Shown here in pieces: positions 1-64,000 of a stretch of 64,000 nt of DNA. The position numbers were made by a program, and so were the translations under genes. The stretch comes from Ancylonema sp. Its lineage: Eukaryota. The DNA lies in contig JBFLGF010000015.1 in the NCBI GenBank assembly GCA_050230475.1, positions 1 through 64,000 of the forward strand, given 5' to 3'. How positions within the stretch are numbered: the stretch's first letter is position 1; every line of letters starts with the position of its first letter. The notes beneath the pieces were generated by a model. That model searched no databases. It saw only the letters and a list, made by a program, of their open reading frames with translations, and was not told where the DNA came from.

Positions 1-1753
1 CCCCCTCACATGCCTGAAGGCGACTCCTCATAGGTAGCTCCGCCCAGGACCAATTCCGCAGCAGCAGCAGCGATAGCGTCCACAGCCGCCCACGCAATCC
101 CCCCCCCCAACCCCGATCCCCACCCCCCCCCCCTTTCCCCCCCTACCCCGATGCTGACCTGGCAGTGGGGCTGTGGTCCGCCATGTCCACCAGCGGCATT
201 AGACAGGTGGCGTGATCTCCTTGGAGTAGGAGGGTGAAGGCACGGGAGGTGACGACGGTGGTGGACCAAAGGAGGGAGGGAGGGGAGAGACAGGAGGATA
301 GAAAGGGGAGCACTGGAAGACAACCCCACCCCCCGCCACTGTTAGCCTCAGATCCCATCTTAATTCTGCCAATCTGGGAGTCTGGCGGTGTGGCCTTCTC
401 GCCATTCTGCCGTTTTTACCCATTTTGCGGTTTACCCATCATACGATTCTGCCATTCTGCGATACTTGCCATTCTGCCATTCTGCCATTCTGCCATTTCT
501 GTCACCTGTGGCCTGTGCCTGGGCGGTGCAGTGGCGCTTGACAGCTGGCAGGAGGCCGTTGTGGTGTTGGAGCTTATCCATAGATGCCCGAGCGGCGGAA
601 ATTGAGGCACCCACTCGGGTGCCGCCCAGGAGTGCCACGTCAGCATCTCTGGCACAAGGAGGCCAACCATTGGACCGTTAGATTTCTGCCATTTTTTTAT
701 GTCAGAACTGATCACCGAGAATCTTTACCGGAGCCGGTTTGAACAACCACAGGTAGTGGCCAGTGTGTAGTGATGGATTTAAATTAAAAAAACTGCTGCA
801 GGCATCAGTATTGCATGGGACTGGGGGGTCCGATCAGAAGTGAAGAGAAATGAGGGCGTTCTTGTTCAAAGGATCCGTCCCCCTCTCTCTATGTCGAGGT
901 GTGTTTCGTTGTAAGGACAACCCCCCCTGCATGATCGGACTGTGGAATGGAATGGAAGCAACAACTTAACACATTGCTCACTGCGACGATTCCATTCCGG
1001 AATTCAAACAGAGAGGGTGAAGGGTGGGGACATGTTTTTGAAGAGAACGCTGAATAATATCAAAGGGGGATTGGAGATCGTACGAGAAGTAGAGAGGGGT
1101 GGTGAAGGAAGAGGGGAGGGAGTCAAGATAGGGCATCCAAAATGAGTCAGCCCCCTTCGCCTTCTCGTAGGAGACATAGAGAATCAATCTGCCGCCCGTA
1201 CATCACGAACCCACGAATAGATCCTCACCATTGGCTGGCGTGACCACGCACATGCACGTGTGAGGTGAGTGATAGATTGGACGGTCGAAATTGGGTTGCG
1301 AATAGGAGGCGTAGGGGATCTAGAGAGGTTCTGGTTATTCAAGGAGTGACGGGATTCTTTCATCTTGAATCCATCACCGACGCAAGAAGATGGGGGGAAA
1401 GTGAAAAGACCGACATGGTGAGGTCTGGAACACCTTCGTTCCTCAGAGCTTGGAATGCGGGGCCAATGGCAGAATCCTTACAGGCTGACTCGGCGTTAAT
1501 CTGAAGTGGGGACTTTACGAAGTATCAGAATGTCGAATCAAAACTGATGCTCTGGCATCGCAGAAACGAAACTTGCACGGATTGTGATATTGGGGGTGCG
1601 TCAAGAAAGAGCGGGTACCAGAAGATTTATTGGCAGGGAGACCACTGTCGTGCCTGCTTCCAGGTCAGCAGCTGCGAACATGGAGCGGCCCTGCCACCGT
1701 ACGGCGTGCGAGCTCCCTCCGTGTCCCGCGGCCCACGCGAGAAGGGCGTCCAT
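1..1753 (-). CDS. SET-domain protein lysine methyltransferase, Rubisco LSMT/SETD3-SETD6-like; 3' end not resolved, probably runs off the window
   Basis: GT-AG exons 1753-1619, 1500-1415, 1188-1084 and 648-506 join in phase, plus an exon at about 280-160. Translation: MDALLAWAAGHG...GRSMFAAADLEAGTTVVSLPINLL/INAESACKDSAIGPAF...LILYVSYEKAKGADSFWMPYLDSLPSSFTTPLYFS/DADVALLGGT...LWSTTVVTSRAF...CLMPLVDMADHSP. These are typical LSMT-family SET-N, SET-I and SET-C motifs. Confidence 0.8.
364..500. repeat. Degenerate (CTGCCATT)n 8-bp tandem repeat in a SET-gene intron
   Basis: Repeated ttctgcca/ctgccatt units. Confidence 0.7.
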
Positions 1754-2757
1754 GGTGCCGCCTAGCAGGCGTACGGCACTCAAGCCTGGCTGAGGTGAGG
1801 TGAGGTGGAGCACAAGCTGGGGCAGCGGTGTGCCCGAAAGCCGCTGACGTCAGCACTTGGCGCCAATTTAATGCTCCCAGCCTTCAGTAGTCATTTCAAA
1901 ACGCGCCCGGGATGGCGCGTTTGTTTTGTTCACCCAGAGCGCCCGTGCGGATACTTTGCGCCAACATTTTGGCGCGAAAACTGTGAGCCCTCGGAGCCCT
2001 CGGTTGGCCGATCCTCAGATTCGAATTGCTTCAAAGCAATTCATTAAGGAAAATGACATTAAAAGACTGAAGTGTGCATTTGGTAGAAGCCTGTGGTGAA
2101 TTCAAGAACAATTGTGTTCCTGAATTGAGTTCAGGTTTCGAACTTTCTATTGGGGTGTTTTGAGTGTTTCGTGTGGTTTCACTAGATAGTCGTGGTGTGT
2201 ATACGAGCCGGCAATGTGATGAATTGTTTTGTACAATCCGACAATAGATCGGCTTGCCACCCTGCAATTAATGAAAGAGGTTGGCAAAGCCGACCGTGGT
2301 TCTTTGCCTCCTGTTATTTCACTTCCTTAGTTGCGAATGAATAATTCGGCTTCCTCTTTTCTTCAATGTAGATAGATGCGCAAACTGTGAGATAAATGCG
2401 AGAAGATGCGAGATTGAGCTCGACTAAACGAGATGGAGATCCTGTCGCTCTCTTTTGAAATTTGCAACGAAATTTCTCTCAAAGTTTGAAGTCACTAAGT
2501 CTGCGTTTCAAATTTCAAACGCATAAGTTGCAACTTCAACCTTAGAAGTTCGATTTCAGAAGTTACAACCCAGAAGTAGCACCAGTTCAAGATAACATCG
2601 TACCGGAGCGCCGCCGCTCAACCAGGCCGCCCGGAGTCCATAGAACACAACCCGCATCCCGCAGTCCGCAGCCTGCATCCCGCAGGTGGGAAAAAAAGAT
2701 GTTATAGCGAGGAGTTTCTCATATCGAAGTTTTTAGCATCGGGGTATCACTCGCAGC

Positions 2758-3412
2758 TAAAGTGGGGGTAACCCTGAAATTATTTTCAGGGTTAAGTCGT
2801 AACCCTGAGATAACCCCTTTTAATCCTGATTAACCCTCTTAACCCTGAAAAACCCTGATTAACCCTGATTAACCCTAAATATCCTGAATAATCCCGATGA
2901 CCCTGCTTAACCCTGATTAATCCTAGGGTTATTAACCCTGAAATACCTGTCAAAATTAATATGACGGAACCGAAACCAAAAAAAAAACGGACAGGTTATT
3001 AATTAAAACAGGTTATTTATTTGGACAGGTTATTAATTCACCCGAAATCGGGCGCAAGATCGGATGGAAGATTTTTTATAAATTTAGACAGGTATTAATT
3101 GGCGCAGTATATATATATTGCGTACCCGGAAGTACCCGTCCCGCCGGCAGCGGCGGCGGCGGCGGCAAAATTAGCCCTTCAATAACCCCGATTAACCCTG
3201 ATTAACCCTGATTAACCCTGATTAACCCTGATTAACCCTGATTAACCCTGATTAACCCTGATTAACCCCAGGTTTATCGGGTTAAATCAGGGTTAACTAG
3301 TAACCTCGAAGTTTTAACCCTGTTCTGTTTTGGGGAGGAGGGTTAAATCAGGCTATTAACCTCGAGATTAAGGGTTAAGGGTTCTCAGGGTTAAGGGTTA
3401 ACCTCCACTCTA
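2758..3412. mobile_element. Non-autonomous hAT-type MITE with telomere-like subterminal repeats
   Basis: Imperfect TIRs TAAAGTGGGGGT-AACCCT and (rc) TAGAGTGGAGGTTAACCCT. 8-bp TSD CTCGCAGC (2750-2757) / CTCACAGC (3413-3420). Many TTAACCCTGA copies in both orientations. Confidence 0.85.
3181..3269. repeat. (ATTAACCCTG)n 10-bp tandem array inside the MITE
   Basis: About 8-9 near-perfect copies. Confidence 0.95.
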
Positions 3413-3684
3413 CTCACAGCCCAGCAGCATTCCGCAACCTGTCTGGTTACCTTGTCTTGGACATCTGCTATCTCGGATGAGGGTAAACTTATCGTTCAGC
3501 TACGGTTGCCTTTCTCTTCCCGCTTGCTTGCAAGTCAACTTTCTGCCCAATACTCGTCGTCCGGCACAGAGGCTGCAGGAACTTCCTGCAGTCTATGTAA
3601 AAGGCATGCTGTGAAGACATATGTTTTTCAACATTTTCTTGTGACTCCATGCCTTGGGGCTCATTTCCTGCACAACATATTCGC

Positions 3685-5328
3685 ATGGACTCAGACACCG
3701 ATGATTTTTTTGGGGACCAAGCACAGGGACCCTTTGTCGCTGTACCTGCGGACCTGGACCGCGAATGGCGCGCAAGGGAGATTAGATACCGCACGGTGAT
3801 TTTCCATAAAGAAAAAACAATAAACATGTGAACAGAGTCGCAGACATATTATGAGCTCCTATTTCTGCAGCTTTTTGTGGCGTTACATGTGAAGGTCGTG
3901 ATCTCTACAATGTACTCTGGCATCCGCATCTTGGCAACTGAATCAACGTCGTTGATGCGGAACCGCAGCATGGGTACCGAGAAGGACTGACGGCGGGCAC
4001 GAATGACGCGGTTCAGTCTGGTGTCGAGCGAGGTGTCCGCGACACAGTGGGGACCAGCTTTCGATGGGGACAGGCTCGGGGAGTTACAAGGTATCTGAAT
4101 GCTACTCCGATTCCGCGGCCGAATATGAATTCGAGTCCGAAATCGATTCATCTACCCAGAGCCTCAAGTGGAGTCTGATCAATAAACTACACAACCTCAA
4201 GGATCTCGCCAGGCCTGGTGTAGCGGGGATTAAAGGGAATCATGCATCCAGAAATGAAGTCGTCTGAATCATAAATTTTATGTGTATCCAGAAATGCTTA
4301 CCTACACTAGTCTACAACCTCATGTGCCTTTCCCCAACGCAGAGTTTGTGTATCAATTCATATTGCACCTTATTAAGCAGGACACGATTTCATATTGAGT
4401 CCGAGTGAAATCGATTGCGGCTCAGTATGAGGCGCAATACTTCGCCAGGCCATCAGCTGATTTGGCATTGTGACTCCCCTTCTTCTCAACCAGTGCCTTC
4501 GCCGCACTTCCCGCTCCCCTCCAACAAAAACTGATACCGGATTCCGCCCTCCGCAAAATCATGGAAAACGCTGACTCCGACTTTAACTCCCTCTCCTCTC
4601 TGGACGCGGCCAGAGTTTATTCCGGATCTGTCCTTGCCCAGAGATCCATAGAAAGCCTTCATGGGGCGTCGCAGCTTACTTCACCATCGGCTGAAGTCGA
4701 TCTGAATTCTGGTGCAGATGCTGACTCTGCCCGCGAAGCCCCGAGCTCCTCTAGTGTTGATAGGATAATTAGTAATGAAGACGCTGCTTCTGGTTTGAGA
4801 GGAAGGAGTTCGGAATCCTCTTCCACGTCTCCAGAAACGGGAGAAGGGAGAGTGAGAGCGAGAGAAGGAGCTCCGCCTCTTGCTGCTGCTGCAGGATACG
4901 TGGACGAACAAAGAGGATCTTCTCTAAGTTGCACAACGGATGCAACTCATAGGTCGGCAGACAGTCTCACTGCCTCTGACCTCCAAATATCCAGTAAGGG
5001 CCCAGAAGAAAGCTCCGCAGGCACAAGATGTGACTGTAGTGGGAGGGGGGCTGCTGACAGTCGTGCGCAGGAAGGGGAGTGTGAGGGAGGTGTGACCGGG
5101 CTATGTGCTTGCCAAGAGGGAGGGAGTGGGGCAGTGCAAAAGTGTGGCACTAGGGAAGATACAAACGAAGGTGCGTTAGATGTCATGTTGACGGGAGATG
5201 CCCTTTTGGACGATAGGAATGGTAGACGGGTGATGGTGAGAATAGAGCATTGGCAGAGCGAGATGTGGAGAGGGCTCTCGAAATCGGGTATCAGTTTGAG
5301 AGGCGGGCAGGTGTTGGAGAAGCAGTAG
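3685..5328 (+). CDS. YAE1: Yae1 N-terminal-domain protein with a long Ser/Gly-rich C-terminal region; 3 exons (3685-3795, 3969-4090, 4494-5328)
   Basis: In-phase GT-AG splicing gives MDSDTDDFFG...DLDREWRAREIRYRT/HGYREGLTAGTNDAVQSGVERGVRDTVGTSFRWGQARGVTS/AFAALPAPLQQKLI. This matches the plant Yae1 pattern DLDREW...GYRxG..AG..Q.G...G...WG..RGVTS. Confidence 0.8.
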
Positions 5329-6318
5329 CACACCGTTTCATCCCTTCGCCAAAGGCCTACCACTACCGGGGCAAAGATAATGTTTTGCTTTTCTTTGTCG
5401 CTTGGGAAGTGTATGATCAGAAGTCGTTTTGGGTCTTTCAAATTGCTTTATGTTCAATCAACAGATGTGGTCCCTTTCCATAAATCCCGTTTCACATCTT
5501 GGACGTTTGAAGTATTAGTTCTCAGGGTTAATGTAGGATTGTTTTTTATATTATAATTTATCTCAATGTAGTTGTCACTTTGATGTGATGTTTGTGTTAA
5601 CCTTTTAATAATGCTGAGAAGAATGTAGTCTATGTTTTTTCAATATTTTGTGAACTGTAAAACTGTTCATAATAATTTCAAGAGGGTGAAGTCCAAACAA
5701 AACTCTCATGTTTGATAGTATATATTAGTTCATAAATCAGGTTTGATACACATCGGGACACAAAAAGACGTCACCCCCGAACGTAGTCATATCCATCCTT
5801 TGACTCGAGTGGCACCCATTCTCCTACCATTGCTAAATAGGTTGTGTATACGGCACATGCATTTTGCATCACGTTTACCCTACAGCATTTTCTGATGGGT
5901 AATGTCGTCCCGTTGGTGTAATGTCGTGCAACTGTTAAAGAAAACCATAAGAAAACCACAATACTGATGACGATATTGCTCAACGGGAGTCACTCCCATC
6001 GCACACAAAATACAATGCAACGGAAATGCTACAACTCAACTTTTCATACGGCAAGGGTATTTTGGTACAAATTCTAATTGTCGCCTTTCACTAGCAACCA
6101 AACTACAAGTGAATTAGTTTGCCTCTTACCCATTTAATTGTGACAACCTCGTTCGAAATTTTGATAGGATACACATTGCCAATATATGCGGATGCACCCT
6201 CGTAGATTCCGTTCGTAGACTCCCATTCCCCTAAACAAATTTAGCAACTATGTCACCCTAATGGGCATCATAATGAGAGATGGCCATACTAGTCATGGGC
6301 CTAAAAAAATTTCTCGAT

Positions 6319-9300
6319 CTAGGAGGCCAAGATGACTCTATTTCTTCCAATAGCCCCACTCGGTTCCGAGTGTGAAAGTGGCTTATTTGAGAAGTCCACC
6401 ACGATCAATTTGCGGCCCGTATAGATGGCGCAAGCGGCTTGAGGTGCAAGTGCTTGGGCCACACTACCACCAAACTGCACAAGTTGTGCCTGCACAATCC
6501 AAACACCTCAAAAAACACGTTTCAATCTCTTATTTCAATTTTATCAAGCAATCTAGAGTATACATAATAATGCGAATCTATTCACTCGCCACACACATCG
6601 TTTTACTCTAGGAAACACGACAAAATAATTCAAAAAAAGGGGGGTGTGGGAGGGGAACACGTCGAGAAAATCGTCTCCATTGTCAATCAATAACCAGTCA
6701 AAAGACTTTAATATATAAACGGCACCCTTTATCGTCTAATCCAGAACATAGGATCTTATGTGATAGTAGTGTGCTTCGAAGTAAAAAGGAATGGAAGGAG
6801 ACGACTCACTTGGATGCGACCGGCAATAAAACGCAAGAACTCAGCGTCATAAAGGTTCCCAATGATGGGAGATAGGACGAGAGCAGGAAGGCGACGAAAG
6901 AATTCTCGTTGCAAACTTATTCGCTTTTTCTTGGTGCCATCTTTGTCCTGAAAATTTGTGTCGACGAGGTGGAATAAAGCTTGCATTTCTTTCCTTTCTT
7001 ACTTTTACTTATTTCCTTTTTTTTTTCTTCTTCTTCTTTTTCTTTTTTTTGGTTTGGATTACAACAAGCCGCCTTGAAGACAATGAATGAGTCGCAGCAC
7101 CTACTTCATCACTTTCATGGCAAAAAAATGGATGATATGAGCTCGTGTGTGACAATAAGAAAGCCAAATTTGTTTTCTTTCCAATGGTTTTCTTTTGTTA
7201 CTGGTCATGCGATCTATCCACCAGCGAAGGGCACCGAGTGGTGATATTGCGTTCATCCGTACCTCAAGTCCTCAAGATCGAATAGCGAGAGCATCTCTAG
7301 CCGTCGGATCGATCCAAGCAACCACACAGGCCGCATGTAAAGCGTGAGATGGACAATTGCCATGCTCTCCTCGGCGTCATACACAAATTGCTGAATTTCC
7401 ACGCGCTGATATCGCAATAAAAATTCAGACGACTGCGAAAGCATGAAAAAGGGAGGTTCACATGTTTTTTCGTGGATTCATAGCTCCATGTTTTACATGG
7501 AGTCGAACAAACTTTCATTCCTTCTTTCCATAGTTGGCTCCGCCCCTCAAATCCCGCCCGGGGCGGAGCCAACTATGCTTCTTTCGTGGTGTGTGACGGA
7601 ACGAAGACCAGACTTTCACACGTGCATACAAATAAGCCTTCACTGAAATAGGGTCAACAAATCAAACAACTGAATGTCTTATATAAGTACAGAATATAAC
7701 TTCAGAATATATCTTCAGAATATAACTTCAGAATATAACTTCATAATATTTTGAAGTTTGAAGTCTTCTCCAAATGTGTAGTAGTAGTCCAAAAGCCTGC
7801 TATTGGAAATCTGAAAAGGCCGAAAGCATTAGGATGGTTATTACAAAAATTGAATGTGATGATAAACGAGGTTGTATATTGACAGGTTTTCTACAAAAGT
7901 CATTACCTGGTACACAGCTATAAGATCCTCAACGCCCCTCGCACCTGCGGTCGATTCAACCGAAGAAAGCCTAAACCTGATTAGGAGTAAGAAAAAACCG
8001 GGCCATGTGTAGGAATTATATCGGATAGCCATGTTTGCCAGTGTGCTAGTCCGGACTATCGGTTAGTGTAACCGGTAGGATTCCTAGGGTGTGCTTATAT
8101 TGAGGGGCCGGACTTATGTCCCGGCACCCGAATAGGACGTTTCGATTGTGCCGTTTGTAGCACGTGCGGTCTAGATGGTTCCGAATCTAGACGTTATGTC
8201 TTGTCACACTGTCCGGCATGTGCCGTTGTCAGGATCTGACTCTTGTTGTGTTTTGATAGGCCGACGGTCCGCAGATACGACCGTCGGCACGCTTTGTAGA
8301 TTCTTGTTTTGGACGAGGCATCGTGGTATACCTACACGATGCCGACCATTCAATATTATTCTTCCAACACAATACTTGTCATTGATCATTTCTTGAGAGA
8401 CGTAGTTCCTTGTACGGAAAGATTCACTGATCTTGCACACCTATCACGTAACAATCGCTAAAAGGTTATGGGCCCACAGGCGGTCTTAAAGACGCTCTGT
8501 CAATAACTACAGGCATTCCTTCGCTGCTAAGAGACTCGGTTGAGGTTATTAAGTACTGCACGTAATCCTTCGAATGCTGCCAGTGACTGAGGTGTGAGCT
8601 GCGCTGCACGAAACACGCTCAAAGAAGCAACTCTGAGTTGATCATTAGAAGAATTTAGGTGCTGCCCAACATGACGGAAAAGTCGTACATTCTGGTCTTC
8701 ACAGGAGCAGACTATAAAGGATGGGCTTTTAAAATTAAGTTCGGTCTGGCAGACAAGGAGCTGCATATAACAGTGTCATGGATTGGGGCAAATCCCCGAG
8801 GCAAGCAGAACCTGTCGTGTCTCTACCGATCACGCAGGATGAGCTCGATACGCTGGATGCTGCAGACGTCGCTAGAACGGTCACGGCACGCACCCAGCTC
8901 ATCGGTCGACGACTCTCCCTCCTTCGAGAGGTCTGGGAAGAAGAATATCGCTGCGATGGCATACATCGTCAAACACCTCCCAGACGGGGGAGCTGACGCA
9001 CGTACGAAATTGCGAGACGGCAGTGGATATGTGGGACGCCCTGAAAGCCTTCTACGACATTCAGGGAGCCATCGAGATCGCCAACGCTGAGGCAGAGCTC
9101 ACGGCGATTATCATGGGAGAAGCGGAGGATCTGAGCGACTATGTTAAGCGACTTCAGGAGCTGCACGATCGTCTGGGGCATCTGGGAGAGCGAGTAAAGC
9201 CTTCGAAGCAGACGATCAACTTTCTGAATTCCCTTAACACTCGCTACAGCGCGCGCGTGGAGAGCGTGATGTCTTGGGCAGTTTTTGCGCCAACACTCTT

Positions 9301-12300
9301 CACGATCCCTCAGGTTGTCAACATTTTGTCAGCTGGCGATCGACGGGAGGTCGCAACGACCGGAAGAGAGGGGCGCTGCCGGGAGGGCAGCAGGCCAATT
9401 TCGTGGGAAAAGGGGTTTACTCGGGCAGCTCTGGAGCTGGCCCAAGTGGACCAAGTGGGAGTGGCGGTCCCGGAAGTCGCGACATGTCGAGAATTCAGTG
9501 CTACGGTTGCAACTAGCATGGTCACCTGAAATCGGACTGCCCTTCACGTCTGCAAATGAGGTGTCATGGCTGCAACCAGATCGGCCACAAACTATCGCAA
9601 TGCGGACTGCAACGGCATGGGGGAGGTGGAAGATCGGCTGGCCAGGGAAGTGGCAGTCCGAAACTCAAATGCAGATAATGTGATAAGCTCGGGCACACAT
9701 TGGTAGAATGCATGAAGCGTAAATCTGACCTCGCATTGGCTGCACTTGATTCTAATCTTCGTGATCAAGCGCAGGCTAGACTTGCTGCACGTCTAGACAC
9801 ACCCTTCGATGCATCCAAATCCCTTGCCTATGCAACATTCTCATCTGACGCACGGATTTCCATGGCAGCTAGAACTGATTGCTCGCATCTATGGCTTGAT
9901 TCAGGCTCGACCGATCACGTCTTCATAAACAGAGACCACTTCGTCGAGTACGACACCAACGTTCCGATGCAGCATTCATTCATCCACACGGCTGATGGCA
10001 CGCCTCATAAGGTCGAGGGGACAGGCTTCGTGCACGTTCGAGTGAAGAACGACGACTCCTTCTTCGTCGTCCCTCTCACTGCATTCGCTGCGACCTTGGT
10101 GTCCACCGACTGCCTCGTCCAGAGAGGTGGGCTGAGCTTTGCCCAGACCCCACATGGTCCTAAACTGACTAAAAATGGACAAAAATGGGCTGATGGAAAT
10201 GGGCTGTCATTGCTGCATGCATCCATCATCATGCCTGGTTCATCTGGTCTGCAAGCAAATCTGTCCATAGGCATGCTTTGGCATGGCAAGCTAGGTCACC
10301 CTGGTATACCAGCCATGTCAGACATGGCCAGACGTGGGGACATACCGAGACTTAGTCAGGAAGAGTTGACTGAGGTCAGGGATTGTGAGATCTGCTGTAT
10401 GGGGAAAATGGGACAGAGGGGGCATGCTATGGCTAGCGATGATGTGGCCACTATGCCAAAAATGGGGAGGTTGCATCTAGATCTGATAGGTCCTTTTGGT
10501 GTCAGATCAATGCATGGAGGGTTTGATTATGCTCAGACAGGGATAGAGGTCAATTCTAGACTGTCCACAGTATCTCTTCTCAAGCACAAGAGCGACGCTC
10601 TCAGTCAAACGCGCATCACTGTACAGAAACTAGAGGTTGAGTCAGGACTGCCGTTAAAGTCGATCAGGACAGATGGAGGAGGGGAATATACCAGCAAGGA
10701 ATGGAAAGGCTATTGTGAGGATAAAGGCATCAAACATGAATTGATTGCCCCCTATAGTCCTCAGCAGAATGGTATGTGTGAAAGGCTGAACCGAACATTG
10801 ATGGAGAATATGAGATGTTTGCTGATGTGGTCTAAAGTGCCTAAATCATACTGGGATGTGGCACTGATGCATGCAAACTGGCTAAGGAACAGAACCCCCA
10901 CTAGTTCATTGACAAGGGGGATACCTATTGAAAAGTGGACGGGACGCCAAATCAAACTGGACAGAAGTCACACATTTGGCTGCCTAGTGCAGTATTTGAA
11001 AGTTGGGCATGATAAAAACAAACAAGGGGACAAGTATGCTGCCAGGACTGCTTTTGGGGTATTTATTGGGCTGGCAGCAGATCAAGCTGGCTACAACATC
11101 TTCGACCCACTCAGAGCTGGTGTGATGGTGCGGACAGACGTCCGTTTCTTTGAGGAAGTGCCGGGGTACCCGAGACTCACGGGGGGGAGAGCTCCCCAGG
11201 TCGAGGCCAAAGCAGATACATTTTCTTCAACTCTTCCCCGACACGGATGATGAGCCCAAGGCTGGAGGGGTGACAGGGCAAGCAGCAGTGACAACTGCAA
11301 CGCGAGCAGCAGTACCACCAGCAGTACCAGCAGCAGTCCTAGCAGCAGCTCCAGCAGCAGTGCCAGCAGCAGCAGCCCACAACGACCCAGGAGCCGAGAT
11401 CCCACCACTACCGTTTCCGCCACCACCAGCTGCTGAGGTTCCCATCGCTGTGATTGAGCTGTCCGACAACCAATCTGGGATCAACAACGCAAGTGTGGCA
11501 GGCGAGGAGGAAGAAGTCCAAGGAGGGGGTGAAGAGGGGGGGCAAGGGGTGAATGCTGGGAGCATAGCTGAGAGAGTAATGGGAAGGAGGAGGGCAAACT
11601 TTGCCCACTTTGGGGATGTGCTCTGATACGATGGGGAGGAGTTCGACGACCAGGCGCTGGAAGAAGCCATGCAGGACGAGGAGTGGGAGGCTACATGCTT
11701 CTTCACAGGCTTCAATGGCCCCTCTGACCCTGGATTCTGCATGGTGGCCATGTCTGCTGACTCCTCCGACCCTCTGACGCTGAACCCGGCCATGACGAGG
11801 CCAGACTAGGATCAGTGGTTAGCTGCTATCCACGAAGAGCTGAAAAGCTTGGGGGAATTCAACACCTTCGAGGTGTGTGAACTTCCACCAGGTAAAAGGG
11901 CTGTGGGGTGCAAATATGTATTCAAAACAAAATACACACCCACGGGAACCCTTGAAAGGTATAAAGTCAGACTGGTCGCTCAGGGTTTCCTACAACAAGA
12001 AAGAGTGGACTATAATAAAATATTCGCACCTGTAGTAGATAGTACCTCTATCTCTCTTCTACTAGCTATTGCGAATCAGGAGGGTTGGGAAATTGAACAG
12101 ATAGACGTGGTGACTGCTTTCTTGCACGGAAGACTGACCGAAGAAGTATATATGAAAATTCCACCATTTATGGAGATTGAGGGAGGGGCTGAGGGAAAAG
12201 TTTTGAGAATGAGGGGGGCAGTGTACGGAGTGAAACAAAGTAGCAAGGTCTGGGGTGAGATGTTCACAGTCTTCATGCTCACTATAGGGTTCAAACAGTG

Positions 12301-14832
12301 CATTATAGACACATGCATATACACCAGGGGCACAGGACAGTCACGGATCATAGTGGGGATACACGTAGATGATCACGTGATAGTTGGTCCTAACACCATG
12401 GTCATTATTAAAGCATTCAAACAGGAACTATCCGGGAAATTCAAAATGAAGGATCTTGAGGCCCTAACCCATATCCTGGGGGTGGAAGTGAAAAGGGACA
12501 GACAACAGGGGACGTTGCATCAGAGAGGGTTCATAAGACAAGTTCTGGAACGTTTTGGCATGGCAGACTCTAACCCTACAAAACTACCCTTACCACCTGG
12601 ACTGACATTTTACCAAGAAGATGAACCTCTAACTCCCCCTACACCTGAACAGATAACTGAATTCCGGGAAAAAATTGGGTCACTCATTTATGCAATGAAA
12701 CACACCAGACCGGATATTGCGCATGCACTGGGAGTACTGGCAAAACACATGGGGAAATCCTGGGGGACTGCTCACACATCAAATCCTTACACCAATTATT
12801 CAGATATTTAAAGGGAACAGTGGATCACGGAATATGCTACGTGAGGAGAAAGAATTTAGAGATCAGAGGGTACTGTGATGCTATTTGGAATAGCTGCAGT
12901 ATGACTGGGAAGTCGGTCACAGGGTGGGTCACTACTGTTGGGGGAACTGCTTTGAGCTGGAAGTCACAAAAACAGTCTACAGTTCGCACAGAGTACAGCA
13001 GAGGCTGAATATATTGCTGCCTCTAGTGTATCTAAGGAATGCTTTTACCTGAAGTCGCTCCTGCATGAGCTCAAACTCCCTAATGAAATCACAGTTTACA
13101 GTGACTCAACAGCCGCACTCTCAATGATCCAGAACCCAGTCCAGCGCCAGAAGGCAAAGCATTTCAATGTGGTGTACCACTGGGTGAGGGAGTGTAACAG
13201 AACTGGAAGGCTGATGTATGTGTATCTGGCAGGGGCCAATCAACCAGCCGATATGTTCACTAAGGCTCTTCCACAGGTCTTGCTTGACAGACACGGAAAG
13301 TCTATAGTTTTGGGAGGGTTCCTGAAATGGGGGTGCACATGAGGTTCTGGGGATTTTCGGCTGCCATGCTATGTTTGGCAGGGGGTGTATGTTCTGTTAT
13401 TCTTCTTGCAGAATGCACCTGTGGAGGGCTCTCAACGCTTGTCTATCCAGCTAAGTCACCCCACTCTTTTTCAGCCCTGAAAACATTGAAGGACACCTGA
13501 AAAGTTGCAGATCTGCTTGCATCTAGAATCGTCAGTTGTTCATGAATTCTGGCACATGTGTTTCCATTCATATTATGGATGTTGTGTGAAAATTTCAGTT
13601 GTTTTGGTGAATTTTTTTAGAAAGTTGTGAAATTCTAAGAAAGTTGTGAAGTTTTGAGAAAGTTGTGAATTTTGAGAAAGTTGTGATGTTTTGAGTATTT
13701 CAAGTTATTCGGAGAAAACTGTAGAAAGATGACTTGTTGGTCATGTTTTGTATTTGCCCTAACTTGTGGTATTTGTTTGTATGTTCAGGGCTCCGGCCCG
13801 AAAAACGACTAAGGATCTCGAGCTATCGATTTCTGGAGTTCCGACGATCGGCTTCCGATCGGCTGTTTTAGATAGAGCCCCCTAGCACATTTGTATGCTA
13901 GGGAAGACCTTACTATCCCATGGGCTATGCAATGGTTTCGCCATGACTTAGCTGTAGATAGGGGGTAGTCCCTTGGTGCTGACTCAATGCCAAACTCTTG
14001 GCATCATGGCATCCGAGGGGGTGTGTAGGTAGGAATTATAATATCGGAGAGCCATGTTTGCTAGTGTGCTAGTCCGGACTACCGGTTAGTGTAACCGGTA
14101 GGATTCCTATGGTGTGCTTATATTGAGGGGCCGGACTTATGTCCGGGCGGGCACCCGAATATGGGTTCATGACGTGTCGATTGTGCCGTTTGTAGCACGT
14201 GCGGTCGGTCTAGATGGTTCCGAATCTAGGCGTTATGTCTTGTCAGACTGTCCGGCATGTGCCGTTGTCAGGAGCTGACTGTTGTTGTGTTACGATAGGC
14301 CGACGGTCCATCGATACGACCGTCGGCACGCTTTGTAGATTCTTGTTTTGGACGAGGCATCGTGGTATACCTACACGATGCCGACCATTCAATATTATTC
14401 TTCCAACACAATACTTGTCATTGATCATTCCTTGAGAGACGTAGTTCCTTGTACGGAAAGATTCACTGATCTTGCACACCTATCACGTAACATTGCTAAA
14501 CCATGTAGCAACATTGAAATGGAAGGAGTTCGTGACGTCATACAGAGACTTTACGGATCCGTCAACGTATGGGTACAAAGCGATAAATAATCCGCTCAGA
14601 TGTCTGCCGAAGACCAAGGCCATGACGAGATAGATACCTCTAAATTAGTTGTGAATGCGTGACGCTAATAAGCATTTGATACACATGTTTATTTTATCTT
14701 ATAGGTATCGGGATGGGAGAAAAAAACGTCTAAACTGAAGTTCTTCGTCACTACTTCCGCGAGCTCTTGGAGGGAAGGTCGATTCAGGAGCTTCTTAATT
14801 ACTTCCGGTAATTCCTTCTCCGAATTTTCCAT
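6319..14832 (-). CDS. NTF2/SnoaL-fold-like protein, paralog A; interrupted by an intronic Copia and possibly pseudogenised
   Basis: Exons about 14832-14709 (MENSEKELPEVIKKLLNRPSLQELAEVVTKNFSLDVFFSHP), 7944-7907 (ARGVEDLIAVYQ), 7432-7263 (SSEFLLRYQRVEIQQFVYD...LFDLEDL), 6947-6810 (DKDGTKKKRISLQREFF...IAGRIQ) and 6489-6319. Exon-by-exon homology to paralogs B and C. The exon-1 donor and the phase between exons 3 and 4 are unresolved. Confidence 0.65.
7690..7750. repeat. (AGAATATAACTTC)n 13-bp tandem repeat, intronic
   Basis: About 4.5 copies. Confidence 0.85.
8008..14500 (+). mobile_element. Full-length but disabled Ty1/Copia LTR retrotransposon (Copia-1; half-tRNA-primed, Osser/copia-like)
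   Basis: LTRs 8008-8462 and 14024-14500, TSD CCATG (8003-8007 / 14501-14505), PBS GGTTATGGGCCCA at 8464-8476 and PPT GAGGGGG before the 3' LTR. Domain order is gag (CCHC knuckles), PR (WLDSGSTDH), IN (HxxLGH..CxxC, IRTDGGGEY, PQQNGMCER), RT (QIDVVTAFL, HVDD), RNase H (GYCDA). Many frameshifts and stops. Confidence 0.97.
8671..13342 (+). pseudogene. Copia-1 gag-pol polyprotein, fragmented
   Basis: ORF pieces 8659-9090, 9023-9529, 9700-11250, 11150-11626, 11849-12811, 12820-13008 and 13124-13342 in Copia domain order. Confidence 0.93.
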
Positions 14833-15447
14833 CCTGCTGTTCAGCTACACTTCAGCGAAATTCGGCAACTGAGTAAATTGTGTCTCTCAATAGGGGAGAG
14901 ACCGAACAGAATCGTTTCATAATCGATTAAACTATTTTATGCTCCTGCGACGGGACGCTATTATGCGTTGCCGCGAAGAAGTGCATTTTGAGGCTGCACG
15001 TGAATATATTTTTTTCCCTGCGAAAATAAAATTGGGGCACTGGATATTTCTTGAAATATGATACATCAATGTTTTATAAATGCCTGGAACTGGTAGTTGG
15101 AGTCAGCGATTGCTGAATACTTCGTCGACGTAACATCGAGGTTTTCGCAAGATTCGAACGCGTCGTGGCAAAGAAGCATAACATCGGTGTGTACGATTGT
15201 GGTGGTCTCAATGACACGTGTCAATATATGTCAGTGGTACGTGTTCTCCATTGTTGTCGAACTTGCGCATCTGCCCTTCGGCCAGAAATCGAGGCCTGCT
15301 CATCGCTAACTGAGTATTCGAACTCAGTTATCGCGAACTGATTCATAGCATCGCCTCATTTATTTCGTACGCAAAAAAAAAAAAAAATGTGCCAGAAGAA
15401 GCTATATCCTTTTTTGTTAAAACTGCAATCTAATAAAGTTGAATGTT

Positions 15448-17712
15448 ATGGATCCATCCAATATAAAGGAGGAAGCCAAGAGTGTGGTTCGAGGGCTGGT
15501 TACTCGACCGTCGTTTCAGCAGCAGGCAGAAGTCATCCGCCACTATTTTTCACCGGATGTGAAGTTCTTTCACTTTTACATCGGTGCGGCGAGCAGGCAC
15601 TCCCAGCTGATTTCAATATCCGAGTTTGATTTCCTTGATTTTGAATTATTTGACAACGAAAGACTCAGTGATCGTCTGGTATTCTTCTTCGGTAATTCTT
15701 GGTGTCCGCAGACATCGATTGAATTCCGCGAGCATATGTAACTTGACCTCATTCTTTTCCACACACGTGCCAAACTTCAATCATGACTTCTAAACAATTT
15801 TTCGGTTGCCTTTGCAGACATCGGACACGGACGGGAGGACCTAATTGCAATATATCAGGTATCAATAGCGATAGTCAAAGTAGTCAAAATCATAATCTGG
15901 CCTTTTCCGACTAAGGGAAAGGATGCGGCAGAGCTCGTATTAATTTATATATTGGGCTGGATTAATTTGTCTGCATTCATCGATTCTCTCATGCGCAATT
16001 CGACAGCGTTCCAACAATTCTGTTGCCTCACCCTTCGTCCACACCTCTCAATTTTCGGAGGCTCTGGTGCGGTACCAGCGGGTTGAGTTTTCTAGAGTCG
16101 TGTACGATCCTGTGCGGGATATTGTCGTTCTCCACATGAACGTCCTCGTGAGGCCGTTGACGATGTTAGGGCGCCGCGCGAATCTCGAGTTCTTGACTAA
16201 TGCTGGAGCTCGAGGATTTCTATCTTCAGGGTGTGAGTTTTGGGGATAGGTTGTATGAAGGCTGGTGTTTGTCTATCTTTCATATTTTTGATACGTCACG
16301 ATATGATGCAACTATCTCCCTGCCTTTATGTTGTTCAAGACCTGAATGCCAAACAATCGCATGTTTTTCCATTTATTGTTGAAAAAAAACCGGATGGGTA
16401 CGTCACCTTATTGTATCATGTAGTTTCTTAAATATTGAGAAGGGTAAATATCGCTTGCACATGACATCATTTAATTTTTTATATTTGTACTTCATTGACT
16501 TTTTTATATTTGTACATCATTGACTTTTTTATATTTGTACATCATTGACTTTTTTATATTTGTACATCATTGACTTTTTTACATTTGTACATCATTGATT
16601 TATTTATTTTTGTACATCATTTACTTTTTTATATTTGTACATCATTGACTTTTTTATATTTGTACATCATTTACTTTTTTACATTTGTACATCATTGACT
16701 TTTTTATATTTGTACATCATTTACTTTTTTATATTTGTACAAAGGTGGTGGAGATATTATCACTTTCACATTGACACATTTGAAGCACGATTGGTACCAA
16801 AATGATGACCAATCACTATCGAATCGCTATCATAACTACAACTTGTTCATATAAAAACCAAAACGAAACAAAGGTTCGTTATGTGCCAACGCCCATATTG
16901 TGGCGTGCTCTCGGATAAGAGTCCCGAACTACTTTCCGTTCCTCCTTGACATATGCTTCTCTTGCTTACGCAGGGTGACGTGTCAAAACCACCGGATCTT
17001 AGCGGCTCCGATAAGCTCTTGACTTGTATCGGTTTGGGGAAAAAATATGTATCCACTCCCCGGCCCCTGAAGAGAATCAAGGTCCAACACGACTACTTTG
17101 ACAGAGCGCCGGCTCTCCGCTTGGCCCCGATCATCGGCGATATCTACGCGTCAGGCTTGGCGCAATACATGATCGGACGGATTCAGGTGTGACTGTTTGC
17201 GTCGCGTATAATTTTCATGATAAAACGAGAATGCAAGAATGTATTTGAGCATCATACCTCATAATACCTGTAAATACTGGAAACCCGAAAATAAAAAACC
17301 TATTTATTTGATGTGTACTTTTCACTCATTCAGCGGACATACATCAATTTTGTCAAATAAATAATCAACAAAATATTGTATCCTTTTTTAATTTAAAGGT
17401 ATCAATATATCATTCACATTTGAGTTTTGATAGTTACTTTAGCTTACAAATACTAAAATGTATGCATTGCTTAGGCTTGTTGTTTTGGTTGTCGATTATT
17501 TCACAACCTTGCCGAAACAAAACACAACCAATCGGAATGATTGTACAACGGATCTATGTCGACATTCAAATTGAGCGAATATTTGTAACATTTTGATTCG
17601 TGTGCAGAGCATAACCTTCAATTTCTTCCGCATGGCGCTCGTGGTGTTCCTTCCTAAACAAGTCACACATGGTATCCTTGGAATTTGGAATGACCTTACG
17701 TATGGCGCATAG
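15448..17712 (+). pseudogene. NTF2/SnoaL-fold-like protein, paralog B; +1 frameshift in exon 3
   Basis: Exons 15448-15583 (MDPSNIKEEAKSVVRGLVTRPSFQQQAEVIRHYFSPDVKFFHFYI), 15818-15858 (IGHGREDLIAIYQ), about 16007/16052-16233, 16974-17187 (KRIKVQHDYFDRAPALRLAPIIGDIY) and 17608-17712. An extra A at about 16199 (ACT-A-ATG) shifts the frame, and the homologous acceptor at 16050-16051 is AA. Confidence 0.7.
16463..16741. repeat. 25-bp minisatellite (TTTTTTATATTTGTACATCATTGAC)n in a paralog-B intron
   Basis: About 11 contiguous copies with no spacers. Confidence 0.95.
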
Positions 17713-19012
17713 GGGTATCAATCGTCCATCACCTCGATGTCTAGTTTATATATGTCATGTCCAACCGATTGTAGGAAGTTTGTGCTAGGAATATGCGCAC
17801 TACGATCGAGAAATCCATTGAGACACAACTCCACCCACGGTTGGATTAGAGTCGTTCCCCGAAACTACGTTACTTTTAGTAAGAATCGTGGTGCTGCTTC
17901 GATATGCCGTGGTGGTGCCTTGAGCATGTCGGTCAAATTAATGTCATTGTGCTAGATAGGGAGCGAATGGGGAAAAAACTATCAAAATCTATCAAGGGGG
18001 CATGTACTAGTGAAAAACACTTGACACTTGGGATTGCCAATTCAAAAGTGGTTTTTATAAGTGTGCGACGTTCGCGGGATTCGTAAATGTGTTGCGTACA
18101 TCGATTTTGCATCGAATGAGTAATGGAGCATTGCGTTTTTTATACATTATGATTCAATTTTCTTATAATATTTTGGTTGGCAATATTTAATAAGAAGCAT
18201 GTCGAATAAATTTGGACAGGAATCAGTCTTTCGCCTGACCAATCATCGATATGGCTACCTCGTCTGTGAAGACGGCCGATTCTCGTTGCGAAACTATTGT
18301 TATGAATTATACCGTAATAGTAATTACATTTCTTGAGAAAGCTTACCCCGAACGTAATCAACTTCGATTACGTGAGGAGAATCACGGTCGTGTTATGAAC
18401 TGGAGTATGCGGCAACGGATTTCGCCCACGTGTGTTAGCGACGATTGTCAATGTGAAAGGAAAAATTAAACAGTCGATATTGCGTCCAGTTTTTGTTTTT
18501 TACGTGCATTGGAATGAATACATCACAATCTCGTCCTCGACACGTTGCGGTAAAGCAAGATACACCCACACAATTTGTGTTCCTATGCCGCATAAAAAAT
18601 TGATGTTTATGGGGTTCCTTTAGCAAAAACAATTATTAACTTGTGGTATAGCAAGACTATCTGCGTAGAGTTGGTTTGGTTCGTCATTTTGAACTTGACT
18701 CTGACCTCTGCCTCTCTATGGACAGGAATTCGCTTACTCCATCACTGACCTCTCCTCTTGCTTGTGTTCCCGATTATGCTCCCGACTTGGTTCCCGATCG
18801 TCCTTTCTTCCTTGGACAAAGTTCACCTGACCACTTGTCTCTGTCATCATTTGGCAGGCTACGCTGACACGCTTCTCGCCTACTAAATGCTTCGATATCA
18901 GGAAGCCATAAAGGAACTCACAACAAGCAAATTACACGAGTGCAAGGAATGCAAAAGATGTAGATGGTTGGAATAAATTGATTTAGAGATTGTCGCCGAG
19001 TAGGCTGTATCC

Positions 19013-19082
19013 CTAGATGGGACGATAATTCGACTAGGATTAGCGGCGCCGCTAATCCTAGTCGAATTATCGTCCCATCTAG
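19013..19082. repeat. Perfect 70-bp spacerless palindrome
   Basis: CTAGATGGGACGATAATTCGACTAGGATTAGCGGC|GCCGCTAATCCTAGTCGAATTATCGTCCCATCTAG. Confidence 0.95.
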
Positions 19083-20955
19083 TCATCCCGAGTGTGGTCC
19101 CCACCGATCTATCTATAGTGACTAGATCTCGTAAGTGGGCCAATGAAAATACTTCCTATCGATATTATACTCCCCGCTAAAATGTCCGTACATGAATATA
19201 TCCCGTACTAAAGAAATAGTGCTAACCCAAAATATATCCCAAATCATCCCCTAAAATCAACCAATGAAAAGCTACAACTGCATTTACAAATATACCTCAA
19301 CACACCCCCTAATTGAAAATGCATTACCCCCTACTTCCAAAAATGTATTTAGAAAACACCCCCTAAGTGCTAATGCAAAAACCAAACTCAAAATCCCGTT
19401 CCCTTGTCGTACTTCAAGTCACCCTCAAGTTTATCATACTACTGAACTCTCCCAATGTCTTCGAATTTACTACACCCCCCAATGAGAAACGTCCTCTCCT
19501 CATGACCTCTCTGAAAAACAATGAATTCGATCAGTTTAAGAACTTTCACCAAATATCGACATCTCAATTTCTTGTCGATATCTAATTATTAGTAATTTCC
19601 CATAGTTATTAACCCCTAGTACTTAATATGCAAGTTTATCAATTTGATGCATTTACAATTATTATTCCAACATACCCCCTAATTGAAAATGCAGCACACA
19701 CACACCCCCTAATCAAGAGTAATGACTATATTCTCTTTTCCTTACTTCTCGCTGTCGCTTATTATGTCAGTACGTCGGTAGGAACTCGCTTCTCTAAACC
19801 ACTACCAATACATCGGCAGGGCTCCGCTCCGGACTACTATATATCTCCGATGCTATCGATGAACCTGAGACATAGAGGAACCACAGTAGCATTAACAAGC
19901 TTGCATATTGTGGAGGCAAATGTTCAGATTATAACAATGAATTGATTATGAGATTGTCGCCGAGAAGGCTATACCTCCATGGTACAAGATTCCTAAAATG
20001 GTATAGCGCTTTCCGGATAGATTTGTGGCGCCGTTTATCCTAGTCAAGATGTGGTCCATATCTAGTCATCCTTATTCTCTAATTTATGTTCTCTCCCCTG
20101 TCAATCTATTTATTTATGCGTCGTCCTTTTCGATATACCATTTCAATGTCATGTCATGGATTGTTTTATGCAATTCCTGTCGACGCCCCAAATCAACTCA
20201 CTTACCTAATTATTAACCCCTAGAAACTCCAAATCATTTATAAAGCATACTCATAATAAAACATTATTGCCGTAATACGTCATCATTGCACTTAAAATCA
20301 TTATTCCAACACATTCTCAAAGGTTAGTTAATGTCGTTCGAAAATGTCGGATTTAGCCGAAGGGCGCAAAGCATGGGACCACACGACATTCCTTACGCGA
20401 CAAGCTTCTCATATGATTGAGTTACCGCTGCAGAACCCGGAAATCACTTACGATGAAACGGAAGCGTGCTGACCATCCAAAGCGAAATTTAAACCGTAAA
20501 TACACCCTACCGTAAAGTTGCTTGCTCTCAAATTCGATTCAGGCAAGTGTTCTGACTACATTCACCACTCTCCTCTACGCCAGTTTCGGCTGATTTCCCA
20601 GTTTTGTTTGCACGTTTGAGTGCCACGTAAGCTGAGGCTTCATTCGGTGGAATATTGAAAGGACAGGTGGCAAAAAATCATTACTTTTTGGAATCAGCGG
20701 TTGATCTGGCTCTTGCTCGGGTCTGCGGGGGCCACCTGCGGGCCATCCATGCAGTAAACAGTAAACAGGAATGTCAGTAGTGCACCACAGGTTATGTTTG
20801 GCTTCATAATTTTCGAATCGAGGATGGTGATCTGCTTTTTATGCTTGACTCGTTTCGACGTCTTTAAATTACAGAGGATCGAAATTGTTGGGACGAAGTT
20901 CTCATTGCTGATTACATGCTGATAATCTTGCAAGAAATTGTTGTCAGGTTTAAGT

Positions 20956-22830
20956 ATGGATCTTTCCAATCTGAAAGACGAAGTCAGGATGGTGATCCGA
21001 GAGCTCCTCACCAAACCATCCTTTGAGAATCAAATAAGGATAATCGGAACGTACTTCTCTCCAGATTCGAAGCTCTACCATTACTCAATAAGTGCACCCT
21101 CTCGCTTTACGCCTCCCAAGGGGCCATACTGCTGTGTTTTCTTGGGTTTTAATTTCTGAGCGTGGCGAGTCTGGTGATTACGATATCTTAAGCCGAAATA
21201 TATCGATTGCAATTAATGTCATCGTGTCGGGTTATGTGTGATATGGAGTGACGCATCCTTAGCGGTATCACGTCCCACCTTACTTCAGATGTATGGGGCG
21301 TAGCAATGGGGCGTGAGTATCGCAGTGACAAGCGCTTAAATGTTGACTACTTGTCTACGACCTTGTCTACGATTAATACGACATAACTCAGTCCTCGGTA
21401 CGAAATACAGGCAGGCTGCAGGCTGTAAATATGATGCGTCATTCTGGTGCATGATGTCCTTTTGGTGCATGTAGTGATGTTCAGGAGACAGCATGAGAAT
21501 GATGATTTACCATTTACTATTCGTTGTTTATATTTGATTGCAGACGTCGAAGGACGGGATGATCTCATCTCCACCTACCAGGTGCTTTTTTAGAAGGAGG
21601 GACAAGGGCTTCACGTTTACGAAGTCGTGGGGTATTTTTCGGGGTGTAGATAATAGTGAAGGCAGCATACTTCAAAATTTATTTGTGATGTTTTTATAAG
21701 TGGCCAAGATTTAAATAGTTGTCAGCTCATGCCTTTCATGTTTGTTCCCCTGAAGTCATTGATTGTTGTACAGGAAAAATGTAAAAATAGTATGGACATA
21801 ATGTATATATACAGCCATTGATACAAGGTACAAAAATTCTTCTGGTTTTTTACACAAGTAGTTTCAATTTGTGCCCTGATATTCCGACACTCGTCATCAC
21901 TCGATTTATATACCTCCGCAGTTTGCAAGTGCGTACATCCGACCCCGGCGAGTGGTTTTTAAGAAAGTCCTTTACAATCCCACCGGTGATGTGGTTTTCA
22001 TCCATATGGTGGTGTATCGACGCCCGTGGTTCCGAATGTGGAGGCTCATTCCCCTCGAATTTCTGGCCACATTGAAGCTCGAAGATTTTGCCCCTGCATC
22101 CGTGAGTGCATGCCTCTAATTTCTGAATCCGAAACGGAAAAATACTTTGTGGACAACTCATGCCAAAGAATATAATGTTTTATCACGCAGGATAATGATG
22201 GCGAGCCAATCAACTTGCCTTCTTCTGAAAGGCCCTTGAAGCGCATCAAAATCCAGATAGATTTTATCGACCACGCACTCGTTCTTCGAATGCTTCTGCC
22301 AACCGTGGCTCACTATTGCAGCGCTCCGTTCATTCGACACGTAACCGGAAAATTGCAGGTTATGATATATTTCATATTAGTTTTCTAAGAATGTAGCACG
22401 AGACTGAAAAATATAAATTCAATCTCATTTTGGCGTAGTGGTGGCGTGGTGGCGTGGCGGCATACTCAACAATTGCAATTTTATACCCGTTAGAGGGCTA
22501 CTTGCAATGAAGGAATATATTATTAGGATTCAAAGAGCCTTCCTCGACTACGTTTAACGCGTACTCCACTCCTGTAGTATAATTTAGTAAACATGTGAAG
22601 AACAAAGATTTTATATCGCAATCAAATTATGGCCGTCCTTATCAAACAAGAGTCAAAAGTGGATCTCAAATGTTCGTTTTTTCAAGCGACAACATAATGG
22701 TGAAGTGCCAAGTTGTATGATAATGTAGGCGATTGGATTTCGGCTGTGTCGATTCGCTTTGCATCTCCTACTTTCCGAGCAAGTTCAGTACAAGCTTCTT
22801 GGCTTGTGGGACCGCGTGAGTCGTGGATAG
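20956..22830 (+). CDS. NTF2/SnoaL-fold-like protein, paralog C; apparently intact, 5 exons
   Basis: Exons 20956-21091, 21544-21581, 21922-22101, 22191-22358 and 22729-22830, all GT-AG and in phase: MDLSNLKDEVRMVIRELLTKPSFENQIRIIGTYFSPDSKLYHYSI/NVEGRDDLISTYQ/FASAYIRPRRVVFKKVLYNP...LKLEDF/...KRIKIQIDFIDH...GKLQ/AIGFRL...GLWDRVSRG*. Confidence 0.8.
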
Positions 22831-23743
22831 TCCTTGTGACTTTCATTCTTCGGGGTATCACGGTCCGTAATACCCTTCATAGCTATTGTAAATTGTACAA
22901 TAGGTATTGTCATTGTTAACGATCCCTTAAGTGGTATGTGAATAATAGTGTGAGTAAGATGTGCGTGTGAGTTGTGCCCCAAGACCTATCTGTGCTCTCG
23001 AGGGTTGCTTGTAGACGGTTTATCGACATAGATTATTTACGTCATGGTCTCGTAGCGTGCATAACGTATACTTTCAATGTCTTGATGACATAGCGTCATC
23101 TGCAATGTAGTGTAATCAACATTGAGTTAATCAAGTCAAACGTTGCACGTTTTCATTAGCCTAGCTTCAAATCCAAAAGAATCATCAAGGCACAAGTTGA
23201 GTATAGGGCTAAATGGATCAGAAAACTCATGCATGATTCGCATTTCATTAAAAAAAAATCCATCCTTCCACTTATGACTTGTGTTGTATTACAAGGTAAG
23301 AGGAAGTAACATATATATGGTTTTTGTTGAGGCAGTCTTGTTTCTCAAATTTTCGTTTGTTCACTTGAACATAATTTCTCTATTTGATGACCATGGCTGG
23401 TAGCACTCAAGCTACTTCCGTTGTGAAATTCACATAGCCTGTTATTTGATAGAAAATATGTTAATTTATAATTTTGTACCATAAGTAATAAGTACACACA
23501 TCGAGTCGGACATCTCGCTCGCCACGAAGCACGGAATGAATGGACGAGTAGAACTCTAAGTACAATGTTGATGGGCGGGCGGATGGAGGTGTGTATACTT
23601 CGCATCACCTCCCAGTCACCCGGTTACATATCGAGAAAGTAGCAAACTCAAGAAAGTAGCAAACTCAGATTTTAATGTAGTGTTCATCTTGTAGGTTACC
23701 CTAGGTCATCTTGTAGGTCACGCGTTTCGTATATCATCGTATA

Positions 23744-24317
23744 CCGTACTGGCCAACTTTAATACCCCACCCCCTTACCCCAACCCATTTTTGGGTATTA
23801 ATTACATTACCCCAGCGACTTAATACCCGGTACGGCTTTTTATTTATTTCTGGACCCTAAGTGGGCTCAATAACAGCCCTTATATCTAGTAAAGTATGTG
23901 ATAGGTGACAGCCGCGCTTCGAAAATATAAATGCGTCTAGAATCATGACCCCGCAATCGATTTGAGGGGCTCTTGAGGTCCACGAATCGTGGGCTCTTCG
24001 GCTCATGGGTACACGGTATTTGTTTTTTGAGATTGTTTCTCGAATTTGTGTAGAATGACCATGCATATATGCACGAAAAGGTTTATACAAATTTCGGTAC
24101 ATGAATTTTGCCAGGAACGGCAAAAACCCCTATTATGTAGAGCTTGCCGCCGCAATTACCCAGGCTGGCAGAATGTTAGGATAATACCCCACAAGTCCCA
24201 ATAAACGAATTACCAGACCTACTTAATACCCCAAACTCTAAAATCTCGAATTATTTTCCTTGCCCCACCCCAGCCATAAATAATTAAATAGTGGGTTTAT
24301 AAAGTTAGCCAGTACGG
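23744..24317. mobile_element. MITE, possibly Tc1/mariner-type
   Basis: TIR CCGTACTGGC(C/T)AACTTTA at both ends, flanks TA / TG, internal TAATACCCC repeats. Confidence 0.7.
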
Positions 24318-24909
24318 TGGTGCTTCCAAAAAAAAAAAAAAAAAAAAAGGAGTGAATTCATCAATGATTCGGAAAATTGATAATGATATTTTTGAAATTA
24401 TTATTGCTAGTTTTGGCAATAACTCCGGGATTTGGCGCATCATTTTATAGACAATCCAAAAACGAAAAGAATGTCTTTCTTATCTTTTTTAGTGAACGGT
24501 TTGACCTCTTTGGTACTGACAAAAGTGATTGCTTCCGGGTTTCAAAACTTATACAAAAATCTTTTGGGATCACACTACGGTATATAATTCTTTCCGCCCG
24601 TCTTCTATCTTCCCGCTAAAACGTGTGGTATTCTTGATATGTCTAACTTCACAATCTTTTTATAAGATGAATGTTGAGTAAACCCATATATTTATCAGAT
24701 CAAGCAATTTCTGAATTTGTGCATTATAAATTGAGATCGTATACAGGTTTTCTTCCGTCCACTCACGAGCATTTATTTCAAACTTCTCGACAGTTGGGAA
24801 TCGCCCCGGGAAATTCGGTCATGTTTTTTTTCGGGACGTTGTCAACCGGGGTGGAAATAAAGTAGCAAAATTGTTGATTTGTAGTGTGCGGGAAAGCACA
24901 ACCAAACCC

Positions 24910-25496
24910 TAGGGTTCCGTTCTCTTGCGGAGCCGATCCCAAGATCGCGGATCGGCGCCCGAAGCCAAGATCCGAGCTTTGAGCCCAAGATCCGGGCTCG
25001 GATGTGTCGTGGAGCCCGAATTATAACTACGAGCCGAGATCCTACAACTCTTGAAAAAGGGCAGGAAAAAAATTACATGAATAATAATAGTGTGCGGGGA
25101 GCCCAATCTATGGGCTCCGGGCTCGGCCGCATCCGAGCCCCAAATCGGAGATCGGAGACTTGTCTAATCTATAATGCTCCCTCGAAATAAGGACAATTAC
25201 TGATACTGTATTAAAAAGGTCCTTCGAGGTGTATTTACGTAGTGTGTAAGGACATCTACTACTAGGAATTGAGATGTTTGTCCTTGTATCGAGGGATTTC
25301 GCGAATGAAGCAAAATATATTACAAATATTACAAATCCTTTTTGTACAATTTCGCGATTGGAAATAGATTACAACTTTGTCACCAACAACCTTGACATAA
25401 CAAACGGACTCGAATACGTTTCAGAGAATTTGAAGTGTCGTTCAGGAGGATGCGATTTTTTTATCGATTCGCTATTTGGACAGGTTTTGCTCATTT

Positions 25497-25593
<97 letters not shown>

Positions 25594-25892
25594 CCCCCCC
25601 CCCCCCCCCCCCTCCACTCTTTCCCTCCACGACGCACTTCCGATCTGGCCTCCCGGGACTTCTCTTTCCTGGACGACGACCAGCTTTGCCCCCCCCCTCC
25701 CCCCGTTTTTTTTAACGACAGTTCTTGATTTAAGCCCGGAGCCAGGATCTGATTCCAGATCCGGTGGCTGAGCTCCGATTTACAGGGTCCGAGCTGGCCT
25801 CGCGAAATTCAGGGTCTGCCCTTTGGGCTCCGAGCTGAATGAGCCCATATTTTTTGGCCTCTGGGCTCATTGGCTCGATCTCTGCTAGAATG
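24910..25892. repeat. Probable DNA-transposon remnant rich in GAGCCC/GGCTCG/GATCCG motifs at both ends
   Basis: Motif clusters at 24925-25160 and 25730-25880; no convincing TSD; the middle is disrupted by a sequencing artefact. Confidence 0.4.
25499..25646 (+). other. Assembly artefact: poly-G/poly-C run plus Illumina TruSeq read-1 adapter
   Basis: About G91 then C23; 25614-25646 matches ACACTCTTTCCCTACACGACGCTCTTCCGATCT at 30/33 positions. Confidence 0.93.
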
Positions 25893-25998
25893 TTCGGGAC
25901 CAATCAAGATTCGTAATAAACGATGTTGACCGTAGAGGTTGCTGGTGCCGTTGTATACGGTCGCTCATGTTGCCACACGTCTGGAAGAAAAGGACGTT

Positions 25999-26011
25999 TT
26001 CGAGAAGGTTC
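25999..26011 (+). promoter_or_regulatory. Heat-shock element upstream of HSP70
   Basis: Perfect three-unit TTCgaGAAggTTC about 140 bp upstream of the ATG; a further GAAtgTTC at about 25888. Confidence 0.75.
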
Positions 26012-26149
26012 ACGGCGAGACGGACGACTTCGATCAGTCAACGAAGGGATGTGAAATCTCATCCCTTCTCACACCGCTTTACTCGTAGTAACTGTCCTGT
26101 AGTCCATCCGCTGCGCACATCTGTTCTACTGGCTGAGTAAGGTGACGCA

Positions 26150-29852
<3,703 letters not shown>

Positions 29853-30868
29853 ATGTAGTACACAGACGTATGCTGTTTTTTTTAAGTTCAACTAGCTTGG
29901 AAGCATTCCTTGTTTGAGGTGAAAGTTGGTAACTATTAGATAGATATTTTTGTAGCTAATTTTTCATTTTTATGGAAATCTGAGCGTTGTGGAAAGTAAT
30001 AAATAACTGGAGAAATGAAGGTGGAGCTGGTCATGCAATTGAGTTGGTCAATTGAACTATTTGCAGCTTGTATGAGAGTGTTTTTGTATTAAATGTGTCT
30101 GTTTGAATTAAAAGAATTGTTATGGTTGTAAAAATGTACAGCTGTTATGGTGTATGAATATTTTTCATCAGTTTCTAAGTGGGGATCTAGCCATATCGGC
30201 ATATTCAACCTGACCATCAACTAGACAATAATACACTACACCTGCGTAAATTGCAATCTGTCTGGTGAAAACTGGAATGTTTATAAGTGGAAATATAAGT
30301 TCATGAATTGAAAATTGAATTGGACATATCGACGAAATAAGCATCTTAGTTCTTGTCCCACATCTGTCAACCTCGATATAGTATGATAAATTACATTTTC
30401 AAATAACTGCACTGTTCAGACAAAATAACCCGGAAATAATACTATGTATAATATCAATTTGTTCACGCAATTTGCGACCTTCGCTCTGAACTCACGTGAA
30501 ACTGAGTTCTATGGCAGAAACAAAAAATCGAAATGAGACTATGACACTAATTCTGCTTTGCGAAGTTACTAATTACTCGTTAACAATACTTCGGATAGTA
30601 TGTCCGAAACATAGAAAGGAAAGTTTGATGGATATTAGATAAATAGAACTCATCGAATCTGGTACTTTTTGCCAAGTAAAATCTTCTGTGCCAAATCTTG
30701 AACATTTTCTGGCATTCCGACTGTTGGACGATATTTTGGAGAGTGAGGAGATGGTGAACAATTCTCACCTGTAACATGTAGAATTTCTTCAACAACTGAC
30801 GAATTCTGTGGCGAAAACGAGAAAATGAATCTATTAATGTCACACATTACGAAGAAGTGGGTGGACAA

Positions 30869-31304
30869 TCTGAGTGCTTTCTTCTGCCATCGATGCAACA
30901 ATAAAGCACAATTCTCTCAGACAACTTTTGAATCGACAGATCACGTCATTACAAACGTTGCCACAACAAAAGTGCAAGTTTGAAGTAGAGAAGTCTGATT
31001 ACAGAATTTAGCATACAAGCTCAAACCTAGTACAGTCGTTTGCTGCCTGGTCAAAGAATCTGATGCTATCGAAACTACTTCGTCAACTGCCGATCATATC
31101 TAAGCATTCTGCCACATCAACTAGTTCTTATCGACACTTGTGCCAAATGAGCAAGTAATCATTGAAAGAAGGACATCGGCCTGCAGCCTGCCTGCAGCCT
31201 GCCTGCAGCCTGCATTTGCTGAATAACGACAAAACTAAAGCTAAATTCCCGATATTGCTAAAATCGATATAACGACAAAAGTTCACAGCCCCTAAAAACT
31301 AACA
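30869..31304 (-). mobile_element. Solo LTR of the Copia-X family
   Basis: Homologous to the LTRs at 32535-32954 and 57502-57913; flanked by the 5-bp TSD GACAA (30864-30868 / 31305-31309). Confidence 0.85.
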
Positions 31305-31485
31305 GACAATGATGCGGGAGAGCTGCTAAACGACAAAACTGTATCTCGCAAACGACAAGGTGTAATTGTAAACAGTGACGGGATAATGACGGGATACAAA
31401 GTGTTATGCAACAATATTACGTAAGCAGAATTGTTCACCTCTTGGCGGAAGACGAGTGAATCATTTATTTTTATATTTTATTTCT

Positions 31486-32510
31486 CTGGATCCCGCTCCG
31501 CTCGCGGATTTTGCGAGCCCAGCTCCGAACTCGTGTGCATATTTTCCGGCTCGGGGACCCACTATGATACTGAGAAGGATGGGTCGGGTTAAATTAAAAT
31601 AATTCATTTTTTCAAAAAAGTGGGTCATTCTATGATGTGGATCATCAGATAATAAATATTTTTCATAATTAAAAAAAAAATTATACTGCGTGCACGGGTT
31701 GGGCGAAATGGTGGTTTTCTAATTGAATTAATTCGTTTCTTAAAACCCGGATCATTATATATGGCCACTACGGTATATAAGTACACCAGTAAAATAAACA
31801 AAACAAGTGACTACTCGGTATAACTCAGGTTTTCAAAACGAAGCAATATAGCCAAAAAAAAATAAAAATGGTTCAACCCTGGTACCCACTTTGGAAAGAT
31901 ACTGGTAGTTGTTGTAATGGGGAAAATTCAGTAGCCAACCAATTGATATTTGTATAAAGATCCTCGAGCTGGGCCCCTATTGTACGGATATACAGATGAT
32001 ATGTATTTCAAGGGAACGACTAGTTAAGTACAACTAGTGATATTGATTCCATAAGTTAGAACGTGGGACCCACGCCTGAGTTGACTTGGTGCATCAGCCG
32101 TTAGCAGGCTTGAGGCGTTGCCATAGACTGGCGCCATAGTCCCATTGTGAAGATGGTATGCAATATATGTTGCATGTCAAACTCGGATCCATAATGGGTC
32201 CCGCTCCGCTCGCGGAATTTGCGAGCCCGGCTCCGAGCTGGCGCGCGTCCGCGACTCGCTAGTCAATACCGAAACATGGAAATGCGACTAGTACAAATCC
32301 TTCTTTGCGAAGGAGGTAGTTACTAGTTACCGATACTTTGGGAAGTACCTCCGGAACATAGTAACCATATTCTGATGGTTACTGTGTCCGTCGGATCCGG
32401 TTTTTTTTTGTTTGTTTTTTATTATTATTGTGGGTCCCGCTCCGCTCGCGGATTTTGCGAGCCCGGCTCCGAGCCGGCGTGCATATTTTCCGGCTTGGGG
32501 ACCCACTATG
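31486..32510. repeat. Three copies of an ~80-bp dispersed mini-repeat (31486-31566, 32195-~32245 partial, 32430-32510)
   Basis: Shared TGG(G/A)TCCCGCTCCGCTCGCGGA(T/A)TTTGCGAGCCC; the third copy has a 9-bp TIR GTGGGTCCC/GGGACCCAC. Confidence 0.7.
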
Positions 32511-33662
32511 CTCGGATCTGTTCGTTATGGTCTATGTGATAACTTTTTTCTGCCATCGATGCAAGAATAAAGTTCACTTCTCTTAATTTCTTTGAATCAA
32601 ATAGATCACGTCATTACAAACTTCGACACAACAAAAGTGCAAGTTTGAAGTAGAAAGTATTGATTACATGTGCATGCAAGCTCAGGCCTAGTACAGTCGA
32701 GTGATGTCTGGTCAAAGGGTCTACTAATATCGAAACTACTTGGTCAAGTGCCAATCATATCCAAGCATTCTGCCACATCAACTTGTTCTTATCGACACTT
32801 GTGCCAGATGGCCAAGTAATCATTGAAACAAGGACACCGGCCTGCAGCCGGTTTGGAGCCTGCATTTGCTGAATAACGACAAAACTCAAGCTAACTTCCC
32901 GGTATTGCTAAAATCGATATAACGACAAAAGTTCACAGCCTCTAAAAACTAACACCCCCTCCCTGGGTACTTCTGTATTCCCCCTCCAAAAACGATAACA
33001 AACGATATCGATTTTACTCAAACCCAACAAACACAACCAAGCAACCAACTACAATTATTATTCATCCATTAGACCCACCATAGCACAGTTGTTCCTCGAC
33101 ACCCTTACAGACACAGGTTTTGTCAACATATCTGCAGCCTGATCCTCACTCTTCACTAACTGTAGTCTGATCTTTTTTTTGGACACCCTCTCTCGGATGG
33201 AGTGGTACTTGATCTCGATGTGCTTGGTGCGCTTGTGGAAGACAGGATTCTCAACAAGTTTTAGTGAACTCTCATCATCCCCCATAAAAAACACACACTC
33301 CCCACCAATACCCAACTCTTTTTGCATCTGGCTCAAATAAATGGCCTCATTACCGGCAACACTGAGCGCCACGTACTCACTCTCACAGCCAGAGTGTGTG
33401 GCTGTTTCCAGCAGTCCACTCTTCCATCTCACAGCTGCCCCAACACTGAGAAAAACGCATCCACTACTCCCTTTCCTCTAGTGTCCACATCATCACCATG
33501 GCTAGCATCTCAGTAACCCATAACTGGCACATCAGACTCCTTCTTATACATGAACCCCAAATCGACAGTTTCCTTAAGATAACGCAAGACTCTTTTGACC
33601 CCCTCCCAATGCTTGTCCCCTGGGTGCTAACCGTATCGACACAAGGAGTGAAAAACAGTTCT

Positions 33663-36600
33663 TGTAGGAATTATATCGGATAGTCATGCTTGCTAGTGTG
33701 CTAGTCCGGGCTACCGGTTAGTGTAACCGGAACGATTCCTAGGGTGTGCTTGTATTGAGGGGCCGGACTTGTGTCCGGGCACCCGAACATGAAGTTTCGA
33801 TTGTGCCGTTTGTGGCACGTGTGGTCTAGATGGTTTCGGATCTAGACGTTATGTCATGTTAGACTGTCTGGCATGAGTCGTTGCTTAGGTGTCGAGTTGC
33901 GAGAGGCCGAAGGTCAATAGTTCCGACCGTCGGCAATAATTGACGTTGCGATTGTACGAGACATCGAGGTATTATCAACCCGATGTTGTCACTTTTCGAT
34001 AATTAACACGATTATTCTTCCAACACAATACTTTTGATTGATCAGCTCTGAGAGACGTAGTCCCTTGTACGGAAAGAACATCACGCAATATCGCACACCA
34101 ATCACGTAACAATCCTAAAAGGTTATGGGCCCACTAGCGGTCTAGTTAAAGACGCAGTGTTAATAACTACAGGCATTCCACGCGATCTACTGCGGAGAGA
34201 GATTTTGAGATGTGAGATGCGTTACAAAACACGTTGAGAAATCGACTGTCGATAAGCCTTACAACTGTTGCCTAAAATGACGGGAAAATCATACATTCCG
34301 GTCTTCACAGAAGCAAACTATACGGGTTGGGCCTTCAAAGTGAAGTTCGGCCTAGCCGACAAGGAGTTGCATGACGTTGTCATGGATTGGGGCGAATCCC
34401 CGAAGCAAGCGAAACTTGCCGTGTCTCCACCACTCACGCAGGACGAGCTCGATGAGCTGGATGCTACGGACGTCGCTCGTACGGTCACGGCACGCACCCA
34501 ACTCACCGGTCGACAGACTTTGGTTCGAGAAGCCTGGTCGAAGAAGAATATCGTTGCGATGGCCTACATCGTCAAACACCTCCAGACGGGGGAGCTGACG
34601 CATGTGCGGACTTGCGAGACTGCAGCGGAGATGTGGGACGCCCTAAATACTTTCTATGAGATTTAGGGAGCCATCGAGATCACCAACGTTGAAGCAGAGC
34701 TCACGGCGATCATCATGGGAGAGGGGGAGGACCTGAGCGACTACGTGAAGCGACTACAGGAGCCGCATGATCGTGTGGGGCATCTGGGGGAGCCAGTCAA
34801 GCCCGCGAAGCAGACCATCAACTTCCTCAACTCGCTCAACACTCGCTACAGCGCGCGCGTGGAGAGTGTGATGTCGTGGGCAATTTTCGCACCGACACTC
34901 TTCACGATCCCTCAAGCCGTCAAATCATTATCTGCTGGCGATCGACGGGAGGTCTGCAACGACCGCAAGAGAGGGGTGCTGCCGGGAGGGCTTTAGGCTA
35001 GTTTCGTTGGGAAAGGCGGCTACTCGGGCGGTTCTGGAGCTGGTCCAAGTCGACCTGGTGGGAGTGGTGGTCCCGGAAGCCGCGATTTGTCGAGAGTGCA
35101 GTATGGCCACCTGAAGTCGGACTGCCCTACACGTCCGCCAGTGAGGTACCATGGCTGCAACCAGACCGGCCACAAGCTGTCGCAGTGTGGACAGCAACGG
35201 CAAGGGGGAGGTGGAAGCTGGGAGCTGGCGGCTGGTCACGGAAGTGGCAGTCCTAAACTACGATGCAGATACTGTGATAAGCTCGGGCATATATTGGTAG
35301 AATGCATGAAGCGTAAATCTGACATGGCATTGGCTGCACCTGATGCTAATCTTCGTGAACAAGCTCAGGCTAGACTTGTTGCATGTTCAGACACACCTTT
35401 CGATGCATCCAAATCCTTGGCTTGGGCAGCATTCTTGTCTTATGCGAGGATTGCAATGGCAACTGAAACTGATTGCTCGCATCTGTGGCATGATTCAGGC
35501 TCAACCGATCACGTCTTTACCAAAAAATACCACTTCGTCGAGTACGACACCGACGTCCCGATGCAGCACTCTTTCATCCACACGGCTAACGGCACACTTC
35601 ACAAGGTCGAAGGTCATACTTCGTGCACATTCGAGTGAAGAACGACGACTCTTTCTTCGTCGTCCCTCTCATTGCTCTGTACGTCCCTACGTTCGCTGCG
35701 ACCCTGGTGTCCACCGACTGCCTGGTACAAAGAGGTGGGCTGAGCTTTGCCCAGACCCCACAAGGTCCTAAACTGACTAAGGATGGACAAAAATGAGCTG
35801 ATGTTAGTAGGCAGAGGAATGGTCTGTCATTACCGCATGCATCTATCATCATGCGTGGTTCATTTGGTTTGCAAACAAATCTCTCCATAGGCATGCTTTG
35901 GCATGGCAAGCTGGGTCACCCTGGCGTTCCAGCCATGTCACACATGGCCAAACGTGGTGATATACCGAGACTCGGTCAGTGAGAGTTGACAGAAATCAGG
36001 GACTATGAAATCTGCTGTATGGGGACGATGGGACAGAGGGGGCATGCACTGTCTAGCGATGATGTGGCTACTATGCCACGGAGGGGAAGGTTGCATCTAG
36101 ACCTGGTCGATCCTTTTGGAGTCAGGTCAATGCACGGAGGTTTTGAGTACGCACAGAGAGGGATGGAGGTCCATTCTCGACTGTCTACAGTAACTCTTCT
36201 CAAGCACAAGAGCGATGCTCTCAATCAAACGCGCACCACTGTACAAAAACTCGAGGTTAAGTCAGGTTTGCCATTAAAGTCGATCAGGACAGATGGGGGG
36301 GGGGGAATATACCAGCAATGAGTGGAAAGTTTACTGTAAGGAGAAAGGCATCAAGCATGAAGTGATTGCCCCCTACAACCCACAAAAAAACGGCATGTGT
36401 GAAAGACTAAACCGTACATTGATGAAGAAGATGAGGTGCCTACTGATGTGCTCAAAATTGCCTAACTCATACTGGGATGTGGCATTGATGCATGCAAAGT
36501 GAATAAGGAACAGGACCCCCACGAGTTCATTGACCGGGGGGGTCCCTATTGAGAAGTAGACTAGACGGAAAATCAAACTCGACAGGAGTCACACATTCGG

Positions 36601-39600
36601 CTGCCTCGCGCAGTACTTGAAAGTAGGACATAATAAGAACAAATAGGGGGGGAAATATGCTGCCAGGAATGCCTTTGGGGTGTTTATTGGGATGGCAACA
36701 GATCAGGCTGGCTACAATATCCTCGACCCGCTCAGAGCAGGGGTGATGGTGCGGACAGACGTCCCTTTCTTTGAGGAAGTGCCGGGGTACCCGAGATTCA
36801 TGGGGGGGGGTGCTCCCCAGGTCGAGGCCAAAGCAGATGAACACTTCTTCCAGCTGTTCCCCGGCACGGATGATGAGCCTAAGGCTGGAGGGGTGCCACG
36901 AGAAGTTGTAGTGCTAGTAGAGGTGCCAGCTGTAGCGCCAACAGCAGCAGCCCACAACAACCCACGAGCCCAGGCCCCAACACTTCAGTGTCCGCCACCA
37001 CTAGCTGCTGAGGTCCCCATCGATGCGATTGAACTCTCGGACAACCAGTCGGGGATCAACAACGCAGGCGTGGGTGTCGAAGAGGAGGAAGTCCAAGGAG
37101 GAGGTGGAGGGGGTGCCAACCCGGGGGTGAATGCTGGGAGCATAGCTGAGCGTGTGATGGCGAGGAGGAGGGCGAACTTCGCCCACTTTGGGGATGTCCT
37201 TTGATATGATGGGGAGGAGTTCGACGATGAGGTGCTGGAAGCAGCGATTCAGGACGAGGAGTGGGAAGCAACGTGCTTCTTCACAGGCTTTAACGGCCCC
37301 CTCTGACCTTGGATTCTGCATGGTGGCCATGTTTACTGACTCCTCCGACCCTTTGACGCTGAGCGAGGCCATGAAGAGGCCAGACTGGGACTAGTGGTTA
37401 GCTGACATCAAGGAGGAGTTGAAGAGCTTGGGGGAATTCAACACCTTCGAGGTGTGTAAACGTCCGCCAGGTAAAAGGGTTGTCGGGTGTAAATATGTAT
37501 TCAAAATCAAATACACACCCATGGGAGCCCTTGAAATATACAAAGTCAGACTAGTCGCTCAAGGTTTCCTACAACAAGGAGGAGTGGACTATAATGAAAT
37601 ATTCGCACCTGTAGTAGATAGTACCTCTATCTCTCTTCTACTAGCTATTGCGAATCAAGAGGGTTGGGAAATTGAACAAATGGACGTGGTGACAGCATTC
37701 TTGCACGGAAGACTGACTAAGGAGGTTTACATGAAGATTCCACCGTTATGGAGATTGAGGGAGGGGCTAAGGGAAAAGTTTTGCGAATGAGGGGAGCGCT
37801 GTACGGACTGAAGCAGAGTAGCAAGGTCTGGGGTGAGATGTTCACAGCCTTCATGCCTAGTATAGGGTTCAAACGGTGCGTCATGGACACATGCATATAC
37901 ACCAGGGGGACGGGACAGTCACGCATCATAGTGGGTATTCATGTCGATGATCATGTGATAGTTGGTCCAGACCCCATGGTCATTAAAGCATTCAAACACG
38001 AACTGTCTGGGAAGTTTAAGATGAAGGATCTTGGGGCCCTAACCCATATCCTGGGGGTGGAAGTGAATGGGAAAGACCGAGGGGGGTGCTTACGTTGCAT
38101 CCGGGAGGGTTCATGAGACATAATCTGGAACGTTATGGATGGAAAATTGCAACCCTACAAAACTACCCTTACCACTTGGGCTGACATTTCACCAAGAAGA
38201 TGAACCTCTAATGCCCCCTACACGTGAACAAATCACTAAATTCAGAGGGAAAATTGGGTCACTCATTTATGCAATGAAACACACCAGACCGGATATTGCG
38301 CATGCACTCGGGGTACTCGCCAAACACATGGGGAATCCTGGGACTGCTCACATCATGGCCTTACACCGACTGTTCAGATATTTGAAGGGGACACTAAATC
38401 ACGGACTGTGCTACGCGAGGCAGAAGAGGCTAGAGATCAGGGGGTACTGTGATGTGAGTTGGAACAGTTGCAGTATAACCGGGAAGTCGGTCACAGGATG
38501 GGTCACTACTGTTGGAGGGACTGTACTTAGTTGGAAGTCACAAAAGCAGTCTACAGTCGCACAGAGTACAGCAGCAAAAGCTGAGTATATTTTTGCCTGT
38601 AGCGTATCTAAGGAGTGTTGTCATCTGAAGTCGCTCGTGCATGAGCTCAAACTTCATAATGAGATTACAGTTTACGGTGACTCGACTGCCGCCCTCTCCA
38701 TGATCCAGAAGCCAATCCAGCGCTTGAAGGCAAAGCATTTCAACGTGGTGTACCATTGGGTGAGAGAGTGTCACCGAACAGGAAGGCTGAAGTATGTGTA
38801 TCTGGCAGGGGCCAATCAAACCAGCCGATATGTTTACTAAGGCTCTTCCACAAGTCTTGCTTGACAGACACGGAAAGTCTATGGGTTTTGGGAGGGTTCA
38901 CTGAAGTGGGGGTGCACACTAGGTTCTAGGGGTTTCGGCTGCCATGCCATGTTTGGCAGGGGGTGTTTGGCAGGGGGTTTTGTTTTTTTTCTTGCAAAAT
39001 TCGCCTATGGAGGGCTCTCAACGCTCGTCTATCCAGCTAAGTCATCCCCACCCATTTTCTGAAAACACTTATGAAAACATTTTCTGAATAAATGAAAAGT
39101 TGCAGATCTGTTCAGATCTTAGGTTGTCAGTTGTTTCTGAATTCTGGCGTATTTGTTTCCATTTATGTTATGTATGTTGTGTGAAAATTGCAGTTTTTTT
39201 GGTGACGTTTTGAAAAAGTTATGATGTTTTGAGTGTTTCAAGTTATTCGGAGAAAACTGCAGAAAGTTGACTTTTTTGTCATTTTTGTATTGCCCTAACT
39301 TTTGGTGTTAGTTTGTTTGTTCAGGGCTTCGGCCCGAAAAACGGCTTCCGATCGGCTGTTACTTTTTGATAGCCCCCCCTAGCACGCTTGTATGCTAGGG
39401 AAGACCACACTACCTCATGTGTTAGGGGCGGATGCAAAGGCGTCCCTAGCAAGCTAGTTGCAAAATGCACACAAGCAATATGATGGCGAAAGGCCGGATA
39501 GGACAAGATGGCGTGAGCCGGATGGAATGGTTGTATTGTAATAATGACAACTCAAGAAGGAGTGCAAGTACATGAGTTGATAGGAATGTTGTGGAGGCAT

Positions 39601-40468
39601 TCCTATTGGCTAGATATAGGAAAGTCGGCCCTAGCCGACTTTAGGAACAATGAGGGATAACTAAGTCAAGGGTGGCTAAGTACACAACAAAATCTCGCTA
39701 AAGGCACAACTGCCATGACTAAGGACACAACAGAATACTCCCTAGGGGCCAGGCGGCCGCTAGGGACACAAGTCTCACTATCAAGGGGGAAAACTCGCTA
39801 TAGGGAAATATGTTTAAGTAGCGCTCTAGCGCTAAGTGTGGGGACCTCGCTAGGGAGCCCTGGTGACTGTAGCGAGAGTCCTAACATTCATGGGCTTTGC
39901 AATGGTTCTGCCATGACTTAGCCATAGATAGGGTAGTCCCTTGGTGCTGACTCAATGCCAACCTTGGCATGGCATCCGAGGGGGTGTGTAGGAATTACAT
40001 CGGATAGCCATGCTTGCTAGTGTGCTAGTCCGGGCTACCGGTTAGTGTAGCCGGTAGGATTCCTAGGGTGTGCTTGTATTGAGGGGCCGGACTTGTGAGG
40101 GGCCGGACTTGTGTCCGGGCACCCGAACATGACGTTTCGATTGTGCCGTTTGTGGCACGTGTGGTCTATATGGTTTCGGATCTAGACGTTATGTCAAGTC
40201 AGACTGACCGGCATGGGTCGTTGACACGTCTGCTTAGGTGTCGAGTTGTGAGAGGCCGACGGTCAATAGTCCCGACCGTCGGCAATAATTGACGTTGCGA
40301 TTGTACGAGGCATCGAGGTGTTATCGACCCGATGCCGTCACTTTTCGATCATTAACACGATTATTCTTCCAACACAATACTTGTGATTGATCAGCTTTGA
40401 TAGACGTAGTCCCTTGTACGGAAAGAACATCACGCAATCTCGCACACCAATCACGTATCAATCCTAAA
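33663..40468 (+). mobile_element. Copia-2, full-length decayed relative of Copia-1, nested in the RT of Copia-X
   Basis: LTRs 33663-34119 and 39987-40468, PBS GGTTATGGGCCCA at 34121-34133, gag-PR-IN-RT-RH fragments 34277-38900 colinear with Copia-1; TSD degenerate. Confidence 0.95.
39420..39886. mobile_element. 467-bp solo-LTR-like insertion in the 3' UTR of Copia-2
   Basis: Absent at the homologous site of Copia-1; ends TGTTAGG...CCTAACA; flanks CTCATG / TTCATG. Confidence 0.75.
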
Positions 40469-42259
40469 AGCTGCCAGGTCAGGTCTTGTGCCAGAAGCCA
40501 GATATAACAAGGTGCCCATTGCTGACTTGTATCTTATACCCTCAATTCCAGCAAATTTAAAAGCAGATTCGCAGCTCGCAAAAAAGTTCACACCCAGCTT
40601 AAGAGGAGTAGCAACAGAACTGCAGTCTTCCATCCCGAAATTTGTGAGCATGTGTTTGGCATATTTTTCTTGAACCAGAATCACATTGCCATCAGGATGC
40701 CATCGTATTTCAAGCCTTAGCAGGAACTTTGCCTCTCCGAGATCCTTCACATTATACCGCTTTCCCAGCCCTCCCTTCACCCCCAAAATTAGTTTCCAGC
40801 CTAATGCACAAGAGAAAAACGTCATCCACATAAAGTGCCAAGTATAGCGCCTCAGGCCTCTCTCCCATAATATTTAGGCCAAAATATGAAGCAAGACGAT
40901 GAAATTTCATGCCTTTCACCACGTCGTCGATATGTCGATTCCACCCCCTTGGTGCTTGTTTGAGACCATATAAACACCTGAGCAGCAGCAACTCCAAATT
41001 TTTTTCACGAGGCCCACTCGTGCCATTAGGGGCCTCCGTGTACACTTCTTCTTCCAGGGGTGCATAGAGAAAAGTTGTGGTTTCATCCATCTGGTGCATG
41101 TGTAGCCCCTTGGAAGCTGCGACGAATGCTCTCAAATTGAACACTCGGAGAGATGAAGTGCCAGATAGGATCGATAGGGTAAAGGGTCGTTGATGACGCA
41201 ATCAATTGATGTATGACGTCATAACGTAGTCCATCGACATAAATTGGTGAATGTCGATATCGATGACTTTGTAAGTGTTTATTGGGCATCTGCCTAACTA
41301 AGGAGTTTGGCACGCTTGAATCGCGGCAGTGATCGTTAACGATCACCGAAACGTCGGCAGAAACGGTAACTTGACTCGTTACTCTCTCGCTGCGGGCAAG
41401 CAGACAATGGTATCGACACTCTGAAGATTCTAAAGGAGTGTGAAGCAACACAATAACTAAGTAAGAACACTATAGCTATCGGTCAACGATCAGCTCTTTA
41501 TGTGTAAGTCTTAATTACTTGTAATCTGCAGCAAAGGACTTTGAGTTTGCAAACTGATCGTAGCTCTGACTTGCGTCGTGTAAATCAGCACACAGAGTAA
41601 TTCGCGAAAGCGAAGTAAATAGACTAAAGCACGATGAGCGACAGCTCGGATGTGCAAGCAGCAATGACAATAAATCACACTATGCAAGCAAGCAGATTGC
41701 AAGGCAAAGCACAGAAGACAAAGATACAGATTACATGAGAGGCAAGATAGGATGCAAGTCTCTTCGGCGTTAGATTTAGCGAAAGCTGAATTCTGAGTTT
41801 GGAATACAAAGGTTTTATTCAAACTCTACAGACGACGCTAGACGCGTGTCGATCTACAATTCAATTTCACAAAATATGTCTCGCGCGCAAATGTCTTATC
41901 TACAATATCTATCGTCGGATATTCATCGACGGCTATTGATTGCTAACTAGTACAAAGGTGCCACGTCGGATCGACGGATAACAAATGCTAAGCAAATATA
42001 ATTCAAATATTTAGCGGGGGCGCAGGCTGACAACTAGAGCTCGGGAGCGGGACCGGCGAGCGGGGCGGAAGTTGTAGTGCGGCGGAACTCTAGATTTGGC
42101 GCGGCGCAAACGTGATTTAATATCGGGAGAGATTTAGTAGATATTAGGGGTAAAATAGCTAACCGTAGTACATCGACATGAATTGGTGAATGTCGATATC
42201 GATGAATTTTTAAGTGTTAACTAGGCATCTGCCCTAACTCCCCCCCCGAGACTGGTAAG

Positions 42260-44089
42260 TCATGCGTCCACGTCTGGGTCGATGAGGCAGATGTAGGAAG
42301 CAGGATCGCAGGTGCATAGTAGAGCGTGCAGGCGAGTAGAAAACAAGTTGGAGTTGTCAGGGTAACGTTGACAACTTGTGCTTGAGTTTGTAAAATCGGT
42401 GTAAAGTGGATTGGTCCCTACTGTCAATTGAACTGGACTAGTAGTTGAGGATGTATCCGAATCATGGGTTGATGCTCGCTGATGTAGTGATTGCTTGTGA
42501 AACACCAGCCGTGCCGTTGTTGGCGAAAGTGGTAATTTGTAAGAGAAAAACCCATTAACTCCATCAATTAACAAGAAGTGATCTTCGTTGTCACGTGATG
42601 TTGGTTTTGAGCAGTTGGTTGAAGTTCGGGGTGTCTCCGAGTCATAACGGGGCATTCGTAGTCTTGGTAGTAAGGGTAACAAAAACATGTCGTCCATGTA
42701 TTCCGTCATACGAATGTCATTCCTTGGTTGAGGATCCATGAGATCAATAGATGTAAGGTCGTTGTTGTGCTCCGTTGTAGGAGGCAATAAACAGTTGAAA
42801 ATGTCGGTGTTGTTGGGAGGATTTTCCACACTTTCAGAGTGTGTTTCTGAATGTGTATCCATGACACATGTAGTTGATGGGGAATGTGTGGAGTCCGAAT
42901 CACTTAAGGGTCGTGGGAATGGTGGTGTGCGAGGGTTATCTCCCCCCCCGCTGCTGCCATTTTCCTCAAGATTCCTCGTGTTGATGGTAGTGAGAAGACC
43001 GCCGTACCATTTAGTGATATTATGATCCAACATGCGTCCCAATAATTGACAATTGCGCATATCATTGTAAGAAGGATCCCCTGTAGGAGTTATGGTGATG
43101 TCATCGATGTCGATACCCATAAAACGCGCACTTTCCCGTGGGTTTGGTGTGCTCCATTCTCTTTTTGATGCATGGAATAACATACCGTTTCCATACACGT
43201 AGCGGCCCAGTTCTGGACGCCAAATGAGTGCGTAGTCGGCATTATCATAGTAAGGGGTAATGGGTGGCATCATGGTGCGTTTTGTGCCACGAATGTTGAT
43301 GCCCGGTAAATTGATGCGATCGATGACACCATTTTGAGGGCGGCGTCTTGGATCAAGGAGTGATGCGATTGTGCATCGTGAGGGGTTGTTGGGCACCGCA
43401 TTAAACAATCGATTGGAAACGAATGTATTTTGCAAGATGATGGTGTCCCTCTAGCTATTGCTCCCCAAGTGTGCAGCGTTGATAAGCGTTGGTTGGCCGG
43501 AAAACGAGTTGGCCACACAAACGAGTTATTTTTCCCACATGGGAAAATCGTGTGAGGTAGCATGATTGTAAAACATGTAAGTTGGACGCCATGGTTGTTG
43601 TGTCGAGACGTAGCAAACAATTTTTGCCATATTGAAGAACGTTGCCACCCGTGGTTCATGAACGGAGACCACAGGTGTGATGTCGCGTACCATTTGAATG
43701 TTCCAGTTGCCACTAACAAAATCGATGGCTCCCCATGTGTTGATGATCTTGACGATGTCCATCGTGCAAGTTTCATCCAATCGATGAGGAAGTGTCGCAT
43801 CAAAACCATTTATGGCACTTTCCGGGAGTAAGTCGGGGAATAAAAGGTGTGAATCCTACATTTGTCGTCGTAGAGATATTTGTGCCTCTGGATCTTGTTC
43901 TTGCACGTGAACTTTCTTAATGCGTTCACCGCCATAGAGTAACATCCGGAGTCCAGAAAGGTCGACGCCCGCAAAAGGTAGCCATACATGTAGGCCTTGG
44001 TTGTTAGCCCTTGTTGGAAACCGATTGGCCGGAGTAAAACAGTTGAGTCTGTCGAGCAAAATTCCAGGCCAGTAAGGTTCGAAAGACAC
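42260..44089 (-). pseudogene. C5-cytosine DNA methyltransferase-like domain (catalytic residues substituted) with a low-complexity tail, E1
   Basis: Motif-like blocks in order: I WLPFAGVDLSGL, IV GAIDFVSGNWNIQ, VI PTYMFYNH, VIII NAAHLGSNS*RDTIILQN, IX PNPRESARFMG, X RNCQLLGRMLD; several in-frame stops. Confidence 0.75.
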
Positions 44090-44563
44090 TGCTCCGGAGT
44101 GTTGCTTGAGGGGTTTTCGGAGGAGTTTTTTGCTCTCTTGGTGTAGTTCGTCTTGTCAATTCTCCATTTCCTCTGCGTCATCTTCGTCATACCGACTTAT
44201 GAACGGATGTTGTCGGCAGTTGAATGGTTGACGTAGGTAATCTAAATCCCTGGTTCTCCAAGGTGGAGGTGGTGTCGTGGGTAAGTTGATCGTGTGTGGT
44301 CCGAGAAAGTACTGTTGTTGATGTAATCGAGCATACTTACGAAGAGTCGACCTCACGATCGGTGTTGTGTAGTACTCACGTGGCGGTACCGTTGCAGGCA
44401 CCACAGGTGGTTGTAAATATATATTTGCTTGATGTGTGTACGCGCTAGGTTGGGAGAAGTCAGCCATGTACATTTGGGCGGTGATCGCCGCGTCGCCACC
44501 GACTCGGATGGGAATGTTGCCAATGCAATCTCCCTCTTGCTCCCACTCTGCGCGGTAAAATAT

Positions 44564-45109
44564 TTATTTGTTCCATGTATCGACGCATCCCCCGATAGTT
44601 GCGATGAGTGTGTTCCCGAGAAGCACATCATAGTCCATGGATGGGGAGAGGTGTAATTGCGTCCATACGGTGGTGGGGTTAGGAGTGTTTGCACCAATGA
44701 TAATTGGATTTTTTTCCTTAGTTGTTCCGAGTGTAAATTTGGTATCCCCTGATGCCATTTTGTAAGGAGTTCCCGGATTGAGGTCCGAATCTTTGATGCC
44801 CAATTGTCTCCGATATGGGACGCCCACCATGGTGTTTGTGGCTCCCGAATCCAAAATGAGCTTCAGTGGTATCGTTTGCTTGATTTGTAAGTTGCCATCT
44901 TTGTTGTCCACCGTGGTAACTTGATATTCTGTCTCATATGTCTTTGGTGGTGGTGGGATCGCCAGCGAACACACTGTTTCCGCATAATGTTGTGTTGTTG
45001 ATAGTTGGGGTTGTGGGTCCTCCAATTTGAGAATGAGATCCTGTACCATTTGTAATGACTTCGTGTTGGTCAATGTAAGTCGTTGCTCGATGCCAGATAA
45101 GATCAACAC
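44564..45109 (-). pseudogene. Retropepsin-type aspartic protease of E1
   Basis: LILDSGATNTMVG...YDVLLG motifs. Confidence 0.88.
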
Positions 45110-46989
45110 ACCGTTTGTTTTTGATTTTTGTTATTTTTTAGTTTTGAATCCAGGCAATATGACAAGTTCACAGATTACAGATTTCACAGATTTGAGAAGA
45201 AATTATATTTTGCAACCTGGCAATTCTACACGAAACAATTCTTCACAAAATTGACAAAAATTTGTAAAGCGACACGCAGATCGAAACAAAGTTCACTTAT
45301 AAATGCGCACGAACAACTTTTATACCTCTAGCTGCAGTAGCGCGCAGCGCTGAAAGCACACAAGATTGATGGTAGGGGTTTTTTTTTTTTGGCAATTTCA
45401 GCTATTCACCTTGAATTCAAACGTCGACGCATAATTTATAGTCGCCTTGTAAGTGTAGAATCTTCGGTAAGTTGATGGCCAGAGGCCCTTTCGCTGAATC
45501 TGAGAAGTTTGGCACGCTTGAATCGCGGCAGTGATCGTTAACGATCACCGAAACGTCGGCAGAAATGGTAACTTGACTCGTTACTTTCTCGCTGCGGGCA
45601 AGCAGACAATGCTAACGACACTCTCAATATTATAAAAGAGTGTGAAGCAATACAATAACTAAGTAAGAACACTATAGCTATCGGTCAACGATCAGCTATT
45701 TATGTGTAAGTCTTAATTACTTGTAATCTGCAGCGAAGTAAACATACCGAAGCACGATGAGCGAGAGCTCGGATGTGCAAGCAGCAATGACAATAAATCA
45801 CACTATGCAAGCAAGCAGATTGCAAGGCAAAGCACAGGAGACAAAGATACAGATTACACGAGAGGCAAGATGGGATGCAAGTCTCTTCAGCGTTAGATTT
45901 AGCGAAAGCCGAATTCTGAGTTTGGAATACAAAGGTTTTATTCAAACTCTACAGACGACGCTAGATGCGTGTCGATCTACAATTCAATCTCACAAAATAT
46001 GTCTCGCGCGCAAATGCCTTATCTACAATATCTATCGTCGGATATTCATCGACGGCTAACAATTATGACAAGTCATCACAAGTTGATTGCTGACTAGTAC
46101 AAAAGTGCCACGTCGGATCGACGGTTAATAAATGCTAAGCAAATATAATTCAAATATTGAGCGGGGGCGCAGGCTGACAATTGGAGCTCGGGAGCGGGGC
46201 CGGCGAGCGGGGCGGAAGTTTGTAATGCGGCGGAACTCTTGATTTGGCGTGGTGCACACGTGATTTGTCAAGCCTGTATGAATCGTCAGCTATAAACCCC
46301 TCTGCTTTTATGATAGTATTAAAATAGCCGCACCGCTATGTTTTTCCGCCTTGTCACGACTCCGCCCCCTCATTTCATTCCGAGCTTTGTCGGTGACCGG
46401 CGCCCTTTTATTAAAGTTTCGAATAGTCAACCGTCAACCTTTGACTAGCTCCCCTTTGTATTTGAATTGATTAGACTACGTGTCAGACTTGTCATCAATA
46501 ACAATCGTGACCGTAGCTCTTTAGATCAACCGCTCAAAATCAATTAGAGATGTTTGCAACCAATTATAGCGTGTGCGCCGAGTTGATTTATATATTTCTT
46601 GCCACGCGTATCCCGGCGAGCGCGCGAGTAGAATATTCAAGTTTGACAATAAAGACCTTGTACAACTTTCAAATCTCAGCTTTCGCTGAATTTGACGCCG
46701 AATAAATTTTCCTTGCACACCATTGTTTTCCTCGACACTCTGAATTCTTTGCCTTGCGCAATCTGCTATCTTTTGCTTTCGCGACATCGTGTGTATCGAG
46801 CGTTCGCTCTTTTGTGATTGCTTTGCATCAAGCTATCGCTTTGCAAATTTTGAATTACCCTCGTTACCGAAGTTATCGATTGTCTGACCTGCTGCGCAGT
46901 CAGAAATCACCTGTGTGAATTACTATTATTACTATTATTGAATTACTATTATTATTACTATTGTTTTGTTTCTTCCAACGCTTACATAC

Positions 46990-48617
46990 CGAAATCGACA
47001 AATTTTTACCAAAAGGCTTATACACGAAGTACTTCAACGTACAGACAATCGGATCGACAAAATGACAGACCTACAGATCGACAAAATACTAATGGCGAAA
47101 GACCACCTCCAACATGTTACAACTGCAACCAAGTCGGCCACTACAAGAAATATTGCAATTTACCAATGAAATCTGCACCACCTACCGGACCTACGCAACC
47201 TTACCGATCTTCAAATCAACAAGCTAGCGGTCAACAACCTCAAGGAAACCACAAAGGAGATTCTTATGGACAACAACGAATGAATCAAGTTCCCAAACCT
47301 CGATAGTTCGGACCTGATTCCTACACGAAGGGAGCAACATGCACTAATTGTGGGACGATGAACCACAAAGCGAAACAATGTCAACGACCACGCAACGGCC
47401 AACACTTAACGTTACCCGTCCCTCCAATTTCATTGGATCTATCCGCAGGACCAGAAGTGCAACGCATCACGTGGAAGGACCAGCAACAACCCGATCCTAG
47501 CCTCATCTTCATGGAGAAAGAACCTGAAAAAGAAGCCGATTCAACGAAGGGGTCCCTTGACGACGACATTGACGAGTTAACCTATGTGCAAATTCTTAAC
47601 GAGGAGATTAAGATCCTTAAAAAAGGATGGCAGGACGCGGTTAAGGTAAACATACCAAAACAAAATACACTTACCCCAAGAAGATCACCAAGAGTTGCTC
47701 AATTTGAACTTCGTCGACAAACTTCAAGCTTACCAGATTCCTCCAGATCACTACCTAGACCAACGTTAACATCACCACCACCTGAATGTGACACTCATGC
47801 ATCAGAGGAAGCTACAATTACCAATCACCGTGTCACACGCAATGATGTATACCCACCAGAACATGAGGACACAGGACGTTTCGATTTAGAAAGACCAGAC
47901 TATGGAAGAAGACGTGGATATAGCGTTAAAATGCCAGAAACATGGATCCCTGAATTCTCTGATAACATCACACCAGGCACGGTTAACCTGAATGAACCAA
48001 CATTCACCGACCCGCCACCACCATTACCCCTTCCTCAGGCACATGCAGTTGCCAACCAACTCAACACGATGCAAATCGAGCTCCAAAAACTTGTCATCGA
48101 ACAAAGCAAGGCAATCACCTTGGCACACGACCTCGTCCGCATACTAGAGAACCCTTCCCCTCAACTGTCGGCGATCCTCAAGGCCACGAAGGAAACCCCG
48201 ATGGAGAACACCTACAAGCCTCCACACGCAAGAAAAAAAGGTGAGCTTACCATGGATACTTATCAAATCACCACGATTGATAATAACACTAGAATTTGTC
48301 ACATCAATGGAAAAATCCCAATGAAACCGGTCATTGATTCGGGTGCACAAAATACTATGATTGGTATTACTTACCGAAAGACCCTCGACATTACCGATGA
48401 CGATTTACGAACTGGTTCACAATACACAACGGCATCCGGTGACATTCGAACGAGCATGGGCAGCACAAAGGAAAAATTCCCCATTATCCTAGGAGCTGGC
48501 ACACCAAATCCGACGACGGTGTGGACAGAGTTACACCTTTCCCCATCCAAAGATTTTGATTTACTTCTGGGCACTGTTTTCATCGCCACGCTCGGAGGAT
48601 GCAGTGACACCCGATAA
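46990..48617 (+). pseudogene. Gag (two CCHC zinc knuckles) plus retropepsin of E2
   Basis: CYNCNQVGHYKKYC, CTNCGTMNHKAKQC, VIDSGAQNTMIG...FDLLLG. Confidence 0.88.
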
Positions 48618-49194
48618 AATAAGTTATTTTGCCATGCTGATTGGGCTCACGGCGGACATTGCCTCACAAGCGTTCCCATTACCGTCCAAGGACCTCCCAA
48701 GGTAATACCACAAATACTCATGGCAGACTTCGAGGTTAAAAATCGCACTACAAATGACATGCACCGAAACAAAGTATACGACAACAACATTCGACAACAA
48801 CCATTACTACTAGTGTGTTGTCCCTGGGCCCACACCTCAGTTACCCAGCATAAGACAATTAGTGATAAAATTTGCAACATTACACATATTTACACATCAA
48901 GACAAAGAATACAAGTACTCTGCATGGATGGTTACACCGTGGAATTGCACAGTCTACGATTTTCTTCAAAAAATACTTTGACGCTGCATCTCCATATATT
49001 GCACGCAAGCATGACCACCACGCAAAACAAATGGCGTTCGACAATCTTATGCTCAGTCAAGAAAGTGAACGAATTCTAAAAAAGATGATGCTTACCGCGA
49101 AAACATAATCACCATGGAAACCATTTTGGCCTGGCATTTCATATGACGACTACAAATGCATTACCCCACCGGTTCGGTTGATTCAACTACAATA

Positions 49195-50150
49195 TGGACT
49201 TCATGTATGGCCACCATTCGCAGGTATCGACCTCTCCGGACTCACCATGTTGCTCAAAGGCGGATTCCGTATCTCCACACTCTATCCGTATTCCTAATCA
49301 ATTACCTAACTCTGCATTACATGGCTTTGATACACGAATACCAAACGCATTGGTGAACACGATGACTACCGACATCTCCAACATGATCATGACCCATGGA
49401 CCAATCGACTTCATCTGCGGCAAGTGGCACAGTGAGGTCATCTGTAATGAGACACCAATTACCACAATCAAAGATCCTCGAGTGGCAGCCCTGTTCACAC
49501 TACTGACACTCGTTCAACAATTTTAGAAGATGCAACCTTTCATTCCGACATACATGTTTTACAATCATTATCGACCAGCAGATTACCCTCTGTGGTCCAA
49601 AGAACTATTGCATATGACATCACAATTTCTTGGAAAAATGATAATAGTCAACGCTTTACAGCTTCGTTCCCACTCTTACCGACAAACTCATATCTGGAAA
49701 AATACCTTTCCAAATGGACATCTTCGAGCATCTATTCCCAACGACAGATGGATTTCCAAAATCGAGCGGTTACTCAACCTAGGACATCAGGAACAAGGAA
49801 AAGGTGCCAACACGTATAAGTGCGAAAGCAACTATTACCGGTCCCTTGATGAAAGACAATTCATGCCATCAATAACCCCTTACCAAGAAAATCCTGACTA
49901 TGTTTTAACATGGAGACAACATCTACAATAGTACACGTACGGCGAAGGGATGCTGAAGGACAACACCAACAACCACTGGGTGTCACCACCTGCTGGCGAG
50001 CGTGAAAGATTTTTACATTACAACTTGGACGATATATCCATACCTGCACACCCGGATACTAATTACCTGAATAAACGTAACTGCCAACTCCTTGGACTAA
50101 CAATGGACAATAAAATTTGTGCTTGGTATGGAGGCTTACTTGGTGCATTT
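49195..50150 (+). pseudogene. C5-cytosine DNA methyltransferase-like domain (catalytic residues substituted), E2
   Basis: GLHVWPPFAGIDLSGL, GPIDFICGKWHSE, PTYMFYNH, NALQLRSHSYRQTHIWKN, PPAGERERFL, RNCQLLGLTMD; colinear with the E1 domain. Confidence 0.75.
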
Positions 50151-51523
50151 CACAGCTTCCACAACTTCTTCATCCACGAATGTCACTATCATCCACGACG
50201 ATCATAACAACAAGTTACCTTTGACATGAGAATCTGAATCCAAAATATTTGTCCTCCCATTTACATCTGCTATAATTTCTACACACCCTGATGCTGTGAT
50301 GACTACACATCCAACAATATCGACAACTTGTCATTTTTTAGCTTCTGAGAACAACCCTTGTGCTACATCATTACATGCTACAATTTATGATTGTGATCCT
50401 GATCACTTTACCCTTTTCTATTGATTACCCAGATGTGAACGCATAGCTCTTCAATCTGGGGGGGGGGAATAACGATATTCTAGCCTCCTATCTACACCTA
50501 CACTACATCGACAAGACCCCTTTCTGTCGATATTTTGAGTGCGATTACCCCTTCATCGACTAATTCCATCATCGATGACCCATTTACCCTACCGATCTCA
50601 TCTGGCACGCCAGCTGTCATGCCTGTACGAATCGTCAGATAGAAACCCCTCTGTTTTTATCAGAATATTTAAATAGCCGCACCGCTATGTTTTTCCGCCT
50701 TGTCACAACTCCGCCCACGCTCATTTCATTTCGAGCTTCGTCGGTGACCGGCGCCCTTTTATTAAAGTTTCGAGTAGTCAACCTTTGACTAGCTCCCCTT
50801 TGTATTTTAATTGATTAGACTACGTGTCAGACTTGTCATCAATAGCAATCGTGACCGTAGCTCTTTAGATCAACAGCTCAGAATCAATTAGAGATGTCTG
50901 CAACCAATTATAGCGTGCGCGCCGAGTTGATTTAGACATTTCTTGCCACGCGTATCTCAGCGAGCGCGCGAGTAGAATATTCGAGTTTGACAATAAAGAC
51001 CTTGTACAACTTCAAATCTCAGCTTTCGCTGAATTTGACGCTGAATTTTTCCTTGCACACCATTGCTTTCCTCGACACTCTGGATTCTTTGCCTTGCGCA
51101 TTCTGTTATCTTTTGCTTTCGCAACATCGTGTATATCGAGCGTTCGCTCGTTTGTTATTACTTTGCATCAAGCTGTCGCTTTGCAATTTGTGAATTACCC
51201 TCGTTACCGAAGTTATCGATTGTATAACCTGCTGCGTAGTCAGAAATCACCTGTTTGAATTACCGAGCGTTCGCTCATCCGTGCAATCCATTCGCACATC
51301 TCTTTTGCTACTATGCTTGGTGATCAAGAATCGACGCATCTGTTGCTGTAATCTTGTGGCGCTCTCGTTACTTTTAAGCTGTTAGGTAAGAGCAGCGTGT
51401 GATAGCTTGCTAGCGGTGAGTAGTACATCGAATAAAGCTCGAAAATTGCCTCGTTTGTGTGATTGTTTACAATCATTGCCGCGATTCAAGCGAGCACCGT
51501 ACTCTCAGTTACGATATTCCAGC

Positions 51524-52305
51524 TAAATCGATTTGTCACTTAATACGGTAGCGCACAAGTTTAATGCTTTACAATACAAGACAAAATAATTGTACGATAA
51601 AGCAACAACGATTCGGTATGATTGTGAAATGTTAATTATGAAAGTGTTCTCGTCGGGCTAATGTACCCGACGAGCCGACAACGGTACAATGATAAGCCGA
51701 CAACCTAGGCAGGCCCCTTTCACTGAGCTGAAAGCCTATCCCCCCTTCGTTTGTTGAGACAATTGAGGCTCACCAGCTGCTGGCCCAAGCTGGGCACGTG
51801 CAGGGAATTCAGCAGCACCTCCTCCACCGACGTGCCTTTCTTCAGCGCCACCTTCACATGGCCTACACCCAAGATTGGATGTGCGCGGCCATCTGCTGTT
51901 TTGACATGCCTCTTGTCAGCTGGCACTGTGGTGGAATATCGCATGAAGTCTTGACGGCTCGGGAAAACATGTTCGGTCGCTGCAAAATCTAATATCAAAA
52001 GCTGCTCCTGAACTTCTGCCCGTGATCCTTTCTTCTCAGCTAGGGCACTCCGAGAGAAGACAGCCATCCCGAAATTGCCTCTCCCCACGTCTAGCTCCTC
52101 AAAATCTAGGGCACTGTCAGCTAAATGCGCGGAAGCATAGTTAGCTCGCTTGACCTGCCCCTCTGCATCCTGCCGCTTCAGATCGCATTGCTCGACTCTG
52201 TGGCCTAGCTCCTGGCAGCAGGCGCACGTCAGCTCACGCTGCTGCTGCCCTTGCTGCCGATTTCTGCCATACTGCTGGCCTCCGTTGCTTCCTCCACCGA
52301 ATTGC

Positions 52306-52339
<34 letters not shown>

Positions 52340-54109
52340 GCTTCCTCCATACAGCTGCTCATTTTGCTGCTGGGATCGTCGGCAATCTCGCACCAGATGT
52401 CCGGGGTCACCGTAGTTGTGGCAGCGCTTCTGCGGCTGGCCGCCTTGCTGCTGGCCTCCGCTTTCTCCAGTGGGGTAATTCGACTTGTAGTATCCGAATT
52501 CCTGGCAGCCGTGGCATCGCACGCTGCTGATTTCCCCTCTACCGCCATTTTGGGGCTTGCTCCCATGTGCAGCTCCTCCGGATCCGCCGTAATGCGCCTG
52601 CGGACCACCGAGAGGCTCGCCACGCTTCCGCGCGTTGACGATGAGCTTGGTGTCCTTACGCTGCAGAGCCGAGGTGATGCGGGGGATCGTATAAAGATTC
52701 GGCGAGGACTCCGCCCAGCTTTGGACGACCTCGACCATCGTGTTGTATCGCGTGCTCAGGCTGTTGATCAAATTTGTCGCCTGGTCTGCTTCGCTGACTG
52801 TCTTCCCAAGGTGCGCAAGCTCTCCATGGATGACCTGCAGGCGTTTGACAAACTCTTGTAAGTCTTCTGCCTCTCGGCCTCTCCCATTACCGTAGCACTC
52901 AGTTTAGCCAGGGCATTAGCTACTTGGACTTCGTAAAAAGATGCAAGGTTATTCCACGTTTCAAATGCGTAATCACAATCCCTAACATGGACGTGCTCTG
53001 AAGGACCTAAAAACCTAACAATGTAGGCCTGCGCCTTTAAATCCTGCGCATCCCAAGCATCAACAAGCAAATTTATAGCATCGACATTCTGTTGGTGTAT
53101 ATTAGCAGCAGCTTCGAGTTGCTGCATCATCAGGCAATGAATCGACTGCTGCCTGTGTCAGCGGCTCGATAACAGCCGGGCGAGGTGTATTCTCGTCCTC
53201 CTCTTGAAGTCGACGACATATCGATGCAGCTCTTTTTCGATCGGGCCGAACCTGACCTTAATGGCCCATCCCTGATATGCTGCCCCGGTGAACTGGGGAA
53301 TATTGTTCTTATCCGCCATCTGCACCAGGGTTATAATACACAAAAATTCCAAAACAAAGATGCAGCAGCTAGCAGCTCTAGCAAAACTTTGGCGGCAATT
53401 TGCAGCACGCAGCTCACAGCTCACAACACAAAAAACAATAGCAGAACGTAATTCAAAAATTACGAGCCTAGCAATTCCATATCTTATTGCCCTAACAATT
53501 AGGCACAATTTACCGTGATTTCCAGAGCAGCTTTGCCTGCCAGTGAAAACGTGGAAATCTATAGGATCCGACCGCTCAGATGTCCTAGACAATCTGTGGG
53601 CCCATAATCTAAAACGATTTGTCACTTAACACGGTAGCGCACAAGTTCAATGCTTTACAATACAAGACAAAATAACTGTACGATAAAGCACCAGCGATTC
53701 GGTATGATTGTGAAATGTTAATTATGAACGCGTTCTCGTCGGGCTAGCCAATGTACCCGACGAGCCGACAACGGTACAATGATTACTGGTCGCTTTTCTA
53801 GCCGACGGTCGGAACTATTTGACCGCCGCGCACTCTAACCGTGCCAGCATAATTGTCCACGGCAACTTGCCGGACTAAACCGTCACATCACATCTCCGCC
53901 AATAGTGACACGACACCGCCCTAGCATCGCTTTGACAACCAACAACGACTACTAGTTGGACCACGCCGTACAAATGCGGACGTGACCAAGTGCGGACGGA
54001 TGCCCGGGTGTAGCATACCCGGCTCCGTGTCCTAAAAAGACTCTAAGGCAATAATTTGGACAAGGCAAACAAGTTATTAAATGTGCCTATCCGAACTCAA
54101 GTCCTATCA
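51524..54109 (-). mobile_element. Copia-3, internally deleted (gag-PR only), nested in B2 of E2
   Basis: 5' LTR 54109-53610, PBS GATTATGGGCCCA (53609-53597), gag with knuckles and PR-like LDFAATEH, partial 3' LTR about 51693-51524; TSD CCAGC (51519-51523 / 54110-54114). Confidence 0.9.
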
Positions 54110-57100
54110 CCAGCCTCCTATTTGCACATACACTACATCGACCAGACCCCTTTCTGTCGATATTTTGAGTGCGATTACCCCTTCATCGACTGATTCCATC
54201 ATCGATCATCCATTTACCCTACCGATCTCATCTGGCACGGCAAAATATAATTGAAATATTGAGCGGCGGCGCAGGCTGACAACTGGAGCTCGGGAGTTGG
54301 CGAGCGAGCGGGGCGGAAGTTGTAGTGCGGCGGAACTCTTGATTTGGCGCGGCGCATAGGTGAGGTATTATAGGGAGAGATTTAGTAGATATTAGGGGTA
54401 AAATAGCTAACGATCTCAGACGTCGTGACAAAGAAGGTGTGGTCATAATCTGCCCTTTCCACTTGGCTAAACCCCTTAGCCAAAATTATTGCCTTAAAAT
54501 TTTATACAGAACCATCAGCATTGATTTTGATCCTGAACACCCATTTTGACTTTACAACTTTCTTCCCCTTCGGCCTTGATACTAGTCGATAGACCTCGTT
54601 TTCTCGGAGACTGCCCATTTCAAGTGCCATTGCAGCTTGCCACTGAGCTCTTGTTGGACTATTGAGAGCTTCTTGCACAGTCGTCGGTGTTCTGATCTCA
54701 GCCTCCAAGTTCGCAACAAAAGCAGCAGCCAATGTGTTTGGATTCACACCTCTATTTTCCCTTGCTGATCGACGCACATGCGGATAGTTATCGTATGGAT
54801 CATCGAAAATTTTTTCGGGATAGACATCGGCCAGACCAAGAGGGTTGAGAGGAGTAGCGTCATCTGGATACCATTCTGGACCGTCCTCGAGATGATCTTG
54901 GTCCTCATCGTCCCCACTAGAGTTACTCACAAGTTTTGGAAGATCTGCATTCTGAAGAGGAGGAGAGCTCGGAAGCTCTGGTAATGGATTTCCGACGGCA
55001 TCAAGGAGCTCTTCCTCGAGAGAATTTGGATCGCCATAGGCAGGTTGTCCACTTCGAGAACTGCCCCCTCCCATTCGAACACTATCCTCTCCTGCTCTTT
55101 GATCAACTGCATCCATATCTGGCCATGATTTTTTGACACTTCAACTGGCTCATGTACTCTTGCTTTCTTGCCAACTTTTTGTCCTTTCCACCAACTTGAC
55201 TTTACAAATTCATCGAAATCGGCATGACCAGCACCAACGTTGTGAACGTTGTTCGTTGCAGGATCTCAGACTCGGTAGCAAGGACTGTCAACGTTCCATC
55301 CAACTAGCACACCAAGCGAGGCTAGTGCATCTATTTTACCTGCACGATCTTGCTTCTCCAATCTCACATATAGTTTGCAGCCGAAATAGCGAAGATGATC
55401 AACTTTTGGAATTCCCCCGACCACATCTCCTCTGGAGTTTTTGGAAGGCCACTAAATTGGCATCGATCTTTTAGGTACGAAGCTAAGGAGATTGCCTCGG
55501 CCCACAGACCAGGAGGAAGTTGCGTGTGGAGAAGTATAGAGCGAGCCCTTCTTGCAATGTACGATTCATGCAATCTGTGATTGCAATCCTTTGAGATTTT
55601 TGAGAGGTTTTCGAGATTGCCGTTCCCAAATTGCGATCCATTGCTTCAGACGAGGAGCCGCATCATCTTTGTTTCGAAGTGTTTCCACCCAAGATTTTCG
55701 GTTGTATTCATCGACCAGCACCATGTTGTACACTCCACCCCCTATCGATGCTCGATTGAACGGCCCTACTAAATCGACTGACACTCTGCCAAGGCATACT
55801 TGCTCTCCTACACCAGCTTCTCGACGAGGATGAGGTTTGTCGTGTGCCTTCCCCAGCTTGCACCCTTCACGATTCTGCGCACTTCCTAACATTTATCCTT
55901 CAAGTCCTCTTACAAGATGCTCTCATGCCATATTTTTTAGCACTCTCTCAATCACATGCCCAAGTCTTGTGTGCACGAGATTGATTTCAATAGCACCTAC
56001 AACAACTTCCCCTTAAATGAGTCGTTGGTGTCGAACCGGAGTGGACCGGCTTGTCGATGTTTCTTGCAAAGTGCAAACCTGTTGACCAGATTTGTTGTAG
56101 ACTGGAATGATGCCACGTGCTTTTCCACCGCAAGTACATGACCTTGTTTCTCTGGCTTTTTTACCGCTAAACATATTTATCCGCATTCTAGGGATGTAAA
56201 GACATTTCTTGAGCGTTACACCTCCACATTCTCCCTCTATATTCAGCTCAATTGTCCCCCACTGCTTCACACACACACTTCCGACCATTTGGTGCATAAT
56301 GACCTCATGAGGGATGTCTTCGAGGGTTTTGAAATGACTTTTCTGCCCACAGTATGATGGCTGGAACCGTCGTCGAAGAGAAAACTATTTTCTTCAACAT
56401 CCTGATCTGCAAATTTTCCTTCACAAATCTCAACGACGAGAGCTTCTCCATGACCGCAGCTCTCATCTTCATCGATTTCACCAACAAAAGTAGTCTTTCG
56501 CCCTGTTCGCACCCCTTTTCTCTGCATTCGTGGAGCGTCGTTTTTATTGTCGAAACAGGTGAATTATACATGACCGCTGGCTCCACAATATTTGCATTCT
56601 TCATTTTTCTTAGAGCAATCTCTGCTGTAGTGACCTGTCTCTCCACAAGTGTAGCAAGAATGTCCTCCATTTGATCCACCGCTTCCACCTCTGCCTTCAC
56701 GACCACCTCTGCCTCCACGGTTATCTCCTGCATATCCCCTGCATGTTCTCTTGCCTCCACGATTGTCGATGCCACCACCTCTGCATTGACTTAACTTTTT
56801 TTGTCGCGCTGACCACTTGGCATAGTTTGCCTCAACTACTAGTGCCTCAGCGTATTTGACATATTTTTCTTTCTTGTCGTCTAGCTCATCCATTCCCATC
56901 TGCCCCCAGATCCATCTGATTTCAGGTTCTTCTTTTTGCCCGTAATACAACTTCTTCAGCATACCGTACTTTGTTCTTGACATGCCAGCAAACAATGCCA
57001 TCACCCCATCTTTTGCACTGACTCGAAATTTATGATGTACACACTCTCTGATAATCGACGAAAAATCATTTTTGATGTTTCTGAATGTCATCTCTTCATC

Positions 57101-58329
57101 GATCGTGAAAGATTATAGATTTTCATGTGCATTCTGTCGAAGTTCTGGAGACACTTTGTCATATTCCTCTGTCAAATAGTCCCACACCGCCTTTGTATCT
57201 CGCTCAAATTGTTCAAGAGATGTAGCGATGTGATCGCTGACAAGTTGCATGAGCAACATAATCTTCTTCTTTTATATTTTGCGGAAGCTTTTGACGTCAA
57301 GTGTGTAGTGCTCCATTTTTGCTTCATTTGTTATCCGGTGTTCATCATCATAACTGGCTGTAACCTCATTTGGTATAGTCTCTGTTCCTTTGTAGATCTC
57401 AAGGCACTCGGCATCATCAAGAGTAGGAGAGGCCTTAGATATCCATGCTTGAAAGGTAACTTTGTCTCCGTCTATAATGCAGTACCTCGCTCTGATACCA
57501 TAGTGAGAACTTTCTCCTGCTATCGATGCAAGAATAAAGGTCATTTCTCTTTATCTCTTTGAATCAAATAGATCACGTCATTACAAACGTCGACACAACA
57601 AAAGTACAAGTTTAAAGTAGAAAGTATTGATTACAGAATTTTGCATGCAAGCTCAGACCTAGTACAGTCGAGTGCTGCCTAGTCAAAAGATCTACTAATA
57701 TCGAAACCACTCGGACAATTGCCAATCATATCTAAGCATTCTGCCACATCAACTTGTTTTTATCGACACTTGTACAAGATGGCCAAGTAATCATTGAAAC
57801 AAGGACATCGGCCTGCAGCCTGCATTTGTTGAATAACGACAAAATTAAAGCTAAATTTCCGGTATGCTAAAATCGATATAACGATACAAGTTCACCGCCC
57901 CTAAAAACTAAGAGTCTACGGCTACAATTCTGGCATGTTGAGATGTGCGCTCGATTGCGTATATCATCAAATTGTAAGTGTCGTGTTGGTTGCTTTTCTA
58001 TAACCAACGTGCCCGGTTCTCGCGAACCTGATTATTGACAACTTGGCTCGGTACCGTGAGTGTATGGTATGTGTTTTGTGCATCCGTATGTGCGCATCGA
58101 TCACTTTGTCAGTGGTCTAAGTTGTCTTCATTAGCTCTCTTGCATTTCAGACGGAGTTGAATTGCATTACCCGAGAGCAGACTTGCTTTCGGATTTCGTT
58201 GGTTACATAAAAGTGCTTTGAGCTGATCGAAGCCTAACACCAATAATGTGCATTTATGAGTGAATCCCATCGGTCAAGACTAGGCGGACGACTTGGACGA
58301 GCCGAGTCACCTGACGACAGCTTGCCAAG

Positions 58330-58770
58330 GAGAAGCTGAACTCATTCAGGGTAAATGAGAAGCTTTCAATCCGAGATATCAAGTTGGAGTTTTTATCGAT
58401 TCTGCGAGAGTGCACACATCATAAATACACAGTCAGCAAGGAAGACCAGGTAATCACGTTGTTTTTTGGAATGACAAAAACCAAGTATGGACTACTGAAG
58501 ATTTTGTACTATAGACACAAAGAGGCACTTGAAATCGAGTGGATCTGGGCAAAGATGGGAGTCGACGAGCTAGATGACGAAAAGGAGCAAGGAGTAAAAG
58601 ATGCATAAGCGTTGGTAGCAGAAGCCAATTATGCCAAGAGGTCAGCTCGGTAGTCTTTCTCAGATCGAGGCAGAGGTGGAGGCATCGACAGTCGAGGAGG
58701 CACAGGTGCAAGCAGAGGAAAAATTGAGAGCACTCGTGGGAGCAGAGGTTGTTCGGATTCAGACATCGGG
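58330..58770 (+). pseudogene. Degenerate Copia gag fragment related to the Copia-X gag, in opposite orientation
   Basis: EFLSILRECTHHKYTVSKEDQV...TKYGLLKILYY aligns with 56564-57091 DFSSIIRECVHHKFRVSAKDGV...TKYGMLKKLYY. Confidence 0.8.
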
Positions 58771-59140
58771 GACAACCTATTCTTCGACTGACGCTATTAC
58801 TGTCAACCTATTCACCGGTTGATGCCTCTTGACATCCTATACATCGACTGACGCTATGACAACCTATACTTCGGTTGACGCTGACGACTTGCTGGTAACA
58901 TCCGTAAGATCAAGCAACAATATGATTGCAAATGAAGATAGTGGATGAAAAGAATTACTTGGAGGTTGTCGCCAATACAAGCTTTATCCCTCGAGTTACA
59001 AAAGATCTCGAACATTCCGACTACCGTACGATTTTCTCTACGGCGCCGCAATAGTCATATTGCTAATTCATATAGTCATCCCGATAACCTATCCCAATCC
59101 CTATCAGCATCCTAGCCACGTCTATCGATTTACTAGAATT

Positions 59141-61500
59141 TGTAAGGATTTGTATTTCGGATAGGCAACCTTAATTATTGTGCCTTGTCCGGTTAGCTTA
59201 GTTGTGCTTGTATGCATGATAAGCGCCTTGTCCTTGTATCTAGTAGGTGGGGCCGGGTACAACTCTACCCGGGCATCCACCGCCTTTGTATAGGCACACG
59301 ACCGGCGGTGTCCGGCGTGTGACTCATAATTTCTCCTGATGACTTAGATTCTCTATGTAAATGTGCCGTTGTGTAGGAAAGTTATGATTGGCCGGTGGCA
59401 TTAGTACCGACCGTCGGGGCTAGTAGAAACAGATTCTTCCGTTGTGCAATCGAAAGTACCGACCGTCGGCTAGTAGAAAAAGTGTCGGTTCAGATTCTTC
59501 CGTTGTACAATCGTCGGGTATACCTATCCCGACGATGACAGTTTTTCATCACTGTTCCACAAATCAGTCCCTCCGTATCTTGATCATCTTGATAATACGC
59601 ATATTACCGGAAAGTCATTTGTAGCCCGATCCTGTTGAGTGTTTATTGTCGTTCTTACTTAAAGGTTATGGGCCCGCGTGCGGTCTAGGACAACGGATGC
59701 CGTGGTGTCGGAAATCCTACAGGTTCCACGCGATTCACTGTGCCAAATCTTGGAACTCAACGGTAAATTGCGCCTTGTTGTTGGGGCAATTTGACTGGAA
59801 ATTTGTTTGCGCGTAATTTGTTTAATTGCGTGTAAGGTTGTTTTTAGGGGTCACTTGAAAACGCTGCAGCCGCCTGTGAGAAATTGTGCTTGAACTGCAT
59901 TGCTGCTTGCACAATAAATTTGCGTTTGTACTGACTTGCCCGAAGCAAAATGGGGGACAAAAGCAACATTCGGTCTCGTGGAGAAGAAACTGCAGAGGAT
60001 CGTGATGAGCTTTAACGGGAAGCCGAGAGAACCTCGGCCGGCAGTTATCGAGCCACTGTCACAGGCATATCTAAACTCTCTTGTTGACAATGCTGCTCGT
60101 CTTGCTGCAAATTGTCCTCATTGATGCAAGGCAACTAGATTGCGATGCATGGGATGAACGTGATTTAATGGCCCAAGCATATCTTGTTAAGTATCTTGGC
60201 CCAACTGAACAAACTCATGTTAGGAAATGTTCATATGCGTTCGAGATGTGGGATGCTCTGGAGACTCATTATGTCATGCAAGGAGAAATCGAGATTGCAA
60301 ATGCTATTGCACGATTGTCTGCCATTGTTATGTATGAGGCTGAAGAGCTTTCGGACTATGTCACTCGGTTGCAGGTGTTGTACGAGGAGCTAAACCAGCT
60401 CGGCAAGCCGCTGTCGACATCCGAGCAGGCGACTTTGGTGCTAAACTCCCTCAACTCCCGCTACAATCCCCTCGTTGGCTCCATTCAATTGTGGGCGGTG
60501 TCAGCTCCGACTCTCTACGCCATCCCCAACATCGTGTCTGCAATGATCCAAGGCGACGTTCGACAAGAGATCAACGGTCGCAAGCGAGGACAGGCGGCAG
60601 CGGGGGAACATCTGGCCAACTACGGAGGAGCTGGTGGTGCTGGCCCGAGCGGCAGACCACAGTATGGGGGGGCAAAGGACCGGCGGGGCATTCAGTGCCA
60701 TGGCTGCAACAAGTTCGGCCACTACAAGGCGGACTGCCCGAGTGGAGGGTCGCAGCAGCCAGATTCGAGAATCTGCCACAACTGCAACATGCCTAGACAT
60801 CTGGCGCGCAATTGCTCGCAGTCTCGTGGAGGCGATTCGCAGAGCGGCAAAGGACAACAGCAGTATGGGGGGCAGTATGGAAGAAATCGAGGTGACCGGC
60901 AGCAACAGCAAGGCCAGAGACAACGGCAAGAGTGCTCGTACTGCCATGAGGAGGGTCACGAGATTGAGAATTGTGAGGTGAAGGACATCGATTCTGGAGG
61001 GCTTGCGAGAATGGCTCCGCACATGGCGTCGCTGACTTAGGGAGAGTGAGCTCTCGACTTCAGCTAGCATGATGATCAGCAGAAAGGGCATAGTGTCATG
61101 AGTGCGTTCACGACTGATGACATTAGGGAAGATCTAATCTTGGATTCAGGGGCGACAGACCATATCTCTTCCCCAATCGAGAGCAATTTGAGGAGTACAA
61201 CACCAAGGTGCCTGCAGCGACGTCTTCGGTCCGCACGACAGATGGGAGGATACACCCGGTGGTAGGGGTGGGGCTAGTGAAGGTGGCATTCCAGAACAGA
61301 GCATCGGTGCGTCAAGTCCACCTCCAGGCGCTGCACGTGCCAAGTATCGGCCAGAACTGTGAGCATGATCTGTCTCAACGATCGTGCTAGGATAGGCTTC
61401 ACGATGAGTGCGAATGGGGTGCCTAGTCTCTTTTGGAGAGGGCAGAAATTTGCTGATGTTAAGAGGCATGAGTGCGGTCTGCTCGTGATGCCAGGGAGAG
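59141..61500 (+). mobile_element. Copia-4, 5' part only (LTR, gag, protease)
   Basis: LTR 59141-~59662, PBS GGTTATGGGCCC 59664-59675, gag 60081-61040 with three CCHC knuckles, PR LDSGATDH at about 61140. Confidence 0.88.
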
Positions 61501-61757
61501 TAGTGAGGAGAATGAGAAGATGGTTCGTGCGAGGCGCGGGAGCAAGCAAAATGGGGGGGGGCAGCAGAGTGCGCGAGTAGAAGCGTAGTGGGGAACAAAG
61601 GGGTGCATGCTAATATGGTCCTGGGTATGCCCGGAAAGGGGCTATCTGAAGAGTAACGCCCATTACCCCTGAAAAAGAACTCAAAGACTTTTCCCCCATC
61701 ATCCTTTTCCAACCCTCAACCCAGTGAACCTAAAAACTGGGCTAGAGATTACAAGCT

Positions 61758-64000
61758 TTTGAGTGATTAGACGTGCCGGAATAATTAGGTGGGCGACAAA
61801 ACGAACCGTACGCAAAAGGATCTCTATCATTCATGATCAACGAGACAGGAGTTGCGTGTGTGGACCGAATTATTATTGTGATTGCATCGGGGATGGTAAT
61901 ACCCGATGCGCTTTACAAATTGGTGTGTGCCGACGGTCGGCACAATTGACCGTCGGCCTATCATTGACTGACAGCTCATCTACATGTCAACGGCACATGC
62001 CGGACATTTCTGACACGACTAAACAAGCCAATCACGACGCGTCAAACAAATAACGTCTCTAAGCGTCGGAAACATGTCAGGTGCCCTGGCACAAACTTGC
62101 CCGGCCCCGCATATAGGCACATCTAGGAATATAGCTCCCGGTTAGAGTCACCGGTTACAACTGGACTAGCAAGCATCACATATGGCTATCCAAAATATTC
62201 CAACACACCCCCTCGGATGCCATGCTCAAGTTGGCATAGATGCAGACATCAAAAAAGGAGTACCCAAGTCATTGCCAAATCATGGCAGAACCATTGCATA
62301 AAAAGCAGTTTTGGTCTTCCCTAGCATAGCTAGGGGTTTCTATGCCCTATCGACACATGCAGCCGTTCGGAAGCCGATCGGAACTCCATGAAGTCGAACG
62401 CTCCAGATCCTTAGTCGTTTTTCAGGCCGAATCCCTGAACTTACAAACAAATACCACAAGTTAGGCGAAAAACAAAAAAACTTATGAAAATATTTTTGAT
62501 TTCTTAACTTTTTCAACTTCACGATTCTGAAACTTCACACTTTCCAGTCCAGAAAAATCTCAAAACAGCATAACTTCAAAATTACCAGTCCTTATCAGCA
62601 CCAACTTTTGACACAAGTATTGAAACAATGAGAGGACATACATTCGAAAATTCAGAACAAACTGACAAGTTTAAATGAGCAGATCTGTCCTTCAGCGTTT
62701 TCTTTTCAAGTGTCTTTTCAAGGTAATAAGGTAAGAGTGTGACTTAGCTGGATGAGCTGAAGTTGGTGTACCCTCCCCATTACTTCTGCATGAAAGAAAC
62801 ATCACAACACACCCCCTGACAACATGCATGGCATTCGAAACCTCTGATCATAAAAATAAAAGAAAAGATTGACACCCCCAGTTCAGTATAACCGTCCTAG
62901 ACTTTTGCTGTGTCTGTCCAGTAAAACTTGAGGAAGAGTTGTTAGCATATCTGCTGCTGGTTGATTGGCGCGCAAGATACACATATTTTTTAGTCTCCCC
63001 GTGCTGTGGCATTCCCGTACCCAGTGATATACCACATTAAAGTGTTTTGCTTTCTGTCGTTGCACAGGGTTCTGGATCATGGAGAGAGCTAAGGTTGAGT
63101 CAGTGCGGATTGTGATTTGGTTTGGGAACTTGAGTTCTTTCAAGAGAGACTTTAGATAACAGCACTCTTTAGATACACTAGAGGTAGCGATATATTCAGC
63201 CTCAGCAGTGCTCTGTGCAACAGTGGACTGCTTCTGCGACTTCCAACTCAGTGCTGTCCCCCCAACCGTGGTTACCCATCATCCTGTGACTGATGACGAC
63301 TTTCCTGTCATGCTGCTGCAACTGTTCCATGATGCATCGCAGTAACCCTTTACTTCAAAGCTGTCGTCTTTACCACCCACAAACGTCAGTCCGTGGTTCA
63401 CAGTCCCTTTAAGGTATCTGAATAGTTGATGTAACGCCCTTATGTGTGCGACCCCAGGATTTCCCATGTGTTTAGCCAGTACCCCAAGTGCATACCCAAT
63501 GTCCAGTCTGGTTTGTTTCATGGCATATATGAGAGATCCCACTTTCCCTCGAAAGTCTGTTATTTCTTCAGGGGTAGGGGGAAGAGTTGGTTCCATTTTG
63601 CGTAAACTGAGTTCCAGGGGCTAGAGGGAGTTTGGTTGGATTACACTCATGCATCCCATAACGTTCGAGTACTCCCCTTAAGAAACCTGACTCCCAGTGT
63701 GAGCAGTCTTCTCTGTCTATCCCTCTTCACTATTCCACCCCCAGGATATGGGTTAGGGGACCCAGATCGTTGACTTTGAACTTTTTACCCATATCTTCTT
63801 TAAAAGTTTTGACGACCATTGCGTTAGGACCTGTGATCACATCATCTACATGTATGCCCAGTATGATTCTGTTGTCTGCTTCCCCCCTCATATACATACA
63901 TGTGTCCATTACGCATTGTGTAAACCCTTCAGATATCATAAACTTTCTGAACATCTCTTGCCACACGTGGCTACTCTGTTTTAGACCGTATAAAATAAAG
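61758..64000 (-). mobile_element. Copia-5, 3' part (RT, RNase H, 3' LTR); continues beyond the window
   Basis: RT GIHVDD, RH GYCDA..., KAKHFNVVYHWVRE; PPT GAGGGGG and LTR 62205-~61758; same lineage as Copia-1 and Copia-2. Confidence 0.9.

Follow-up and report, generated by a model that had tools for sequence, protein, structure and literature searches.

The window, the whole 64,000-nt stretch of DNA that was analysed, contains two neighbouring elements, E1 on the minus strand and E2 on the plus strand, each with a retropepsin followed by a domain related to DNMT3-type C5-DNA methyltransferases. The earlier note had assigned them an extent of 42990..50150; the domains do lie there, but both elements reach well past these coordinates. 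E1 and E2 have the same A-ORF-B-A-B repeat layout and both are multi-copy; the two copies described here are broken by stops and a frameshift, and their repeats have diverged by only 5–7%. A nested Copia in E2 is flanked by a 5-base duplication (CCAGC at 51519-51523 and 54110-54114), and contigs of other copies join 51520 to 50482, giving A2 and then B.

Table 1. Features of E1 and E2, with positions in the window.
Feature	Position	Strand	Remarks
E1 DNMT3-related domain, putative pseudo-methyltransferase	42980..44000	-	motifs I-X in normal order
E1 motif I	F at 43975	-	FAGVD
E1 motif IV	from 43711	-	GNWNIQ; Cys position is Ile, 43699-43697
E1 motif VI	from 43576	-	MFYNH; Glu position is Tyr, 43570-43568
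E1 motif VIII	from 43450	-	RDT, immediately behind an in-frame stop
E1 in-frame stops in domain (3)	43858, 43528, 43453	-	
E1 retropepsin	44500..44920	-	DSG intact; PF13975/PF13650 E 2e-4 to 6e-4, under curated cut-off
E1 Ser/Thr/Pro-rich tail	42260..42980	-	in frame behind domain; without RT
E1 repeat A1, main part	45500..46266	-	95% identity to A2, 742 aligned bases
E1-type 5' end of repeat A1	54243..54430	-	starts TGTCACG; lies beyond E2; duplicates about 123 bases of 46141-46263
E1 polypurine tract and shortened repeat B1	42164..42247	-	tract at 42247-42240
E1 repeats A2 and B2	41159..42163	-	A2 42163-41298; B2 41299-41159, CTGGCA end
E2 DNMT3-related domain, putative pseudo-methyltransferase	49195..50156	+	motif I in another frame
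E2 motif I	F at 49217	+	FAGID
E2 motif IV	from 49419	+	GKWHSE; Ser at Cys position
E2 motif VI	from 49554	+	MFYNH
E2 motif VIII	from 49677	+	YRQT
E2 in-frame stops in domain (2)	49524, 49929	+	
E2 retropepsin	48260..48680	+	DSG intact; PF13650 above cut-off, PF13975 E 9e-6
E2 Gag remnant	47100..47390	+	two CCHC zinc knuckles; PF00098 E 2e-4 and E 0.008, both weak
E2 repeat A1	46266..46923	+	starts TGTCA; shorter than A2; 93.5% identity to A2, 647 aligned bases
E2 polypurine tract and repeat B1	50458..50607	+	tract at 50458-50467; CTGGCA end; 7-base spacer to A2
E2 repeat A2 and first bases of B2	50615..51523	+	
E2 rest of repeat B2	54110..54237	+	behind nested Copia; 94% identity to B1, 131 bases

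The two proteases are 55% identical. No capsid domain is seen in the Gag remnant of E2, and the tail of E1 recurs after the domain end in the database protein P0003. A search of the entire window with 15 long relatives gave no match to reverse transcriptase (RT), RNase H or integrase, Pfam detected none of the three in the elements' main ORFs, and no tyrosine recombinase of the DIRS/PAT type, which a helper might provide, was found in the ORFs scanned, a subset of all frames. The zinc knuckle, retropepsin, polypurine tract and repeats are therefore the grounds for the label 'retroelement' that the earlier note had applied. The window holds no helper element or active DNMT partner, and the sequencing runs listed for the element sequence include no RNA run.

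Sequence comparison and a predicted fold confirm that E1 and E2 each carry a DNMT3-related, C5-methyltransferase-derived domain behind the retropepsin, with motifs I-X in order. The colinear motif series proposed earlier is found at all its places in both elements; in E2 every motif is present, but motif I lies in a different frame and about 23 codons, that of the motif II acidic residue among them, are absent where the frame shifts near 49286-49292. Over 288 residues the two domains share 39% identity (E 3e-72), far above chance. Neither PF00145 nor any other Pfam family matches them at E up to 0.1, so profile-based surveys would miss such domains, and a PDB search with a single E1 or E2 domain sequence gave no match. 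An exhaustive protein search yielded 70 relatives, the majority of them retroelement DNMTs, and their profile matches DNMT3B with E 1.3e-20. The structure predicted with these relatives (pLDDT 85.7; 28 of the 34 alignment rows from outside the catalytically dead group described below) aligns to DNMT3B with Z 24.7 and rmsd 3.1 over 280 residues, in agreement with the C5-methyltransferase fold suggested earlier. This model depends on the active relatives in its alignment, since a model from the six dead rows alone, too few for the purpose, reaches a pLDDT of 35.4. Word-index protein searches returned P0003 as the sole match among 734 candidates (domain end and tail), P0013 as the sole match among 3,034, and nothing among proteins of 30–55 residues, which are too small to be informative. 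Metagenome scans gave 96 pattern matches, none confirmed; L001, a DNA match from these scans, is a chance match.

The register of the catalytic motifs was set by alignment to active relatives, which places WECQ/WPCQ opposite WNIQ and WHSE, EN opposite YN, and HRxR opposite YRQT. The motif VI Glu is Tyr and the second Arg of motif VIII is Thr in both copies, as the earlier note had read them; the motif IV Cys, in contrast, is not replaced alike, being Ile in one copy and Ser in the other. No substitute Cys near the catalytic loop is common to both copies, position 122 being Cys in E2 only. Fifteen columns are invariant among 45 active relatives: seven are altered in both E1 and E2, all of them in the catalytic loop, motif VI, motif VIII or at the target-recognition Thr; seven, comprising Gly, Ala, Pro, Leu and the first Arg, are kept; and one deviates in E1 only. 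Most of motifs I, IX and X survives, and motif I is the best-kept segment between the copies (58% identity, 43 codons). E1 retains the motif II acidic residue and the motif X Arg, and E2 has Leu at the latter position.

Most of the 68 database rows retain the three catalytic residues: of the rows with a residue at the site in question, 56 of 63 have the Cys, 51 of 54 the Glu and 48 of 53 the second Arg. Neither these counts nor the tree include P0005 (repetitive, unrelated) or P0003 (tail). Four database fragments show the same loss where they reach, and they group with E1 and E2. Specifically, the Cys position is Thr in P0004 and P0013 and Gln in P0015, the motif VI Glu is Tyr in P0004 and Trp in P0015, and motif VIII reads R-x-T in P0004 and P0006, and in P0013 motif I (WANAD) and the motif II acid are gone as well. 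In an unrooted quick-search tree, with P0011 and P0014 replaced by the longer cluster members P0079 and P0089, the six dead rows lie on one side of a branch with an SH-aLRT of 100; P0013 has a long branch there, P0015 is short and fragmentary, and all three sites are spanned by no rows other than E1, E2 and P0004. P0004 and P0006 are open through the stop sites of E2 and carry the same replacements, which argues against mere decay of an active consensus. These comparisons support the proposal that the methylation residues were lost before E1 and E2 split. Moreover, 36 of 269 columns have a residue common to E1 and E2 that is present in at most 5% of active rows, which suggests a new constraint. 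The Cys is also missing from four scattered relatives outside the group (P0012, P0027, P0035 and P0068), indicating that ordinary decay also occurs in this family.

Comparison of the E1 and E2 domains, a single pair, gives a dS of 2.2, a dN of 0.62 and a dN/dS of 0.26-0.28, a rough figure because dS is near saturation but, at about 0.27, not near 1. The raw pN/pS is 0.60 (95% range 0.51-0.71), and identity at codon positions 1, 2 and 3 is 0.49, 0.68 and 0.37. The domain's dN/dS is about twice that of the protease (0.12), and the target-recognition half differs little from the catalytic half (identity 48% vs 43%; dN/dS 0.28 vs 0.26). With dS at about 2, such a ratio implies that the domain stayed under selection after catalysis was lost, and the sequences thus support purifying selection between E1 and E2.

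The domain is, in our judgement, probably a selected pseudo-enzyme. Among the roles suggested earlier, that of a DNMT3L-like cofactor appears to fit the anatomy best, and by analogy the domain may partner an active DNMT3-type enzyme, a reading that we favour tentatively. The hydrophobic helix after motif IV, which we take to be the DNMT3L contact, is kept (ATFF in E1 and AALF in E2, aligned to RLFF of DNMT3B). Intact family members would be transcribed from repeat A and would yield a protein of protease and pseudomethylase, to which the E2 family at least would add Gag, and RT and integrase would be borrowed from a helper element. The protease would then release the pseudomethylase domain, which could use the helix after motif IV to pair with an active DNMT3-type enzyme of the helper or the host, as DNMT3L pairs with DNMT3A, and could alter the methylation of new copies by either stimulating or blocking its partner. 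Taken as a whole, the account of E1 and E2 as broken copies of two multi-copy, RT-less families, whose domain lost its methylation residues before the split, was then conserved and likely acts as a non-catalytic partner, is plausible, and we hold it with reserve. We consider rather doubtful the bolder proposal that an RT-less split-repeat lineage made a captured DNMT3 into a transposon's DNMT3L, redirecting or blocking the methylation of new copies through the enzyme of the host or helper.

The domain could instead be idle, an inert folded relic conserved only because misfolding of the C-terminal domain would harm the polyprotein. The residues kept are mainly structural, the constraint is weaker than that on the protease (0.28 vs 0.12), and P0013 lacks motif I and the motif II acid. 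However, this is the last recognisable domain in frame, and a stop or deletion behind the protease would shed it cheaply; both families have nevertheless kept about 1 kb of it across a dS of about 2, and the group-specific residues common to E1 and E2 suggest a new constraint. We regard such a relic as unlikely.

A low probability attaches to a nucleic-acid shield or decoy, which, with no base flipping, would bind cDNA or RNA of the element and hide it from host methylases or defence. The DNA-binding decoy of the earlier note is weakened by the loss of base-flipping and target-recognition residues as well: the target-recognition Thr and SxAFR segment have been substituted, as have the catalytic loop and the second Arg, making the decoy less likely than a DNMT3L-like partner. 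The E1 domain is near neutral in net charge (K+R 36 vs D+E 33). On the other side stand the equal conservation of the target-recognition half, the first Arg of motif VIII, which is kept, and a CpG observed/expected ratio of 0.87-0.95 in the coding parts of E1 and E2, above the 0.55-0.77 of four Copia stretches. Transitions at CpG sites are, however, no lower than in controls, with 17/219 vs 38/493 at other C/G sites in the E1/E2 repeats and 104/781 vs 382/2,798 in the Copia controls, and CpG decay as an anti-silencing signal is seen in neither.

Equally improbable is a neo-enzyme that has kept SAM binding and transfers the methyl group directly, without the Cys, to a different target (protein, RNA or an amino group). 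The strong conservation of motif I, the motif II acidic residue and motif X Arg of E1, and the shared, conserved new residues (Tyr-Asn-His, Thr) would suit such an activity. Against it, motif I is lost in P0013, the motif X Arg is Leu in E2, the Cys position is occupied by various residues (Ile, Ser, Thr, Gln), and the place of motif IV is taken by GNWNI in E1 and GKWHS in E2, with no TSPPY-like motif, the mark of amino-methyltransferases in the available text of 10.1101/2021.02.12.428880. The same text places Marchantia DN4MT1 with prokaryotic N4 enzymes, and we dropped it as a precedent for a C5-derived N4 methylase. Separate damage to active domains after insertion is largely refuted and very improbable: stops and a frameshift make pseudogenes of both copies, and the copy comparison rests on the best 40 of 1,924 differences, but the same Tyr and Thr occur at a dS of about 2 and in the open-frame P0004 and P0006, a repeat divergence of 5–7% is too small for so many changes, and, as a weak further point, none of the best-supported 40 of 1,924 differences falls in a catalytic codon.

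The reason why retrotransposons carry DNA methyltransferases is described as unclear in PMC5890265, and the ideas offered there mostly assume catalysis. A domain kept after catalysis was lost implies that methyl transfer is not the sole thing selected, and the E1/E2 lineage and its active relatives form a natural active/dead pair for a direct test. If the DNMT3L-like reading is true, a mobile element would be deploying a pseudo-enzyme derived from the silencing machinery, either to oppose that machinery or to work with it.

The closest described system is KnitGypsy-Dnmt3 of Klebsormidium nitens. As far as the available text of PMC5890265 goes, it resembles E1 and E2 in having an unpermuted DNMT3-related domain in a retroelement, an A-ORF-B-A-B layout with DIRS-like repeats on a Gypsy-type body, and purifying selection (Ka/Ks <0.2, compared with about 0.27). 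Its key residues are conserved and its DNMT shares one ORF with RT and RNase H (PMC5890265), whereas E1 and E2 have lost the catalytic residues and lack RT, RNase H and integrase. In yeast it showed no activity, which its authors consider inconclusive (PMC5890265). The protease-then-DNMT order of E1 and E2, without RT in frame, also occurs in P0079/P0086, P0049, P0052, P0053 (CAI7911866.1, Closterium sp. NIES-53), P0061 and P0041, whose frames end at the domain or some way behind it; P0079/P0086 are the best of the 15 long relatives against both protease and domain. Known from proteins alone, these relatives keep the Cys, the Glu and both Arg, unlike E1 and E2. Such active proteins appear undescribed in the literature searched, which likewise contains no dead transposon-borne DNMT, subscription journals lying mostly outside its coverage. 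Non-autonomous plant LTR elements of the TR-GAG type are, by definition, like E1 and E2 in combining Gag and protease without RT or integrase, and differ in their ordinary LTRs and in having no methyltransferase domain. DNMT3L and plant DRM3 are, like the E1/E2 domain, DNMT3-family members without the motif IV Pro-Cys that are kept by selection, and both are described in the available text of PMC2965745 as dead paralogs acting with active ones. They are host genes with N-terminal reader domains (PHD/ADD or UBA; PMC2965745), whereas the E1/E2 domain is element-borne, lies behind a retropepsin and has no reader. If the partner reading is true, E1 and E2 would show that a DNMT3-family pseudo-enzyme arose independently once more, in addition to DNMT3L and DRM3, here on the transposon's side.

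The domain borne by the two retroelement copies, E1 and E2, was assigned to no family by Pfam; an exhaustive phmmer search with the E1 domain matched 70 proteins (E ≤0.001). Of the 33 E1 relatives scanned with Pfam, 18 list DNA_methylase as one of their families; RT/RNase H or integrase domains occur in 21. A domain profile built from 34 rows, comprising the dead group (E1, E2 and database fragments P0004, P0006, P0013 and P0015, all with replaced catalytic residues) and 28 others, matched DNMT3B (E 1.3e-20) and DNMT3A (5.7e-20), then DRM (2e-12) and M.HhaI (3e-9). The model predicted on this alignment (pLDDT 85.7) superimposes on DNMT3B with Z 24.7 and rmsd 3.1 over 280 aligned residues, in accordance with the C5-methyltransferase likeness proposed in the earlier note. 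A control model from the six dead rows alone failed (pLDDT 35.4), so the DNMT3B-like fold is demonstrated for the family, and for the dead members we infer it.

The motifs in E1 and E2 all lie where the earlier note had placed them, and its reading of them holds. Where the 68 database rows have a residue, the motif IV Cys is present in 56/63, the motif VI Glu in 51/54 and the second motif VIII Arg in 48/53; at these positions E1 has Ile, Tyr and Thr, and E2 has Ser, Tyr and Thr. Motif I is well retained, with 58% identity between E1 and E2 over 43 codons. The loss extends beyond these three sites. Specifically, 45 fully active relatives have 15 invariant columns. E1 and E2 both depart from 7 of these, namely three catalytic-loop positions, the motif VI Glu, the His and second Arg in motif VIII, and the target-recognition Thr; both keep another 7, and E1 alone departs from the remaining 1. 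The altered residues are required for base flipping and catalysis. For the catalytic Cys, the requirement is described in PMC2965745.

The four database fragments share the loss wherever they reach: P0004 and P0006 are 83% and 78% identical to E2 and open at its stop positions, while P0013 and P0015 are distant members. A rapidly built, unrooted 70-row tree separates the six dead rows from all others at a branch supported by SH-aLRT 100, a grouping tempered by long branches and short fragments. Furthermore, E1 and E2 carry the same residue, rare in active relatives, in 36/269 columns. With stops read as X, the E1 and E2 domains share 39% identity over 288 residues, and their codons agree at 37% of third and 68% of second positions; dS is 2.2, dN 0.62 and dN/dS 0.28, compared with 0.12 for the protease. 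Identity is greater in family-conserved columns (51/102) than in variable columns (53/167; p 0.003). These comparisons point to a single old loss of catalysis followed by selection, consistent with the suggestion that inactivation predates the E1/E2 split.

The copies in the window are themselves pseudogenes, with three in-frame stops in the E1 domain, two in that of E2, and a frameshift behind motif I of E2 with ~23 codons gone. The stop at 44158 occurs in the window's copy but not in contigs of other copies. That evidence comes from contigs of four runs (at most three samples, two studies), which evenly cover both internal regions; in X1, summed depth is 10,000–17,000, against ~110–210 for single contigs, and up to ~30 contigs stack over one position, which shows many related copies and is not a copy number.

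Both elements have the layout A-ORF-polypurine tract-B-A-B, where A and B are repeats, with TGTCA at the start and CTGGCA at the end; aligned over 693 bases, the A repeats of E1 and E2 share 72% identity. E2 is inserted within the first repeat of E1, head to head, with the junction at 46266. The ~123 bases flanking E2 on both sides, 90% identical, much exceed an integrase target duplication and could stem from inter-repeat recombination or from integration by an unusual route. At 50458-50620, a polypurine tract precedes B, which ends in CA and is separated by a 7-base spacer from A, which starts with TG; the element resembles a circular intermediate that was cut open within the LTR at integrase-like TG/CA ends. 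Neither element contains RT, RNase H or integrase. Zinc knuckles are present in E2, and no Gag was seen in E1. Because P0003, another copy, has the same tail behind the domain as E1, the absence of RT directly behind it is not specific to E1.

Elsewhere in the window, the Hsp70 gene reads SGD inside the stretch RLIGDAAKNQ, which we take to be usually invariant; this and the upstream G/C run may be errors or decay. The first two further Copia copies are 81–86% identical. CpG hypermutation was not found between Copia copies or LTRs in the window, which is unexpected if the host CpG-methylates repeats.

Features of the window and their coordinates
Feature	Position	Strand	Remarks
E1	54430-41159	-	Copia RT gene interrupted; 6-base near-match on flanks
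E2	46266-54237	+	Copia nested in last repeat
Duplication flanking E2	46141-46263; 54243-54363
Copia, internally deleted	51524-54109		within E2 last repeat; 5-base duplication CCAGC, Gag remnants
Further Copia copies	8006-14500; 33663-40470; 61927-63990
Hsp70	26150-29850		cytosolic, intron-rich, plant-like
Long G/C run	25499-25612		upstream of Hsp70
Tandem repeats	2810-3290; 16414-16791		10-base unit, telomere-motif-like (TTAACCCTGA); 25-base array

What the domain retains is its scaffold, the hydrophobic helix that follows motif IV and most of the SAM-side motifs; the parts that engage the target base are gone. Such a pattern fits a role as partner of another protein better than one in DNA binding. 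Because scaffold and helix are kept and the base-engaging parts lost, we tentatively favor a DNMT3L-like role, in which the protease would free the domain from the polyprotein, the domain would form a pair with an active DNMT3-type enzyme, either a helper element's or the host's, and this pairing would alter methylation of new element copies. That the domain is an inert folded relic is unlikely; its use as a nucleic-acid shield, or as a SAM-dependent neo-enzyme, is in either case somewhat more doubtful still. Separate decay in each copy is highly improbable, since the terminal repeats within each element have diverged by just 5–7%, too little for the replacements to have arisen after insertion.

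The closest active relatives are seven database proteins (P0079, P0086, P0049, P0052, P0053, P0061 and P0041), one of Closterium origin, that have a protease followed by an intact DNMT, without RT in the same frame. Known from their protein sequences, they are possibly an undescribed element group; P0079 and P0086 are the top scorers against both window domains among 15 long relatives. Together with the plant-like Hsp70, these relatives suggest that the host is a streptophyte-line green alga. P0100, P0102 and P0038 are very long polyproteins. P0100 (4,799 aa) matches OTU protease, RT, PHD, PCIF1-like, DNA_methylase and RNase H, so that a single LINE-like element carries two domains related to methyltransferases.

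Among host genes, dead DNMT3 paralogs are already known. A conserved dead transposon DNMT was not found in the searchable literature, whose coverage is incomplete, nor does such a dead form appear in the accessible portions of PMC12344493 or PMC6338049. Transposon DNMTs described earlier have their key residues conserved, according to the available text of PMC5890265. The same text reports for KnitGypsy-Dnmt3, a DNMT3-carrying retrotransposon of Klebsormidium nitens, the repeat layout seen in E1 and E2.
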